A stretch of 64,000 nucleotides of DNA from an uncultured Bacillales bacterium (GTDB taxonomy: Bacteria > Bacillota_I > Bacilli_A > RF39 > UBA660). Shown here in pieces: positions 1 through 64,000 of this stretch. The number at the start of each line of letters is the position of its first letter. Position 1 is the stretch's first letter. The notes below the pieces were generated by a model. That model searched no databases. It was not told the origin of the DNA and worked only from the letters and a program-made list of their open reading frames with translations. The DNA lies in NCBI GenBank assembly GCA_946536225.1, contig CAMNEE010000002.1, positions 309,584-373,583 of the forward strand, in the 5' to 3' direction. The translations under genes were made by a program, and so were the position numbers.

Positions 1-2
1 CT

Positions 3-773
3 ATGTTACTTAATTCAGATGATAAAGCGTCTTCAAAATGGGAAGAACGTTTTAGTAAAACTAAAACATTTGGAAAAAATGGTGATATTAAATTAATTGA
101 CTATAGATTTGAAAATACTAATACAATTATTAATATAGAATATCTTGGTAAAGAATATACTATAACTACAAACTTATTAGGTGAATTTAATGTTTATAAT
201 TATCTTGGAGTACTTGGTATTGCTCTTGAAAGAGGATATAGTATTGAAGATATTATAGATAAAACTAAAGATGTATATCCACCTAAAGGTAGATGTGAAC
301 TTATTCCTTATAATGGAGGAATAATTGTTGTAGACTATGCTCATACACCAGATGCAGTTGAAAAGATCATTAATACTTTTAAAGGCTATGATGTAGTAAC
401 TGTATTTGGATGTGGAGGAGATAGAGATAAAACTAAAAGACCTATCATGGGTTCTATTGCATCAAACTTATCCAATGTAGCAATTGTTACAAGTGATAAT
501 CCTAGAACAGAAGAACCTATGAGAATAATAGATGATATAGTTGCTGGAATAAAAAAGAAAAACTATATAATAGCAGCTGATAGAAAGAAAGCTATTGAAC
601 TTGGTGTTAATGCAGCTAAACCTGGAACTGTAGTATTAATTCTTGGAAAAGGTCATGAAGACTATCAAATAATTGGTAGAGAAAAACATCATTTCTCAGA
701 TCAAGAAGTTGTAGAAAACTATATTAAAGAAAAAGAAGAAATTAAAAAATTAGAAAGAAAAAAAAGAGGATAA
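3..773 (+). CDS. murE: MurE (UDP-MurNAc-L-Ala-D-Glu:meso-diaminopimelate ligase), C-terminal part; 5' end lies outside the window
   Basis: Mur-ligase central/C-terminal motifs are present: IVVDYAHTPDA, VFGCGGDRDKTKRP, SDNPRTEEP, ILGKGHEDYQ. The ORF is open at the window start. Confidence 0.85.
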   Translation: MLLNSDDKASSKWEERFSKTKTFGKNGDIKLIDYRFENTNTIINIEYLGKEYTITTNLLGEFNVYNYLGVLGIALERGYSIEDIIDKTKDVYPPKGRCELIPYNGGIIVVDYAHTPDAVEKIINTFKGYDVVTVFGCGGDRDKTKRPIMGSIASNLSNVAIVTSDNPRTEEPMRIIDDIVAGIKKKNYIIAADRKKAIELGVNAAKPGTVVLILGKGHEDYQIIGREKHHFSDQEVVENYIKEKEEIKKLERKKRG

Positions 774-786
774 TAATCCTCTTTTT
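763..786. terminator. Bidirectional intrinsic terminator between convergent murE and the CaCA gene
   Basis: The hairpin is aaagaggat/aata/atcctcttt (9 bp), with an A-run on the 5' side and a T-run on the 3' side. The murE stop codon sits in the loop. Confidence 0.7.
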
Positions 787-1750
787 AAAGTGCCAAAACA
801 AGGAAATAATAAAGTAAGAATAAACCTAACATTATTAAACCATTAAGTCTTGTTATTATTCTTCCTTCAATAGCAAATACAAATAATAAATCAGCTGCTA
901 ACATTACCATTACACAGTCAAGTAAGTTAACTTCGCTTGGAATTAAGTTACCATATACTAAAACTGGTAAGGTAAGAACTATACACATATTAAATATATT
1001 ACTACCAATTATATTACCAATTAATAAGTCCTGTTCACCTTTTTTGGATGAAACTATTGTAGTTACAAGTTCAGGTAGAGAAGTACCAAATGCAATAATT
1101 GTTAAAGCAATTAGTCTTTCGCTTAGACCAATTAAGTTTGCAATTTCAACTGATGAATCAACTACTAAATCAGAACCAAATACAATTCCAACTAATCCAA
1201 CTATAACAAGTAAGAATGATTGCCATACACCGAACTGAGGTCTACCACGATATTTTTCCCCATGTTTTAAAGCAGATCTAATAGTATAGTTTAAGAAAAC
1301 ACCAAATATTAATAACATAACAATAGCGTCTCCTATTGAAAACATATTAACAGTACCATTTTTCAATATTTCATCATTTATAAGTGCTATGAAAACACCT
1401 GTAATTAATAAACAAATAGGAAGTTCTGCTTTAATTGTGTTATTTTTTACAGCAATTGGTCTAACAAGAGCAGCAAGTCCAATTAGCATGAATATATTAA
1501 GCACTCCAGAACCAATTACATTACCAAATGTAAGATCGCCTGAGTTGGTTTTTAGTGCTTGAAATGATACAGCAAGTTCTGGTGCCGAGGTACCAAATGC
1601 AACAATGGTTAAACCTATTATTGTCTTAGGTATTTTAAAATTCATTGCAATAGATGCAGCACCATCTACAAACCAATCAGCTCCCTTTATTAAAAGGGCA
1701 AATCCTACTATTAAAAGACAAGTATTTAAGAATATTGTCATTTTACTCAC
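785..1750 (-). CDS. Ca2+/cation antiporter (CaCA, YrbG-like sodium/calcium exchanger family)
   Basis: The 321-aa protein is polytopic. It has duplicated alpha-repeat motifs GNVIGSGVLNI and GNIIGSNIFN, plus paired AFGTSAPEL / AFGTSLPEL motifs. Confidence 0.85.
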   Translation of the reverse strand: MSKMTIFLNTCLLIVGFALLIKGADWFVDGAASIAMNFKIPKTIIGLTIVAFGTSAPELAVSFQALKTNSGDLTFGNVIGSGVLNIFMLIGLAALVRPIAVKNNTIKAELPICLLITGVFIALINDEILKNGTVNMFSIGDAIVMLLIFGVFLNYTIRSALKHGEKYRGRPQFGVWQSFLLVIVGLVGIVFGSDLVVDSSVEIANLIGLSERLIALTIIAFGTSLPELVTTIVSSKKGEQDLLIGNIIGSNIFNMCIVLTLPVLVYGNLIPSEVNLLDCVMVMLAADLLFVFAIEGRIITRLNGLIMLGLFLLYYFLVLAL

Positions 1751-1795
1751 ACTCCATAATTAAATATTAGCATATTATTATTTTAAATTGAATAT

Positions 1796-1816
1796 AGAAC
1801 GAATGTTTGGTATAAT
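1796..1816 (+). promoter_or_regulatory. Cheo-type LexA (SOS) box overlapping an extended -10 promoter
   Basis: AGAACgaatGTTTG (1796-1809) resembles the Bacillus-type consensus CGAAC-N4-GTTCG. It is followed by, and overlaps, TGgTATAAT (1808-1816), 26 nt upstream of the polymerase ATG. Confidence 0.6.
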
Positions 1817-1841
1817 ACTAATGATTGAAGAGGTGATAAAA

Positions 1842-3344
1842 ATGGATCGAATATTTATGTGTATTGATTTAAAAAGTTTTTATGCCTCAGTTGAATGCCG
1901 TGAAAGAGACCTTGATCCTTTAGATACTAATTTAGTTGTTGCAGATCCTTCAAGAACAACAAAAACAATTTGTTTGGCTGTAAGTCCATCCCTAAAAGCT
2001 CATGGAATATCAGGAAGAGCAAGATTATTTGAAGTTGTATCTCGTGTTAAAGAAGTAAATGATGAACGTCTTAAAAAGTCTTCTCATAAATGTTTTAAAG
2101 GTTCTTCTTATATAGCATCAGAATTAAAAAGTAATAATGACTTAAAATTAGATTATATAGTTGCACCTCCTCGTATGAAATTATATATGAAATATAGTAC
2201 TACTATTTATAATGTATATTTAAAATATCTATCAAAAGATGATATATATGTTTATTCAATTGATGAAGTTTTCTGTGATATTACAAATTATTTAAAATTA
2301 TATAAATGTACTCCTGAAGAACTTGTTAGAATGATGATTAAAGATGTTTTAAATGTAACAGGTATAACTGCAACAGCAGGAATAGGTACTAATATGTATT
2401 TAGCTAAAGTTGCTATGGATATTGTTGCAAAGCATAGGGATGCAGATGAATATGGGGTACGTCTTGCCCAGATTGATGAAATGTCTTATAGAGAGTTACT
2501 ATGGAACCATCGTCCTTTAACAGACTTTTGGAGAGTAGGAAAAGGAATTGCTAAAAAGTTAGAAGAACATCATATGTATACCATGGGAGATGTATGTTTA
2601 AAATCAATTGAAGATGAAGATTTACTTTATAAGTTATTTGGAGTAAATGCTGAATTATTAATAGACCATGCCTGGGGATATGAACCATGTACTATAGAAG
2701 ATGTAAGAAAATATAAACCAACTACTAATAGTATAAGTGTTGGTCAAGTTCTTCATGAACCATATAATTTTTTAAAGGCTCGTCTTATTGTAAGAGAAAT
2801 GATTGAAGGATTATCTTTAGATTTGGTTAAAAAACATAAAGTTACATCTCAGTTAGTTTTAACAATTGGGTATGATGTAGATAACCTAAATATTCCTAAG
2901 ATAAGAGATCACTACTCAGGTCCAATTACTTTTGATTTTTATGGAAGAGCAGTTCCAAAACATGCTCATGGAACAATTAATATAGATCACAAGACTTCAT
3001 CATATGAAGTACTTGCAGAAAAAGTAATTGAATTATTTGATCATATAACTAATATGCAATTATTAATTAGAAGAATAAATATTGCAGCATGTAATATAGT
3101 AGATGAAAGAGAAGTAGAAAAAGAAGTACATATTAAACAAGTAGATTTATTTTCAAACTTTGAAGAAGAAAATAAAAAAAGAGAAATAAGTAAAAAACGT
3201 GAAAAAGAAGAACTTGTTTTAGAAAGAACACTTCTAAATATAAAAGAAAAATATGGTAAGAATGCTATATTAAAAGGAATGAATCTTGAACAAGGTGGTA
3301 CAGCAATAGATAGAAACAGTCAGGTAGGTGGTCACCATGGATAA
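1842..3344 (+). CDS. Y-family (UmuC/DinB-like, UvrX/YqjW-type) translesion DNA polymerase
   Basis: The N-terminus reads MDRIFMCIDLKSFYASVECRERDLDP, the catalytic D..FYASVE motif. An ImpB/MucB-like palm and little-finger length follows. I moved the start to ATG 1842 (RBS gaagaggtga) because the promoter lies inside the ORF-track extension. Confidence 0.85.
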   Translation: MDRIFMCIDLKSFYASVECRERDLDPLDTNLVVADPSRTTKTICLAVSPSLKAHGISGRARLFEVVSRVKEVNDERLKKSSHKCFKGSSYIASELKSNNDLKLDYIVAPPRMKLYMKYSTTIYNVYLKYLSKDDIYVYSIDEVFCDITNYLKLYKCTPEELVRMMIKDVLNVTGITATAGIGTNMYLAKVAMDIVAKHRDADEYGVRLAQIDEMSYRELLWNHRPLTDFWRVGKGIAKKLEEHHMYTMGDVCLKSIEDEDLLYKLFGVNAELLIDHAWGYEPCTIEDVRKYKPTTNSISVGQVLHEPYNFLKARLIVREMIEGLSLDLVKKHKVTSQLVLTIGYDVDNLNIPKIRDHYSGPITFDFYGRAVPKHAHGTINIDHKTSSYEVLAEKVIELFDHITNMQLLIRRINIAACNIVDEREVEKEVHIKQVDLFSNFEEENKKREISKKREKEELVLERTLLNIKEKYGKNAILKGMNLEQGGTAIDRNSQVGGHHG

Positions 3345-3747
3345 GTATGCATCAATTATTAATATTAAACATTTTGAACCTAGACATGAAAGAATGTCTT
3401 TATATGCACGTTCTGCCCAGTTTGCACCATTTGCGGCTCTAACTGGTTATGAAGAGTCAGTAGAAGAAACAGGAAGACTTACAAGTGAGAGAATAGAAAT
3501 AGAAGAGGGATTAAAAGAAATCATCAATGGGGAACTTTTAAAGATAAAAGAAGTAATAAAAGAAAAACCAGTTATAAAAGTAACATATTTTGTAAAAGAT
3601 ACTAAAAAGACAGGTGGTAAATATGTTACTCTAGAAAATTCTATTAAAAGAATAGATGAATATAAAAAAGAATTAGTATTTATTGATAATTCTAAAGTTA
3701 AAATAGAAGATGTAATTAAATTAGACATAAAAAAAAGAGAAACCTAA
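3337..3747 (+). CDS. YolD-like protein (UmuD-like accessory partner of Y-family polymerases in Firmicutes)
   Basis: It contains RMSLYARSAQFAPFAALTGYEE, a typical YolD-like signature. It overlaps the polymerase stop by 8 nt (ATGGATAA), as in uvrX-yolD and yqjW-yqzH pairs. Confidence 0.7.
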   Translation: MDKYASIINIKHFEPRHERMSLYARSAQFAPFAALTGYEESVEETGRLTSERIEIEEGLKEIINGELLKIKEVIKEKPVIKVTYFVKDTKKTGGKYVTLENSIKRIDEYKKELVFIDNSKVKIEDVIKLDIKKRET

Positions 3748-3760
3748 GTTTCTTTTTTTA
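3730..3760. terminator. Bidirectional terminator between convergent yolD-like gene and mgtE
   Basis: The hairpin agaaac/ctaa/gtttct is flanked by an A-run upstream and a T-run downstream. Confidence 0.6.
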
Positions 3761-5092
3761 TAATCCTAAAATAAGTGTTGCTATTTTAAAGTAAATTAAT
3801 AATGAACATGCATCAACAATAGTTGTAATAAATGGACTTGCCATAACTGCTGGGTCAAATCCTATTCTCTTAGCCACCATTGGTAATGTTCCACCAATAA
3901 TCTTTGCAATAATAACAGTAATACATAAAGTAACACATACAGCAGCAGCAACTGGAATAGTAACTCTATCAATAACAAGTAATTTTACAAAGTTACATAC
4001 AGCAAGTACTATTGAACAAAGTATAGCAACTCTAATTTCTTTCCATATTACTTTAAATATATCTTTAAATTCAATTTGATTAAGTGATAAAGCACGAATA
4101 ATAGAAACAGATGCTTGTCCACCAGCATTACCACCTGTATCCATTAACATTGGTATAAATGCTGTTAATACAGTACAAGCTGCTAACTTACTTTCAAATG
4201 AAGAAATAATTCCTCCTGTAAAAGTAGCTGAAATCATAAGTAATAATAACCAAGGAATACGTGATTTAAATATTTCAAATGTCGTAATCTTATCATATGG
4301 TTTATCAACTGGTATGATGGCAGCCATCTTTTTCATATCTTCGGTTGCTTCTTCTTCAAGTACATCGACAACATCATCGATAGTAATGATACCAACAAGT
4401 CTTTTTTCTGAGTCAACTACAGGCATGACAGTGACGTCATACTTCTTAAAGATGTTAGCAACTTCCTCTTGGTCCATTGATGTAGTAGCAAATATTTCTA
4501 CAGGTTTAGCAAGCTTATCAATAGTTTCATCTTTACTAGCAAATAATAAATCTTTTAATTCAACTTTACCATCAAGTCTTCTTTCTTTATCTAGAATGAA
4601 AACATTATCGATAGTTTCATATTCATCAGCACGTTTTTTAAGAATATTAATAGCACTTTCAACTGTAATAGTATTTTTAAGTTCCGCATATTCAGTAGTC
4701 ATTAAAGAACCAGCTGAATCTTCTCTATAATTTAAAAGTTTATTAACATCTTTTCTTGTTTCTTCATTACATTTTTTTAATATTTTATCTACAAGATTAG
4801 CAGGCATTTCTTCTAGTACATCGGCAGCATCATCTGAGTACATCTCTTCAATAAGGGCAACTGCTTCTTTATCACTTAAGTATTCTAATACTTCAGTTGA
4901 AATTGAAGGATCAAATAATGCAAATACATCAACTGCATCATCTTTCTTTAATAGTCTAAATAGTACAATTATGTCCTTAATATCAAATTCACTTAATATT
5001 TCAGCAATATCTGAATTGTTCATTTGAGATAATTCTACTTTTAGGATTTTATAGTTTTTCTCTTCTAAAAGAGATTTGATTCTTTCTTCCAT
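3758..5092 (-). CDS. mgtE: Magnesium transporter MgtE
   Basis: The 444-aa protein has an MgtE N-domain, tandem CBS region and C-terminal 5-TM domain with PMLMDTGGNAGGQAS. Confidence 0.9.
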   Translation of the reverse strand: MEERIKSLLEEKNYKILKVELSQMNNSDIAEILSEFDIKDIIVLFRLLKKDDAVDVFALFDPSISTEVLEYLSDKEAVALIEEMYSDDAADVLEEMPANLVDKILKKCNEETRKDVNKLLNYREDSAGSLMTTEYAELKNTITVESAINILKKRADEYETIDNVFILDKERRLDGKVELKDLLFASKDETIDKLAKPVEIFATTSMDQEEVANIFKKYDVTVMPVVDSEKRLVGIITIDDVVDVLEEEATEDMKKMAAIIPVDKPYDKITTFEIFKSRIPWLLLLMISATFTGGIISSFESKLAACTVLTAFIPMLMDTGGNAGGQASVSIIRALSLNQIEFKDIFKVIWKEIRVAILCSIVLAVCNFVKLLVIDRVTIPVAAAVCVTLCITVIIAKIIGGTLPMVAKRIGFDPAVMASPFITTIVDACSLLIYFKIATLILGL

Positions 5093-5369
5093 AATATACC
5101 TCCAAAAGTGATTTTTTTAAAATAATAACTATGATAATCATTCAGGCTATCCATAATAAAACATCACTCCTTTCAGTATTACGATTACATTATATCGTTA
5201 ATGATGTGAAAAAATAACCCCTTTGAATATTTTTTCGCAATACAAGTCCTAATTTTACAATATTTTGTTTTATTTTTCAAATTTCTACTTTATATATTTA
5301 TACTTAATAGTTTTCTGTTGCATTTATAATTATTTTTTTTATAATAAACATTAATTTGGAGGAGTATCT

Positions 5370-6032
5370 ATGAAAGATAAAAGAAAACTTATATCTTTAT
5401 TTATCTGTTCAATTATTATTCTTGTTTGTACAGTATCTTATATTTTTTCTTCATCTTTAGTTAGAAATGAAAAAGGTATACTTGCATATGTTGATGATGT
5501 AAAAGTAATAACTACTTCAACTACTACTAAAAAAGAGTATAAAAAAATAGTTGTTGAAGCTCCTGGTGATGTAAGTGAAAACATTATTAATGTTGCCTAT
5601 GAAGAATTAAGTTTTATTCCAGATACTCTGCAAGATTTATTTGTATCATCTTCATGGCATTTAGTTTTATCTAATGATAATCTTTCAAAAGTATACTTTG
5701 ATAATAAATATAAAAGTGTATTAGGATTAACTGAATATGAATCATCTTCCATAATACTTGAAGCAAAAGAAAAGTCTATAAGGGAATCTTTAATTCATGA
5801 AATGGGACATTTTCTAGACTATATAACTGGATTTACTACCATGGAAAATGATTTTGAAAATAATTACTATAATATTGAATTGAATGAGTTTAAAAGTCAT
5901 ATAAAAAATCCTGGATGTGTAAGAGATTCTCAAGAATTATTTGCAGAAGAGTTTTTCTATATGTTTAAGGATAAATCAAAATGTACGCCATTAGTATTAA
6001 ACTTTATACAAACGAAGTTAAATAGTATATAA
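5370..6032 (+). CDS. Membrane-anchored ATLF-like (M34-family-like) zinc metallopeptidase
   Basis: There is an N-terminal TM helix. The HExxH motif (LIHEMGHFLDY) is followed about 45 aa later by SQELFAEEFFY, a candidate third-ligand Glu. Size (220 aa) and layout resemble small Firmicute ATLF-domain proteases. Confidence 0.55.
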   Translation: MKDKRKLISLFICSIIILVCTVSYIFSSSLVRNEKGILAYVDDVKVITTSTTTKKEYKKIVVEAPGDVSENIINVAYEELSFIPDTLQDLFVSSSWHLVLSNDNLSKVYFDNKYKSVLGLTEYESSSIILEAKEKSIRESLIHEMGHFLDYITGFTTMENDFENNYYNIELNEFKSHIKNPGCVRDSQELFAEEFFYMFKDKSKCTPLVLNFIQTKLNSI

Positions 6033-6051
6033 TAAAAAAGAGGTAATAAAT

Positions 6052-6564
6052 ATGGAAAAAGATATAAATACAGAATGTAATAATTGTAAAAAGAAAGTAA
6101 CAAAGAAAAGAAGTGCTAAAAAAGTAATTACTATAATTACTCTTGTTGCAGTACTTGGTCTAACTGGTGTAGGTATAAAAAAACATATAGATTCTAAACC
6201 AACATATACACTTAATGAAGAAACTAAGAAGAATGAGTTAGATGGAACTATTACATATGGAAAATTTACTGGTTATAGACTTTATACACTAATAGACTTA
6301 AATGGTGAAGAAAAATATGTAATAGGTAAGAGAACAATAGATGGAATATCTGATCTTTCTAATGGTTTAAAGTATTCTCTTACAAGTGATAAATATAAAA
6401 CATCAGAAGTATATATAGCTAAAGAAGAGTATCTTGATGGGTATTTAATTACTTTAGATTATGTTCAACAAGTATATGATTCTACTGATATAGCAAATAT
6501 ATGTGAAGCAATAGAAGAATATAAATCAAATGTATCTTCTGAAGAGAAAACTCTTACTAGATAG
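6052..6564 (+). CDS. Hypothetical single-pass membrane protein
   Basis: The 170-aa ORF has a good RBS (agaggt), one TM helix (VITIITLVAVLGLTGVGI) and no recognisable domain. Confidence 0.5.
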   Translation: MEKDINTECNNCKKKVTKKRSAKKVITIITLVAVLGLTGVGIKKHIDSKPTYTLNEETKKNELDGTITYGKFTGYRLYTLIDLNGEEKYVIGKRTIDGISDLSNGLKYSLTSDKYKTSEVYIAKEEYLDGYLITLDYVQQVYDSTDIANICEAIEEYKSNVSSEEKTLTR

Positions 6565-6609
6565 TTTATAAACATTTTAAAAATGTTATAATTATTAAGA
6601 GGAGGAAAT

Positions 6610-7263
6610 ATGAATAATAATATCAATTTATATTCTAGAGTATTTAGATGGCTAGCAATGGGTTTACTAGTATCATTCTTAGGAGGATATGTTTTATCTC
6701 TTAATGACGGAGCACTTCTAGGACCAATAATTACAAGTGGTACTTGGACTATTGCAATAGTTGTACAAGTATTGATAGCTTTATTATTTGGAGTTTTACT
6801 TAAGAAGATAAACTATACAACATGTATAATATTCTATCTAATTTATTGTGCTATAACAGGTCTTGATATTGGATGTGTCTTATTAGTATATGAAATGTCT
6901 AGTGTTATATATATCTTTATAGCAACATCTGCTATATTTGCTTTTTTATCATTCATAGGTGATAAATTAAATGTAGATGTAACTAAATTAGGTACTATAC
7001 TTGTAATATCTTTAATTGGAGTAATAGTATTTTCAATCTTAAATATGTTAATATTCCATTCAGAAATAACTGCTTTATTTATTGCTATAATAGCTTTAGT
7101 AGTTTTCTTAGGATTTATTATTTACGATTTAAAGATTGTAGAACCACTTGCAGACTTCTATGGTGAAGATAAAGCTGCTATTTATTCAGCATTTCAATTA
7201 TATATAGATTTTATAAACGTATTTATAAGACTATTAGAAATATTTGGAAAGAGAAGAGATTAG
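6610..7263 (+). CDS. Bax inhibitor-1/YccA-family membrane protein
   Basis: It has seven predicted TM helices and the family-typical C-terminus QLYIDFINVFIRLLEIFGKRRD. The RBS is gaggagg. Confidence 0.75.
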   Translation: MNNNINLYSRVFRWLAMGLLVSFLGGYVLSLNDGALLGPIITSGTWTIAIVVQVLIALLFGVLLKKINYTTCIIFYLIYCAITGLDIGCVLLVYEMSSVIYIFIATSAIFAFLSFIGDKLNVDVTKLGTILVISLIGVIVFSILNMLIFHSEITALFIAIIALVVFLGFIIYDLKIVEPLADFYGEDKAAIYSAFQLYIDFINVFIRLLEIFGKRRD

Positions 7264-7341
7264 TTTTTACTAATCTCTTTTATTTGACTTATTTAACTAA
7301 AAGTACTAGAATAAACGACAATTTATGGGGGAAGTGTTGGT

Positions 7342-8067
7342 ATGAAGAAAAATATTCTAAGATTACTTTTTTTAGTACTTGTTTTATTTGTTAACATAAA
7401 TTTAGTACCACTTGTTTGGACTACTAATATGCCTACTTATTTAGCTAATGATAATATCATTGCTTTAGTAGATACTGACGAAGAAAAACCAGTAGAAGTT
7501 AATCACTTAGTAAAAGACTTACAAGAAGAATATAATAATACTGATATTAAAGCAGTACTTACAATAGATAATACTGATTATTCAACTCCGGTTATGCAAA
7601 CAAAAGATAATAAATTTTATCTATTCCGTAATCTTTATAAGAAAAAAGATGAATTTGGTACACCATTTGTTGATTATAGAGTAGATTTAAATAATGCTAA
7701 AAAAACATTAATATTTGGTCATAATTCTATATATAGACATATGGCTTTTGAAATACTTAATAATTATTATGAAGAGTCTTATTATAAAGATCATCAATAT
7801 ATAACTTTATATCTAGAAAATGATATAAAGAAATATCAAATATTCTCTGTCTATGTAGAAACAAAAGACTTTGACTATTATGATATGAAATATACAGAAG
7901 AAGAATGGAATAAACATATAAATAAACTTAAGAATAAATCATTCTATGAAACTAATGTAGATGTTGAAAGTGAAGATAATATTTTAATATTACAAACATG
8001 TTCTACATCTAAGAAATTTAAAACAGATAAATATAAATTCATTATAGTAGTAGCTAAAGAGGTTTAA
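7342..8067 (+). CDS. srtB: Class B sortase homologue
   Basis: It has an N-terminal anchor, the TLIFGHNS catalytic His motif and ILILQTCS (TLxTC-type Cys, codon 7999-8001). The overall SrtB-like pattern is present (YSTPVMQ..DN..YL). No Arg occurs downstream of the Cys (see findings). Confidence 0.75.
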   Translation: MKKNILRLLFLVLVLFVNINLVPLVWTTNMPTYLANDNIIALVDTDEEKPVEVNHLVKDLQEEYNNTDIKAVLTIDNTDYSTPVMQTKDNKFYLFRNLYKKKDEFGTPFVDYRVDLNNAKKTLIFGHNSIYRHMAFEILNNYYEESYYKDHQYITLYLENDIKKYQIFSVYVETKDFDYYDMKYTEEEWNKHINKLKNKSFYETNVDVESEDNILILQTCSTSKKFKTDKYKFIIVVAKEV

Positions 8068-8132
8068 TATGAGTCTACTATTGTGTAATCTAGTATATTG
8101 TTTATTCTTATTAGTAATAACGGTTTTAATAT

Positions 8133-8159
8133 AAAAGTAGAGTAGTACTCTACTTTTTG
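8133..8159 (+). terminator. Intrinsic terminator after the sortase gene
   Basis: A perfect 12-bp palindrome aaaagtagagta g tactctactttt is followed by T residues. Confidence 0.75.
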
Positions 8160-8161
8160 TA

Positions 8162-8170
8162 TGTTATAAT
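8162..8170 (+). promoter_or_regulatory. Extended -10 promoter element upstream of cmk
   Basis: TGtTATAAT lies 22 nt upstream of the cmk ATG. No good -35 was seen. Confidence 0.45.
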
Positions 8171-8192
8171 ACTATTATAAGAAGGTGAGTAT

Positions 8193-8774
8193 ATGGTAAT
8201 TACATTAGATGGTTTAAGTGGAACTGGTAAAAGTTCTATATCAACTCTTTTAGCAAAAGATTTGAATTTAAAACAAATTAGTTCAGGAGATTATTTTAGA
8301 ACATTTGCATATCTATTAGAAAAGAATAAATTAGATATAAATGAGGAGACAATTAAGTATTTTAAAACACTTAATATTGAAAGGAAAAAAGGAAGACTTT
8401 ATTTAAATGATGAAGATATAACATCTCATATTAAAACCAAGAATAATAATATAGAGTCTGCTCGTATAGCAAATGAAAAACTAATACAAGATCTTGTTGA
8501 TGAAATAGAACATAGAGAATTAACTAGTAATTCTATTATAGATGGAAGAGATGTTGGAGTTCGTTTTGGTGATGCGGACTTCAAGTTCTTCTTAACAGCA
8601 AGTAATGCTAATAGACTAACTCGTGCTAATATGACTGAAGATGAAATAAAAGAAAGAGATAAATGGGATTTAAAAGGTAATATTAGAAAGAGTAATGATA
8701 TTATTGAAATAAATACTGATGGTAAAACATTAGGTGAAATAGAAAAAGAAATATTAGATATTATAGGAGAGTAA
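8193..8774 (+). CDS. cmk: Cytidylate kinase (divergent)
   Basis: It has the P-loop ITLDGLSGTGKSS, SGDYFRTFAY (compare TGAMYRA) and IIDGRDVGVRFGDADFKFFLTAS (compare DGRDIGTVVFPDA.LKIFLTAS). Confidence 0.7.
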   Translation: MVITLDGLSGTGKSSISTLLAKDLNLKQISSGDYFRTFAYLLEKNKLDINEETIKYFKTLNIERKKGRLYLNDEDITSHIKTKNNNIESARIANEKLIQDLVDEIEHRELTSNSIIDGRDVGVRFGDADFKFFLTASNANRLTRANMTEDEIKERDKWDLKGNIRKSNDIIEINTDGKTLGEIEKEILDIIGE

Positions 8775-8778
8775 ATAT

Positions 8779-9108
8779 ATGAAAATGCATTTAGATGACG
8801 CATACTTTAACAAAGTAAAAAATGGTACTAAAACAATAGAAGTAAGACTTAATGATGAAAAAAGAAGAGAGCTTAAAGTAGGAGATATAATAGAATTTCA
8901 AAATAGAAAAACAAAAGAAGTAATTAACTGTAGAGTTAAAAATCTTTATATTTATAATAATTTTGAAGAATTATATAAAAAACATGATAAAATATCTTTA
9001 GGATATGAAGAAAGTGATATTGCTAGTCCTTCAGATATGAGAGAATTCTACTCATTTGAAGACACAATAAAAAACGGGGTTGTAGCAATAGAAATAGAAG
9101 TGATTTAA
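8779..9108 (+). CDS. ASCH-domain (PUA-like) protein
   Basis: The N-terminus YFNKVKNGTKTIEVRLNDEKRRELKVGDIIEF matches the ASCH signature. Length is 109 aa. Confidence 0.6.
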   Translation: MKMHLDDAYFNKVKNGTKTIEVRLNDEKRRELKVGDIIEFQNRKTKEVINCRVKNLYIYNNFEELYKKHDKISLGYEESDIASPSDMREFYSFEDTIKNGVVAIEIEVI

Positions 9109-9558
9109 GTGATTCAAAAAGTAACTCTAAAATATGTAGTTATAGCAAGTTTTATATTAGGTGTAATGTTTACTTTATCCTTTGGTATATATGGATATAG
9201 TTATTATGATATCTATTTACATCGTGATACAACAGGTGGCATAGTTGAAAAAGTAAACTTAAAAGATGGTACATCAGTTGTAAGATATACAGTAGAAGAC
9301 ATTACAGTTAAAAAGACTATGCATTTTATAGATACAAATGTTAAAGAAGGAGACTCAATAACTATCTATTATGATAAACGTGATCCTGGAGCATCTTTTA
9401 TCTATGAACAAGCTATGATGATTTTTATTCTTTTCTTAATAGGAATATTCTCATTATGTGTATTTGTAGTAACATTTATTATCTATAAAAAAAGACCAAA
9501 AAAGAAAAGTGTAAAAACTAAAAAAAAGAAAAGTGTAAAAGTTTTGTCAAAAAAATAA
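9109..9558 (+). CDS. Two-TM membrane protein, DUF3592-like
   Basis: A beta-rich module is bracketed by two TM helices, with a Lys-rich tail. It has a GTG start abutting the previous stop. The assignment rests on pattern only. Confidence 0.45.
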   Translation: MIQKVTLKYVVIASFILGVMFTLSFGIYGYSYYDIYLHRDTTGGIVEKVNLKDGTSVVRYTVEDITVKKTMHFIDTNVKEGDSITIYYDKRDPGASFIYEQAMMIFILFLIGIFSLCVFVVTFIIYKKRPKKKSVKTKKKKSVKVLSKK

Positions 9559-9618
9559 TCAAAAGATTATCAATTATAATTTATTAGTGTATATTGTAAT
9601 TGTAGGGAGTGATTAATA

Positions 9619-9828
9619 ATGAATTATCCATCTATTGATAAAATTTTAAACATAATTGGATCTAAATATATTCTTATTCATGTTGCTTCACAAAGAAGTA
9701 AACAAATAATTGAAAATGGTTATCTTCAAAAGAAAGAATCTGAATATGTTTCCAAGAAAGAAATAGGTAGAGCTTTAGAAGAAATTGAAGCTGGATTAGT
9801 AAAAGTTATTAAAAAAGAGGATAATTAG
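9619..9828 (+). CDS. rpoZ: DNA-directed RNA polymerase subunit omega
   Basis: MNYPSIDKILNIIGSKYILIHVASQRSKQI matches the RpoZ N-terminal signature (PSID.LL....SKY.L....A.RA.Q). Length is 69 aa. Confidence 0.8.
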   Translation: MNYPSIDKILNIIGSKYILIHVASQRSKQIIENGYLQKKESEYVSKKEIGRALEEIEAGLVKVIKKEDN

Positions 9829-9854
9829 TTATCCTCTTATTTTGTGGAGGTTTT

Positions 9855-10190
9855 ATGTTAGTATTATTAGAAACATTTATTATCTTTATATTAAGTTTAG
9901 TAATATTTATAACTAGTAAGAATATTTTATACTATGTTACATTTGGTTTATTAATTGCAATGTTAATTCCTTTTATTAGATTACTATTTAAAAGAGGAAC
10001 TAAAGCACTTAGTATAGGATATACATATACAAGTACAAATATAATATTAGTAGTATTAAATCTAATACTATATACATTATTTTTTATATTTAATATAAAT
10101 GTTATTTTATACGTAATTATTGGACTTAGTGGTTTAAAATTAGCAATTGATGTAGTAAAATTAATAACTGGAAGAGAAATTTTAATTTAA
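9855..10190 (+). CDS. Hypothetical small polytopic membrane protein
   Basis: The 111-aa protein has 3-4 hydrophobic helices and a ggagg RBS. Confidence 0.45.
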   Translation: MLVLLETFIIFILSLVIFITSKNILYYVTFGLLIAMLIPFIRLLFKRGTKALSIGYTYTSTNIILVVLNLILYTLFFIFNINVILYVIIGLSGLKLAIDVVKLITGREILI

Positions 10191-10193
10191 TGC

Positions 10194-10221
10194 TTGACAA
10201 GACCATATTTCATGGTATAAT
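10194..10221 (+). promoter_or_regulatory. SigA-type promoter of the infC-rpmI-rplT operon
   Basis: Consensus -35 TTGACA (10194-10199), a 16-nt spacer and an extended -10 TGgTATAAT (10213-10221). Confidence 0.75.
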
Positions 10222-10408
10222 CAAATTGTTTTAAAAAGGAAAGCGATGTATCCACATCCACCCGAGTTGTGCGAATAGTACTGGGTAAGAAAGCCAAATA
10301 TAAGTTATTAAAAATATTAAATTCTATTGATAATTTTTTATAATGTAAAAAAGGTTTTTAAAGTGGATACAATTTGTATTCACTTTTTATTATTTAAAGT
10401 TAAGTTAA
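10222..10408 (+). promoter_or_regulatory. L20-leader-like 5' UTR (ribosomal-protein leader with terminator/antiterminator alternative)
   Basis: The ~190-nt untranslated leader sits in front of infC, ends in a terminator hairpin, and has an upstream segment complementary to the terminator 5' arm. Position and architecture match the Firmicute L20 leader. Confidence 0.6.
10362..10392 (+). terminator. Leader attenuator (intrinsic terminator) upstream of infC
   Basis: The hairpin agtggataca/att/tgtattcact (10 bp including one G-U) is followed by ttttatt. It lies about 30 nt before the infC RBS. Confidence 0.7.
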
Positions 10409-10423
10409 GTGGAGGTGTTTAAC

Positions 10424-10972
10424 ATAGCAAATTTCAATAATAAAAAACAAAACAAAGACGAATTACCAATTAATGACAGAATTAGAGTTCCTGAAGTAAT
10501 GTTAATAGGACCAAATGGAGAACAAATGGGCACTAAGAGTATTGAGTTCGCAAGAACAATTGCTCAAACAGCAGGACTTGATCTTGTTCTTATGAATCCT
10601 GGTAATGATCGTGCTGTAGCTAAAATCATGGATTACAACAAATTCAAATATGAAAAGAGCAAGAAACAAAAAGAAGCACTTAAGAAACAAAGAGCAGCTT
10701 CTAAAGACTTAAAAGAATATCAATTATCAGCAAAGATTGATATTCATGACTTTGATACTAGAGTTAAGAATTCTCGTGAATATTTACTTAAAGGTCATAA
10801 GATTAAAGTAACTATTCGTTTTAGAGGAAGAGAAATGGCTCATACAGAAATTGGTGAAGAAGTTATGTTACGTTTTGCTGATGCTTTAAAAGAAGTATCA
10901 ACTATTGAAAGCAAACCTAATCTAGAAGGTAGAACAATGACTATGTTCTTAGCACCTATAAGCAATAATTAA
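10424..10972 (+). CDS. infC: Translation initiation factor IF-3 (probable AUA start)
   Basis: INDRIRVPEVMLIGPNGEQMG...LDLVLMNP...AKIMDYNKFKYE and the C-domain are typical of IF-3. SD GGAGGTG (10411-10417) places ATA 10424 at ideal spacing. GTG 10409 and GTG 10415 lie before or inside the SD. Confidence 0.85.
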   Translation: MANFNNKKQNKDELPINDRIRVPEVMLIGPNGEQMGTKSIEFARTIAQTAGLDLVLMNPGNDRAVAKIMDYNKFKYEKSKKQKEALKKQRAASKDLKEYQLSAKIDIHDFDTRVKNSREYLLKGHKIKVTIRFRGREMAHTEIGEEVMLRFADALKEVSTIESKPNLEGRTMTMFLAPISNN

Positions 10973-10984
10973 GGAGGAAAAAAG

Positions 10985-11179
10985 ATGGCAAAAAATAAAA
11001 TGAAAACTCATAAAGCAACTGCTAAAGTTTTAAAGAAACACAAAAGTGGAAAATTAACTTACATGAAGAGTGGTAGTACTCATAAAACTGCAAAAGATTC
11101 TTCTAAACAAGTAAGACAAAGAAGAAACAAAGGACAATTAGCGAAAGGAATAGCAAAGAGACTTAAGAAAGTTATCTAA
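10985..11179 (+). CDS. rpmI: 50S ribosomal protein L35
   Basis: The 64-aa basic protein reads MAKNKMKTHKATAKVLKK.. and sits between infC and rplT. Confidence 0.9.
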   Translation: MAKNKMKTHKATAKVLKKHKSGKLTYMKSGSTHKTAKDSSKQVRQRRNKGQLAKGIAKRLKKVI

Positions 11180-11197
11180 TCTATTAAGGTGAATTAA

Positions 11198-11746
11198 ATG
11201 ACAAGAGTTAAAGGCGGAAACGTTGCAAAGAATAGACGTAGAAAAGTTTTAAAAAGAGCTAAAGGTTACTTTGGTTCAAAACACAGATTATTCAAAACTG
11301 CTCAAGAACAATTAATGCATTCAGGACATTATGCTTATAGAGACAGAAAGATGAATAAGAGAAACTTCAGAAAGTTATGGATTACAAGAATTAATGCTGC
11401 TTGTAGAATGAATGATATTTCTTACTCAAGATTTATCAATGGACTTTCTAAAGCTGGAGTTATTATCAATAGAAAGATGCTTTCAGAAGTAGCTATCGAT
11501 AATGCTAAATTATTTGCATCATATGTTGAAATTGCTAAAGATGCTTTAGCTGGTAAAACAGTTAAAACTGCTGAAGTTAAAAAAGCTAACAAAGAAGTAG
11601 CTGCTGCTACTCCAGAAGTTGAAGCTGAAGCTACTGATTTAAATTCATTAAAAGTTGCTGAATTAAGAGAAATGGCTACTGCTAATGGAATTAAAGATGC
11701 TGCATCAATGAAAAAAGCTGAATTAGTTGAAGCTTTAAGCAAGTAA
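11198..11746 (+). CDS. rplT: 50S ribosomal protein L20 with ~65-aa C-terminal extension
   Basis: The N-terminal ~118 aa are canonical L20 ([26 protein letters not shown]...[22 protein letters not shown]). An extra Ala/Glu-rich linker and an [30 protein letters not shown] helix-extended-helix motif follow. Confidence 0.9.
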
Positions 11747-11766
11747 TTAAAATAAACAAATATCAA

Positions 11767-11794
11767 TAAAAACACCATATGGTGTTTTTTTTAT
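11767..11794 (+). terminator. Terminator of the infC-rpmI-rplT operon
   Basis: aaaaacacc/atat/ggtgttttt is followed by a T-run. Confidence 0.75.
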
Positions 11795-11840
11795 TGCATA
11801 TTTTTGCTATAATACAGTCAAGAAAGTTGGAGGTGTTTAT

Positions 11841-12449
11841 ATGGCGCGTGAGAAAAATACAAAGAAGAGTAATAAACATGTAGATGCAATATTAATACTT
11901 TTAATTTCAGTAATTATTATTGCTGTTATTATATTAGGAGTTGTTCTTATCATCTCATTTAAACATCCTGAAGAAAATACTCCTGATAAGAACCCTGGAT
12001 TAGTAACTGATACTAAAGAGTCTTATCAAAAACATTTAGAAAGCTTACTTAATGATGACTCAGTAAAAGAGATTCCTCTTACTGATGCAGCAACCGAAAA
12101 TTCATATGTTGTATTAGGAACAGATAATCTAGTTTACTTAGTTAAAAATACAGACAACCAAGATGATATTCCAGGAGCATCAGGAACTGTTACAAAAGGG
12201 AATAAATACGAGGGTATTACAAATGTAGCTGATATTATGTCAGTTAAAACAGTTGATTCATTTGGTGTATATGCCTTAACTAGTGAAGGCACATTATATA
12301 TTCTTGATTTAGATAATAATACTGCTTCTTCATCTATTACTCACTCATATAATTGTAATGGCGAAGTAATAGAAGTATATAGTCAATTAAATGAATTATA
12401 TGTAAAGCTTTATGATCAAACATCAGCAAAATTCGGAGAGATTTGTTAA
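11841..12449 (+). CDS. Hypothetical N-terminally anchored extracytoplasmic protein
   Basis: The 202-aa ORF has a ggaggtg RBS, one TM helix after a Lys-rich N-terminus, and no recognisable domain. Confidence 0.5.
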   Translation: MAREKNTKKSNKHVDAILILLISVIIIAVIILGVVLIISFKHPEENTPDKNPGLVTDTKESYQKHLESLLNDDSVKEIPLTDAATENSYVVLGTDNLVYLVKNTDNQDDIPGASGTVTKGNKYEGITNVADIMSVKTVDSFGVYALTSEGTLYILDLDNNTASSSITHSYNCNGEVIEVYSQLNELYVKLYDQTSAKFGEIC

Positions 12450-12457
12450 TGATAGTA

Positions 12458-12487
12458 AAAGATGATTTATAATCATCTTTTTCTTTT
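12458..12487 (+). terminator. Intrinsic terminator
   Basis: A perfect 10-bp stem aaagatgatt/tat/aatcatcttt is followed by ttcttttg. Confidence 0.7.
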
Positions 12488-12539
12488 GTATTTAATATAA
12501 ATATTTAGTATAATTTTTTATAGGGTGGAGGATGATAAA

Positions 12540-13130
12540 ATGATTACAACTTTTGTTGGACCAATGTTCAGTGGTAAAAGTGATTCATTAATTAATATTT
12601 ATAATAAAATTTGGAATAAAAGCATAGTAATTGCTTTTAAACCTGCAAATGATTCAAGAGATGAAAATTTCATTAAATCAAAGAATTGGGAAACTAAAAT
12701 TCCTGCTACATTTATAAGTGATTTAAGTGAGATTCGTCCATATTTAGAAGATGGTAAATATAAGACTGTTTTTATTGACGAAGCACAGTTTTTAAAAGGA
12801 GATGTAAGTGTACTTACAGATCTTTCAGTAGACTATGATATTGATTTCTACATTGCAGGTCTTAATATGACAAGTGAACAAAAACCATTTGGAATTATGC
12901 CTCAAATACTAGCAGTTTCAAATGATATTCAAGTTATTACAGGTTTCTGTGAAGAATGTAATAAACCATCATATTATACTTACTATGAAGGTGAAAAAAG
13001 CAGTGATGTATTAGTAGGAGATAATAAATACAAGTCACTTTGTCCTGCTTGTATAGCCAAAAAGAATGCGAATACAAAGGCTAGAAGTAGACTTAAAAAA
13101 ATAAGTCCTAGAGGGAGAGGGAAAAAATGA
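12540..13130 (+). CDS. tdk: Thymidine kinase
   Basis: It has the P-loop FVGPMFSGKS, Walker B VFIDEAQF and the C-terminal zinc-ribbon cysteines (CEECNKP...CPAC). The start is taken at ATG 12540, 7 nt after ggtggagga. A basic C-terminal tail is present. Confidence 0.85.
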   Translation: MITTFVGPMFSGKSDSLINIYNKIWNKSIVIAFKPANDSRDENFIKSKNWETKIPATFISDLSEIRPYLEDGKYKTVFIDEAQFLKGDVSVLTDLSVDYDIDFYIAGLNMTSEQKPFGIMPQILAVSNDIQVITGFCEECNKPSYYTYYEGEKSSDVLVGDNKYKSLCPACIAKKNANTKARSRLKKISPRGRGKK

Positions 13131-13930
13131 AAGGTAAATTAATTGTAATTGAAGGAACGGATTGTTCAGGCAAAGAAACACAAAGTAAGCTTTTAATTGA
13201 AAAATTAAGTAAGAAAAAAATAAATATAGAATATTTTGGATATCCAAATTACGAATCTCCTTCAGGAAAAATAATTGGGCTTCCATTTCTTGGTAAAAGC
13301 TACCTTGCTCATGAATTATTAGATGATGTAAAAGAAGAAGTAAAAGAAAATTTAACAAATGTTGATGATTCTATTGTTGATAAAGTTTTAAATGAAGCAG
13401 GAGAAGCTCTAAGCAAAGGTTGGTTTAAGGAAGGCGCACCAAATGTAGATGGTAAAGTTGCATCTTTATACTATGCTGCTGATAGACTTTATAATAACAG
13501 TTATATTTTAGATAAAGTTAACAATGGAACTAGTTTAATTCTTGATAGATATGTTTATTCAAACATGGCTCATCAAGCAGGTAAATATGAAGAAGAAAGC
13601 AAACGTAATGAAATGTATAAATGGCTTGAAGAACTAGAGTTTAAAACTCTAGGTTTACCAACACCAGATGTAAAAATTTTCTTACATATGCCAGTTCCAT
13701 ATATAAATTTACTTAAGGCTAAAAGAGAAGAAAAACTTGATGAAAATGAAAAGGATATTTCTTATTTATATAAGGCTGAAAAATCATACTTAGAAGTAGC
13801 AAAAAAATATAAATTTATTGTTATTGAATGTATAAAAAATAGTGATTCTGAAGTCTCTTTAGAAAATATAAAATCTATCGAAGAAATAAACGAAGAAATA
13901 CTTGGAAAAGTTATGAATTTAATCAAATAA
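13127..13930 (+). CDS. tmk: Thymidylate (dTMP) kinase-like protein with internal insertion
   Basis: It has IVIEGTDCSGKETQ (P-loop) and LYYAADRL...LILDRYVYSNMAHQ (DRY/LID region). The ATGA overlap with tdk suggests coupling. A ~55-aa insert follows the P-loop region. Confidence 0.7.
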   Translation: MKGKLIVIEGTDCSGKETQSKLLIEKLSKKKINIEYFGYPNYESPSGKIIGLPFLGKSYLAHELLDDVKEEVKENLTNVDDSIVDKVLNEAGEALSKGWFKEGAPNVDGKVASLYYAADRLYNNSYILDKVNNGTSLILDRYVYSNMAHQAGKYEEESKRNEMYKWLEELEFKTLGLPTPDVKIFLHMPVPYINLLKAKREEKLDENEKDISYLYKAEKSYLEVAKKYKFIVIECIKNSDSEVSLENIKSIEEINEEILGKVMNLIK

Positions 13931-13958
13931 TCAGTTAAATTAATTGATTATTTTTTTT
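13928..13958 (+). terminator. Probable (AT-rich) terminator after tmk
   Basis: The hairpin taatcagttaa/a/ttaattgatta is followed by T8. The stem is AT-rich and therefore weak. Confidence 0.45.
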
Positions 13959-13972
13959 GTATAAATTATAAT
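13944..13972 (+). promoter_or_regulatory. Candidate promoter of the T4SS-like operon
   Basis: TTGATT (13944-13949), a 17-nt spacer and TATAAT (13967-13972), 35 nt upstream of ATG 14008. Confidence 0.4.
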
Positions 13973-14007
13973 TAAAAAGAGAGATTATGTAGGAAGAAGG
14001 AAAATAT

Positions 14008-16830
14008 ATGTTTTTGATAGATGTAACAGAATGGGTAGCCAATTGGTTTTGGGATACATTAGATGAAATTTTTATTACAATCTTCGATTTCTTTCTATAT
14101 AGTATTGTAGGTTTCTTATACAAAGTATTCGTAATGCTAGGATCAATGGATATTTTTGGTAATAGTAACGATGCAATGTCACTTTATACACAATTTACAA
14201 ATAGACTATATGGCATAATTGGAATAATTATGATATTTGTATTATCTTACCAGATAATCTTATTTATAATCGATCCAGATAAAGGTGCTAAGGCATCATC
14301 TGAACTAGTTAAAAATTTAGTTAGAGGAATTGTTCTAGTTGCATTATGTCCTTTAATATTCCATTATGCATCAGTTTTTCAAAAAGATATATTAACTGAT
14401 AACACAATTTGGTCAGTTGTACTTGGTACAAATGCAACAAGTAGTGATAATCCTATTCAAGCAGGAAATTCTATGGCGACGATGGTTTATATGACGATGT
14501 TCCATCCGACGGGTACAGAATATAATGACTTCTTTGATGCAAAAGGTGAATTACAACCATACAAAGATGCATGTTATGGATTTGCAAAGATGTTTGATGG
14601 TGATTTATCAAATGACTCGGATAATGATGATGGACAAGCAGTATCTAAATCAAGTTTAAGAAGAGCAACAGACTGGGGCTTAAAATGGGGACTAGCCGGT
14701 TCTGTATTTGGAGTTGGATGGCTTACTGGTGCCGCTGGATTCCTAGTAGGAGGAGTAGTTGATATTTTCCATGGACTTGCAAATTGGATAACTGGTAAAG
14801 AAGACCCTAAACTAACAGCATGCCAAGAATATTGGATAAATTTATATGCTGCTTCTGGTGGAACTGGTGGTCCAACTGGCGATGAAAATTATAATAAAAT
14901 GTCGGCGTATAGTCTTAGTTCTAAAGCTAAAGACCCATATAAAGATGATGGAACTACGATTGATGCAATTAAAAACGGATATTTAAATGGAGCAAGTATT
15001 ATAGCTGCAAATGTTACACTTGCGGATGAAGTAAGAGATGAAGGATCGATGGAATACTTCTATTTTGCACCTGTTATCGGTGGAATATTAGTATTTATGT
15101 TAATTGCATACTCACTTGATATGGCGTATCGTGCATTTAAACTTGCATTCCTTGAGATGATTGCACCAATTCCAATTTTACTTGGTGTAATACCTAAACA
15201 AGATGGCATATTTAAAAAATGGGTTGATATGACACTTAAGACTTATATAGATGTATTTGTAAGAGTATTTGTAATGGCATTCGTTGTCTATATGATTAAT
15301 CTCGTACCAACGTTTGTTGGAGCTCTATTCAAAGGTGCTTCAGGTGGTCTTGAAGGTGGAGCATTACTTAAAGCAATTGTAATAGCGTTCTTAGCAATTG
15401 GTTTATTAAGATTTGCTAAAGAATTACCTGATATGGTAAAAGACATTGTTAAGGGTGGTGGAGGATTCCTAAAAGATATAGATATAAATCCTATGAAATC
15501 ATTCAAAAAAGCAAAAGCTGGTATCGACAATGCAGCCAAACCAATTGGTGCAGCAGTTGGTGCAGCAGCAGGTGGAATTGCAGCATTAAAGAGTTCACAT
15601 GCTAGAAATCCAAAAGAAGGTGGATTCGGAAATGTAATAAGAGGATTAAAAGGAACTTCTGCATTTGCTAAAGGATTTGCTACTGGTGGTAAAGAAGGCT
15701 GGAAGAATGGTCTAAATAAAGGTAGTCTAACAAATGCTGTTAATAGAGCCAATGTAGAAAGCGGTAGAAAAGAATTACAAAGAGATGCTGTTGTAAGTGG
15801 TATTAAGGGTATTATGAAACCAGGTGGTGTACAAAATCTTGCAGGTATTCTTACAAATGGTAGATTTGGTGAATTTAAGAATGCATGGAATAATAATCTA
15901 CTTGATGATCAATTATTACAAGCCGGTACTATTTACAGAGATATGGCTAACGGTGGTAAACAATTCTTTAAGGGCGCTGATAGTCAAATCGAAACTGTTA
16001 AAAAGAGTACAGAAAAAGCATTGGAAGAAATTAAACCAAGAGTTTTAAGTGAAGCTGAAGTAACAAGCAGGAAAAAAGCATATAGCGATACTATTAAAGA
16101 TTTACAAGATAGATTAGCTCGTGGAGATGATAGTGTAAAATCTATAAATGTTGATGGATTTGAATATAAAGCAAAATCTACAGATGCTTTAATTCAAAAA
16201 CTTCAAAAAGAACAAGCTCTTGTTTCGGATAAAGAATATGTGGCTGAATATCGTGGTAAAGTAATTAGAAAACTAGATTATAGTCAACTTGAAACTGAAA
16301 TTAAAAATGAGGAAAGAAAAGCTATTCGCGAAAAACAAATTGAAGAAACTTCTAAGGTTATTGGTGAAGAAGGATACGACAATGTTAAGTTATATGCAGC
16401 TAAATCACAAGAACTTGATATGAGAAATAAAGACATTCTAAATCCTGTTCAACTTAAAGCACAAGGCGATGAACTTGAAAAAGCATTTAAGGGAGACAAT
16501 GGTCAAATGATGCTTGATTTCCTTAAAATAGATGCTGACCAAAAACGTGATCTTGGAGCTATTACTCAAGCCATCCAAAAAATTGATTTTGATCAAATTA
16601 AGAGTGATGGTGGTACAACAATTAATGGCAAAACAGTTTCAGAGGAAGAAATTAGAAATATGGTTGGAGAACTAGTAGTTTCTATATCTAACGCTGAAGG
16701 TAAAGTTGCTAGCAAAGTTAGAAATATCCAATCTTCACTTGAAGGTACTAAGATCGATATGGTTGGTCGTAGCATGGATAACTTAACTCCTGGACCTCCA
16801 AAAGATGGAGATAAAGGCGGTAAAAAATAA
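14008..16830 (+). CDS. VirB6/TcpH/ConG-like polytopic T4SS channel protein with long C-terminal soluble region
   Basis: The 940-aa protein has about 8-9 TM helices in the first ~470 aa. A Gly-rich segment and a Lys/Glu-rich coiled-coil-like tail follow. It is the first gene of the T4SS operon, in the position and with the architecture of Tn916 Orf15, ICEBs1 ConG and pCW3 TcpH. Confidence 0.65.
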   Translation: MFLIDVTEWVANWFWDTLDEIFITIFDFFLYSIVGFLYKVFVMLGSMDIFGNSNDAMSLYTQFTNRLYGIIGIIMIFVLSYQIILFIIDPDKGAKASSELVKNLVRGIVLVALCPLIFHYASVFQKDILTDNTIWSVVLGTNATSSDNPIQAGNSMATMVYMTMFHPTGTEYNDFFDAKGELQPYKDACYGFAKMFDGDLSNDSDNDDGQAVSKSSLRRATDWGLKWGLAGSVFGVGWLTGAAGFLVGGVVDIFHGLANWITGKEDPKLTACQEYWINLYAASGGTGGPTGDENYNKMSAYSLSSKAKDPYKDDGTTIDAIKNGYLNGASIIAANVTLADEVRDEGSMEYFYFAPVIGGILVFMLIAYSLDMAYRAFKLAFLEMIAPIPILLGVIPKQDGIFKKWVDMTLKTYIDVFVRVFVMAFVVYMINLVPTFVGALFKGASGGLEGGALLKAIVIAFLAIGLLRFAKELPDMVKDIVKGGGGFLKDIDINPMKSFKKAKAGIDNAAKPIGAAVGAAAGGIAALKSSHARNPKEGGFGNVIRGLKGTSAFAKGFATGGKEGWKNGLNKGSLTNAVNRANVESGRKELQRDAVVSGIKGIMKPGGVQNLAGILTNGRFGEFKNAWNNNLLDDQLLQAGTIYRDMANGGKQFFKGADSQIETVKKSTEKALEEIKPRVLSEAEVTSRKKAYSDTIKDLQDRLARGDDSVKSINVDGFEYKAKSTDALIQKLQKEQALVSDKEYVAEYRGKVIRKLDYSQLETEIKNEERKAIREKQIEETSKVIGEEGYDNVKLYAAKSQELDMRNKDILNPVQLKAQGDELEKAFKGDNGQMMLDFLKIDADQKRDLGAITQAIQKIDFDQIKSDGGTTINGKTVSEEEIRNMVGELVVSISNAEGKVASKVRNIQSSLEGTKIDMVGRSMDNLTPGPPKDGDKGGKK

Positions 16831-16860
16831 CAATAGATAGAATGAAAAGGAGGCAAAGAT

Positions 16861-17184
16861 ATGAATAATAGATATTTAATACCTGCCAATACTAAACGTT
16901 CTATGTTGATTTTAGGATTATTTACTAAGGTAGACCTAGTGATATTTATTGTAGGTGTCGTACTAACAATTATGCTTATGATGATTGTTGGCTCCGACAC
17001 CCCACTGGCTATCGGTGTTAATTTAGCACCATTATTAATCACTACTATCATGGTAGCCCCTGTACCAAATCATAGAAATGTTTGGAATTTTACGGTAAAT
17101 GTTTATACATTTTTTGCTAATCAAAGAAAATATAGATGGAGAGGTTGGTGTATGTTACATGGCGAAGACGAAGAATCAAAGTAG
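16861..17184 (+). CDS. PrgI-family (VirB3-like) small membrane protein
   Basis: MNNRYLIPANTKRSMLILGLFTKVDLVIFIVG... gives two TM helices and a basic tail (RKYRWRG). It lies immediately upstream of VirB4, as PrgI/ConD do. Confidence 0.65.
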   Translation: MNNRYLIPANTKRSMLILGLFTKVDLVIFIVGVVLTIMLMMIVGSDTPLAIGVNLAPLLITTIMVAPVPNHRNVWNFTVNVYTFFANQRKYRWRGWCMLHGEDEESK

Positions 17185-17749
17185 TGGATCTACAAAGTTT
17201 ACAGAAGACTGGTTACCTATAATTGATATCAAAAATGGGTATATTAGAGTAAAAGGTGAAGGAATATTAGGAGGGGAGCAATATGTTACAGGTGTACGTA
17301 TTGAACCTAAAAATATCTTTATCACTGATACACAAAATCAAAATTTAGTAATTTCATCACTTATGGATTTCTATAATACGATGCATACTGAATTCTGGTT
17401 AGTATGTTGTGATAGACCTGTTGATATCAATTTATATAAATCAGAACTTGAAATAATGTTAAACGAAACACAAAGTCCACAAATAAGAAAATTAATTTCT
17501 GAAGATATTCGTAAATGTGAACAATTCAGTGGTCCTACATATAATTCTGTAGATACTGAATTCTACATACTTGTTAAAGATAGCGTTAAAAATATTGATA
17601 AATTACAAAAGGTTGTTTCTCAAATGATAGCTGGACTAGCACAAAGTCAATTAAATTCACGTCAAATAACAGATGAAGATGCAAGAGTAATTCTTGATAG
17701 TTTCTTTAATGACGGATTAAGAACAGAATTTGGAACGGTGATGAGTTAA
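17159..17749 (+). CDS. VirB4-family protein, N-terminal fragment as a separate ORF
   Basis: FTEDWLPIIDIKNGYIRVKG..YVTGVRIEPKNIFITDTQNQ...FWLVCCDRPVDINLY follows the pattern at the N-terminus of Gram-positive VirB4 (Tn916 Orf16-type). The start is ATG 17159, after ggagaggttggtg. Confidence 0.65.
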   Translation: MAKTKNQSSGSTKFTEDWLPIIDIKNGYIRVKGEGILGGEQYVTGVRIEPKNIFITDTQNQNLVISSLMDFYNTMHTEFWLVCCDRPVDINLYKSELEIMLNETQSPQIRKLISEDIRKCEQFSGPTYNSVDTEFYILVKDSVKNIDKLQKVVSQMIAGLAQSQLNSRQITDEDARVILDSFFNDGLRTEFGTVMS

Positions 17750-19542
17750 TGGCAAAACCTACATTTAAAAGTGAAATTGCACCTAAAGGGTTGAATTTTA
17801 AACCTAGACAATTTGAAATAGGTGACAAGTTCGCAGTTATTTATACAGTATTAGAATTTCCTTCAGTCATTGGACCTGGATATTTAAGCAATATTTCTTC
17901 AATTCCAGGAGCAAAAGTTGTTGTTAAACACATTCCAATTGACTTTTCGGTAATGCAAAGAGCTATCAATAAAGAAGTAATAGAGTTAAAAGAAGAATAT
18001 CAAAAAGAAAACGACTTAACATTTAAAGAGAGAATTAGAAATGACTATGAATCTCTTGAAAACTTTGTTTCAATGCTTGCATCAACTCAATCAAAAGTAT
18101 TTGATTTCCAATTACATATAATGATTACAGCTGATTCTCAAGAAGAATTAGATGCAAGAAAAGTTCAAGTTAAAAATTATTTAGTATCGCTTCAAATGAG
18201 AGCAATACCAATGATGTTTGAACAAGAAAAATGTTTAAAATCAATGATTCCTGTGTTCCCATCACAAGATATTGAAAAGAGAATTGGTGTTCCAATACCA
18301 TCTCCAACAATAGCTGCTATGTATCCATATGTATTCGATAGCATTAAGGATACTGGAAGGGGTACATTACTTGGAATGGACTCATCTGGTGGTGTAGTTT
18401 TATTCAACCAATTCTTATATCAAAAGAAGAAAGAGCAAAATAGAAATAATGCTAACCTAATCATTCTAGGTACATCTGGTTCAGGTAAATCTACAACTGC
18501 TAAACTACTTCTTCGTGGTCATATTAGAAATGAATATCAAATCATTTGTATTGACCCTGAAGGTGAACTTGAATCAATGGCAAAAACATTTGGTGGTTCA
18601 TTCGTAGATTTAGGTAAAGGTGGATCATATGGTATGATTAATCCACTTGAAATAGTTGCTGATACAGATGAAGGCGATGATGGTGCACATGCAGGTAACT
18701 CAATATTAACAAGTGCATTACAATCAGTAAGAGCATTCATGAAATATTATGTTCCTGATATTGAAGATGATGTACTTCAAATGTTTAGTGAAGTTTTACA
18801 AGAAACTTATAAACGTTTTGGAATAGATTATGAATCTGATTTCACTAAGATGAAGAGTGAAAACTATCCAACATTTGATGATGTTTATACAACAGTAAAA
18901 GGTAAGTTAATAGCAATGCCTGAAGCAACTCGTGAAAGAGATGTAATGGAAAGACTAGAACTTAGAGTTAGACCTTTTATCAATGAAGCAAGATATTATT
19001 TTAATGGTCACACAACTATTAAATCTGATTCAAACTTTATTGTATTTAGTATTAAAAACTTAATGAATGGTGATATTAATACTCGTAATGCACTATTCTT
19101 TAACATATTAAAATATGCATGGAGCTTAAGTTTAGACAAGTCAGTTAACTCTGTAATGTACGTTGATGAAGCTCACGTATTATTATCAGGAAGCAATGAA
19201 CTTGGAGCTGATTACTTAGCTCAAATGCAAAGACGTGCTAGAAAATATAACACTGGTACAATAATTGTTACACAACAACCTACAGACTTTGCAGCAGAAA
19301 AGATTATTACTCAAGGTAAAGCAATTTTCGATAATGCTTCATACTATTTAGTAATGGGTCTTAAGAAACAAGCTGTTGAAGACTTAGCTAAGTTAATAGA
19401 TTTAAATGATGCTGAAAAAGAAAGTATCAAAACATATCCACAAGGAAGAGGTTTATTCGTATGTGGATCTAGAAGAATGATAATAGACGTTGTACTTACA
19501 CAAGATGAATTAGATTCATTCGGTGGAGGCGGCGGCCTATAG
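17749..19542 (+). CDS. virB4: VirB4-family T4SS ATPase (main body)
   Basis: It has Walker A ILGTSGSGKSTTAKLL, Walker B VMYVDEAHVLL and IIVTQQPTDF. The N-terminal IAPKGLNFKPRQFEIGDKF...EFPSVIGPGYL is typical of TrsE/VirB4. The start overlaps the upstream stop (TAATG). Confidence 0.85.
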   Translation: MAKPTFKSEIAPKGLNFKPRQFEIGDKFAVIYTVLEFPSVIGPGYLSNISSIPGAKVVVKHIPIDFSVMQRAINKEVIELKEEYQKENDLTFKERIRNDYESLENFVSMLASTQSKVFDFQLHIMITADSQEELDARKVQVKNYLVSLQMRAIPMMFEQEKCLKSMIPVFPSQDIEKRIGVPIPSPTIAAMYPYVFDSIKDTGRGTLLGMDSSGGVVLFNQFLYQKKKEQNRNNANLIILGTSGSGKSTTAKLLLRGHIRNEYQIICIDPEGELESMAKTFGGSFVDLGKGGSYGMINPLEIVADTDEGDDGAHAGNSILTSALQSVRAFMKYYVPDIEDDVLQMFSEVLQETYKRFGIDYESDFTKMKSENYPTFDDVYTTVKGKLIAMPEATRERDVMERLELRVRPFINEARYYFNGHTTIKSDSNFIVFSIKNLMNGDINTRNALFFNILKYAWSLSLDKSVNSVMYVDEAHVLLSGSNELGADYLAQMQRRARKYNTGTIIVTQQPTDFAAEKIITQGKAIFDNASYYLVMGLKKQAVEDLAKLIDLNDAEKESIKTYPQGRGLFVCGSRRMIIDVVLTQDELDSFGGGGGL

Positions 19543-19559
19543 AATTAGGCGGTGATCTT

Positions 19560-21902
19560 ATGAAGTGTTTAACTAGAAAAAAGATAATGCTATTACTAAG
19601 AAGTGTTTTCGTAATAGCACTTTTTTCGGTTGCAGTATTTAATATGATGCCTGTTAAAGCAGATAAAGATTACAGTCAATTTGACTTTAACACATTAGAA
19701 GAACAAAATAAGGATAGATGGTTAGCGTATTGTAATGATGCATTTGTTGAATACGGAAAAAAAGAACAAGAAAAGTGTTATGATACGCTTACTGCTAATT
19801 TAAAGAAATTTTATGAAAAAATGTATAAGATACTATCTAAGTATCAAGAAAGGGATCTTTATATTAATGACCAAGTAATTCTTTGGACAGTATTCTTTAG
19901 TCAGTTTTCTACACCTTCAACAGATGCAGACAGTCACAAAGTAAACGCTGATGATAATTTATCTTTATATGAGCAATTTGCAAAAGACTACTTTGGCTTT
20001 AACTTAGATGAATCAGATGGAAGTGATGTATCAGTTGATGTTGACTATTCAAAGATAGATTATTATGCAAAAGAAACAGATACATTAAAAACGCTTATTA
20101 GAAATGCTGTAGCATATGCAACAGTTTGTTATGGTGTAAATGGAACACCAACAGTTACAACTGCTGAGGATGGGTCTAAACATTATGAGTGTCAAGATGG
20201 CTATGCAGCATACGATAATATAGTTGGAGAAAGTGGGTATGTATGTGCCCAAAAAATTAGCTATAACGAAATGGGATTCTGGAAATATTTCACTAGTAAA
20301 ATAGCTCATGATGAGCGCTTAGGAATATTCCAAAATGTTTTCTTCCTAGGAAAACTATTCCCTGATCCACATTATGATGAGTGTATTGCAAAAGAAGGAT
20401 ATGAAAGAGTTCATTATCAATATGAAGATGATCCTCATGTAAGTTACACAATGTATTTTGATTTCTTGAAAGAAAATAGATATTTTGATGGTAAATCAAA
20501 TTTACAATATTATTTTGAAGACGTACTTATGCTTGCAGATGTTGATTGCTTGATGGATGATGTTTGTGAAAATTCTTTACAAGCAAAAGATGCAGAAAAC
20601 CCAGGTGAATATGACAAATGGGAAGAACGTTTGATGCAAGATAGATTAAAAATTATTTATGATATATTAGAGTTCCTAGATTATTATGGAATAGGAATTG
20701 AATATGCAGCCTTTATACCTGAAAGTAAACTTATTCCAGGTGGAGGTGCAGGGGATAGAACAGCATATTATTGGCCAATTGGTAGTGATGCTACTGAGGA
20801 AAGAGATGGTATTACTTATGCTGATAAAGACCCAGCTAGTACAACTATTACAAGTTATTTTGGTAAAAGAACTCACCCAATTACAGGCGAAGAACATACT
20901 CATACTGGTATAGATATAGCTGGTAAAAGAGGAGAAACAAATGTAATAGCTTCTGAAAAAGGTGAAGTTATATCAATTGTTAATACATGTACTGAAGGAG
21001 ACTTAAAATGTGGAGGAGGATATGGTAATCATATTATCATTTCTCATAACGATGGATATTTCACATTATATGGTCACTTAGCTTCTGTTGATCCAGCAGT
21101 AAATGTTGGTGGAAGTGTTATGAAAGGACAAGTTATTGGTAAAGTTGGTTCAACTGGTAATTCAACTGGACCACACTTACACTTTGAAGTAAGAAAAGAT
21201 ACTAACTCATCATCACACGCAATTGATCCACTTACAATATTAAGTGTTTCACAACCTCGTCCAACTGGCTATAAAGGTGGAGACTTCTCAATGAGAAAAA
21301 CTGCTTTATCAAAAGAAGAATTTGTTTCAGCATTAAAAAATTATTGTAATTCTGGTAAATGTAATGGAAGCAAGGGTCTACAATATTTTGCTGAAAGAGC
21401 AGAAACAATTTATGATTTGTCTACTCAAAATGGTTTGAATCCAGAATTTACTGTAGTACGTGCTATATCTGAAGGATTCTCTCCACATTTCACATGTAAT
21501 AGTAGTTCAAATAACCATTGGGGTATTGGATGCTCTAATGGTGGAGGATGTGGAGCATGTTCAAAATATTCAAGTTTTGAAAATGGTATTGTAGGACTTT
21601 CAAATTTAGGAATTGTCAAAAAATATGATTCAGCTCTTGAAGTATTTACAAAAGGACATTATGCATATATTGGTGATAGATGGTTATCCCCAGGTAATTC
21701 TGCTGATGGTGGTTGTTATTATTTCCCACATATTAAAGAATACTATACCGATACAGCAAGACGAGCAGAAGTAGAAAGTGCTTGTTCTAGAAGTTGTAGT
21801 GGTTCGTCATGTTTAAAGACAAATGATGCAGACCAAGAAGCTTATGGATATTATCAAATACGTGGTATGACTAAAGCAAGATATAACATTTGGGGATTGT
21901 AG
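19560..21902 (+). CDS. Secreted T4SS cell-wall hydrolase: N-terminal unknown domain + M23 endopeptidase + GH73/FlgJ-like lysozyme domain
   Basis: The signal peptide ends ..MPVKA/DKD. The M23 motifs are HTHTGIDIAG, GYGNHIIISH and GPHLHFEVR. The C-terminal AISEGFSP...NNHWGIG resembles the glucosaminidase E / NxxFGIK motifs. About 20 Cys are present. Confidence 0.75.
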   Translation: MKCLTRKKIMLLLRSVFVIALFSVAVFNMMPVKADKDYSQFDFNTLEEQNKDRWLAYCNDAFVEYGKKEQEKCYDTLTANLKKFYEKMYKILSKYQERDLYINDQVILWTVFFSQFSTPSTDADSHKVNADDNLSLYEQFAKDYFGFNLDESDGSDVSVDVDYSKIDYYAKETDTLKTLIRNAVAYATVCYGVNGTPTVTTAEDGSKHYECQDGYAAYDNIVGESGYVCAQKISYNEMGFWKYFTSKIAHDERLGIFQNVFFLGKLFPDPHYDECIAKEGYERVHYQYEDDPHVSYTMYFDFLKENRYFDGKSNLQYYFEDVLMLADVDCLMDDVCENSLQAKDAENPGEYDKWEERLMQDRLKIIYDILEFLDYYGIGIEYAAFIPESKLIPGGGAGDRTAYYWPIGSDATEERDGITYADKDPASTTITSYFGKRTHPITGEEHTHTGIDIAGKRGETNVIASEKGEVISIVNTCTEGDLKCGGGYGNHIIISHNDGYFTLYGHLASVDPAVNVGGSVMKGQVIGKVGSTGNSTGPHLHFEVRKDTNSSSHAIDPLTILSVSQPRPTGYKGGDFSMRKTALSKEEFVSALKNYCNSGKCNGSKGLQYFAERAETIYDLSTQNGLNPEFTVVRAISEGFSPHFTCNSSSNNHWGIGCSNGGGCGACSKYSSFENGIVGLSNLGIVKKYDSALEVFTKGHYAYIGDRWLSPGNSADGGCYYFPHIKEYYTDTARRAEVESACSRSCSGSSCLKTNDADQEAYGYYQIRGMTKARYNIWGL

Positions 21903-21910
21903 GTGATAGT

Positions 21911-22462
21911 ATGGCTCAAGAAAAAATAACAAAAGAAGAGAAAAAAGTTTTAAGTATTTGGGCAAGCGTGGTAGTAGTATTAGTTGTAGTATTATTAATA
22001 CTAAACCACTTTTTCCCAATTAAAACACTTATTAATTCTCTATATGGAAAAAATACTGAAATAATAAATAAATATACAATAATTGGAGACTATTCCAGAT
22101 ACTCAACCGTATCTGGAGCTCTTCAAAAGTATTATTCATTTGTTAATGCAAAAGATTATGATTCAGTAATTAAAATATTAAATGAAGAGTACGTTAAAGA
22201 TAATAAAATTACAAAAGATAATATAGAAGATTTTATTTCATTCCCTGATGATAAATATGTAACATTTGACCCAAATATAATGTATAGAAAATCTCTTAAA
22301 GAAGGAGTTTATTCATATATTATGGATGGAGAAATAGAAGAAAGAGATACAGGGGACGTACTTGGAAAAACATACTATCAAGTTATACTTGATGGTAATA
22401 CATTCTTGTTTAGTGTAAAACCTCTTACAGAAGAAGAATATGGAGGTCTTAAAAATGAATAA
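21911..22462 (+). CDS. Small bitopic T4SS-operon protein (possible VirB8-like/NTF2-like)
   Basis: One TM helix (IWASVVVVLVVVLLIL) is followed by a ~140-aa ectodomain with an NTF2-like opening (ALQKYYSFVNAKDYDSVIKILNEEY). The function is inferred from context only. Confidence 0.4.
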   Translation: MAQEKITKEEKKVLSIWASVVVVLVVVLLILNHFFPIKTLINSLYGKNTEIINKYTIIGDYSRYSTVSGALQKYYSFVNAKDYDSVIKILNEEYVKDNKITKDNIEDFISFPDDKYVTFDPNIMYRKSLKEGVYSYIMDGEIEERDTGDVLGKTYYQVILDGNTFLFSVKPLTEEEYGGLKNE

Positions 22463-22964
22463 GAAAGTAGTTAAAGAATTTATTAAAGAAAATTTTATAT
22501 GGTGTTTCTTGTTAGTATTCGTAATCTTTGGATTAGGTGGTGCAAAACTTTACAACTACATTAATAATAAAGTAGTTGATAGTAGAACATATGAAAAGCA
22601 AGATATAAATATTGAATATGAACCTAAGAATTACGAAGTTAATCAATATAAAGTTATTGAAAGAACAGATGAAGAATTAGCAGAATTCTATTATGATCAA
22701 ATAAAGAAGATGTGGATTAATAATCCAGGTGAACTATATGATAGAATGACTGAAAAAGCTAAATCTTTAAATGGAACAAGAGAAGAATTTATTAAAAAGA
22801 TATCTAAATATGTAACTTCCCAAACTCCATCATCAAAAGTAGCATTCTACAGAGTTGAAAATGGAAGTGTAGTTATATTAACAAATGAGAAGATGGAAAT
22901 AATATTAGATACAAACGGAATTAATAATTATAAAATATCATTAATGGCTCAATCAACAAGATAA
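22455..22964 (+). CDS. Small bitopic T4SS-operon protein, same architecture as the preceding ORF
   Basis: The start ATG 22455 lies 7 nt after ggaggt and overlaps the upstream ORF by 8 nt. One TM helix is followed by a ~130-aa ectodomain. Confidence 0.4.
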   Translation: MNKKVVKEFIKENFIWCFLLVFVIFGLGGAKLYNYINNKVVDSRTYEKQDINIEYEPKNYEVNQYKVIERTDEELAEFYYDQIKKMWINNPGELYDRMTEKAKSLNGTREEFIKKISKYVTSQTPSSKVAFYRVENGSVVILTNEKMEIILDTNGINNYKISLMAQSTR

Positions 22965-22983
22965 AAAGAAAGGAGATGGTATC

Positions 22984-24405
22984 ATGAATCCAGGAGCAAT
23001 AGCAAATGCAGCAGGATCTGCAGCCGGTAGTGCTGCAACAAACGCTGCAGGTAATGTCGCAAGTAATGCTGCAAGCAATGTTGCTAACAATGCAGGAAAT
23101 ATTGCAGGTAAAGCCGCCGCCACAAATGTTCCACAACAACCAAAAGTTGGTGCTACTGCACCAGAACCTGGTGCTTCTACTGGTACCGCTCCTAGTATTG
23201 ATTCTGCTCCAGAAGGTGGTAACAGTACTCTTGATAAAGTAAAAGATGCTGCTGAAAAGACAGACCAATTATCTGGAGATGAAAACCAAAATGGTGTTCA
23301 AGCAGGTGAAGGTGAAGAAGGACCTAAACCTGGAGATAAAGTTGATACAGGTAAAAAGATTGGTGAAGATGGACAAGTCGAGGATTCATCTACAGCTAAA
23401 TCAATAAAAGCAGCAGGAAGAGTTGTTGCAAGAGTATACGGTGGTGAAGCTGGAGGCCAAGCTGCTGATATGGTTGCTAAAAGTAAACTAGGAGATAAAG
23501 CGATAGGAGTTGTTTCTGACGTTGCTGATAAAGCACCAGGAGTTAAACAAGCAACAGAAGTGCTAGATAAAGCAGGTATTGCTGATGGTGTTAATGATGC
23601 ACTTGATACTTATGAAAAAGCAAAAAGTGGAGATTTAAAAGGTGCAGCAGAATCTGCAAAGAAAACTAAAAAAGATTTAAAGAAAACAAAAAAATTCATG
23701 TTGCCTTTTATTATACTTGGTTCTCTACCAATTATAATACCAGCAATTGCAGTTATAGCAGTTGTTGCTGTCGCTGCTCAATCACTTAGTTTTGAATCTA
23801 CTAAATCCACAGAAGATATATATCAAAATATGTATTATTATGAATGGCCTGAACATCCTGAAAATGAATCTGGTGAAGGTGGTGGAGGAGAATCAGGACC
23901 ATCTTATGGTGGAGATTATGAAGGTGAAGCTGCAAAAGTACCAAAAAGTGAAAGAATGAAATGGTTATTCCCTGATGGAGTACCAACTACGGAATCAGAA
24001 ATGCAAAAATATTTAAGTTCAATATCTGTTCCTATATGGACTGGATCTGGTACATCAACAATGAATTTAAGAATTCATTCAAAACTTGCTTCTACATATC
24101 AAAAGATATTTGAAGAAATGGCAGCAATAAAGTTCCCAGTTGATCCTAGATGTACAGGAGGATATAATTGGAGACCAATGTCAACAAATCCAAATAAACA
24201 ATCTTACCATAGTTATGGATCAGTTGTAGACCTTAACTGGACTTATAATCCTTTAGTATATGGTACTGGTAATCCTTACTTAGGTATTTCTCCATATGCA
24301 ATAACTCAAGATGTAGCTAACATTTGGAAAAAGTATGGATTCTATTGGGGTGGAGATTGGACTTCATACCAAGATTACATGCATTTTACTTATACAAATA
24401 ATTAA
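22984..24405 (+). CDS. Membrane-anchored peptidase M15 (VanY/endolysin-like, M15_4-type) with long low-complexity N-terminal arm
   Basis: The C-terminus has SYHSYGSVVDLNW and YWGGDWTSYQDYMHFTY (zinc-ligand motifs SxHxxGxAxD and D..H). A central TM helix is preceded by KKTKKDLKKTKK. The N-terminal ~235 aa are Ala/Asn/Gly repeats followed by charged low complexity. Confidence 0.75.
   Translation: MNPGAIANAAGSAAGSAATNAAGNVASNAASNVANNAGNIAGKAAATNVPQQPKVGATAPEPGASTGTAPSIDSAPEGGNSTLDKVKDAAEKTDQLSGDENQNGVQAGEGEEGPKPGDKVDTGKKIGEDGQVEDSSTAKSIKAAGRVVARVYGGEAGGQAADMVAKSKLGDKAIGVVSDVADKAPGVKQATEVLDKAGIADGVNDALDTYEKAKSGDLKGAAESAKKTKKDLKKTKKFMLPFIILGSLPIIIPAIAVIAVVAVAAQSLSFESTKSTEDIYQNMYYYEWPEHPENESGEGGGGESGPSYGGDYEGEAAKVPKSERMKWLFPDGVPTTESEMQKYLSSISVPIWTGSGTSTMNLRIHSKLASTYQKIFEEMAAIKFPVDPRCTGGYNWRPMSTNPNKQSYHSYGSVVDLNWTYNPLVYGTGNPYLGISPYAITQDVANIWKKYGFYWGGDWTSYQDYMHFTYTNN
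22993..23130 (+). repeat. Coding low-complexity repeat (GCN/AAT/GGN-rich; Ala-Asn-Gly repeats)
   Basis: It translates to AIANAAGSAAGSAATNAAGNVASNAASNVANNAGNIAGKAAATN, with degenerate 15-18-nt periodicity visible in the DNA. Confidence 0.7.
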
Positions 24406-24422
24406 AAGAAAGAGTGATTTAT

Positions 24423-25091
24423 ATGAATAATAAGAAAGTATATGTTATGGTTTTAATTCTTTCTTTTTTTGTTTTAGGAATATACTCAATTAATTCCTTA
24501 AATACGCCAACAACAAATATTAATATTAATGTTAAAACTTATTTTGATGAAAACTACTTACCAATTGAACAAGTATTTGATGAATATGAACATATAGATG
24601 ATATACTAGTTGATAACAAATGGGATATTAGTTCAAGTGAATATATAAAGTTTGATCAATCTACAGCAAGAATATATAAATATGATGAAGAAGGAAAAGA
24701 AATTGGTAGATATTCATATAGTATTATAGAAACTCTAGGAATTAATAAGAGTACAACTGAAAAAACAGATTTATCAATACTTTATAAAATGACTATTAAT
24801 AATCAACCACAAGATGTATATATGACAATAGTTACAGAAGATCCAAATACAAAAGTATTATCTTATTATCTAAAATGTGATTATTTTTCAAACAGTTCAG
24901 TAAAAATGGATAATACAACAATAAAAGTAGAACCATCTACTGTTGAAGAAGAAACAGCTACTGTTACAAATGAAAAAGAAAAGAAAATAAATAGTATATA
25001 TTTAATTGTAATTGGAGTATTTGCTATTATACTTTTAATTGCAATAATATTTGTTTTATTAAAGTTTGCAAGTGCAGCTAATAAGTATTAG
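24423..25091 (+). CDS. Hypothetical T4SS-operon protein with N- and C-terminal TM anchors
   Basis: It has an N-terminal signal/anchor (VMVLILSFFVLGIY), a ~170-aa ectodomain and a C-terminal TM helix (IYLIVIGVFAIILLIAIIFVLL). No sorting motif is present. Confidence 0.5.
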   Translation: MNNKKVYVMVLILSFFVLGIYSINSLNTPTTNININVKTYFDENYLPIEQVFDEYEHIDDILVDNKWDISSSEYIKFDQSTARIYKYDEEGKEIGRYSYSIIETLGINKSTTEKTDLSILYKMTINNQPQDVYMTIVTEDPNTKVLSYYLKCDYFSNSSVKMDNTTIKVEPSTVEEETATVTNEKEKKINSIYLIVIGVFAIILLIAIIFVLLKFASAANKY

Positions 25092-25188
25092 TTGACACTC
25101 CAGTAAGCAGTAATGTTATTATCTAAGCATAAATTTATAGAAAAAAGAACGAAAGTATATTATACTATTCGGTGAAAGAAGGGTTATT

Positions 25189-27729
25189 ATGAAGTTCAAG
25201 TTTAACGTCACAGCAAAAGATTTTACAACTTTTCTAATATTTAGTGCATTCTTACTTATTACCTGTTCTTTAGGTGTAGGTATTGTATTAACTCTACTAA
25301 GAGGAGAAGAACTTACTTTAAATCCATTTATTGGTTTTATGCCAAATAATATATTATTTACATTACTTATATTTTTTGTAGTTGAAATAGTAATATTCTC
25401 ATCTGTTTCATCAAGTATATTTGAAAAGAGTGATTCTGCAGGATTCGGACTTTCATTTGGTGAAAAAGATTCAAAAGGATATTCTAGATGGTTAAAAGAA
25501 AAAGAAATGAAAAAACAATATAAAATTGTTGAAGTAGGTGTTCAAGATGCCGATGCTTCAGCAGCTGGTGTTGTTTTAATTAATAATGGGAAAAGAATGT
25601 GGGTAGATAATGGTGAATACCACACACTTGTAATCGGAGTTACTGGTTCAGGTAAAACATCTGCCGTTATTAATCCACTTATATATAGTTTAATTAAAGC
25701 TAAAGAATCTATGGTTCTAACAGACCCTAAAGGTGAACTTTATAGAACACATGCAAACCACTTAAAAGCACGTGGTTATAATGTTATAGTTTTAAACTTC
25801 CGTGAACCTGAAAAAGGCAATGCATGGAATCCATTAACACTTCCTTATACTTTATATAAAGAAGGAAATGTTGATAAAGCAGTAGAACTTGTAGATGACG
25901 TAGGTAAAAATATCGTTAAAGATGCTAAAGCAGATGATCCATTCTGGCAAGATTCTGCTGGTGACTACTTCTCAGGTTGTGCTCTTGGTCTAATTCAAGA
26001 TGCAAAAGAAGAAGAAGTTAATATTAACTCGATTAATATTATGACAACAGTAGGTGAAGAAAAATTCGGTGCTGGATCTAACTATATTAAGGAATACTTT
26101 GGACTTAAAGGTGAAGATTCATCAGCATACGTATTTGCTTCAAATACAATTAACTCACCAACAGAAACAAAAGGTGGTATCCTTTCAACATTTAGACAAA
26201 AGATTCGTGTATTCGCATCACGTGAAAATTTATCTGAAATGCTTTCTCATAGTGACTTTAGTATGGCAGATATTGGTAAAAAACCAACTGCAGTATTTAT
26301 AGTTATTCATGATGAAAAAACAACATACCATGCTCTTGCAACAATATTTATTAAACAATGTTACGAAACATTAATTGATGTTGCTCAAGCTAATGGTGGA
26401 GCTCTTCCTGTAAGAACAAACTTCTTACTAGATGAGTTTGCCAACATGCCAGCGTTAAAAGACGTTACAACAATGGTTACAGCAGCACGTTCAAGACATA
26501 TTAGATTTACATTTATCATTCAAAACTTTGCCCAATTAAACGATGTTTATGGTAAAGATGATGCTGAAACAATTCGTTCTAACTGTGGTAACTTAATTTA
26601 CTTACTTACAACAGAACTTGCAGCTCTTGAAGAAATATCTAAACTATGTGGTGAAGTTAAGAGTAAAAAGGATGATAAGAGTGAATCACATCCATTAATT
26701 ACTGTTGCTGACTTACAAAAACTACAAATGAATGAAGTTATCGTTTTAAGAAATAGAGCTCATCCATTTAAAACTAAATTTACTCAAGCATTTAATATCG
26801 ACTGGGGAGATGAAAAATATCCTGAAGCTGAATTTGTTACTAGAGAAAAACAACCAATTCAAATATTTGATATTAAAGAATTTGTAAAACTACGTATGAA
26901 GTCTAAAATGGGAGCTAATGGTGGAATGCCTGGTGGAGGACAAAAGAATCCATTTGGTGGGCTTCCTGGAAATCCATTTGCAGCACTTATGGGTGGTGGC
27001 CCTGGTTCATCTCCTATGGGTAATCCTATGGCCTCTTCTGCACCATCTTCAAGAGGAATATCTCCATTTGAAGAGATGATGAAGAGTAATCAAGGTGGAG
27101 CTCGTCCAGTTCCTCCAAGAAACGAAGGACCACAAAATAGATCAACTGGATTTAATATTGAAGAATTAATGAAGAAGATTGACGCAAAGATTGCTGAACT
27201 TGAAGCAGAAGAAGCAGCTGAAAATGAAGCAAATAAAGCTAAAGAAACAACTGATTCTAATAAATTTAATCCACTTATTGATGCATCCCCTGCTAAAGAC
27301 TTAGAAACAAAACCTAAGAGTGATGTATCAAGTGATTTAGGAGAACCAGAAGAAAAAGCAACAACTACATCATCAATTGCATCATTTAGTGAAATGGTTA
27401 ATAAAGCCATGCATAGTGAACCAAAATCATCACCAATGGTTACTAATCCAATTGATACTGAAACTAAGGCACCTGTGATGCCTACAGAACCAATTATTAA
27501 TAAACCATTAGGTGGAATAGTTGATCCAACTAAACAAATGACTTATGAAATGTACAAGAATGACGCTAATACAAAAGAAATAAAGGTTGAACCTGTTCAA
27601 CAACAAGAACAAGTACCTCCTCAAACTGTAAAGGAAACACCTAAAGTTGAGAAGGTTGAAGTTAAACCAAACCCTTATGATAACGTATCTGACGATCAAT
27701 TCTTTGATGATTTCTTTGACGAAGAATAA
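25189..27729 (+). CDS. virD4: VirD4/TraG-family type IV coupling protein with ~275-aa disordered C-terminal tail
   Basis: Two N-terminal TM helices are followed by Walker A VIGVTGSGKTSAVINP, LTDPKGELY, Walker B NFLLDEFANMP and RSRHIRFTFIIQNFAQL. The tail is Gly/Pro/Met-rich, then acidic, and ends DDQFFDDFFDEE. Confidence 0.85.
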   Translation: MKFKFNVTAKDFTTFLIFSAFLLITCSLGVGIVLTLLRGEELTLNPFIGFMPNNILFTLLIFFVVEIVIFSSVSSSIFEKSDSAGFGLSFGEKDSKGYSRWLKEKEMKKQYKIVEVGVQDADASAAGVVLINNGKRMWVDNGEYHTLVIGVTGSGKTSAVINPLIYSLIKAKESMVLTDPKGELYRTHANHLKARGYNVIVLNFREPEKGNAWNPLTLPYTLYKEGNVDKAVELVDDVGKNIVKDAKADDPFWQDSAGDYFSGCALGLIQDAKEEEVNINSINIMTTVGEEKFGAGSNYIKEYFGLKGEDSSAYVFASNTINSPTETKGGILSTFRQKIRVFASRENLSEMLSHSDFSMADIGKKPTAVFIVIHDEKTTYHALATIFIKQCYETLIDVAQANGGALPVRTNFLLDEFANMPALKDVTTMVTAARSRHIRFTFIIQNFAQLNDVYGKDDAETIRSNCGNLIYLLTTELAALEEISKLCGEVKSKKDDKSESHPLITVADLQKLQMNEVIVLRNRAHPFKTKFTQAFNIDWGDEKYPEAEFVTREKQPIQIFDIKEFVKLRMKSKMGANGGMPGGGQKNPFGGLPGNPFAALMGGGPGSSPMGNPMASSAPSSRGISPFEEMMKSNQGGARPVPPRNEGPQNRSTGFNIEELMKKIDAKIAELEAEEAAENEANKAKETTDSNKFNPLIDASPAKDLETKPKSDVSSDLGEPEEKATTTSSIASFSEMVNKAMHSEPKSSPMVTNPIDTETKAPVMPTEPIINKPLGGIVDPTKQMTYEMYKNDANTKEIKVEPVQQQEQVPPQTVKETPKVEKVEVKPNPYDNVSDDQFFDDFFDEE

Positions 27730-27747
27730 TTATTCTTCGTCTTTTTT
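27718..27747 (+). terminator. Strong intrinsic terminator closing the T4SS-like operon
   Basis: gacgaagaat/aatt/attcttcgtc (10-bp GC-containing stem) is followed by T6. The stop codon lies inside the hairpin. Confidence 0.8.
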
Positions 27748-27748
27748 A

Positions 27749-27757
27749 TGATATAAT
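27749..27757 (+). promoter_or_regulatory. Extended -10 promoter element for the downstream membrane-protein gene
   Basis: TGaTATAAT lies 15 nt upstream of ATG 27773. Confidence 0.5.
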
Positions 27758-27772
27758 TTTATTGGTGATGAT

Positions 27773-28375
27773 ATGAATGATCTTGGAAGTGAGTTAACAA
27801 GTTTTATTATGTCATTTGGTATATTAGGAGGGCTCTTAAATAATTTATTTATTATTATTGAAGCAGTTATACCTATGTTACCACTAAGTGCATTTGTTGC
27901 CATTAATATAATCATGTATGGGGGAGTAATGGCATTTTTCTTAAGCTGGATATTTACCATTCTAGGTGGATCTCTTATGTTTTGGATATGCCGTAACAAA
28001 ATAAAGTCTTTTGTAGATAGAAAAATACAAGAAAATGCTAACTTTGATAAAGCACTTAAATTATCAAAACATATAGATAATATGAGTATATCAACACTTA
28101 GTGTTTTAATAGCTTGTCCTTTTACACCATCATTTGTAATAAATGTAGGTGGAGGACTATCTAACATGAGTTTTTTAAAATATATTATATCTATGATAAT
28201 AGGTAAGTCCTGTATGATTTATTTTTTATGTTATATAGGAGATAATATAGTAGAAAGTATAAATAATCCAATGATACTAATTAGAATAATTATATTACTA
28301 TTAATTGCTTATATAGTAAGTGTAATAGTTAATAATATAGTATCTAAGAAAATTAACAGAAAGAAGGAAAAATAA
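27773..28375 (+). CDS. TVP38/TMEM64 (DedA-superfamily) membrane protein
   Basis: The 200-aa polytopic protein has AVIPMLPLSAF....GGSLMFWICR and ACPFTPSFVINVGGGLS, typical of the SNARE-associated/DedA family. Confidence 0.65.
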   Translation: MNDLGSELTSFIMSFGILGGLLNNLFIIIEAVIPMLPLSAFVAINIIMYGGVMAFFLSWIFTILGGSLMFWICRNKIKSFVDRKIQENANFDKALKLSKHIDNMSISTLSVLIACPFTPSFVINVGGGLSNMSFLKYIISMIIGKSCMIYFLCYIGDNIVESINNPMILIRIIILLLIAYIVSVIVNNIVSKKINRKKEK

Positions 28376-28376
28376 T

Positions 28377-29459
28377 ATGAATAATACATTACTAATTATA
28401 GTTTTAGTTATATCAGTACTTAGCTTAATTACTAATATAGTAATTATGTTTAAGAAAAATGATAACTCTGAAATAACTAAAGAACTAGGTGAATTTAGAA
28501 GAGAAATAACTAAAGAAATTGGAGATTTTAAGTATGATTTCTCAAGAAGTTTATCTAATGACTTTGATAAGATTAATGATAAGATTGAAAATAAACTTCT
28601 TAGTATAAGTGATCGTGTAAATGAAAGACTAGATAACTCTTTAGAGAAAACTAACAAGACATTTAGTAATATCTTAGAACGTTTAACTAAGATAGATGAA
28701 GCTCAAAAAAATATAGATTTATTATCTAAAGATATTATTAATTTACAAAGTGTACTTACTGACAAGAAGACACGTGGTACATTTGGTGAAATAAATTTAA
28801 ATTATATTCTTACATCTATATTTGGCGAGAAAAAAGAAATATATGACTTACAACATAAGATGAGTAATGGTTATATTGCAGACTCAATACTATTTGCTCC
28901 AGAACCACTTGGTACAATTTGTATAGACTCTAAGTTTCCACTTGAAAACTATGAACGTATGTGTGATAGAAAACTAGATCAAGCATCTCGCGATACAGCA
29001 TTTAAAGCATTCAAAGCAGATGTTAAAAAACATATTGATGCTATTAGTTCTAAATATATTATTCCAGGAGAAACTACTAATCAAGCAATCATGTTCTTAC
29101 CTGCAGAAGCAGTATTTGCAGAACTAAATGCATATCATGAAGATTTATTAAAATATGCCTATAACAAGAATGTTTGGATATGTGGTCCAACAACACTTAT
29201 GGCAACACTAACTACTATTCAAATGATTGTTAAGAATATTGAAAGAAATAAATATACTGAAGTAATACATAATGAACTTAATAAACTTGGTATTGAATTC
29301 AGACGTTATAAAGAACGTTGGGATAAACTTTCTAAGAGCATTGATTCAGTATCAAATGAAGTAAGAGATATCAACGTAACAACAGATAAGATTACTAAGA
29401 AGTTTGATTTAATTAGTAATGCGGATATTAAAGCACTAGACTATAAAGAAGAAGAGTAA
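28377..29459 (+). CDS. rmuC: DNA recombination protein RmuC
   Basis: It has an N-terminal TM helix, a coiled coil, and then KTRGTFGEINLNYIL...DSKFPLENY...IMFLPAEAVF (RmuC nuclease-like core). Confidence 0.8.
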   Translation: MNNTLLIIVLVISVLSLITNIVIMFKKNDNSEITKELGEFRREITKEIGDFKYDFSRSLSNDFDKINDKIENKLLSISDRVNERLDNSLEKTNKTFSNILERLTKIDEAQKNIDLLSKDIINLQSVLTDKKTRGTFGEINLNYILTSIFGEKKEIYDLQHKMSNGYIADSILFAPEPLGTICIDSKFPLENYERMCDRKLDQASRDTAFKAFKADVKKHIDAISSKYIIPGETTNQAIMFLPAEAVFAELNAYHEDLLKYAYNKNVWICGPTTLMATLTTIQMIVKNIERNKYTEVIHNELNKLGIEFRRYKERWDKLSKSIDSVSNEVRDINVTTDKITKKFDLISNADIKALDYKEEE

Positions 29460-29538
29460 ATAAGACTATTCTTCTTTTCTTTGTCTATAAAAATGTACTT
29501 GAATATGTTATACTTAGTTAGGTAAGGTGATAAATAGA

Positions 29539-30240
29539 ATGGAATTTATAGAATTAAAAAATGTCTTTAAAGTATATAAAAATGGTGTATCTGCCTTAGC
29601 TGACGTAAGTTTATCAATTAAGAAAGGTGAGTTTGTTTTCATCATTGGTCAATCTGGCTCAGGTAAATCCACTTTGTCTAAATTATTATATAGAGAAGAA
29701 AAACCAAATCGTGGTTCAGTATATGTAGGTGGAGTAAACGTTTCTAAACTTAGAAATAGTAATGTTTACAAATTAAGAAGAAAGATTGGAGTAGTATTCC
29801 AAGACTTTAAACTTCTACCTAAATTAACTGTATATGAAAATGTTGCTTATCCACTTGAAACATATGGTATGTCTAAAGGTGAAATAAGAACTAAAGTACT
29901 TGCAGCTCTAGATACAGTTGGATTAAAGGATAGACTTCACTCATTTCCAAATGAATTATCAGGTGGAGAACAACAAAGAGTTGGTCTTGCAAGAGCTATA
30001 GTAAACGAACCAAAACTAATAATATGTGATGAACCAACTGGAGACTTAGATCCAAAATTAAGTCGCGAAGTAATGGATTTCATTGAAAAAATTAATGTTG
30101 AACTTGGTTCTACAATTATCATGGCAACACATGATAAAGAAATAGTTAATAGAATGAAAAAAAGAGTAATATGTCTTCATGATGGAGTAGTAATCTCAGA
30201 TAAAGAAAAAGGAGGTTATATCGAAGATGAGACTAATTAG
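29539..30240 (+). CDS. ftsE: Cell-division ABC ATPase FtsE
   Basis: Walker A GQSGSGKST, signature LSGGEQQRV and Walker B LIICDEPTGDLD are present. It overlaps ftsX. Confidence 0.9.
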   Translation: MEFIELKNVFKVYKNGVSALADVSLSIKKGEFVFIIGQSGSGKSTLSKLLYREEKPNRGSVYVGGVNVSKLRNSNVYKLRRKIGVVFQDFKLLPKLTVYENVAYPLETYGMSKGEIRTKVLAALDTVGLKDRLHSFPNELSGGEQQRVGLARAIVNEPKLIICDEPTGDLDPKLSREVMDFIEKINVELGSTIIMATHDKEIVNRMKKRVICLHDGVVISDKEKGGYIEDETN

Positions 30241-31126
30241 AATATTTAATAAAAGTATAAAAGATGCTTTTAAAAGTACATTTAGAAACTTCTCTTTATC
30301 AATAGCTTCTATTTCATGTATTACTATTACACTTATAATTGTTGCACTTGCATTATTTGCAACTTATAACGTTAATAATATTACAAGAAAGATTGAAGGA
30401 GTACTAGAAATAATAGTATTCGTTGATAGAGATGCAAGTGATGATGAAATTGCTGAATTAAAACAAGAAATAAATACTATTAAGAACGTTGATGAATCTA
30501 AAACAGAATATCGTTCTAAAGAAGAACTTGCTGAAAAACTAAGAAGAGAAGATGAATCCTTTGCATCAATGCTTGATACACTTGATTCAAATCCACTTCA
30601 ACCAACATTTGTTGTCCTTGTTAAAGACGTAACAAAGATAAGTGATACAGCAACTAAAATAAAAGGACTACATAGAGTAACTACAGTTAAATATGGAGAA
30701 TCCTTAGTTAATAAGATGTTAAATGTATTTGGAATGTTAAGAAATGGCTTTGCAATAGCCGTAATTGCACTTATATTTGTAACAGCCTTCTTAGTAGGAA
30801 ATACAATTAAGATAACAATATTCTCAAGAAGACAAGAAATTCAAATCATGAGACTTGTTGGTACAAGTAATACTGTTATTAAATTACCTTTCTTATTTGA
30901 AGGTTTAATCCTTGGAGTAATAGGTGGAGCCTTAGCTTCAATTATTTCTCTATTTGCATATTACTTCTTATATGACTTTACAAATGGAACACTATTTACT
31001 AGTCTTGCTCCACTTGTAAATCCATCAACAATTATTCTAGATACAACTTTAGTATTATTACTAATAGGTGGACTAGTTGGTATGTTTGGTTCACTATTAT
31101 CTGCTAGAAAGTATTTGAAGATATAA
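30227..31126 (+). CDS. ftsX: Cell-division permease-like protein FtsX
   Basis: The 299-aa protein has TM1, a large extracellular loop and 3 C-terminal TM helices with FSRRQEIQIMRLVGTSN (FtsX signature). Confidence 0.85.
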   Translation: MRLIRIFNKSIKDAFKSTFRNFSLSIASISCITITLIIVALALFATYNVNNITRKIEGVLEIIVFVDRDASDDEIAELKQEINTIKNVDESKTEYRSKEELAEKLRREDESFASMLDTLDSNPLQPTFVVLVKDVTKISDTATKIKGLHRVTTVKYGESLVNKMLNVFGMLRNGFAIAVIALIFVTAFLVGNTIKITIFSRRQEIQIMRLVGTSNTVIKLPFLFEGLILGVIGGALASIISLFAYYFLYDFTNGTLFTSLAPLVNPSTIILDTTLVLLLIGGLVGMFGSLLSARKYLKI

Positions 31127-32331
31127 TGAAGAAACTAAGAAGTATTTTAATAGTATTTGTTATTATTCTTTGTATTATTATTCCTCTTGGTGCAGAAGCA
31201 AAATCAAACGCTAAAACACTAGCAGAATTAAGAAAAGAATTACAAGCACTTAAGAATAAAGAAGCAAGTAATAAAGCAACAAAGAATCAAACAAAATCTA
31301 ATATCAATTCTGCTACTAACTCAATAACAAATAAGAAGTCAGAGATTGAAACAAATACTCAAACAATTAAGGATGCAACAGAAGAGTCCGAAAGACTTAC
31401 TAAAGAAATAGCAGAGGGTAAGATAGAACTTGAAAAATTAGTTGCAGCCTATCAGTTAGCATCAGAAAATAATATATATCTTGAATATGTATTTAATTCT
31501 AAAGACTATGAAGACTTGGTATATAGAACAGCTTTATCTGAACAAGTAATGTCTTATGTTAATGATGAAATTGATTCATGGAATAATAAGATTGAATATA
31601 ATAAAGAATTAAAAGTTGAACTTGCAAATAAATCTGCTCAACTAGAAGAAGATATTAACTCTTTATCATCATCTATTGAAGAATGGGGTAATACTCTAAA
31701 ACAATTAGATGAAAAAGCTCTTTCAATTACTGATGAAATTAAGAGTACTCAAGAGTTAATAGATTATTATAAAAATATAGGTTGTGGTGAAAACGAGAAC
31801 CTAGAATCATGTGTAGCTGTAAAAGGAGATACAATGTTTATTAGACCTTTATATAAAGGTACTGTAACATCTTACTATGGATATAGAATAAGTCCTATTA
31901 CAGGTAAAGCACAATCATTCCATAATGGAACAGACATAGGTGGAAATTCAGAAGGAACACCAGTATATGCTGTTGCAAATGGTATGGTAGGAAAAATTAT
32001 TAGAAAAGCTTCTTGTGGTGGTAACCAAGTATTCGTATATCATACAGTTAAAGGAGTTAAATATACAACTAACTACATGCATTTATTAACAATAAATGTA
32101 TCAGTTGGTCAACAAGTTTCATCAGCAACACAAATAGGTACTGTTGGTGGTGGAAGAGGAACAAGTAGTTATGAAACATGTTCAACTGGTGCTCACTTAC
32201 ACTTAAGTTTAGCAACTGGTTGGTATGGTCAAACATATACATCATATTCTCAATATACATCTCATTTATTAGATGCTAGAAATTATATTAATATACCTAA
32301 AATGGGAGTATGGTTCTACGGTAGATATTAG
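31126..32331 (+). CDS. Coiled-coil M23 peptidase (EnvC/PcsB-like FtsEX-coupled wall hydrolase, catalytic residues intact)
   Basis: A signal peptide and ~200-aa coiled coil are followed by an M23 domain with FHNGTDIGG and GAHLHLSL. The start overlaps the ftsX stop (TAATG). Confidence 0.8.
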   Translation: MKKLRSILIVFVIILCIIIPLGAEAKSNAKTLAELRKELQALKNKEASNKATKNQTKSNINSATNSITNKKSEIETNTQTIKDATEESERLTKEIAEGKIELEKLVAAYQLASENNIYLEYVFNSKDYEDLVYRTALSEQVMSYVNDEIDSWNNKIEYNKELKVELANKSAQLEEDINSLSSSIEEWGNTLKQLDEKALSITDEIKSTQELIDYYKNIGCGENENLESCVAVKGDTMFIRPLYKGTVTSYYGYRISPITGKAQSFHNGTDIGGNSEGTPVYAVANGMVGKIIRKASCGGNQVFVYHTVKGVKYTTNYMHLLTINVSVGQQVSSATQIGTVGGGRGTSSYETCSTGAHLHLSLATGWYGQTYTSYSQYTSHLLDARNYINIPKMGVWFYGRY

Positions 32332-32340
32332 GAGGTTTTT

Positions 32341-33129
32341 ATGAAAGATAGAATATTAGGAGCAGCAATATTAGTAGTTTTATTACTACCAGCATTTTTT
32401 ATAGGTGGTTGGTTAATGAAAGCAGTAATTTCTTTAATTGCTTGTGGTGCAATTTATGAGTTACTTAAAACTACAAATAAGAAAACTCCAATTATTATTT
32501 ATATTCTAAGCATGATCTTAACTTTGATGATTATACTTAAAGATAGCATTAGCTGTATAAGTCCTGAAGTATTTTCACCAACTACTTTCTTAATGCTTTC
32601 AGTTCTTGTTTTGCTTATACCATGTATATTCTTAAGAGAAAAAGGATATGGAGCAAATGATGCCCTAAAAGCATTTGGAAGTGTATTATTTATTGGTGTT
32701 GCTTTATCATCAATATCAAAACTATATGACATCAATAAATATCAAGTATTATTTGTGGTATTAATTGCAGTTACTACAGATGTATTTGCTTTATTTGGAG
32801 GAATGCTTATTGGTAAAACTCCACTTACTAAGATTAGTCCTAAAAAGACAGTTGAAGGTAGTTGTGTAGGAACTATTATTTGCTTTATAGTATGTACTAC
32901 TTACTATGTACTAGTAATTCATAGTTATAAATTAGGAGTAGCAATACCAATGGTAATAGCATTAAGTGTAGCTGGACAAATTGGAGATTTATTCTTTAGT
33001 TTAATTAAAAGAGAAAATAATATTAAAGATTATTCTCATCTTATTCCAGGACACGGAGGTATTCTTGATAGATTTGATAGTTTAATATTTATCTCTTTAG
33101 TTTATTCATTAATAATTAACATCATTTAG
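32341..33129 (+). CDS. cdsA: Phosphatidate cytidylyltransferase
   Basis: The C-terminal signature GDLFFSLIKRENNIKDYSHLIPGHGGILDRFDS is present, and the protein is polytopic. Confidence 0.85.
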   Translation: MKDRILGAAILVVLLLPAFFIGGWLMKAVISLIACGAIYELLKTTNKKTPIIIYILSMILTLMIILKDSISCISPEVFSPTTFLMLSVLVLLIPCIFLREKGYGANDALKAFGSVLFIGVALSSISKLYDINKYQVLFVVLIAVTTDVFALFGGMLIGKTPLTKISPKKTVEGSCVGTIICFIVCTTYYVLVIHSYKLGVAIPMVIALSVAGQIGDLFFSLIKRENNIKDYSHLIPGHGGILDRFDSLIFISLVYSLIINII

Positions 33130-33139
33130 GAGGGTTTAA

Positions 33140-34516
33140 ATGGCAACAAGAAAAAAGATGACAAAAGTTTCAAAAGAATTAGATAAAAAAATTGCTAAAG
33201 ATATAAAAGAAGGAAATGGCTATAAAGGTTTAGATTTAAAGGAAGAAAAACCAAAAGAGAAAAAGGCCAAAGAAGAAAATGATGAAGTAACTTTTAAAAG
33301 CATTATAGAGTTAATTGTCATTGTTATAGCAGTAATAGTTATTTTAATCTTCTTCCCTCATACAGTAATATGGAATATAATAGTTCTTCTACTTATGTTA
33401 AGTCTTTTAATTACAGTTCACGAATTTGGACACTTTATAGTTGCTAAACTATTTGGTGTTCATGTATATGAATTTGCAATTGGAATGGGACCTAAAGTAT
33501 TAAGTTTTAAAAGAAAAAATGATCCAACTGTTTATTCTCTAAGAGCACTTCCTATTGGAGGATTTAATCAATTAGCTGGTGAAGTAGGAGAAGATGATGA
33601 TAGTCTTCCTAAAGATAAATTCATGTGTAATAAACCTAAATGGCAAAGAGTATTAATTCTTTGTGCAGGTGTTACAATGAACTTCCTTTTAGCACTTATC
33701 TTCTTATTCATGTTATCTTGCATTTGGGGTTCAGCAGAACAAAGAAGTATAGTTGCAGGAATTATTCCTGAAAGTGGTGCTGAGGTAGCTGGTATTACTA
33801 AAGGGGATAAAATTCTTAAACTAAATGGTCATGATGCATCTTCAGTTGATGCTCTAAACATTGCAGGATTACTTAAAAATAAAAATGACTATAATACTTA
33901 TATAGTTGAACATAAAGATGGAAAAAGAGAAACTTATAAAGTAGATATGTATGAGTTTGTAATATCAAATGATACAGGTTCAATTGTTGATAAGATAACA
34001 AAGGAAAACACTAAAGAAAACATTTTAAAAAATGCTTCTCTAAAAGAAGAAGATGTTACTGTATCTAAACTAGCTGGTCTTCAATTTGATAATACTCCTC
34101 ATAAAGGATTTATTCATTCTCTTAAATATGCAGGAGTTAAGTTTGTTAATACAGTTAAAATAATGATTACTATCATAGTAAACTTAATAACTGGTAACTT
34201 AGGAATGGATGCTTTATCCGGACCAGTTGGTATGTATACTGTAATAGATCAAGCAACTAACATAGGTTCTAAGTCATATGCATTCTATAATATGATTTAC
34301 CTAACTGCTTATATATCTATTAACCTTGGAGTAATGAATATACTTCCATTCCCAGCATTTGATGGAGGTCAATTACTATTTGTAATATATGAAGCAATTA
34401 CTCGTAAGAAAGGAAATGCTAATGTAGAAGGACTTATAAATCTAATAGGATTTGTACTTATCTTCTCACTTATGATTTATATAACATTCAAGGATGTATT
34501 AAAATTAATAGGATAA
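33140..34516 (+). CDS. rseP: RIP zinc metalloprotease RseP/RasP (site-2 protease, M50) with N-terminal extension
   Basis: It has HEFGHF (33419-33436), a PDZ region (GDKILKLNG) and NILPFPAFDGG. The HExxH begins at about residue 94 rather than about residue 20. Confidence 0.85.
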   Translation: MATRKKMTKVSKELDKKIAKDIKEGNGYKGLDLKEEKPKEKKAKEENDEVTFKSIIELIVIVIAVIVILIFFPHTVIWNIIVLLLMLSLLITVHEFGHFIVAKLFGVHVYEFAIGMGPKVLSFKRKNDPTVYSLRALPIGGFNQLAGEVGEDDDSLPKDKFMCNKPKWQRVLILCAGVTMNFLLALIFLFMLSCIWGSAEQRSIVAGIIPESGAEVAGITKGDKILKLNGHDASSVDALNIAGLLKNKNDYNTYIVEHKDGKRETYKVDMYEFVISNDTGSIVDKITKENTKENILKNASLKEEDVTVSKLAGLQFDNTPHKGFIHSLKYAGVKFVNTVKIMITIIVNLITGNLGMDALSGPVGMYTVIDQATNIGSKSYAFYNMIYLTAYISINLGVMNILPFPAFDGGQLLFVIYEAITRKKGNANVEGLINLIGFVLIFSLMIYITFKDVLKLIG

Positions 34517-34599
34517 TTTTTACATCCTTTTTTCTTTGCACTTGTTTTATTAAAATATATCTTATAGTATAATATTTAATAGAATAGGTGTGATATAAA

Positions 34600-35406
34600 A
34601 TGGATATAGTTTATATTCTATTAGGCGTTATTTTCGTTTTATTGCTTGTTCTTTTATTCGTTGTTCTAATAAGAATTAATAATAAAAAAATTAAAGGAGA
34701 ACTTGAGTATATAAGTGAGAATTATGATATATCTCAATTTAAAAATGATGCTCTTACAACAGATTCTCCTGATATATATAATTACAAATTAACCGCAGTT
34801 ATGAAAGCCCAACAAAATAAAATTGCTGAACTTCAAAACCAAATAAATAAGCTTCAACAAAATGTAGAAAAAAGTGCTGAAGAGTTAGAAGCAGAAAGAG
34901 CAAAGGTAAGAGAAGCAGTAGAAAAAAATAATGCACCTGTTGTTAATATTCCTCTTCCTGAAATGAAAGATGAAGAAATAACTATTATAGATGATACTAT
35001 TCCAACTGGAACAAATGAAAACCCAAGTGAAGTAATAAGTATTCCAGGAGTAAATGTTCCAGAAGAAAAGATAGTTGATAATGGTGAAGAAATAGAAGTA
35101 GTTGGAAGTGAAGAGTTAAAAGAAGATGGAGAAGAAATAGAAATACCTAATACTGCAATTGAAAAGGTAACTCCTCCTACGAGTAACACTCAACCACCAC
35201 TTAAGATTACAGAAGTAAAAGTAAATACAAATCCAATTGGATATGCAAATGCTAAAGAAAAAGCATTTGCATCAATCACGGATGGTAATACTACAATTAA
35301 TAGAGATATAAAATCTACTACTCCTGAACAAAAAAATCTTTCATATAAAACAGAAGTATTAGATTTATCAGAAATAAAAGAGTTGATGAATAATGAAAAA
35401 AATTAA
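34600..35406 (+). CDS. Hypothetical N-terminally anchored coiled-coil/acidic protein
   Basis: The 268-aa protein has one TM helix, then a coiled coil and a Glu/Pro/Val-rich region. It has its own RBS. Confidence 0.5.
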   Translation: MDIVYILLGVIFVLLLVLLFVVLIRINNKKIKGELEYISENYDISQFKNDALTTDSPDIYNYKLTAVMKAQQNKIAELQNQINKLQQNVEKSAEELEAERAKVREAVEKNNAPVVNIPLPEMKDEEITIIDDTIPTGTNENPSEVISIPGVNVPEEKIVDNGEEIEVVGSEELKEDGEEIEIPNTAIEKVTPPTSNTQPPLKITEVKVNTNPIGYANAKEKAFASITDGNTTINRDIKSTTPEQKNLSYKTEVLDLSEIKELMNNEKN

Positions 35407-35575
35407 AGAATTTAATAAAGTATATTTAGAATATCCTGATGAAAAAGTATTAAAAGATGAAGAATTAAAAGAATTAATGGAACAAAAGAGACAACTTCAA
35501 GAAAAAAGAATAATGCTTACAAAAGAGGATATTTTAAGAAGATTAAATGAAGAAAAAAGGGTATATACAAGATAA
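35393..35575 (+). CDS. Hypothetical small charged protein
   Basis: The 60-aa ORF overlaps the previous ORF by 14 nt. It is Lys/Glu-rich and helical. There is no homology evidence. Confidence 0.35.
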   Translation: MKKIKEFNKVYLEYPDEKVLKDEELKELMEQKRQLQEKRIMLTKEDILRRLNEEKRVYTR

Positions 35576-35659
35576 TATAACCCTTTTTTTTACCTTTGGG
35601 AGGAATGTTTTTCTTCAATAAAAACGTTTTATATTGTATAATAGGTTAAGGTGATGAAA

Positions 35660-37594
35660 ATGGCAGTAAAAAAATATGATGCAGATTCGATTAAGATTCT
35701 TGAAGGACTAGAAGCAGTTCGTAAAAGACCTGGTATGTATATAGGTTCTACTGATAAAAGAGGACTTCATCACTTGGTTTGGGAAATAATTGATAATGGT
35801 ATTGATGAAATTATAAATGGATATGGTAATACTATTAAAATTATTTTAAATAAAGATGGATCAATTACTATTGCTGATAATGGTCGTGGTGTTCCAATTG
35901 GAATGCACTCATCTGGTAAATCTACTCCTGAAGTAGTTTATACAGTACTACATGCAGGTGGTAAATTTGAAGAAGGAAACTATAAAGTTTCAGGTGGCCT
36001 TCATGGTGTAGGTGCATCTGTTGTTAATGCCTTATCTGATTGGATGGATGTAATTATCTATAATGATGGTAAAATATCTGAAATTAAGTTTAAAAATGGT
36101 GGAGAAGTAGCAGAACCATTAAAGACAATTGGTGAATCAAAGAAAACTGGTACAATTGTTACTTTCATGCCAAATTATGAAATATTCAAAAATTGTCAAT
36201 TTTCTTTTTCAACAATATGCGAAAGAAATCAAGAAAGTGCATTCTTAAATCCTAATCTAACTATTGAACTTGAGAATAGAGTAAGTGATGAAGTACAAAA
36301 GGTAACTTATCACTATGAAAAAGGATTAGAAGCATTCGTAGAATATATGAATGAAGATAAAAATGTACTTGATAATATAATTAATATTCATGGAGAAAAA
36401 AGTAAGATAATAGTTGATGTAGCTCTTCAATATACTGATTCTTATAATGAATCAATTATCTCATTTGTTAACAATGTTAAAACAAGTGATGGTGGTTCAC
36501 ATGAAGTTGGTTTTAAATCAGGTTTAACTAAAATCTTTAATGACTATTGTAGAGAAAACAATATCTTAAAAGCTAAAGACTCTAACTTCGATGGAAGTGA
36601 TGTAAGAGAAGGTCTAACTGCAGTAATTAACTTAAAAGTTCCTGAAGAACTATTACAATTTGAAGGACAAACTAAAGGTAAACTTGGTACACCTGAAGCG
36701 CGCGTTGCAGTAGAACAAATTGTCTATGATAATTTAAAGTTCTATCTACATGAACATAAGTCAGAAGCCATGGCTATATGTGATAAGATGACTAACTCTA
36801 AATTTGCAAGAGAAGCTGCAAGAAAGGCAAGAGAAGAAGCTAGACTTGGAAAGAGTAAGAAAATGAAACAAGCAAGTCTTTCTGATAAACTAACACCTCC
36901 TCAAGGACATAACTCAAAGATTAATGAATTATTCATAGTTGAGGGTACATCAGCAGGAGGATCTGCAAAACAAGGAAGAGATAGAAAATTCCAAGGAGTT
37001 CTTCCTTTAAGAGGAAAGGTTCTTAATACTGAAAAAGCCAGTCTTGCAGATGCTTATAAGAATGAAGAACTTAATACGTTAATTCAATGTATAGGTGGAG
37101 GAGTAGGACAAGAGTTTGACGTTAAAGACATTAAGTATGATAAAGTAATTATCATGACAGATGCCGATGATGATGGATGTCATATTCAATGTTTATTATT
37201 AACATTCTTCTATCGTTTCATGAGACCTTTAATTGAAGAAGGACATTTATATATCGCAATGCCTCCTTTATATAAAGTAGATTTCCCAGGTAAAAAAGAT
37301 GCTTCTGTATATTGTTATACTAATGAAGAATTAAAAGAAGTAACTGAAGGTAAAACAAACTATCAAGTACAACGTTACAAAGGACTTGGTGAAATGAATC
37401 CAGGACCATTAAGAGAAACAACAATGGATCCAAAGACTCGTAATCTAATTCAAGTAACTATTACAGATGATATGCTTGCTGAAAAGAGAGTATCAGTACT
37501 AATGGGAGATAAAGTAGAACCAAGAAAAGCTTGGATTAATGAAAATGTAGACTTTACTCTTGAAGATGATTTTAAGAAAAAGAATAATGAATAG
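35660..37594 (+). CDS. parE: DNA topoisomerase IV subunit B (type IIA topoisomerase B subunit)
   Basis: It has the GHKL ATPase (LEGLEAVRKRPGMYIGST, GLHHLVWEIIDN), Toprim EGTSAGGSAKQGRD and IMTDADDDG. ParE-like features are LSDKLTPP, FEGQTKGKLGT and LMGDKVEPRKAWI. No parC gene is adjacent. Confidence 0.8.
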   Translation: MAVKKYDADSIKILEGLEAVRKRPGMYIGSTDKRGLHHLVWEIIDNGIDEIINGYGNTIKIILNKDGSITIADNGRGVPIGMHSSGKSTPEVVYTVLHAGGKFEEGNYKVSGGLHGVGASVVNALSDWMDVIIYNDGKISEIKFKNGGEVAEPLKTIGESKKTGTIVTFMPNYEIFKNCQFSFSTICERNQESAFLNPNLTIELENRVSDEVQKVTYHYEKGLEAFVEYMNEDKNVLDNIINIHGEKSKIIVDVALQYTDSYNESIISFVNNVKTSDGGSHEVGFKSGLTKIFNDYCRENNILKAKDSNFDGSDVREGLTAVINLKVPEELLQFEGQTKGKLGTPEARVAVEQIVYDNLKFYLHEHKSEAMAICDKMTNSKFAREAARKAREEARLGKSKKMKQASLSDKLTPPQGHNSKINELFIVEGTSAGGSAKQGRDRKFQGVLPLRGKVLNTEKASLADAYKNEELNTLIQCIGGGVGQEFDVKDIKYDKVIIMTDADDDGCHIQCLLLTFFYRFMRPLIEEGHLYIAMPPLYKVDFPGKKDASVYCYTNEELKEVTEGKTNYQVQRYKGLGEMNPGPLRETTMDPKTRNLIQVTITDDMLAEKRVSVLMGDKVEPRKAWINENVDFTLEDDFKKKNNE

Positions 37595-37622
37595 AAGTAT
37601 TAAAAATACTTCTATTTTTATA
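37591..37622 (+). terminator. Terminator after parE
   Basis: atagaagtatt/aaa/aatacttctat (11 bp) is followed by a T-run. Confidence 0.75.
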
Positions 37623-37697
37623 TACATTCGTACAAGTGTTTGATATAATTAAATAGTAATGAAAAATTAATTATGATATAATTTAGATGGTGATAAT

Positions 37698-38984
37698 ATG
37701 GATGAAGAAAAACAAATAAAATATTATTCCGTTACTCAATATAATACATCTATTAAGAATTATTTAGATGGAATTCCACAATTAAATGATGTACATATCA
37801 AGGGTGAAATAAGTAACTGGAAAGGTGCTACAAGAGGACACTTATACTTTACTTTAAAAGATGAAGAATCTCGTATAAGTGCAGTTATGTTCTCGTCTTC
37901 TGCTTCTCACTTAGAGTTTACTCCTAAAGAAGGAGATAAGGTTTTAGTAGATGGTAGAATTTCAGCTTATCCAACATCAGGAACATATCAAGTATATATA
38001 AATAAAATGGTTCTTGATGGAGAAGGAGATTTACTAAAAAAACTTGAAGAGTTAAAGAAAAAATTAGAAGCTGAAGGTTTATTTAAACAAGAACATAAAA
38101 AGCCAATTCCTAAGTTCCCTAAAAGAATTGGAGTTATTACTTCTAGTAATGTTAATCAAGCAGCAGTGCATGATATTATTACAACAATTAATAGAAGATA
38201 TCCAATATGTGAAGTAATATTATTTCCAGCCATGGTTCAAGGAGAACAAGCTAAGTTTGATATAGTTAAACAAATTGAAGAAGCAAATGATCCTAAGTAT
38301 TGCCTTGATACATTAATAGTTGGAAGAGGTGGAGGTTCTATTGAAGACCTATGGGCATTTAATGAAGAAATAGTTGCTCGTGCAATATATAATTCAAATG
38401 TACCAATTATCTCAGCCGTAGGTCATGATATTGATTACACAATTGCTGACTTTGTAGCAGACCTAAGAGCTGCAACACCAACAGCAGGAGCAGAGCTTGC
38501 TGTTCCAAATCTTGCTGATGTAAAATCAATGCTAAACCAATATCAAATAAGATCTAATAATGCAATTAGTACAAAAATAAGAAGACTTAAAGATATCTTA
38601 GAAAAGATAAAGAAGAGTTATGTATTACAAAATCCACTTGCATCTTTTGAAATAAAAGAACAAAAATTAGATGAATTAATTAATAGATTAAATACAAATC
38701 TTATTAATAAAATTAATAATGCTAAGACAAGATATAATACACTTATATCAAAAAGAATTGTTAAACATCCTGAAGAGATGTTTATAGCATATAAGAATCA
38801 AATGGAATTAATGATTAATAAACTTGAATTATTAAATCCACTTAATGTCCTTAAGAAAGGTTATACAGTAACTGAAGTTAATGATAAACCATTAAAATCA
38901 ATTAAAGATGTTAAAGTAAATGATAAATTAAGAATCAAAGTTATTGATGGTGAAATAAATGCAAATGTAGAAGGAGTTAAATAA
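37698..38984 (+). CDS. xseA: Exodeoxyribonuclease VII large subunit
   Basis: It has an OB-fold N-terminus (YSVTQYNTSIKNYL..V.IKGEISNW....GHLYFTLKD) and the catalytic core GVITS...RGGGS.EDLW.FN.E. It is followed by xseB. Confidence 0.9.
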   Translation: MDEEKQIKYYSVTQYNTSIKNYLDGIPQLNDVHIKGEISNWKGATRGHLYFTLKDEESRISAVMFSSSASHLEFTPKEGDKVLVDGRISAYPTSGTYQVYINKMVLDGEGDLLKKLEELKKKLEAEGLFKQEHKKPIPKFPKRIGVITSSNVNQAAVHDIITTINRRYPICEVILFPAMVQGEQAKFDIVKQIEEANDPKYCLDTLIVGRGGGSIEDLWAFNEEIVARAIYNSNVPIISAVGHDIDYTIADFVADLRAATPTAGAELAVPNLADVKSMLNQYQIRSNNAISTKIRRLKDILEKIKKSYVLQNPLASFEIKEQKLDELINRLNTNLINKINNAKTRYNTLISKRIVKHPEEMFIAYKNQMELMINKLELLNPLNVLKKGYTVTEVNDKPLKSIKDVKVNDKLRIKVIDGEINANVEGVK

Positions 38985-38985
38985 G

Positions 38986-39204
38986 ATGGCAAAAGAAGAA
39001 AAAAAGTTTGAAGAATTAATGGAAGAAGTTGAAACTATTGTTGAATCTTTAGAAAATGGAGATGTAGATTTAGAAGAATCTATAAAGAAATATACAGAAG
39101 CTATGAAGATAGTTAAGACATGTTCAGAAAAACTTGAAAGTGCAACTGAAACAGTTAATAAAGTATTAACTGAAAATGGAACTTTAGAAAACTTAGAAGT
39201 ATAA
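38986..39204 (+). CDS. xseB: Exodeoxyribonuclease VII small subunit
   Basis: The 72-aa protein reads FEELMEEVETIVESLENGDVDLEESIKKYTEAMK and is adjacent to xseA. Confidence 0.85.
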   Translation: MAKEEKKFEELMEEVETIVESLENGDVDLEESIKKYTEAMKIVKTCSEKLESATETVNKVLTENGTLENLEV

Positions 39205-39232
39205 GAAATATTTTTAAAATATTTCTTTTTAT
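39204..39232 (+). terminator. Terminator after xseB
   Basis: agaaatattt/tta/aaatatttct is followed by a T-run. Confidence 0.7.
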
Positions 39233-39272
39233 TTTGAATATTGTTATACTAGATATAAGGTAGGTGGATATA

Positions 39273-39932
39273 ATGAAGAAAAATAAAGTAACTGATGAAG
39301 CTTTAAGAAAGATGGCATCATATATTATTATTGTTTCAGTAGTTTTTATATCTGTAATACTTTTATTTGTAATATATATGGAAGTAAGTTTAAAATCCCC
39401 ACTTGATTATAAAGCTAACAATAGTATTGAAGATATACTTATAAAAAATGAATTTAAAGAGTTAATAATAGGTGAGAGTCCTTTAAATCTAGAAGAGCTT
39501 TGTATAGAAGGATGTGCTTATAAGAAAGATGACTTTGGTAAGACTAATTACTATAAAATAAATCATGAAAACGGAGAGTATAAGTTATTTATAATTACCA
39601 ATAGTGCAAGAGTAGATGAAATATTCCTAGGTAAGAGAATAACCAATCTTTCAGTTGGTTATTATAAAGATAATATAATATTTAAATATGTGTATAATGA
39701 TGATGTAGATGAGTATGATGAAGTAATTCTTTATAATGGAGTAAGTACCCAAGTAATTACATCTATGTCTACAAATGAAATGGAAGTTACTGATGAAGGA
39801 ATAATCTATTATCAATTTGTATGTTTAAATGAAGCATATACAAATACAATGAAACAAAAATATTTGTTAGTTCCATTTAATACTATTCCAACACTTATAG
39901 GTGAAGAAAAGATTAATTATTCAAAATGTTAA
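39273..39932 (+). CDS. Hypothetical N-terminally anchored protein
   Basis: ATG 39273 follows aaggtaggtgg. There is one TM helix and no recognisable domain. Confidence 0.5.
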   Translation: MKKNKVTDEALRKMASYIIIVSVVFISVILLFVIYMEVSLKSPLDYKANNSIEDILIKNEFKELIIGESPLNLEELCIEGCAYKKDDFGKTNYYKINHENGEYKLFIITNSARVDEIFLGKRITNLSVGYYKDNIIFKYVYNDDVDEYDEVILYNGVSTQVITSMSTNEMEVTDEGIIYYQFVCLNEAYTNTMKQKYLLVPFNTIPTLIGEEKINYSKC

Positions 39933-39962
39933 AAAAAGTTGTCAAGTTTGACAACTTTTTTA
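39933..39962 (+). terminator. Intrinsic terminator
   Basis: aaaagttgtcaa/gt/ttgacaactttt is followed by T residues. Confidence 0.75.
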
Positions 39963-40035
39963 TTGTTTACTTTGATGTATATAATCAATAATGTTAAAAT
40001 AGAAAATACAGGACTAATTAGGAAGGTGAATAAAT

Positions 40036-40749
40036 ATGACATACGTTAATGAGGTTGATTTTAGAGAACCTGTTAGAAGAAAATTAGAATTTTTTGGACT
40101 ACATAATGAAACATACTTAGATGTTATATGTGATGGTATGTTTGCAAAAATATTTAAAGATGCATTAGGTTCATATAGTATTCCATCTGATGATATAGTT
40201 TTAAGCAAATTGGATGGTGATTGTGCATTTAAGTATGAATTTAAAACAATCTATTCAGAAGATGAAAACAGTAATGTTATCGAAATTCTTTCAAATGATG
40301 ATGGAGGAGTTGCTCTTAGAGCAGATTTAGGTAATACTCATTTTTATGCAATTGCAAAGAATAATACTTTAACTTTTGGGACACTTAAAGATGATCAATT
40401 TGTAGAATCAGTTGTTAACCTATCTGGTAATGATGTTAAATCAATTGAAGTAACTAGAAATAATCTAGATAATCAAGTTGTTCAAAATGCAACTGTTAAA
40501 CCAATGGGTATTAAGTTAAAGGCAAATGAATATTATTCATATACACCTAAGAAACATGGTGATAAACCAGAAACAGTTGGAAGATTTATAAACAAATTTG
40601 ATAGGTCTTCAAGACTCATGGCTGTTACAACTTCTAGAGAATTAAAAGAGAATGCACCTTTTATTCCAAATATAATTGAATCAACAGTTCAAGAGATGGA
40701 TAAAGACCTTGCATTAGAAGAAGTTAAAAAAAGAAGATTACATAAATAA
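40036..40749 (+). CDS. Hypothetical soluble protein
   Basis: The 237-aa ORF has a ggaaggtga RBS and no recognisable motif. Confidence 0.5.
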   Translation: MTYVNEVDFREPVRRKLEFFGLHNETYLDVICDGMFAKIFKDALGSYSIPSDDIVLSKLDGDCAFKYEFKTIYSEDENSNVIEILSNDDGGVALRADLGNTHFYAIAKNNTLTFGTLKDDQFVESVVNLSGNDVKSIEVTRNNLDNQVVQNATVKPMGIKLKANEYYSYTPKKHGDKPETVGRFINKFDRSSRLMAVTTSRELKENAPFIPNIIESTVQEMDKDLALEEVKKRRLHK

Positions 40750-40764
40750 TGTAATCTTTTTTTG
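40735..40764 (+). terminator. Intrinsic terminator
   Basis: agattaca/taaataa/tgtaatct is followed by T7. Confidence 0.65.
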
Positions 40765-40835
40765 TAAACACTTATTTTTTTTCTTGTTGTTAGTCAATAA
40801 TAATCATATAATTAAAGTATGATAGGAGTGAATGT

Positions 40836-41192
40836 ATGGATACAAATATTTTAACTAGCAACGGAATAGATATTAATAAAGGATTAGAATTACTTGGAGA
40901 TATGGATATGTATAATGATACTCTAAGAGATTTTATTACTGAGTCAGAAACAAGAATACCTCAAATCCAAAATGCACTTGCAACTGGAGACATGGAAACA
41001 TATGGTATTTTAACTCATGCTATGAAAAGTGATTCTAAATATCTAGGATTTGATAAATTAGCTGAATTATCATATAACCATGAAATGGCTGGTAAAGGTG
41101 GAGATGTTGCTTATGCTCAAACTAACAATCCAGAATTAATGGCTGAAGCTAATAGAATTATTACAGTTGTAAAACAATATTTAGGACTATAA
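40836..41192 (+). CDS. Stand-alone Hpt (histidine phosphotransfer) domain protein
   Basis: The 118-aa four-helix-type protein carries the motif HAMKSDSKYLGFDKL (H-x-x-K-[GS]-x-[SA]-x-x-[LI]-G). Confidence 0.7.
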   Translation: MDTNILTSNGIDINKGLELLGDMDMYNDTLRDFITESETRIPQIQNALATGDMETYGILTHAMKSDSKYLGFDKLAELSYNHEMAGKGGDVAYAQTNNPELMAEANRIITVVKQYLGL

Positions 41193-41232
41193 TTAATCAG
41201 GGTGGTAATCATTATTTAACAGAGGTGATTAT

Positions 41233-41934
41233 ATGAACATCAATGAAATTGTTAAAAATATACCAAATGCTATAGCAAAGTACTTTAAACATATTTATAT
41301 AGTAAGTAAGAGTAGAAATGAATTCTATTCAATTGATTACTCTGGTTCTAAAACAAAAGTAGAACCAAAGAAAGAATTCAAAGAAATAGAAAATGTTTTA
41401 AGTAACTATAATAAATCATGGGAATCTATTGTTAATACTAAAAAAGGTATTTATACATCAGATAAACATGGTGATGATCTTATTCTTATGGATGACTTAG
41501 GAGATTATAGAGTTTTATACTTAATTAATCTTATTCCTAAGAAAGAAACTAAGAAATATAAGATTATAGTTGCAGATGACTCAACTATTATTACTAAATT
41601 CTTATATAAATTATTTAAGGATCAATATGATGTATTAATAGCTCATAATGGTAAAGACGCAATTAATCTTATTGAAGGTAATGATTTAAAAGATATAGCA
41701 GGATGCTTTATTGATTTAAACATGCCTATATCAACAGGATATGATGTACTTGATTATTTTAAGAAAAATAATCTATTTAAAACAATACCTGTTTCAATCA
41801 TATCTGGTGAAGATGATGTAGACACTATATCTAAGATTACTATTGAATATGATGTAGTAGATATGTTAAGAAAACCATTTGATCAAACAGCTGCTAGAGA
41901 TTTAGTAACTAAAACAATTAATTTTAATAAATAG
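41233..41934 (+). CDS. Response-regulator receiver protein with unknown ~115-aa N-terminal domain and no output domain
   Basis: The C-terminal REC domain has KIIVADDS (acidic pair), FIDLNMP (phospho-acceptor Asp), SIISG (Ser/Thr) and LRKPF (Lys). Confidence 0.8.
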   Translation: MNINEIVKNIPNAIAKYFKHIYIVSKSRNEFYSIDYSGSKTKVEPKKEFKEIENVLSNYNKSWESIVNTKKGIYTSDKHGDDLILMDDLGDYRVLYLINLIPKKETKKYKIIVADDSTIITKFLYKLFKDQYDVLIAHNGKDAINLIEGNDLKDIAGCFIDLNMPISTGYDVLDYFKKNNLFKTIPVSIISGEDDVDTISKITIEYDVVDMLRKPFDQTAARDLVTKTINFNK

Positions 41935-41956
41935 AAGTGTAAACTTCTATTTTTTG
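41931..41956 (+). terminator. Intrinsic terminator
   Basis: atagaagt/gtaa/acttctat is followed by T6. Confidence 0.7.
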
Positions 41957-42008
41957 TTGTAATTATTTTGTTTAATGATATTATATATACCATTAACAGG
42001 GGGATATT

Positions 42009-43757
42009 ATGAATAGAAAAAAATTAATTGAAGCGATAGAAAAAGGCATCATGGCTTCCCAGATGGCAATTAATTTTAAAATGCATGATTTAAATTTATA
42101 TGAAGAAATAAATAAGTTAGAAAATGAAGGTTATACACTTCATAGAACTTATTATTCAGATGGACAATTTAAATATGAATTTGGAGCGGATAATAAGAAA
42201 AATTTAACACGTGATATTGATATTATTACTAGACCAGATGAAAGAGAAGTTAGACTTTTATGTATGTCTGATTTACATTACACTTCTGTTGGTGAGAATA
42301 GAAGTGCAATACATATTGCTTATAATCATGCCAAAACTCATGGCATACATGTAATACTAGTTCCAGGAGATATTCTACATGGTAAATTTAGTTCTGTAGA
42401 TGAAAAATATAAACCAGGTGTTGAACAAATAAAAACATTCTTAAAAGACTTTCCGTTTGATAATGATATAATTGTAATTGGTACTGGTGGAGACCACGAT
42501 GAATCAATTTATAGTAATGATCATATAGATCCACTTAAAGTTATATCTAAAAGTAGACATAATATAGTTCTACCAGGATATTTTAAAACAGTAGTTAATA
42601 TTAAAAACTCTAAGATTATATTAACTCATACTAATAAAATGAATAAATCATATGACATAAATTACACTGATGATTATCAACTTAAGGTATGTGGTCATCC
42701 TCATAAATATGCATTCATGGATGGTAACTCTAAAGTTAAAGTAGTTGCTCCTACAATTAGCAATATTATAGCTCCAATAAGTTCATTCTTAGAATTTATC
42801 TTATTGTATAATGAAGATAATTATTTACAAAAAATGGTAGTTAAGCATTATGGTGTATTAGATGGAAAAGAAATATTCTTAGGGGAAACAACAACTAATA
42901 TAACTAACTCAGAAGTTAAAAATGATAATATTGAAAATTATAGTCATAAGACTATTAAAAATCCATATCCATATCAAGAAATTCCTGATAATGATACACT
43001 AGTTCAAGAACTACAAAAAGATAATAATGAGAAAACAACAAAATTAGAAACACTTGAAGCAAAATACTATGATGTTTCTAAAGAAAATGAAGAAAATAAA
43101 AAAATGAATGAAAAACTTAGTATTTCACTTGAAACAGCAGAAGATCAAGCACGTAAATTGGATTTAATAAATGAACAATTAAAACAAGATAGTTCATTTA
43201 AATCAGAAAAGATATGTGATTTAAAAAATACTAATAAAAAGTTAAAGAAAACTAATTTTGATTTAACTGTATCTAAGAAAGAATTAGAAGACGAGAGAAA
43301 AGAGTTAATGAGTGAACTTTTAGAACTAAGAGAAAAAGTATCTCTTTATGAAGAAAAACTAGAAGCTAAAAGTCGTCGTATAAGTGAAGTTGAAAAAGAT
43401 AATGAAGCATTATCAATATGGAAAAGAATGTATAAAGATTATTACTATGACTTACGTAATAAATTATTAAATCAACAAAGCGAAGCTGAATTACCAACAA
43501 TACCAATTGATTTAACTGAGGATGAATCAATAGTAGAAAATACTTTAGAAGTTGAATCAATTGTAGAAACTGAAGAAGTAACAATAGAAAGTTTTGATGA
43601 TGCTTTAGATGAAGTAAAAGATAACTTCAGAGAACAAATTGATAATGAACAAACTCAAAAGAGAAGAAAAAAAGAATTTAAACAAAACAAGTTTGATTAT
43701 TCTCAAAGAAGTAAAGCAGATAGAATTGAAGAATTAAAAAGTAAACTTAGAAAGTAA
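42009..43757 (+). CDS. wHTH-like N-domain + calcineurin-like metallophosphoesterase + ~270-aa coiled-coil tail
   Basis: The MPE motifs are MSDLHYT (DxH), VPGDILHG (GDxx), GTGGDHDE (a variant of GNHD) and VCGHPHK (GHxH). The C-terminus is heptad-rich with Lys/Glu/Leu. The N-terminal ~60 aa resemble a BirA-type wHTH (EEINKLENEGYTL). Confidence 0.7.
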   Translation: MNRKKLIEAIEKGIMASQMAINFKMHDLNLYEEINKLENEGYTLHRTYYSDGQFKYEFGADNKKNLTRDIDIITRPDEREVRLLCMSDLHYTSVGENRSAIHIAYNHAKTHGIHVILVPGDILHGKFSSVDEKYKPGVEQIKTFLKDFPFDNDIIVIGTGGDHDESIYSNDHIDPLKVISKSRHNIVLPGYFKTVVNIKNSKIILTHTNKMNKSYDINYTDDYQLKVCGHPHKYAFMDGNSKVKVVAPTISNIIAPISSFLEFILLYNEDNYLQKMVVKHYGVLDGKEIFLGETTTNITNSEVKNDNIENYSHKTIKNPYPYQEIPDNDTLVQELQKDNNEKTTKLETLEAKYYDVSKENEENKKMNEKLSISLETAEDQARKLDLINEQLKQDSSFKSEKICDLKNTNKKLKKTNFDLTVSKKELEDERKELMSELLELREKVSLYEEKLEAKSRRISEVEKDNEALSIWKRMYKDYYYDLRNKLLNQQSEAELPTIPIDLTEDESIVENTLEVESIVETEEVTIESFDDALDEVKDNFREQIDNEQTQKRRKKEFKQNKFDYSQRSKADRIEELKSKLRK

Positions 43758-43766
43758 GTAATATAA

Positions 43767-44144
43767 ATGGGAAAAGAATACGCGATAAAAAGAACAAGAG
43801 CTATTTATATTGAATTGTTATTATTTCAAAATGAACTAATTAAGAGAATTAATGAATTAGTAGTTAAACAAGATGAGGATTATATAAAGCAAAATGTAAT
43901 ACCTGTTTATGATTCTAATGATCATTATTACTCAGTAAAAGCATTAGATGACCTAAATAAAGCAATAGATAAAATTGAAGAAGTAAACATGCTTTTATAT
44001 AGCATGCTATACGATATGCTTTTTGATAAAAAAATCATATTTGTAGATGAAGCAGACAACATCTATGATGAAGAGATTCTATCAGATGAAAAAGCAGAAG
44101 AAATTATATCTTCACTTGAAAGTTATAAAACTAGAAAGAAGTAA
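43767..44144 (+). CDS. Hypothetical small acidic protein
   Basis: The 125-aa ORF starts 9 nt after the preceding gene. No motif was recognised. Confidence 0.45.
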   Translation: MGKEYAIKRTRAIYIELLLFQNELIKRINELVVKQDEDYIKQNVIPVYDSNDHYYSVKALDDLNKAIDKIEEVNMLLYSMLYDMLFDKKIIFVDEADNIYDEEILSDEKAEEIISSLESYKTRKK

Positions 44145-44222
44145 GTGTATTTTAAATACACTTATTTTATTGCAAAAATAGAATAAAAATGTTAATATCT
44201 TTACGTATTAAGGAGGAACCTT

Positions 44223-45428
44223 ATGAAAAAAGTAATTATTATTAAATATGCTGAATTAAATACTAAAAAAGATAATATTGATTTCTTTTTAAAGATATTA
44301 AAGAAGAATATTGAGACTACTTTAAATGATAATACTAAGAAAATTACTTATGACCATGGACGTATGTTTATTGAGTCAGAAAGTGATGACTTTGAAGAAT
44401 TATTAGAAAAGATTAAAAATGTATTTGGTATTCATGAAATTAATATTGCTTATAAATTAGAAACAACTGACTTTGAAGAAATAAAATCTACTTTAGCTGA
44501 ACTAGTTAAAGAACAAACTTTTTCTACTTTTAGGGTTACTACAAAAAGAAGTGATAAATCATATCCTTTGGACTCTATGGAAATTAGTAGAATACTAGGT
44601 GGAGTAGTACTAAGAACTTTAAATGGAAAAGTAAGTGTTGATGTTCATAATCCTGAAGTAACTATAAATGTTGAAGTAAGACGTGGAAAGTCATATATCT
44701 ATTTTGAAAAAGCAAAAGGATTAGGTGGTTATCCAGTTGGTGCAGCAGGAAAGGGTCTACTTATGTTATCAGGTGGAATTGATTCACCAGTTGCTGGTTA
44801 TCTTGCTATGAAACGTGGTGTAAGAATAGAAGCAATCTATTTTGAATCTCCTCCTCATACATCAGTTGATGCCAAGAATAAAGTTATTAAACTTGCACGT
44901 AAATTATCAGGATACTCAGGATATGTAAAAATACATGTTATTAACTTTACTGAAATACAAGAAACAATTCTAAAGAATGCTCCTCATGATTATCTAATAA
45001 CAATCATGAGAAGAATGATGTATAGAATATCAGAGAGAATTGCTAAAAAGAATAATTGTAAGTGTTTAATAAACGGAGAATCAATTGGTCAAGTGGCTTC
45101 TCAAACTCTAACTTCTATGACTTGTATAAATGCAGTTACTAATATGCCTGTTATTAGACCAGTTGCATGTTTAGATAAAAATGACATTATTGATATAGCT
45201 AAGAATATAAATACATATGATATATCAATTGAACCATTTGAAGACTGTTGTACAATCTTTGTACCTAAGCATCCAGTTATTAATCCTGAGAAATATTTAT
45301 GTGAAGAATATGAATCAAATGTTGATTATGATGCATTAGTTAAAAAGGCTGTTGAAACAGCAGAAGTAATAAAAGTAGAACCATCATCTTTAAATGAAAT
45401 AAAAGAAGATTATAAAGACTTATTTTAA
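44223..45428 (+). CDS. thiI: tRNA uracil-4 sulfurtransferase ThiI (no rhodanese domain)
   Basis: It has a ferredoxin-like + THUMP N-terminus and the PP-loop LMLSGGIDSPVAG. The 401-aa length is typical of the Firmicute type. Confidence 0.9.
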   Translation: MKKVIIIKYAELNTKKDNIDFFLKILKKNIETTLNDNTKKITYDHGRMFIESESDDFEELLEKIKNVFGIHEINIAYKLETTDFEEIKSTLAELVKEQTFSTFRVTTKRSDKSYPLDSMEISRILGGVVLRTLNGKVSVDVHNPEVTINVEVRRGKSYIYFEKAKGLGGYPVGAAGKGLLMLSGGIDSPVAGYLAMKRGVRIEAIYFESPPHTSVDAKNKVIKLARKLSGYSGYVKIHVINFTEIQETILKNAPHDYLITIMRRMMYRISERIAKKNNCKCLINGESIGQVASQTLTSMTCINAVTNMPVIRPVACLDKNDIIDIAKNINTYDISIEPFEDCCTIFVPKHPVINPEKYLCEEYESNVDYDALVKKAVETAEVIKVEPSSLNEIKEDYKDLF

Positions 45429-45487
45429 GTCTTTTTTTCTTGTATATTAATGTTTGTTTTGATATATTTAACATGGAGGATATAGAT

Positions 45488-45952
45488 ATGGATAATCAAC
45501 AAAATTTTAATTCAATTGATCCAAATACTGGATTTGTTCAAAACCAACAACCAGATATGAATCAAACACAAATGCCAGGAACTAATTTCCAAGGAGGTTC
45601 ATCAGGTATTCAAGAAAGAAGTATTCCTATGTGTATTATTCTTTCACTTGTTACTTGTGGAATCTATGGTTTAATTTGGTTCTATAATTTAACAGAAGAC
45701 TCTAATAAAGTAGGAGATTCTAAAACAGCTAGTGGAGGTTTAGCAATACTATATACACTTCTTTCATGTGGTATTTATGGTATTTACTGGTTCTACAAAC
45801 TTGGTGCTAAAATTGGAGAAGCTCAAAAGAAATATGGAACAGGAACAGGAAATGATTCTGCTGTACTATATTTAATTCTATCTCTAGTTGGATTAGGAAT
45901 TGTTCCTTATATTTTAGCTCAAAGTGAATTAAATAAAATTGCACATAAGTAA
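45488..45952 (+). CDS. DUF4234-like membrane protein with Gln/Asn-rich N-terminus
   Basis: The duplicated motif CGIYGLIWFYNL / CGIYGIYWFYKL is present. The start is ATG 45488, about 8 nt after ggagga. Confidence 0.6.
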   Translation: MDNQQNFNSIDPNTGFVQNQQPDMNQTQMPGTNFQGGSSGIQERSIPMCIILSLVTCGIYGLIWFYNLTEDSNKVGDSKTASGGLAILYTLLSCGIYGIYWFYKLGAKIGEAQKKYGTGTGNDSAVLYLILSLVGLGIVPYILAQSELNKIAHK

Positions 45953-46313
45953 TAAAAAAATTAGAGTAATAATATTTAATTTGTTACTCTTTTTTTTAGG
46001 TGTTATTTATATAGTAATAAATGAAAAAACAGAATATGGAATACCTTGTATATTTCATGAGTTAACGGGTTTTCTTTGTCCTGGATGTGGAATTACTAGA
46101 TGTATTATATCTATTTTACATGGTAACTTATATGAAGCATTTAGATATAATGCTTTCGTATTTATAGGTTTACCATTTTTCATATTTATCTATATAAATA
46201 ATCTTTTTAACTTATTAACTAATAAGGGTAAAAAAATAGTAGTACCAGAAAAAGTATTAATAATTCTAGTTATAGTTTTAATAGCATTTGGTATAGTTAG
46301 AAACATTATTTAA
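45939..46313 (+). CDS. DUF2752-like membrane protein
   Basis: It carries the CPGCGITR motif typical of DUF2752 and 3-4 TM helices. The TTG start is uncertain. Confidence 0.55.
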   Translation: MHISNKKIRVIIFNLLLFFLGVIYIVINEKTEYGIPCIFHELTGFLCPGCGITRCIISILHGNLYEAFRYNAFVFIGLPFFIFIYINNLFNLLTNKGKKIVVPEKVLIILVIVLIAFGIVRNII

Positions 46314-46392
46314 GCAAAGAGAAAACCTCTTTGCTTTTTGGTTGCATATTTCATAAATTATGCTAAAATAAACCCTAGATAGAGGTGAAAGT

Positions 46393-47595
46393 ATGAAGAT
46401 ATTATCTGTAAATGCGGGAAGTAGTTCCCTAAAATTCAGATTATACGATATGCCAAAAGAAGAACTTCTAATGAAAGGTACAATCGAAAGAATTGGACTA
46501 TCTGATGGAGTATATAGCATTCGTATTGGGGATACTAAGATCGAAAAAGACATAGATTTTGCAGATCATGAAGAAGCTGTACAACTATTACTTAAAGATT
46601 TAGTAGACCAAAAAGTGATTAAGTCATTAGACGAAATTAAAGCCGTAGGTCATAGAATCGTTCACGGTGGTAACAAATACTCAAAGAGTGTTGTTTTAAC
46701 AAAAAGAGTTATTAAAGAAATAAATGATATTTCTGATTTAGCTCCATTACATAATCCAGCTGGATTACTAGGAGTCCAAGCTTTCGTGGATAATGTACCT
46801 GAAGCTGTTAACGTAGCATGTTTCGATACTGCATTCCATCAAACAATGGAACCAGCAGCATTCCTTTATGCTATTCCATATGAATGGTATGTTAAATACG
46901 ATGTAAGAAAATATGGTTTCCATGGACTTTCTCATAAGTTCATTACAGAAACTATGATTGAAAAATTAAAGAATAAAAAACCAAATTTAATAATTTGTCA
47001 TATTGGTAATGGTGCTTCAATAAGTGCTATTAAAGAAGGTAAATGTATTGATACAACTATGGGTATGACTCCAAATGCAGGACTTATGATGGGTACTCGT
47101 TCAGGAGATATTGATCATACATTAATTCAATATGTTAAGAAAAAAACTGGATACTCATCTGAAAAGATTAATGAAATCTTAAATAAAGAATCTGGTCTTG
47201 AAGGAATTGCTGGTATGTCTGACTTAAGAGATATCGATAGAGCATATGAAGCAAAAGAAGATAAAGTAGTATTAGCAATTGAAATGTATACTCAAAGAAT
47301 TGCTAATTATATAGCACAATACTTCATTAAACTTGATGGTAAAATTGATGGTATCGTATTTACTGCTGGCGGTGGAGAAAATGATCCAATCATCAGAAGA
47401 GAATCTATCAAAAAAGTTCATGCACTTGGAATTAAGTTAGATGAAGAAAAGAATGAAGAAACAATTACTAGAAAAGGTAAAGAAGGAATTATTTCTACTA
47501 AAGACTCTAAAGTACCTGTTTATGTAGTTGCTACTGATGAAGAATTAATGATTGCAAGAGATACTTATAGACTTGCAACTGAAGAAGAAGCTTAA
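46393..47595 (+). CDS. ackA: Acetate kinase (copy 1)
   Basis: It has ILSVNAGSSSLKF, GHRIVHGG, LAPLHNP, FDTAFHQTM, KYGFHG, GTRSGDID and ATDEELMIA. Confidence 0.9.
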   Translation: MKILSVNAGSSSLKFRLYDMPKEELLMKGTIERIGLSDGVYSIRIGDTKIEKDIDFADHEEAVQLLLKDLVDQKVIKSLDEIKAVGHRIVHGGNKYSKSVVLTKRVIKEINDISDLAPLHNPAGLLGVQAFVDNVPEAVNVACFDTAFHQTMEPAAFLYAIPYEWYVKYDVRKYGFHGLSHKFITETMIEKLKNKKPNLIICHIGNGASISAIKEGKCIDTTMGMTPNAGLMMGTRSGDIDHTLIQYVKKKTGYSSEKINEILNKESGLEGIAGMSDLRDIDRAYEAKEDKVVLAIEMYTQRIANYIAQYFIKLDGKIDGIVFTAGGGENDPIIRRESIKKVHALGIKLDEEKNEETITRKGKEGIISTKDSKVPVYVVATDEELMIARDTYRLATEEEA

Positions 47596-47610
47596 TAGCT
47601 TCTTTTTTAT
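47585..47610 (+). terminator. Terminator between the two acetate kinase genes
   Basis: aagaagct/taat/agcttctt is followed by T residues. Confidence 0.7.
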
Positions 47611-47708
47611 TACTTAAATATAAAGTAAATAGGGCGTTTGTAAATAGTTTTTTATTGAGAGAAAAGTCATAGTTTAGTATAATAAATACGGAAAAGAGGA
47701 GAATATAA

Positions 47709-48884
47709 ATGAAAATAATGTCTGTTAACTGTGGTAGTAGTTCTTTAAAATTTTCTATATTTGATATGGATAATAAAGAATTAATTGCTTCAGGTTATTA
47801 TGAAAAAGTTGGTATTCCAGGAAGTTTTTCTAATATAAAATTCAATGGAGAAAAATACCATACTGATAAAGATATGACTAATCATACAGAAGCAGTAGAA
47901 GATATGCTTCAACAAATATTAAAATTAGGAATTGTAGAAACTCTTGATGAAATCGGAGCTGTTGGACACAGAGTTGTTCATGGTGGAGATAAGTATAATA
48001 AATCAGTAGTTATTACTGATGAAGTAATTGATGATATTAAGAAGTTCAGTGCTCTAGCACCACTTCATAATCCAGCTAACTTACTTGGTATTTATGCAGT
48101 TCAAAAAGCATTACCAAATGTAAAAAATGTAGCTGTATTTGATACAGCATTCCATCAAACAATGAAACCAAGAGAATTTATTTATCCAGTACCATATTCT
48201 TGGTATGAAGATATGATGATTAGAAAATATGGTTTCCATGGAACAAGTCATTGCTATATTTCTAAACAAGTAGAAAGAATTCTTGGAAAGAAAGAATACA
48301 AAGCAATTATTTGTCACTTAGGTTCAGGTGGATCATTAAGTGCTGTTAAAGATGGACAGTCAATTGATACAACAATGGGATTTACTCCACTTGCAGGTAT
48401 CATGATGGGTACTCGTTCAGGAGATATAGATCCATCAATCATCTCATATGTATGTGATACAGAAAATGTAACAGTTGAAGAAGTAATAAATGTTTTAAAT
48501 AAACAATCTGGTTTCCTTGGATTATCAGGAAAGTCATCTGACTTTAGAGATGTTTGGGCTGGTGTTGAAGAAGGAGACGAAAGATGTAAACTTGCAGTTG
48601 ATAAATATGTTAAAGCTGTAGTAGATTACATTGCAAGTTATTATGTTGAATTAGGTGGATGCGATATGTTAGTATTCACAGCTGGTTTAGGAGAAAATGC
48701 TATTCCAGTTAGAAAGATGATTTGTGATTCTCTAAAAGTTCTTGGAGTTGAAATAGATGATAAGAAGAATGAAGTAAGAGGAGAAGAAATAAAATTATCT
48801 ACAGATAAATCAAAAGTAGAAGTATATGTTATTCCTACTAATGAAGAATTAATGATTGCTGAAGATACATATAACTTAATTTAA
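47709..48884 (+). CDS. Acetate/short-chain-acid kinase (copy 2, divergent paralogue)
   Basis: It has IMSVNCGSSSLKF, GHRVVHGG, LAPLHNP, FDTAFHQTM, KYGFHG, GTRSGDID and PTNEELMIA. It has its own -10 (tagtataat) and RBS. Confidence 0.85.
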   Translation: MKIMSVNCGSSSLKFSIFDMDNKELIASGYYEKVGIPGSFSNIKFNGEKYHTDKDMTNHTEAVEDMLQQILKLGIVETLDEIGAVGHRVVHGGDKYNKSVVITDEVIDDIKKFSALAPLHNPANLLGIYAVQKALPNVKNVAVFDTAFHQTMKPREFIYPVPYSWYEDMMIRKYGFHGTSHCYISKQVERILGKKEYKAIICHLGSGGSLSAVKDGQSIDTTMGFTPLAGIMMGTRSGDIDPSIISYVCDTENVTVEEVINVLNKQSGFLGLSGKSSDFRDVWAGVEEGDERCKLAVDKYVKAVVDYIASYYVELGGCDMLVFTAGLGENAIPVRKMICDSLKVLGVEIDDKKNEVRGEEIKLSTDKSKVEVYVIPTNEELMIAEDTYNLI

Positions 48885-48908
48885 AGAATAGAATAGGTGG
48901 TGTTTATT

Positions 48909-49859
48909 ATGATGAATAATATACACAAACAAATATTAAAGAAAATCAAAGAATATAATACAATTATCATTGCAAGACATATTGGACCAGATCCAGATGC
49001 CATTACCTCTGAAATTGCATTAAGAGATTTGATTAAATATAATTTTCCGAATAAAAAAGTATATGCAGTAGGATCTGGTGTATCTAGATTTAAGTGCTTT
49101 GGTATACTTGATAAAATAGATGATGTTGATTTTAAAAAAGCATTATATATTATTCTAGATTTACCAAGATTTGATAGAGTAGATGGACCTGATAAGAGTG
49201 AGTTTCCGTTTACTATAAAAATAGATCATCATCCATGTGAAGAGAAAGTATGTGACTTAGAAATAGTTGATGATACTGCTGCAAGCTGTACACAACTTAT
49301 TACAGAGTTTGCATATAAAACTAAGTTAAAGATGAATGAAGTAATTGCTGAAAATCTTTATTCAGGAATTATTGCTGACTCTGATAGATTCTTACTAAGT
49401 TACACATCTCCTAAAACTTTAGTTTTAGCATCTAAACTTATGAAGGATTATAAATTAGATATTGGTAAAATATATAATAATCTTTATGAAAGACCAATTA
49501 ATGAAAGAAAATTTGAAGCATATATTATTAGTAATTTAACAATTACTAAAAATGGATTTGGATATATTAGAATTACTAGTGATTTAATTAAAGAATTTGG
49601 AGTTGATTCATCAACAGCTTCTAATATGGTTAATAATCTTAACTTTATTAAAGAACTAAAATGCTGGGCATTCTCATCATTTGATGAAAATTCTAAAATA
49701 TTTAAAATAAATATTCGAAGTAGAAATATCCCAATTAACACAGTTGCTGAAAAGTTCAATGGTGGAGGACATAAGTTTGCCAGTGGAGCAAGACTTAAGA
49801 ACGAAGAGGATGTTAATAAATTATTCGAAGCTTTAGATGAAGCTTGTAAAGAAGACTAA
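48909..49859 (+). CDS. nrnA: DHH/DHHA1 phosphoesterase (NrnA-like oligoribonuclease/pAp phosphatase)
   Basis: It has IIARHIGPDPDAITS, DHH (KIDHHP), DSDRF and GGGHKFASGA. Confidence 0.8.
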   Translation: MMNNIHKQILKKIKEYNTIIIARHIGPDPDAITSEIALRDLIKYNFPNKKVYAVGSGVSRFKCFGILDKIDDVDFKKALYIILDLPRFDRVDGPDKSEFPFTIKIDHHPCEEKVCDLEIVDDTAASCTQLITEFAYKTKLKMNEVIAENLYSGIIADSDRFLLSYTSPKTLVLASKLMKDYKLDIGKIYNNLYERPINERKFEAYIISNLTITKNGFGYIRITSDLIKEFGVDSSTASNMVNNLNFIKELKCWAFSSFDENSKIFKINIRSRNIPINTVAEKFNGGGHKFASGARLKNEEDVNKLFEALDEACKED

Positions 49860-49952
49860 GTCTTCTTTTTTTTGTAAATTTATACAAAACCTATTGAATA
49901 GTCTTTATTTATAAAATACAATATAGTTAAGATAGAAAGAGGGATTATTTAT

Positions 49953-50498
49953 ATGGCTACAACTAAAAAGTCTGCTACTAAAAAAACAACTGCAGCAAAG
50001 AAAACTACAGCTGTTAAGAAAACTCCAGTTAAAAAAACAGTAAAAGCTCCTGCAAAGAAGTCTACATCTACAAGAAGTAATAGAATTGTTGTTAACACAA
50101 ACACAAGTGTTGGTGTTAGAGTATTTACAATCTTCTTAGGAATTTTATGTGCTATTGCATTTAATATGCCTGTCGGAGTTATTAATGGCGAAGTATTAAG
50201 TGGATCTGGATTATTAGAATTATGTTTAAACCCATCAACTGCAACAGGAATGATTACATTTATCTTAGGAATTATTCTTCCAGTTGGTTTATTTGAAATT
50301 TCTACAATTCTATTAATCGTTAAATCAGATAAGCTTATGTCCATCTTAGCAGTAATGATTGATGGTATTGCACTTTCATTCTTCCTAATATTCATGAATG
50401 TTATTAGTGCAATTTCAATTGGATGGTTAGTAATACTATTCTCACTTATTGTTGGAATAATATTCGAAATAGCATTATTCTTAATTGCTGAAAAATAA
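49953..50498 (+). CDS. Hypothetical polytopic membrane protein with Lys/Thr/Ala-rich repeat N-terminus
   Basis: The N-terminal ~45 aa are KK[TS][TA]A-type repeats (ATTKKSATKKTTAAKKTTAVKKTPVKKTVKAPAKK). About 4 TM helices follow. The antisense ORF 49949-50395 is its mirror image. Confidence 0.5.
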   Translation: MATTKKSATKKTTAAKKTTAVKKTPVKKTVKAPAKKSTSTRSNRIVVNTNTSVGVRVFTIFLGILCAIAFNMPVGVINGEVLSGSGLLELCLNPSTATGMITFILGIILPVGLFEISTILLIVKSDKLMSILAVMIDGIALSFFLIFMNVISAISIGWLVILFSLIVGIIFEIALFLIAEK

Positions 50499-50525
50499 AA
50501 TATCTCGTATGAGATATTTTTTTAT
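50498..50525 (+). terminator. Intrinsic terminator
   Basis: aaatatctc/gtat/gagatattt is followed by a T-run. Confidence 0.75.
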
Positions 50526-50575
50526 GTCTATAATTAAGTACCAATTTATAGTATAATACTTACAGGTGATTTTTT

Positions 50576-51523
50576 ATGGCAAAGACATTAAAAGATTTAA
50601 AAGTAGTATTCATGGGAACACCTGAGTTTTCAGTTCCTGTATTAAAAAGTTTAATTGAACTAACTAATGTTGTATTAGTAGTTAGTCAACCTGATAAAGA
50701 AGTAGGTAGAAAAAGAATACTTACTCCATCTCCTGTTAAAGCATGTGCTTTAGAACATAATATTGAAGTATTTACTCCAAAGAAAATAAGAGAAGAATAT
50801 GAAGTAGTATTAAATCATAAACCAGATGTAATTATTACATGTGCATATGGTCAAATAGTACCTAAACAAATGCTTGATTATCCTGATTATGGTTGTATTA
50901 ATATTCATGGTTCTCTTTTACCTAAGTATCGTGGAGCATCTCCAATTCAAAGTGCTATTATGAATGGAGATGAAGTAACTGGTATTACTTTAATGTATAT
51001 GGAAGAAGGATTAGATACTGGTAATATAATTCATGCTAAAGAAATAAAAATAAGTGATAATGATACATATGGTACTTTATCTGAAAAATTATCTTTATTA
51101 GGTCGTGATTTACTTATCTCAACACTTCCAAAGATAATTGAAGGAGAAAACTTTGATATACCTCAAAATGATGATGAAGCAACTCATACTGTTAAAATAA
51201 AAAGAGAAGATGAAAGATTAGATTTTACCAAAACAAGAAAGGAACTCCATAACTTTGTAAGAGCACTTAATCCAACACCTTACGCTAATATCCTAGTAAA
51301 TGGTGAAGAATGGAAAATAATTGAAACAGAAGTTGGAGAAGAAAAACAAGGTAAAGTTGGAACAGTTACATCTGTTAATAAAGATTCCTTTGGTGTATTA
51401 GCAAGTGATGGAGAACTTTTAATTAAAAGAATAAAAGTTGCTGGTAAAAAAGAAATGAGTGTTAAAGATTTCTTTAATGGTTATAAAAAAGAAAATCTTC
51501 TTGGTATCGAGGTAAATAAATAA
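50576..51523 (+). CDS. fmt: Methionyl-tRNA formyltransferase
   Basis: It has VVFMGTPEFSVPVL, INIHGSLLPKYRGASPIQ and the C-terminal OB-like domain. Confidence 0.9.
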   Translation: MAKTLKDLKVVFMGTPEFSVPVLKSLIELTNVVLVVSQPDKEVGRKRILTPSPVKACALEHNIEVFTPKKIREEYEVVLNHKPDVIITCAYGQIVPKQMLDYPDYGCINIHGSLLPKYRGASPIQSAIMNGDEVTGITLMYMEEGLDTGNIIHAKEIKISDNDTYGTLSEKLSLLGRDLLISTLPKIIEGENFDIPQNDDEATHTVKIKREDERLDFTKTRKELHNFVRALNPTPYANILVNGEEWKIIETEVGEEKQGKVGTVTSVNKDSFGVLASDGELLIKRIKVAGKKEMSVKDFFNGYKKENLLGIEVNK

Positions 51524-52185
51524 TGGCTAAAAATAAAAAAAGAAGAATAGCAGCTGATGATGATTTTCTAAATAGTTTTCGTTATCATTTAGAAAATACT
51601 CCTGGTTTTTCTTCATTAATAAAAGTAATTTTATTTATTCTTTTCTTTATAATACTTAGTTCTTGTTCAAGAATGACTATTGCTAAAGAACAAAAAGAAA
51701 AGCAAAATAGAACAACTACTACAACTGAGTATCAAATACAAAAAAGAAACTATAAGAACTTAGTTGATGAAATAAGTAAAAAAGAAGCAACTATTACTAT
51801 TACAATTGGAGAAACTCCATATCTAATAGAAAACTTAATTTATACCGATGATACTTTATCTGGTATGTTTGAGTCATCTAACGCAACTAAGAAGTTTAAA
51901 GTCAAAGATAATGTTATTTATGAATATGTCTTAGGACAAGATAAAGAGAATAATGATCTATTTGGTGAAGTAGAAAAGAATATAGTTATTCCTACTAGTT
52001 TAATTAATATACTTGAATCTAATAGAGCAATAAATCAAACTCTTGCTTCATCTGTCATTTATACATATGATAATATTCTTATAAATAACATAGCATATAC
52101 GGTTACAGTAAAAATAGAAGAAGATAAAATTACAAATGTATTATTAATAAGTGATAATACAAAATATGACATTAATTATAAATAA
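51523..52185 (+). CDS. Hypothetical N-terminally anchored protein
   Basis: The 220-aa ORF starts on the fmt stop (TAATG). It has one TM helix and no motif. Confidence 0.45.
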   Translation: MAKNKKRRIAADDDFLNSFRYHLENTPGFSSLIKVILFILFFIILSSCSRMTIAKEQKEKQNRTTTTTEYQIQKRNYKNLVDEISKKEATITITIGETPYLIENLIYTDDTLSGMFESSNATKKFKVKDNVIYEYVLGQDKENNDLFGEVEKNIVIPTSLINILESNRAINQTLASSVIYTYDNILINNIAYTVTVKIEEDKITNVLLISDNTKYDINYK

Positions 52186-52210
52186 AAAGAGCATTTAATG
52201 CTCTTTTATT
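52185..52210 (+). terminator. Intrinsic terminator
   Basis: aaaagagcat/tta/atgctctttt. Confidence 0.7.
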
Positions 52211-52271
52211 GGTAGTTAGCAATAAATACTTTACTTAAGAAAGTATTTTTGTTATACTACATTTAACATTT

Positions 52272-52305
52272 AAGTGGGCAGAAATTCCCACTTTTGTTTA
52301 TGTTT
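52272..52305 (+). promoter_or_regulatory. Terminator-like hairpin in the rimP-nusA leader (possible attenuator)
   Basis: aagtggg/cagaaatt/cccactt is followed by ttgtttatgttt. It lies between a TGtTATACT -10-like box and the rimP RBS. Confidence 0.4.
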
Positions 52306-52316
52306 GGAGGTATTTT

Positions 52317-52574
52317 ATGGATAATATTTTAACAAAAATAAGAGAACTTATCACTGAACCAATGAAAAAAATGGACATCTTTGTAGAAAGTGTTAAATGG
52401 GAAAAAGAGTACAATCAAAATTATCTAAAGATTGAATTAGATAAAGTAAATGGAATTGACTTAGATACTATTGTAGCTGCTACAGATGTTATTAATCCAA
52501 TTCTTGATGAAGCTAATCTTATTAAAGACGAATACACCTTAGAAATTACAAATGTTGAAAGAGGAGAAGAATAA
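52317..52574 (+). CDS. rimP: Ribosome maturation factor RimP, N-terminal domain only (85 aa)
   Basis: Its position is immediately upstream of nusA. The pattern IFVESVKWEKEYNQNYLKIELDKVNGIDLDTIVAATDVINPILDE....EYTLEI matches the RimP N-domain. It ends where the SSPG motif and the Sm-like C-domain would begin. Confidence 0.6.
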   Translation: MDNILTKIRELITEPMKKMDIFVESVKWEKEYNQNYLKIELDKVNGIDLDTIVAATDVINPILDEANLIKDEYTLEITNVERGEE

Positions 52575-52575
52575 A

Positions 52576-53715
52576 ATGAACGGTAAGGAATTTATTAAAG
52601 CCCTTAAAGGAATTATTGAAGAAAAGGGAATAAGTGAAGATGTAGTATATGACGCTATGGAACAAGGTTTAATAAGCGCATATAAGAAAAACTATGAATC
52701 AAAATCAAACGTAAGAGTTGAAATTGATAAGAAGTCTGGAGAATTTAAAGTTTATAGATACTATGTTGTAGTAGAAGACTATGATGATGGTAAAGAAGCA
52801 GTAGATGAAAATGGAAATACTTTATACGATGAAAAAGGAAACATCGTATATGAAGAACCAGAAATCAATAGCGACGCTCAAATTCTTTTAGAAGATGCTA
52901 AAGAAAAATGGCCAGACGCTAAAGTTGGAGAAGAATATGTTGAAGAAGTAACACCACATGACTTTGGTAGAGTTGCAGCATCAACTTGTAAACAAGTAGT
53001 AACTCAAAAAATAAGAGAAGCTGAAAGAACTGCAATCATTGATGAATTCTTAGATAAACAATATGAATTATTAATGGGTACTTTAGCAATGGAAGATGCT
53101 AAAAATTATTATGTAGACTTAGGAAGAACAAGAGGTATCTTACCTAAATCAGAAATGATTCCTGGTGAAAAAGTTAAAATGGGTGCACAAATAAGAGTAT
53201 ATGTTTCTAAAGTAGAAGCAGGAACAAAAGGACCTCTTATTCTATTAACTCGTAAACACTATGGATTTGTTAAGAGATTATTTGAATCAACAATTCCAGA
53301 ATTAAAAGATGGTACTATTGAACTTCATTCAGTAGTAAGAGAACCTGGTGTTAGAAGTAAAGTTGCAGTATTCTCAAATGATCCACAAGTAGATGCAGTT
53401 GGTGCATGTATTGGTGAAAGAGGAGTAAGAATTGCTACTATTCTTCAAGAATTAAATGGTGAAAAAGTTGATTTAGTTAAATATTCAGAAGATCCAGCTG
53501 AATTTATTAAGAATGCGCTTTCACCTGCTAAGAATGTTATCGTAAATATTCTTGCTAATGATAAAGAAAACATTGCACTTGCAATTGTTCCTGATGATGA
53601 ATTATCACTAGCAATTGGTAAAAAAGGTATTAATATTAAACTAGCTTCAAGATTAACTAAGTTTAGAATTGAAGTTAAATCTATGACTCAAGTTCAAGAA
53701 GAAGGAAATAGATAA
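52576..53715 (+). CDS. nusA: Transcription termination/antitermination factor NusA
   Basis: It has the N-terminal RNAP-binding domain, S1 and two KH domains (GACIGERGVRI, LAIGKKGINIKLASRLT). ATG 52576 follows gaggag. Confidence 0.9.
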   Translation: MNGKEFIKALKGIIEEKGISEDVVYDAMEQGLISAYKKNYESKSNVRVEIDKKSGEFKVYRYYVVVEDYDDGKEAVDENGNTLYDEKGNIVYEEPEINSDAQILLEDAKEKWPDAKVGEEYVEEVTPHDFGRVAASTCKQVVTQKIREAERTAIIDEFLDKQYELLMGTLAMEDAKNYYVDLGRTRGILPKSEMIPGEKVKMGAQIRVYVSKVEAGTKGPLILLTRKHYGFVKRLFESTIPELKDGTIELHSVVREPGVRSKVAVFSNDPQVDAVGACIGERGVRIATILQELNGEKVDLVKYSEDPAEFIKNALSPAKNVIVNILANDKENIALAIVPDDELSLAIGKKGINIKLASRLTKFRIEVKSMTQVQEEGNR

Positions 53716-53969
53716 TGAAAAAAATACCTATGCGTACATGTGTAGTAACACGTGAAAAATTACCTAAAGTAGAACTAATACGTGTAGTAAAAACTGATAA
53801 TGGTGTTATTGTTGATTTAACTGGTAAAGTAAATGGACATGGATGCTATTTAAAGAAAGATGCTGAAGTTTTTAAAACAGCTAAAGAAAAGAAAATATTA
53901 AATAAAGTTTTAGAAACTGAAGTAAATGATGAAGTATTCGAAGAGTTAAATAGATTAATTAATAATTAG
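53715..53969 (+). CDS. ylxR: YlxR/RnpM-family (DUF448) RNA-binding protein
   Basis: It has MRTCVVTREKLPKVELIRVV and GHGCYL, and sits between nusA and infB. Confidence 0.8.
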   Translation: MKKIPMRTCVVTREKLPKVELIRVVKTDNGVIVDLTGKVNGHGCYLKKDAEVFKTAKEKKILNKVLETEVNDEVFEELNRLINN

Positions 53970-54035
53970 TATTTATTACAACACTGATTTATCAAATAAA
54001 ATATCCAAACAAAATATAGAAAGAAGGTATATTAT

Positions 54036-56156
54036 ATGACAGTTCAAGAGTATGCTGAAAGTATGAATTATACTGTTCAAGACGTATTAAATAAATGTAA
54101 GGAATTAGGTGTTAATGTATCAAATAAAGATGATTATATCGATGATGATACAATTGTAATGCTTGATAATACAATGTTTTCAGTAGAAGATGAAGATACA
54201 CTTAACATTGAAACAGAAGATGAAGAAGAAATCGTTGATAAAATGATGAATGATAATAGAGTTTCAACAATTTCTAAAAATGTTACAACTACTAAAGAGA
54301 AGTTTAATAAAAATAAAAATAAACAAGAAAACATAGCTAAAGATTTCTTAAAGAAGAAAAAAGCAATGTATAAGAATAAAGAAAAACTTCAAAGTAATTC
54401 TGTTGAAAGTGATTCATCTGTAGTTCTTTATGAAGAAGGAATGACTGTTCAATCACTTGCTGATGCTCTAGGTGTTCCAGGAATTGATTTAATTAAAACA
54501 CTTATGGGCCTTGGAATGATGATTTCACTTCCTCAAGGAATTGATTTTGAAACAGCTGAAATAGTTGTAAGTGAATATGGAAAACAACTAAAACGTGCTG
54601 AAACTCAAGATGTTACTAATTTCGAACAATATGAAATTATAGATAAAGAAGAAGATCTTGAATCACGTCCTCCAGTTATTACTATCATGGGTCATGTTGA
54701 CCATGGTAAAACTACATTACTTGATTATATTAGAAACTCTAATGTAGCAGCTGGAGAAGCAGGTGGTATCACTCAAAGTATTGGTGCATATCAAACTGAA
54801 TACAATGGACAAAAAATTACATTTATCGATACTCCAGGACATGCTGCATTTACTGAAATGCGTGCACGTGGAGCACAAGTTACTGATATTGTAATTATTA
54901 TTGTAAGTGCTGAAGATGGTGTAATGCCTCAAACTAAAGAAGCAATTGACCATGCTAAAGCAAGTAATGTTCCTATTGTAGTAGCTGTTAACAAAATGGA
55001 TAGTCCAAAAGCAAACCCTGATAAAGTTATGCAAGAAATGGCTGCAGAAGGAATTAACCCAGAAGAATGGGGTGGAGATGTTCCATTTGTTAGAATTTCA
55101 GCAAAAACAGGAGATGGTGTTCCAGCATTAATTGAAACACTTCTTGCTATTGCTGAAGTTAAAGAATTAAAAGCAAATCCAAATCGTTATGCAACTGGTA
55201 CAGTAATTGAATCAAGAATTGATAACAAAATGGGTGGTGTTGCATCACTATTAATTCAAAATGGTACATTAAGAATAGGTGACCCAATAGTTGTTGGTTT
55301 AACTAATGGTCGTATTCGTACTATGAAAAATGATCAAGGAAAAGATATCGTTTCAGCAGGTCCATCTACTCCAGTAGAAATAACTGGTTTAAATGGTAAC
55401 CCTGAAGCTGGTGATAAATTCATGGCTTTTGAAACTGAAAAACAAGCAAGAGAAGTTGCTGAAAAGAGAGTGGAAGATTCTAAAGCAAGAGTGTCTGCTC
55501 CTAAGTCACTTTCACTTGATGATTTATTTGCATCTATTCAATCTGGTATTAAAGAAATTAATGTTGTATTAAAATGTGATGTTAAAGGTTCTGAAGAAGC
55601 AGTTAAGAATTCACTAGAAAAAATAGATGTTGAAGGTGTAAGAGTTAAAGTTATAAGATCTGGAATAGGAACTGTAACTGAAAGTGATATTTCACTTGCT
55701 CAAGCATCAAATGCAATTATAATTGGTTTTAATGTAATTCCATCAAACTCTATTAAAGATAGTGCTAAGAATGTTGGAGTTGAATTAAGAACTTATACAA
55801 TTATTTATAAATTAGTAGAAGAAATGGAACAAGCTATGAAAGGTATGTTAGATCCTGAATACGAAGAAAAAGTAACAGGTAATGCAGAAGTTCGTAAAAT
55901 GTTCAAATTCTCTAAGATTGGTAACATTGCAGGTGTAATGGTTACTGATGGTATTATTAAATCTAACTCACAAGTAAGAGTTATTAGAGATGGAATAGTT
56001 ATTTATGATGGCAAAGTTGGATCTTTACAAAGAGGAAAAGACAATGCTCATGAAGTTAAATCTGGATTTGAATGTGGTATGACTATTGAAGGTTATAATG
56101 ACATCAAAGAAGGAGACGTATTCCAAACTTATGAAATGGTTGAGGTTAAGAAATAA
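54036..56156 (+). CDS. infB: Translation initiation factor IF-2
   Basis: The GTPase motifs are [19 protein letters not shown] and NKMD. The domain order is full length at 706 aa. Confidence 0.95.
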
Positions 56157-56533
56157 TGAATAATATTAAGCAAGGACGCATCTCTTCGCAAGTAATGAGA
56201 GAATTATCAAATATATTATTATTAGAAGCAAAAGATGAAACACTTAAACATGTTACTGTAACTGGATGTGAAGTAACTAATGATTTAAGCTGGGCAAGAG
56301 TTTACTACACTTACATGGGTGAAGAAACTCCTGAGGCTGTTGCAGAGAATTTAAAAGAAGCTGCTCCTTATTTAAGAAGCGTATTAGCTGATAGATTAGG
56401 AGATACTCTAAGACATATTCCAGAACTTAGATTCATTGTAGATGAATCAATTGAATATGGTCAAAAAATTGAAAAATTAATTCAAGAAATTCATGAAGAA
56501 GATAAAAACAATGATAATAATGAGAATGAGTAA
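56156..56533 (+). CDS. rbfA: Ribosome-binding factor A
   Basis: It has RISSQVMRELSNILL....VTVTGCEVTNDLSWARVYY and IPELRF. An acidic tail is present. Confidence 0.9.
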   Translation: MNNIKQGRISSQVMRELSNILLLEAKDETLKHVTVTGCEVTNDLSWARVYYTYMGEETPEAVAENLKEAAPYLRSVLADRLGDTLRHIPELRFIVDESIEYGQKIEKLIQEIHEEDKNNDNNENE

Positions 56534-56556
56534 TTAACACTCATTCTTTTATTTTT
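56523..56556 (+). terminator. Terminator after rbfA
   Basis: agaatgagt/aattaac/actcattct is followed by tttattttt. The 5' arm is the end of the rbfA coding sequence. Confidence 0.7.
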
Positions 56557-56592
56557 AATATAATAATGATAATATTAAATTAGGTGAGTTTA

Positions 56593-57912
56593 ATGAATAA
56601 AAAAAATAAAGGTTTTACTTTAGTAGAATTACTTGCAGTAATTGTAATACTAGCAATAATAATGATAATAGCAGTACCTGCTGTTCTAAGCGTACTAAAT
56701 ACTGCAAAGAAAAAAACATTCTCAGATTTTGGATTGAAAATAGTTAACGAAGCAACCAAAAAGTATTTAGCAGACGATTTACTAGGAAATGTTAATAATG
56801 CTTGCATAATATATGATATAAAAAATGATTTAGATTTATCAAATACAGGTGATTATGAAGGATTTATTTTATTAAAAAAAATTGGTGATGGCAAGATAGA
56901 ACACTATATAACATTTTGGGATAAAGATTATTTAATATCTGCTGTAAAAGTTGATAATGATTTTGGAGTAGATGATTTAATAGATTATACAGACGAAGAT
57001 GAAGTTTTAACAAAAGGAAATCTTGCTTATAAAGCTGGATGTAAAAGTTTTACTCAAACTAATAATGAAACAAAACAAAAAGAAACTATAATAACAGCAG
57101 ATATTTATACACCAACATATTCTGCTGATGAATATAATTTTAATGATAGTACAAATTATGTAGTAGGTAGTGTATCAAAAACAACTGGTGAAACTAATAC
57201 TAATACAGGTTATGCCTATACAAAAGATCTAGTTAAAACTAATACTAATAATTATTTACTAGAAAAACTTACTCAAACATCACAAACTGATTATGGAGTA
57301 ACAATTTTTCAATATGATAAAGATAAAAAATATATAGGATACTTAGATTATACTAATGGAACTAAAGGACAAATAAGTGTAACACTTGATAATAATACAA
57401 AATTTATAAGAGTTCAAATGGCTTATAGATGGCAAAATGGGCAAACTGCAATAAAATATATGTCTGAAAGAAGAATAGAGATTCAACTACATTCTATAAA
57501 ATATATGTCTTCAGAAAAATTTAACTCTGCAAAAAATATAACAGAATATGATTTTACTGATTCAAGTAAGCTTTTAGGTGGATGTTATTGTTCTTATGGT
57601 TATTGTCATAATAGTTCACATGCAATATATGATGATGCATTGAAAGTTGAACCTGGTTCGAAATATAAAGCAAAAGTAAATAAAAATCCTGGTGGTTATA
57701 CTATGTACTTAGTTCAACTAGATATAAATCATAATTTTATTCAAATTACTCCAAGTTCACTTCTTACAAGTGCTGGAGTTGAATATGAATTAACTGATAA
57801 AACAGAATATGTAATACCAGTTATATTTAATTCTTGGTATTCAAGTACTACAACATTCGATTTAATCTTAACTAAAATTCCAGGTGCAAGATTAAGATTT
57901 GAAAAAATGTAG
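56593..57912 (+). CDS. Prepilin-type (class III signal peptide) protein with large C-terminal two-module extension
   Basis: MNKKNKG/FTLVELLAVIVILAIIMIIAVPA gives Gly at -1, Phe at +1 and Glu at +5, followed by a hydrophobic helix. A pilin-like head (to about residue 170) is followed by two related ~130-aa beta-rich modules. Confidence 0.75.
   Translation: MNKKNKGFTLVELLAVIVILAIIMIIAVPAVLSVLNTAKKKTFSDFGLKIVNEATKKYLADDLLGNVNNACIIYDIKNDLDLSNTGDYEGFILLKKIGDGKIEHYITFWDKDYLISAVKVDNDFGVDDLIDYTDEDEVLTKGNLAYKAGCKSFTQTNNETKQKETIITADIYTPTYSADEYNFNDSTNYVVGSVSKTTGETNTNTGYAYTKDLVKTNTNNYLLEKLTQTSQTDYGVTIFQYDKDKKYIGYLDYTNGTKGQISVTLDNNTKFIRVQMAYRWQNGQTAIKYMSERRIEIQLHSIKYMSSEKFNSAKNITEYDFTDSSKLLGGCYCSYGYCHNSSHAIYDDALKVEPGSKYKAKVNKNPGGYTMYLVQLDINHNFIQITPSSLLTSAGVEYELTDKTEYVIPVIFNSWYSSTTTFDLILTKIPGARLRFEKM
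57451..57510 (+). repeat. Perfect 15-nt direct repeat, 45 nt apart (in frame)
   Basis: ataaaatatatgtct occurs at 57451-57465 and 57496-57510. It encodes IKYMS twice, at the junction of the two C-terminal modules. Confidence 0.85.
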
Positions 57913-57925
57913 TTAAAATAAAAAA

Positions 57926-57955
57926 GAATGAGTATTAATTACTCATTCCTTTTTA
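57926..57955 (+). terminator. Terminator after the prepilin-like gene
   Basis: gaatgagta/ttaat/tactcattc is followed by cttttt. The arms are nearly identical to those of the rbfA terminator. Confidence 0.75.
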
Positions 57956-58043
57956 TGTATAATTTTTATCAAATATAATAATTTTTTATAAAAAAGTATT
58001 TTATTACATGTTATATTTAATATAGGAAGACTTGGGTGATAGT

Positions 58044-58886
58044 ATGTTACATGATATTAATAGATACAGCGAGGAACTAAGAACTTTTATTCTAAAAGCG
58101 TATAACCTCGGTAACTCTATTGATACCATAGCAAACATAACTGGACTTAAGAAAAATATTGTATTAACACTTTTAGATAAAGAAGGAATAAAATTTTCTA
58201 ATAGTGAACTCCCTTCATTTACTACAACCGGTGAAAAAGTATTAGTAATTGCTGATACTCACATAGGATCAATGTTTGAAAACTTGGGTTATATAGATAC
58301 AGCATATGAATTTGGGATAAAAGATGGTGTATCAAGTTGTATACATCTTGGTGATTTAGTTCAAGGCATGTATGATAAAACTGCATATGGACTTGATATG
58401 CAAATGAAAATGATTGATGAAAAATATCCAGAAGTAAATGAATTCAATACTTATCTTTTGATGGGTAATCATGACTATGGTGTTTTCAATGATAGCTTTG
58501 AGTATCAACAAGTAATAAAAAATAAAAAAGGATTAGTAGACTTAGGATATAAAAAAGTATACTTTGATTGGAATGGACAAATATTATCCATGGAACATAA
58601 AATAAAACAAACAAATATTTATATCCCTGAGTATGATAATCTTCTTACCCTTGTAGGACATGGTCATGAACTAAAACAAAAATCTAATATGAGAGTAAAG
58701 ACTCCAACATTAAGTGATGACATCATGAATCATTCAGTAGGTCAAGAACCAGGTTTTATTGTTTTAAAAATGGATGATAGATACGTATATGTTGATGCAT
58801 ATAGATTTGATGAAAAGGGTAAAGTAAAAGTTAAAAAGAAAAACTTTTATAAAAGAAAAATGGAAGAAAGATATGAATCGAAGTGA
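58044..58886 (+). CDS. HTH + calcineurin-like metallophosphoesterase (paralogue of 42009-43757 without the coiled coil)
   Basis: The N-terminal HTH-like segment is SIDTIANITGLKKNIVLTLL. The MPE motifs are IADTHIG, HLGDLVQG, LMGNHDYG and VGHGHE. The stop overlaps the truB ORF. Confidence 0.7.
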   Translation: MLHDINRYSEELRTFILKAYNLGNSIDTIANITGLKKNIVLTLLDKEGIKFSNSELPSFTTTGEKVLVIADTHIGSMFENLGYIDTAYEFGIKDGVSSCIHLGDLVQGMYDKTAYGLDMQMKMIDEKYPEVNEFNTYLLMGNHDYGVFNDSFEYQQVIKNKKGLVDLGYKKVYFDWNGQILSMEHKIKQTNIYIPEYDNLLTLVGHGHELKQKSNMRVKTPTLSDDIMNHSVGQEPGFIVLKMDDRYVYVDAYRFDEKGKVKVKKKNFYKRKMEERYESK

Positions 58887-58891
58887 AGAAT

Positions 58892-59737
58892 ATGAATGGT
58901 ATACTTGTAGTTAATAAAGATAAGAACTGTACATCAAGAGATGTAGTAAATGATTTAGTTCATATCTTTCATACTAAAAAAATAGGCCACACAGGTACTC
59001 TTGATCCAATTGCAACAGGAGTGTTAGTCTGTACAATTGGTAAATATACTAAACTTAATTTAGACTTAACAAGTGAATATAAAGAGTATATTGCTGAAAT
59101 GAAACTGGGAGTAAAAACAGATACAATAGATACTGAAGGAGAAGTACTTTTAGAAGAAAAAGTTGAACTATCAAATGAGGAGATTACTAATGCAATTAAT
59201 TCATTTAAAAAGACTTATATGCAAGAAGTACCTGTTTTTTCAGCAGTTAAAGTAAATGGGAAAAAATTATATGAATATGCAAGGGAAAAACTAGAAGTAG
59301 AACTACCTAAAAAGGAAGTAACTATAAAAGATATAGAAGTATTATCTATAAATGATACAATAGTTAAGTTTAGGTGTTTAGTATCAAAAGGAACCTATAT
59401 TAGAAGCCTAATAAGAGATATTGCATCTTCCTTAAATACCTATGCTATCATGACTTCTCTTAATAGAACTAAACAAGGTAAGTTTGATATTTCATCATCT
59501 TTTACAATAGAAGATATAAGAAATAATAATTATAAGTTATTAGATTTAAGTGATGTACTTGATTTAGATATAGTTAACATGTCAGATAAGATTAATAAAT
59601 TAGTTGATAATGGTGTATCTATTACTTATACATCTAATAAACCATATATATTATTTAAATATAATAATGAAGATATAGCTCTTTATAAGTTACTTGATGA
59701 TAATAAATATCATATGTATATAAAAATAAAGGATTAA
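58892..59737 (+). CDS. truB: tRNA pseudouridine-55 synthase
   Basis: It has MNGILVVNKDKNCTSRDVV and the catalytic GHTGTLDPIATGVL. Confidence 0.9.
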   Translation: MNGILVVNKDKNCTSRDVVNDLVHIFHTKKIGHTGTLDPIATGVLVCTIGKYTKLNLDLTSEYKEYIAEMKLGVKTDTIDTEGEVLLEEKVELSNEEITNAINSFKKTYMQEVPVFSAVKVNGKKLYEYAREKLEVELPKKEVTIKDIEVLSINDTIVKFRCLVSKGTYIRSLIRDIASSLNTYAIMTSLNRTKQGKFDISSSFTIEDIRNNNYKLLDLSDVLDLDIVNMSDKINKLVDNGVSITYTSNKPYILFKYNNEDIALYKLLDDNKYHMYIKIKD

Positions 59738-59794
59738 GAACAATCTTAATCTTTTTTCTTTTTATATAAGTGTTATAATGAAGTTGGTGATAGT

Positions 59795-61231
59795 ATGAAT
59801 ATAAGAAAATTGTTATATCCTATTTTAATATTAGTTATATTATTACTTGATTCATTTCTTTTATATAATCTTTTTAAACCAAAAGTAAGTTTAGAACTAG
59901 TCGGTACTAGTATTTCGAATGTAGATGTATATTCATCTTCTTATGAAGATGAGGGAGTACGTTTATTACGTGGAGAAGAAGAGGTTAATAAGAAAGACTA
60001 TAAAATAACAGCAACAGATGATATTGATTTAAATCATCTTGGAAAATATACCCAAAAGTATAAAGTTACTTATAATGATAAGAACTACGAGATAGAAAGA
60101 ACTATAAATGTAGTTGATTCTGTTAGTCCAGTTATAGAAACACCAACAGACGTTGTTTATAACTATTATTGTAATAGTAATTTAAATGATTCTATATCTT
60201 ATATAGCATATGATAATTATGATGGTATTATTTCTGATAAAGTAATAGTTAATAAAGAAGCTGATAAAGTTACTTTATACGTAGAAGACTCTTCCAAAAA
60301 TAGTTTTACTAAAACACTTTTATATGAGTTAAAAGAAAAAGCTCCTCCTGTTATTACTTTAAATGGTTCATCTACAATCTATATTAAAAACGGAAGTAGT
60401 TATACTGAAGAAGGAGCTAATATTAAAGATGGATGTGGAAGAGTACTTGATAATAGCTTGATTGCTATCGAAGGAAGCGTTGATACTTCCAAAAATGGGA
60501 CATATGAAATAAAGTATTCAGCAACATACGATGATATGTCCGCGTCTATTACTAGAAAAGTTATAGTTTATACACCTTCATCATCTTCAAGAACAACTTA
60601 TGATGGAACTGGTAAAACTGTTTATTTAACATTTGATGATGGGCCATGTGCATATACTATGGAGTTCTTAAATATTCTAGATAGATATAATGCTAAAGCA
60701 ACGTTCTTTGTTACTAATCAATTTCCTAATTATGCTTATATGATTGGAGAAGAAGCAAGAAGAGGACATAGTATAGCAGTTCATTCTTATACTCATAGTT
60801 ATAAAACAGTTTATTCTAGTATAGAAAACTATGTTAAAGACTTTAATGATATGAATGGTATAATAGAAGCCCAAACTGGTTCAAAATCAAATATGTTTAG
60901 ATTCCCAGGAGGTTCTTCTAATACAATTTCAAGAAACTATTCAAAAGGTATAATGAGATCCCTTGCATCTTATATGCAAAATCTTGGATATGAGTATTAT
61001 GATTGGAATGTTTCAAGTGGAGATGCTGCAGGATATGGAACAGATAGAATTGTAACTGAAGTTATAAATGGAGTACATAGAACTAATAATCCTGTGGTAC
61101 TTATGCATGATATACATAAAACTACATTAAATGCACTTCCAAGAATTCTTGAAACACTTTCATCTGAAGGTTATACATTTAAAGGTCTTGATTTAAATAG
61201 TCCAAAAGCACATCATGGATTTAATAATTAA
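59795..61231 (+). CDS. Polysaccharide deacetylase (NodB/CE4) with N-terminal Ig-like repeats
   Basis: A TM anchor is followed by two ~90-aa Ig-like (DUF5011-type, SPVI/PPVI) modules. The NodB motifs are TVYLTFDDGP, HSYTHSY and VVLMHD. Confidence 0.8.
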   Translation: MNIRKLLYPILILVILLLDSFLLYNLFKPKVSLELVGTSISNVDVYSSSYEDEGVRLLRGEEEVNKKDYKITATDDIDLNHLGKYTQKYKVTYNDKNYEIERTINVVDSVSPVIETPTDVVYNYYCNSNLNDSISYIAYDNYDGIISDKVIVNKEADKVTLYVEDSSKNSFTKTLLYELKEKAPPVITLNGSSTIYIKNGSSYTEEGANIKDGCGRVLDNSLIAIEGSVDTSKNGTYEIKYSATYDDMSASITRKVIVYTPSSSSRTTYDGTGKTVYLTFDDGPCAYTMEFLNILDRYNAKATFFVTNQFPNYAYMIGEEARRGHSIAVHSYTHSYKTVYSSIENYVKDFNDMNGIIEAQTGSKSNMFRFPGGSSNTISRNYSKGIMRSLASYMQNLGYEYYDWNVSSGDAAGYGTDRIVTEVINGVHRTNNPVVLMHDIHKTTLNALPRILETLSSEGYTFKGLDLNSPKAHHGFNN

Positions 61232-61289
61232 AAGAATAAATTAATTTTTATTCTTTTTTTGTGATATACTTTTTGTATAAGGAGATAAT

Positions 61290-62183
61290 ATGAAAACAGA
61301 TAAAAATATATTAATAGCATTTCTTTTAAATATATCATTTTCTATTCTAGAGTTTGTAGGTGGAATAATCACTGGCTCTATTGCAATTATATCTGATGCC
61401 GTTCATGATTTAGGTGATGCATCATCAATTGGAATTTCATACTTTTTAGAAAAGAAGAGTAAGAAAAAAGCCGATAAAAAATACACATATGGATATTTAA
61501 GATACTCTGTATTAGGTGGAGTAATAACGACTACTATATTATTAGTTGGTTCTGTATTTGTAATTGTAGGTGCAACTAATAGATTATTTAATCCAACTGA
61601 TATTAGATACGATGGAATGATTATATTCGCTGTATTTGGTGTTGTACTTAACTTCCTTGCTGCATATGTTACTAAAGATGGAGATTCAATTAATCAAAAA
61701 GCTGTTAACTTACATATGTTAGAAGATGTACTTGGCTGGATAGTAGTACTAATTGGTGCAATTATCATGAGATTTACAGATATTAAAGTAATAGATTCAA
61801 TCATGAGTATAGGTGTTGCCTTATTTATTCTAATTAACTCATTAAAGAACTTAAATGAAATATTAAATTTATTCTTGGGTAAGACACCACCTGAAATAGA
61901 TATTGATGAAGTAAGAAATCATTTACTTGAGATTAAAGGTGTAGATGATATTCATCATATTCATATTTGGAGTATAGATGGAGTTAACAACTGTGCAACA
62001 ATGCATATAGTAACTAAGAGTAAAGATATATCTAAGATTAAACATGAAATAAGAGAAGAACTAGAAGAACATAATGTTACTCACGCAATTCTAGAAACTG
62101 AAAGTGAAATGTGTGATGATGTTGAATGTAATATTTCAAGTAAAGTTTCAACTACAACACATCATCATCACCATCATCATTAA
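61290..62183 (+). CDS. Cation diffusion facilitator (Zn/Co/Cd efflux, CzcD/ZitB-like)
   Basis: It has six TM helices, SDAVHDLGD and HMLEDVLGW metal-site motifs, a cytoplasmic CTD and a natural His-rich tail (TTHHHHHHH). Confidence 0.85.
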   Translation: MKTDKNILIAFLLNISFSILEFVGGIITGSIAIISDAVHDLGDASSIGISYFLEKKSKKKADKKYTYGYLRYSVLGGVITTTILLVGSVFVIVGATNRLFNPTDIRYDGMIIFAVFGVVLNFLAAYVTKDGDSINQKAVNLHMLEDVLGWIVVLIGAIIMRFTDIKVIDSIMSIGVALFILINSLKNLNEILNLFLGKTPPEIDIDEVRNHLLEIKGVDDIHHIHIWSIDGVNNCATMHIVTKSKDISKIKHEIREELEEHNVTHAILETESEMCDDVECNISSKVSTTTHHHHHHH

Positions 62184-62220
62184 TTAGTATTATTTAATAG
62201 TCTATAAAATTATATTAGTA

Positions 62221-62250
62221 AAAAAGAAATAAAATATTATTTCTTTTTTT
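62221..62250 (+). terminator. Terminator after the CDF gene
   Basis: aaaaagaaataa/aata/ttatttcttttt is T-rich on the 3' side. Confidence 0.65.
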
Positions 62251-62308
62251 CTTCTTAGTAATATTTTATGTTATACTAAAATAGTGTTAGAAAGGAAGAT
62301 GATGTTAT

Positions 62309-64000
62309 ATGCATAAATATGTATATTTATTTAGTGAAGGTAACGCAAATATGCGTGAACTTTTAGGTGGTAAAGGTGCCAACCTTGCGGAAATGACTAA
62401 CATTGGTTTACCAGTTCCTCAAGGCTTCACAATTACTACTGAAGCATGTACTCAATACTATGAGGATGGAAGAGAAATTAATAGTTCTATTCAAGCAGAA
62501 ATTGAGGAATATATAGGTAAACTAGAAAGTATTACTGGAAAGAAATTTGGAGATAGTGAAAATCCTCTTTTAGTATCAGTTAGAAGTGGCGCTAGAGCAA
62601 GTATGCCAGGTATGATGGATACAATTTTAAACTTAGGTTTAAATGAAACTGTAGTAGAAGTACTAGCAGAAAAATCAGGTAATCCAAGATGGGCATGGGA
62701 TTGCTATAGAAGATTCATTCAAATGTATTCTGACGTAGTTATGGAAGTTGGAAAGAAATACTTTGAAGAGTTAATAGATAAAATGAAAGAAAAACGTGGA
62801 GTTAAACAAGACGTTGAGTTAACTGCTGATGATTTAAAAGAATTAGCTAATGAATTTAAAGCAGAATATAAAGTTAAGATAGGAACTGATTTCCCAAGTG
62901 ATCCTAAAGAACAACTAATGGGTGCTATTAAAGCTGTATTCCGTTCATGGGATAACCCAAGAGCAAACGTTTATAGAAGAGACAATGATATTCCTTATTC
63001 ATGGGGAACAGCTGTAAACGTTCAATCAATGGCGTTTGGTAATATGGGAGATGACTGTGGTACAGGTGTTGCATTTACAAGAGACCCTGCTACAGGAGAA
63101 AAAGGCTTATTTGGTGAATTCTTAACAAATGCACAAGGTGAAGACGTTGTTGCTGGTGTAAGAACTCCAATGAAGATTGCTGAAATGGAAGAAAAATTCC
63201 CTCAAGCATTTGAAGAATTTAAAAATGTTTGTAAGACACTTGAATCTCATTATAGAGATATGCAAGATATGGAATTTACTGTTGAACATGGTAAACTTTA
63301 TATGTTACAAACAAGAAATGGAAAACGCACTGCTCAAGCTGCACTTAAGATTGCTTGTGATTTAGTTGATGAAGGAATGCGTAGTGAAGAAGAAGCAGTA
63401 TTAATGATTGATCCAAGAAACTTAGATACATTATTACATCCACAATTTGATGTAGAAGCACTTAAATCTACAGAAGCTATTGGTAAAGGTTTAGGAGCAT
63501 CTCCTGGAGCTGCTTGTGGACAAATCGTATTTACTGCAGATGATGCAGAAAAATGGGCAAATAATGGCAAGAAGGTTATCTTAGTTAGACTTGAAACTTC
63601 TCCTGAAGATATTACAGGAATGAAGGCTGCACAAGGTATTTTAACTGTTCGTGGTGGAATGACTAGTCATGCTGCAGTTGTTGCTCGTGGAATGGGTGAA
63701 TGTTGTGTATCTGGATGTGGTGATATCGTTATGGATGAGGCTAATAAACAATTTACATTATCTGGTAAAACGTTCCATGAAGGAGACGTTATTTCAATTG
63801 ACGGATCAACTGGTAAGATTTACGATGGTGAAATTAAAACTGTTGATGCAACAATTGCTGGTGAATTTGGCCGTGTAATGGAATGGGCTGATAAATATAG
63901 AACACTTGGTGTTAGAACAAACGCTGATACTCCTAAAGATACTGCTAAGGCTATTGAACTTGGAGCAGAAGGAATCGGACTTTGTAGAACTGAACACATG
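62309..64000 (+). CDS. ppdK: Pyruvate, phosphate dikinase, N-terminal 564 codons (3' end outside the window); absent from the supplied ORF track
   Basis: My own translation from ATG 62309 reads MHKYVYLFSEGNANMRELLGGKGANLAEMTNIGLPVPQGFTITTEAC...GMTSHAAVVARGMGECCVSGCG (phospho-His motif)...GIGLCRTEHM. The frame is uninterrupted to position 64000. Confidence 0.95.
   Translation, partial: MHKYVYLFSEGNANMRELLGGKGANLAEMTNIGLPVPQGFTITTEACTQYYEDGREINSSIQAEIEEYIGKLESITGKKFGDSENPLLVSVRSGARASMPGMMDTILNLGLNETVVEVLAEKSGNPRWAWDCYRRFIQMYSDVVMEVGKKYFEELIDKMKEKRGVKQDVELTADDLKELANEFKAEYKVKIGTDFPSDPKEQLMGAIKAVFRSWDNPRANVYRRDNDIPYSWGTAVNVQSMAFGNMGDDCGTGVAFTRDPATGEKGLFGEFLTNAQGEDVVAGVRTPMKIAEMEEKFPQAFEEFKNVCKTLESHYRDMQDMEFTVEHGKLYMLQTRNGKRTAQAALKIACDLVDEGMRSEEEAVLMIDPRNLDTLLHPQFDVEALKSTEAIGKGLGASPGAACGQIVFTADDAEKWANNGKKVILVRLETSPEDITGMKAAQGILTVRGGMTSHAAVVARGMGECCVSGCGDIVMDEANKQFTLSGKTFHEGDVISIDGSTGKIYDGEIKTVDATIAGEFGRVMEWADKYRTLGVRTNADTPKDTAKAIELGAEGIGLCRTEHM

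Follow-up and report, generated by a model that had tools for sequence, protein, structure and literature searches.

The window analyzed here (the whole stretch of DNA, 64 kb in length) carries ten co-directional, tightly coupled ORFs on the + strand (14008–27729), designated T1 to T10. The original prediction had counted eleven, but a recount on starts fitting ribosome-binding sites, which define all ORF coordinates given below, yielded ten. The predicted spacing was reproduced exactly: from T1 to T10, the inter-ORF gaps are 30, −26, −1 (TAATG), 17, 8, −8, 19, 17, and 97 nt, with negative values denoting overlaps. Read with the standard code (table 11), the ORFs are long and without interruption. 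Both elements thought to bracket the block were also located. A sigma-70-like box, TTGATT-17-TATAAT (13944–13972, +), lies in the 77-nt spacer between tmk and T1, and an intrinsic-terminator-like hairpin with a 10-bp stem and a tail of six T residues (27718–27741, +) overlaps the virD4 stop codon. The box is a candidate promoter by consensus match only. In this AT-rich DNA, promoter-like matches number 76 against 88.7 expected and so show no enrichment; the box alone proves nothing. Terminator-like sites were somewhat enriched (10 found versus 4.3 expected).

Profile searches firmly identified T4 (17749–19542, +; 597 aa) as a VirB4 ATPase, comprising the C-terminal motor domain. It matched P-loop_TraG (50 bits) and AAA_10 (48 bits), both above cut-off, as well as NCBIfam VirB4 models with E-values of 5.8e-107 (VirB4_plasma) and 7e-55. 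Walker A (GTSGSGKST) and Walker B (VMYVDEAH) motifs are present. The preceding ORF, T3 (17159–17749, +; 196 aa), is not a separate unknown but a TrsD-like, detached VirB4 N-terminal domain, aligning to positions 86–277 of VirB4_plasma (E = 1.6e-15); its precomputed Pfam match is TraC-like and weak. The split is native and conserved: T3 stands as its own ORF in 83 of 83 loci, in most of which it overlaps VirB4 by 1–8 nt. A TrsD/VirB4 split has been described previously (PMC12102498).

Upstream of these, T2 (16861–17184, +; 107 aa) is a putative VirB3/PrgI/TcpE-like protein. Its size, two TM segments, and position fit the proposed PrgI/VirB3 identity, while its Pfam TcpE score of 22.9 bits falls below the 29.9 cut-off. 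T2 also aligns to the VirB3 part of a fused mycoplasma VirB3-VirB4 model (E = 0.007), and a T2-type gene is kept upstream of VirB4 in 79 loci. T1 (14008–16830, +; 940 aa) is a polytopic protein with a long, variable C-terminal half rich in Gly/Ala and coiled-coil. T1 itself matched nothing in Pfam or NCBIfam, such that its proposed VirB6/TrbL-like character is supported through homologues and not by a direct profile match. Four of these (P0304, P0312, P0314, and P0319) exceed the Pfam TrbL_4 cut-off, and T1 residues 350–500 align to their TrbL_4 region. A TrbL_4 protein likewise occupies the position equivalent to T1 at locus L134. The AF2 model of T1 (pLDDT 72) gave R388 TrwI/VirB6 as top Foldseek matches, all non-significant (E > 1).

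Two wall hydrolases had been predicted to carry M23 and M15 domains, and both assignments proved firm. T5 (19560–21902, +; 780 aa), secreted or anchored, combines an unknown N-domain, an M23 endopeptidase (Peptidase_M23, 96.5 bits), and a putative lysozyme-like C-terminal domain. A GH73-like domain was unsupported at threshold, as the match to Glucosaminidase reached only 14 bits. The glycosidase domain is instead read from the L089 orthologue only, which has Phage_lysozyme2 at the equivalent C-terminal position. T8 (22984–24405, +; 473 aa) begins with low-complexity sequence, continues with a TM segment, and has an M15_4 peptidase domain at its C-terminus (Peptidase_M15_4, 63.8 bits).

Three small bitopic proteins had been predicted; the block encodes two NTF2-like bitopic proteins and one anchored protein. 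T6 (21911–22462, +; 183 aa) has an N-terminal TM helix followed by an NTF2-like domain, an architecture resembling VirB8/TcpC in its AF2 model (pLDDT 79.3). Foldseek returned NTF2-fold matches to this model, including TcpC (3ub1) and R388 inner-membrane-complex/arch chains, which we take to be VirB8. The best E-value was 2.7e-3, and generic NTF2 proteins outranked the VirB8-type matches. T7 (22455–22964, +; 169 aa) appears to be a distant, bitopic paralogue of T6 (hhalign of the two families, probability 83%) and adjoins it in about 30 loci. T9 (24423–25091, +; 222 aa) is an exported protein with a C-terminal TM anchor. Its Pfam matches are confined to the TM tail, and hhalign linked it to a conserved family ('cl7') that precedes VirD4 in relatives (probability 87%). 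The VirB3, VirB6, and VirB8 assignments are putative, drawn from sub-threshold or transitive matches.

The final gene, T10 (25189–27729, +; 846 aa), is a VirD4-type coupling ATPase, and the VirD4/TraG assignment made from its motifs is firm. T10 matched T4SS-DNA_transf (PF02534, 198.6 bits), TraG-D_C (88 bits), and conju_CD1115 (NF045973, 291.5 bits versus a cut-off of 250), and the motifs GVTGSGKTS, DPKGE, and FLLDEFAN are readable. It has a hypervariable linker and an invariant acidic-aromatic C-terminal tail (SDDQFFDDFFDEE). The tail motif was present in 65 of 65 orthologues among the matches listed.

The genes surrounding this block are housekeeping genes only, both in the window and for about 12 kb beyond it. 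They include infC-rpmI-rplT, tdk-tmk, a VTT/DedA-family gene, rmuC, and ftsEX, as originally described. Precomputed Pfam annotation of every called gene across about 76 kb, starting about 4.6 kb ahead of the window and reaching about 7 kb beyond its end, revealed no relaxase, recombinase, Rep, or Par families. The window contains no tRNA and no Rfam families, and no direct repeats flanking the block were found. These searches agree with the absences noted in the original prediction. Annotated relatives likewise have no relaxase within 10 kb either side. The chromosomal context of the T4SS differs among lineages (tmk, Tad module, dcw/gerA, or RNase Y), with housekeeping flanks elsewhere too, such as mraZ-rsmH-PBP (cell-division) genes plus a gerA operon, or RNase Y/AlaRS plus GltX/GlmM. 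An IS21 IstB gene lies upstream of the T4SS in one species.

Codon usage of the block is host-like. Its RSCU correlates with that of the flanks at r = 0.990, equal to flank versus flank, with GC3 of 0.152 versus 0.123 in the flanks and a slightly higher block GC. Genes T4–T10, which were those covered by dN/dS analysis, are under purifying selection (dN/dS 0.006–0.30, lowest for the VirB4 gene T4 at 0.006), with dS within the range of flanking genes. Independent assemblies of the species, as well as relatives with approximately 90% VirB4 identity, carry an identical locus with the same flanks. Both junctions of the block are common to close relatives. Several more distant rmuC-bearing lineages have no T4SS at this site, in rearranged contexts rather than as precise empty sites, so the T4SS may not be universal within the clade. 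Given the differing contexts and these rmuC relatives, the block may once have been mobile, long ago, or may have been lost from certain lineages.

The T4SS is that of a large clade of Bacilli from gut and rumen, uncultured and with small, low-GC genomes, among which is the GTDB order RF39. VirB4 has more than 7,226 homologues, of which the best 120 are nearly all exactly 597 aa. The same core was found at 525 or more loci in uncultured low-GC Bacilli, RF39 included, in a collection with one genome per species. VirB4 was intact in 83 of 83 loci examined (594–598 aa), with one copy per locus. The order VirB6-VirB3-TrsD-VirB4 was constant in all examined loci reaching that far, and the only split genes were one VirB6 and one VirD4. 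VirD4 was not adjacent to the core in one lineage. Pairwise distances of VirB4 and RmuC were strongly correlated (Pearson 0.91; Mantel p = 0.001), VirB4 being the slower-evolving. As rmuC is physically linked to the T4SS, this co-divergence shows joint inheritance of the locus, not independent congruence with a species tree. What the data show directly are the genes of the block, their integrity, the selection acting on them, their conservation, and a context without mobility features. Codon usage, dN/dS, flanks, the number of loci, the intact VirB4, and rmuC co-divergence together uphold the original view that the T4SS is maintained and fixed in the chromosome, as opposed to an ICE in decay.

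In most relatives, arrays of VirB2-like pilins and a Tad-like pilus module immediately precede the T4SS, with 2–4 pilin copies upstream of VirB6. In a sample of 45 from the pilin family, 16 matched Pfam T4SS_pilin (all scores seen were below cut-off) and 3 matched CagC. Profile HMMs of this family detected nothing in the 64-kb window, and the window lineage has neither a VirB2-like pilin array nor a Tad-like module within that distance. The machine of this lineage may work differently from that of its relatives, or the pilin and Tad genes may sit elsewhere.

Although the original prediction matched the locus to no described system, a close analogue exists in the relaxase-less MPF-FATA T4SS of Patescibacteria/CPR. 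That T4SS, described in 2023–2025, is a monoderm system encoded on the chromosome and essential to growth as an epibiont, as exemplified by Southlakia epibionticum SEML1_0006-0019 (PMC10633639, PMC12102498, PMC12857230). Both systems are of MPF-FATA type and reside on the chromosomes of small-genome, uncultured or host-dependent lineages, in clusters lacking a relaxase and inherited within the clade. They share VirB3 and VirB6 (both putative in the window), a detached TrsD-like VirB4 N-domain adjoining VirB4, and M23 plus lysozyme-type hydrolases (the latter putative in the window) directly downstream of virB4. The locus presents the combination that marks the Patescibacteria type: a chromosomal, clade-wide, relaxase-less cluster with a TrsD-VirB4 pair (PMC12102498). 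As in Patescibacteria, an array of VirB2-like pilins is present in most window relatives, where 2–4 divergent copies adjoin VirB6. The 64 kb of the window contain no such array, and many relatives add a Tad-like pilus module. Further differences are the host phylum (Bacillota, class Bacilli), the nearest named VirB4 outgroups, which here are Bacillota elements, and the coupling protein, which is usually distant and non-essential in Patescibacteria but lies inside the operon in the window and most relatives.

Firmicute conjugative systems of the pGO1/pSK41/pIP501 type, Tn916, ICEBs1, pCW3, and pCF10 are likewise MPF-FATA and share VirB4, VirD4, a dual-domain wall hydrolase, and VirB3-, VirB6-, and VirB8-like NTF2 proteins, the last three being putative in the window. 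The pGO1 subclass also has a TrsC-TrsD-TrsE-like order with the detached VirB4 N-domain (PMC12102498). In contrast to these, the window lacks a relaxase, oriT, replication/integration module, and adhesin, and its block is chromosomally fixed between housekeeping genes. The nearest named VirB4 outgroups, all from Bacillota or Mycoplasmatota, are 29–34% identical, and at most 34% identity is reached with named elements; the nearest plasmid-borne VirB4 (PLSDB) is only 28.8% identical. Among curated VirB4 models, that of the mycoplasma ICE conjugation ATPase family (NF045975, Mbov_0397/CDS17) scores highest. T4 reaches 358.5 bits, far short of the 590-bit equivalog cut-off, and so is not a member of this family. 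Between them, T2, T3, and T4 span the full length of the fused mycoplasma VirB3-VirB4 model (positions 2–96, 86–277, and 295–891), such that three ORFs in the window correspond to one fused protein there. Unlike the mycoplasma ICE, the window has no DDE recombinase or other ICE genes, and its organism has wall hydrolases and cell-wall machinery. Finally, the 'type IVC' T4SS of Streptococcus suis 89K is similar in its minimal set of VirB1-, VirB3-, VirB4-, VirB6-, VirB8-, and VirD4-like proteins and is credited with protein secretion, as an effector translocator, in addition to DNA transfer (PMC12857230). It lies on a mobile pathogenicity island in few strains, whereas the window system is clade-wide and without island features. 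Of the described systems, the T4SS of Patescibacteria is the closest analogue. We found no paper describing this Bacilli T4SS.

Our data make it reasonably probable that the block encodes a vertically inherited, chromosomally fixed monoderm (MPF-FATA) T4SS acting as a contact-dependent export channel, rather than an ICE or its remnant. We infer its assembly, transport direction, substrate, and ecological role from gene content and comparison. T1 (VirB6/TrbL-like), T2 (VirB3-like), the split VirB4 (T3 and T4), and the NTF2-like T6 and T7 would form the membrane channel and motor. T5 (M23/lysozyme-like) and T8 (M15) would locally open the peptidoglycan, and T9 would be an accessory protein anchored in the envelope. 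VirD4 (T10) would recruit a cytoplasmic substrate and feed it to the channel, with a partner probably docking on the invariant DDxFFDDFF tail and bringing the substrate. We consider contact-dependent export, to adjacent cells or onto their surface, its likeliest use; this would serve a dependent lifestyle, with the essential T4SS of Patescibacteria as the functional analogue. No substrate, effector, or immunity gene was identified.

We favour a protein substrate over DNA, although a relaxase/oriT may be encoded elsewhere in the genome, and a VirD4 that lies in the operon and ends in an acidic, TraD-like tail is as compatible with DNA transfer as with protein export. As a less probable alternative, the same fixed machine could be a conjugation-type system, now domesticated, for the transfer or release of chromosomal DNA between cells, similar to mycoplasma chromosomal transfer or the Neisseria GGI. 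Its relaxase or DNA-processing protein would be encoded elsewhere or be of an unrecognised type. The retention of a strongly conserved VirD4 in the operon supports DNA transfer, and its invariant tail is reminiscent of a site at which a DNA-binding accessory protein docks, as in TraD-TraM of the F plasmid. The mycoplasma ICE model as best NCBIfam match of VirB4 points the same way, as does the nuclease-family gene rmuC as a conserved downstream neighbour in many lineages. Moreover, nearly all known Gram-positive T4SSs move DNA (PMC12857230). Against this, neither the 64 kb nor the annotated relatives, searched to 10 kb on each side, revealed a relaxase, SSB, primase, or oriT-like feature, VirD4 lies away from the core in one lineage, and the rmuC adjacency is missing in others.

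Less probably, the system could be the Bacillota counterpart, possibly even an evolutionary relative or donor lineage, of the essential Patescibacteria T4SS. It would then be a lifestyle organelle with which RF39-type small-genome gut bacteria, aided in most lineages by VirB2-like pili and a Tad-like pilus, attach to other cells and trade material with them.

A ComB-type competence machine, with which a genome-reduced organism would import DNA from its surroundings to obtain nucleotides or to recombine it, seems very improbable. It would suit the small genomes of the clade (two complete chromosomes are approximately 1.5 Mb). However, VirD4 is conserved here, while ComB functions without a VirD4 coupling protein, and the locus has no ComEC-like or DprA-like gene. 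Most relatives do pair the T4SS with a Tad-like module, and some bacteria take up DNA with the support of pili from its superfamily (PMC8513845, PMC6668835), yet the window lineage has no pilus module within 64 kb and competence in Southlakia is separable from T4SS essentiality (PMC12857230).

An ICE, mobilisable element, or decaying remnant with its relaxase/integrase module outside the window is already disfavoured and highly unlikely: its gene set of Firmicute conjugation channels, slightly raised GC, differing contexts in distant lineages, the IstB gene in one species, and rmuC relatives without the block are outweighed by housekeeping genes as immediate neighbours over more than 10 kb on either side in all lineages examined, a searched region free of recombinase and tRNA genes and of att repeats, host-identical codon usage, dN/dS far below 1 for T4–T10, at least 525 loci in a collection with one genome per species, single, intact VirB4 genes in 83 of 83 loci, co-divergence with rmuC, and less than 30% identity to any PLSDB plasmid VirB4.

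The export channel that we prefer would be an intact Gram-positive "conjugation" machine inherited as a chromosomal gene set. This matters since, to the best of our knowledge, non-conjugative T4SSs are almost unknown in Gram-positive bacteria. If the system serves as the lifestyle organelle described above, an abundant uncultured gut order would live by contact-dependent reliance on partner cells.

[quoted passage not shown] The original prediction had counted eleven, and its description of their spacing was exact: 30, -26, -1 (TAATG), 17, 8, -8, 19, 17, and 97 nt. The window as a whole has a low GC content (24-34%) and positive GC skew throughout, with nearly all genes on the plus strand. A promoter-like TTGATT-17-TATAAT box lies at 13944-13972; the scan gave 76 matches of this kind in this AT-rich DNA against 88.7 expected, so there is no enrichment and the box is weak evidence alone. 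At the other end, a hairpin (10-bp stem, T6 tail; 27718-27741) overlaps the final stop codon of the block. A possible internal promoter before virD4 (TTGACA at 25092, 19-nt spacer to TATTAT) fell outside the scan range and is not claimed. The alternative genetic code of Mollicutes (code 4) was ruled out, as every ORF is long and intact under table 11.

Two ATPases were assigned from direct family matches. T10 is a VirD4-type coupling protein (PF02534, 198.6 bits; NCBIfam conju_CD1115, 291.5 bits vs a 250-bit cut-off), and T4 is a VirB4 ATPase for which P-loop_TraG and AAA_10 both exceeded their cut-offs. The best curated model for T4 was the mycoplasma ICE ATPase NF045975, but its score of 358.5 bits against a 590-bit cut-off places T4 outside that family. 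A fused VirB3-VirB4 model was tiled by T2 (2-96), T3 (86-277), and T4 (295-891). T2 is therefore putatively VirB3-like; it also scored 22.9 bits against Pfam TcpE, which is sub-threshold. By its position in the tiling, T3 is the detached VirB4 N-domain. T2-T3-T4 share the TrsC/TrsD/TrsE arrangement described for the pGO1 subclass (PMC12102498). A pseudogene reading of the TAATG junction, in which VirB4 has been split, was ruled out, as the split occurs in all 83 loci compared and the length is exactly conserved.

T1 had no direct family match in Pfam or NCBIfam. Four of its homologues exceed the Pfam TrbL_4 cut-off and residues 350-500 of T1 align to the same region, making T1 putatively VirB6/TrbL-like by transitive evidence. 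A PDB fold search with its AlphaFold model (pLDDT 72) ranked R388 TrwI/VirB6 first; as this match was not significant (E > 1), it is not counted as support alone. T5 and T8 are wall hydrolases. T5 contains an M23 domain (96.5 bits) and a weakly glucosaminidase-like C-terminal domain (14 bits), at whose position an orthologue has a Phage_lysozyme2 domain, and the C-terminal end of T8 is an M15_4 peptidase (63.8 bits).

The remaining three, T6, T7, and T9, are small proteins of the envelope. Pfam and NCBIfam searches gave no match for T6 or T7, and their family profiles recovered nothing useful from PDB sequences. The model of T6 (pLDDT 79; weak fold matches) comprises a TM helix and an NTF2-like domain, a predicted VirB8/TcpC architecture, and T6 and T7 are distant paralogues. 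For T9, the same two databases returned only sub-cut-off EssA matches on its TM tail; it shows distant homology to a conserved anchored protein encoded ahead of VirD4 in relatives. A match of the T9-like family HMM at 9109-9558 was weak and restricted to the TM/basic tail, and was discarded.

Conservation was assessed by calling and clustering ORFs in 83 loci (82 related loci and the window region). VirB4 was intact in 83 of 83 (594-598 aa), with TrsD as a separate ORF in each, and the VirB6-VirB3-TrsD-VirB4 order was kept in every locus reaching that far. Splits were confined to one VirB6 and one VirD4. The placement between core genes held in relatives with ~90% VirB4 identity, which keep infC...tmk, the T4SS, and VTT-rmuC-ftsE in this order. 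Most other relatives have VirD4 - rhodanese - (VTT) - rmuC - RNase R - SmpB downstream. Pairwise VirB4 and RmuC distances were correlated (r = 0.91, Mantel p = 0.001, 36 loci), VirB4 being the slower of the two (mean p-distance 0.21 vs 0.29); the physical linkage of RmuC to the block means that this co-divergence is not an independent species-tree test.

Evolutionary rates differ widely within this one operon. Compared with the close relative L094, VirB4 (17749-19542) is 99% identical with a dN/dS of 0.006, whereas the envelope-exposed T5-T9 (19560-25091) are 80-90% identical and T5-T10 have dN/dS values of 0.13-0.30. Synonymous divergence of the block is within the range of its flanking genes. 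More distant relatives have other hydrolase types (CHAP/NlpC-like, lysozyme-like) in place of T5-T9. Taken together, synteny, intactness, co-divergence, and dN/dS argue for a functional gene set that is inherited with the chromosome.

The system is widespread. Its VirB4 ATPase has >7,226 homologues, the best 120 of which are nearly all exactly 597 aa, and a scan that took a single genome for each GTDB species found at least 525 related loci. Carriers are labelled 'Bacilli bacterium', 'uncultured Tenericutes', 'Mollicutes bacterium', or 'Acholeplasma sp. CAG:878'; the order RF39 includes genus CAG-878 (PMC8035907). Two complete members of the set have chromosomes of ~1.5 Mb. The exact VirD4 protein of the window is present on 16 metagenome contigs of up to 506 kb, mainly from sheep rumen, and its neighbours are identical in all eight of the contexts listed. 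When VirB4 was clustered at 50%, the whole clade collapsed to one representative, with the next relatives at only 42% identity. Identity is 29-34% to named proteins (Thomasclavelia, Solobacterium, a Mycoplasmatota plasmid, and Desulfocucumis) and 28.8% to the closest plasmid-borne VirB4 in PLSDB. Few of the nearest outgroups, which were checked for Patescibacteria, carry names, and all named ones are Bacillota or Mycoplasmatota.

Most relatives (L070:166-7162, also L044, L024, L066, and most of L023-L088) carry a co-directional block directly upstream of VirB6. It encodes RcpC/CpaB, a T2SSE ATPase, two polytopic membrane proteins, a TadZ-like protein, a small pilin, and two pseudopilin-like proteins, followed by 2-4 divergent VirB2-like small proteins. 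Of the latter, 16 of 45 sampled matched Pfam T4SS_pilin (all scores seen were sub-cut-off) and 3 matched CagC. By gene content, this block amounts to a putative Tad-like pilus module joined to a VirB2-like pilin array. The label 'Tad-like' reflects RcpC/CpaB, the T2SSE ATPase, and gene order, as Pfam gave no T2SSF match that would support TadB/TadC in the two membrane proteins. Profile HMMs for eight pilin and Tad families had no match in the 64-kb window, and the locus is therefore regarded as stripped in the window lineage and the related loci L009-L012. Here, the pilin and Tad genes have either been lost or reside at another site in the genome.

Other lineages differ in content and location. 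Two loci from Hadza gut (L134:5128-14979 and L135; 708-kb contig), with 64% VirB4 identity, contain a minimal cluster of three small ORFs (pilins), VirB6 (TrbL_4), VirB3, TrsD, VirB4, VirD4, and two small ORFs, without hydrolases. This cluster is flanked by mraZ-rsmH-PBP on one side and a gerA spore-germination operon on the other; thus, the system occurs at more than one chromosomal site, and it may reach beyond the order RF39. In another lineage (L031:1-13568, L042:1-14611), a long VirB2-like array and VirB6-VirB3-TrsD-VirB4 are followed directly by housekeeping genes (GltX, GlmM; RNase Y, AlaRS), with no VirD4 within 10 kb.

All 65 VirD4 orthologues listed end in an invariant tail, (S/T)DD(Q/E)(F/Y)(F/Y)DDFF plus acidic residues, encoded in the window by the last 13 codons of virD4 (27688-27726). 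The preceding linker is hypervariable in length and sequence, with whole proteins of 659-846 aa. The tail looks like a candidate docking motif for a conserved partner.

These data show which genes the system contains, that they are intact and under selection, how widely it occurs, and that its context is non-mobile. Mechanistically, VirB6, VirB3, TrsD-VirB4, and the NTF2-like proteins would form a membrane channel, T5 and T8 would breach the wall, and VirD4 would feed the substrate outward. Its role may be contact-dependent interaction by a genome-reduced, probably partner-dependent bacterium. On balance, we lean toward a cargo of protein or another non-conjugative substrate. DNA transfer with a relaxase that is unrecognised or encoded elsewhere in the genome, the main rival, is a real but lesser prospect; nearly all known Gram-positive T4SSs move DNA only (December 2025 review, PMC12857230).

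An ICE or ICE remnant seems very unlikely. The 64-kb window contains no tRNA genes, and no direct repeats flank the T1-T10 block. GC3 was 0.152 in the block and 0.123 in the flanks, and their synonymous codon usage correlated at r = 0.990, equal to that of one flank half against the other. Over the window and its surroundings (~4.6 kb ahead of it and ~7 kb past it), precomputed Pfam annotations of all called genes revealed housekeeping genes only, including a murC-like ligase, cmk, rpoZ, infC-rpmI-rplT, tdk, tmk, a VTT/DedA-family gene, rmuC, ftsEX, cdsA, rseP, gyrB, xseAB, ackA, fmt, nusA-infB-rbfA-truB, and ppdK. A ComB-like uptake machine is likewise improbable. Chromosomal inheritance of the block is limited by an rmuC-anchored metagenome scan, in which several lineages (RmuC 58-65% identity) lacked a T4SS upstream at that site; their contexts were rearranged, not precise empty sites, and their genomes may carry the system elsewhere. 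An rmuC relative of ~60% identity (L105:3114-11080, also L103 and L107) has a bona fide Tad-type set, T2SSE and two T2SSF, ahead of feoB-VTT-rmuC, and the stretch separating the two contains no T4SS. This arrangement may be ancestral or may have followed a loss.

Several other features were observed in these regions. The rplT product (11198-11746; 182 aa) is an extended L20 with Rho_N and weak HeH matches after the L20 domain. No Rfam family reached its gathering threshold in the 64 kb, and no r-protein leader family matched upstream of infC-rpmI-rplT. Acetate kinase (PF00871) genes occur in tandem at 46393-48884 (400 and 391 aa). Downstream of rbfA, a 442-aa ORF (56584-57912; called as a 439-aa protein) carries a prepilin N-methylation motif (Pfam N_methyl), which makes it an unusually large pilin-like protein for a place amid translation genes. 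In L134, mraZ adjoins a gene for a comparable N_methyl protein of 591 aa (weak match). An IS21-family IstB lies ~6 kb upstream of VirB6 at L089:1-61 and L090:1-474, the sole mobile-element gene near any annotated locus. These loci belong to a prevalent human-gut species whose exact VirB4 protein occurs on 279 contigs.

The chromosomal, relaxase-less MPF-FATA T4SS of Patescibacteria, which in Southlakia is essential for epibiotic growth (PMC10633639, PMC12102498), is the closest described system. The two share TrsD-VirB4, VirB3-like and VirB6-like proteins, peptidase and lysozyme genes downstream of virB4, and, in relatives of the window, VirB2-like pilin arrays. VirB2-like pilins have been reported as not known outside Patescibacteria, Bacillota T4SSs included. 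The systems differ in phylum, in the operon-encoded VirD4 found here (in Patescibacteria VirD4 is mostly not near the core, as in the L031/L042 lineage), in the Tad-like module adjoining in relatives, and in the absence of pilins from the window. Within one literature collection, searches pairing RF39 with T4SS, secretion-system, or epibiont terms found no description of this system.

Whether dedicated non-conjugative Gram-positive T4SSs exist is a long-standing question, and the Patescibacteria T4SS has been treated as unique among monoderms (PMC12857230). A second clade-wide, vertically inherited T4SS that is relaxase-less in its locus, in Bacillota, would show that domestication of the monoderm conjugation apparatus is not peculiar to Patescibacteria. 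The guts of humans, ruminants, rabbits, chickens, and mice commonly harbor RF39-type bacteria, whose genomes are ~1.5 Mb and of which essentially none is in culture. Conservation of a machine for contact is a concrete hypothesis for their resistance to cultivation, with VirB4/VirD4, the pilins, and the unvarying end of VirD4 as handles for co-culture design.
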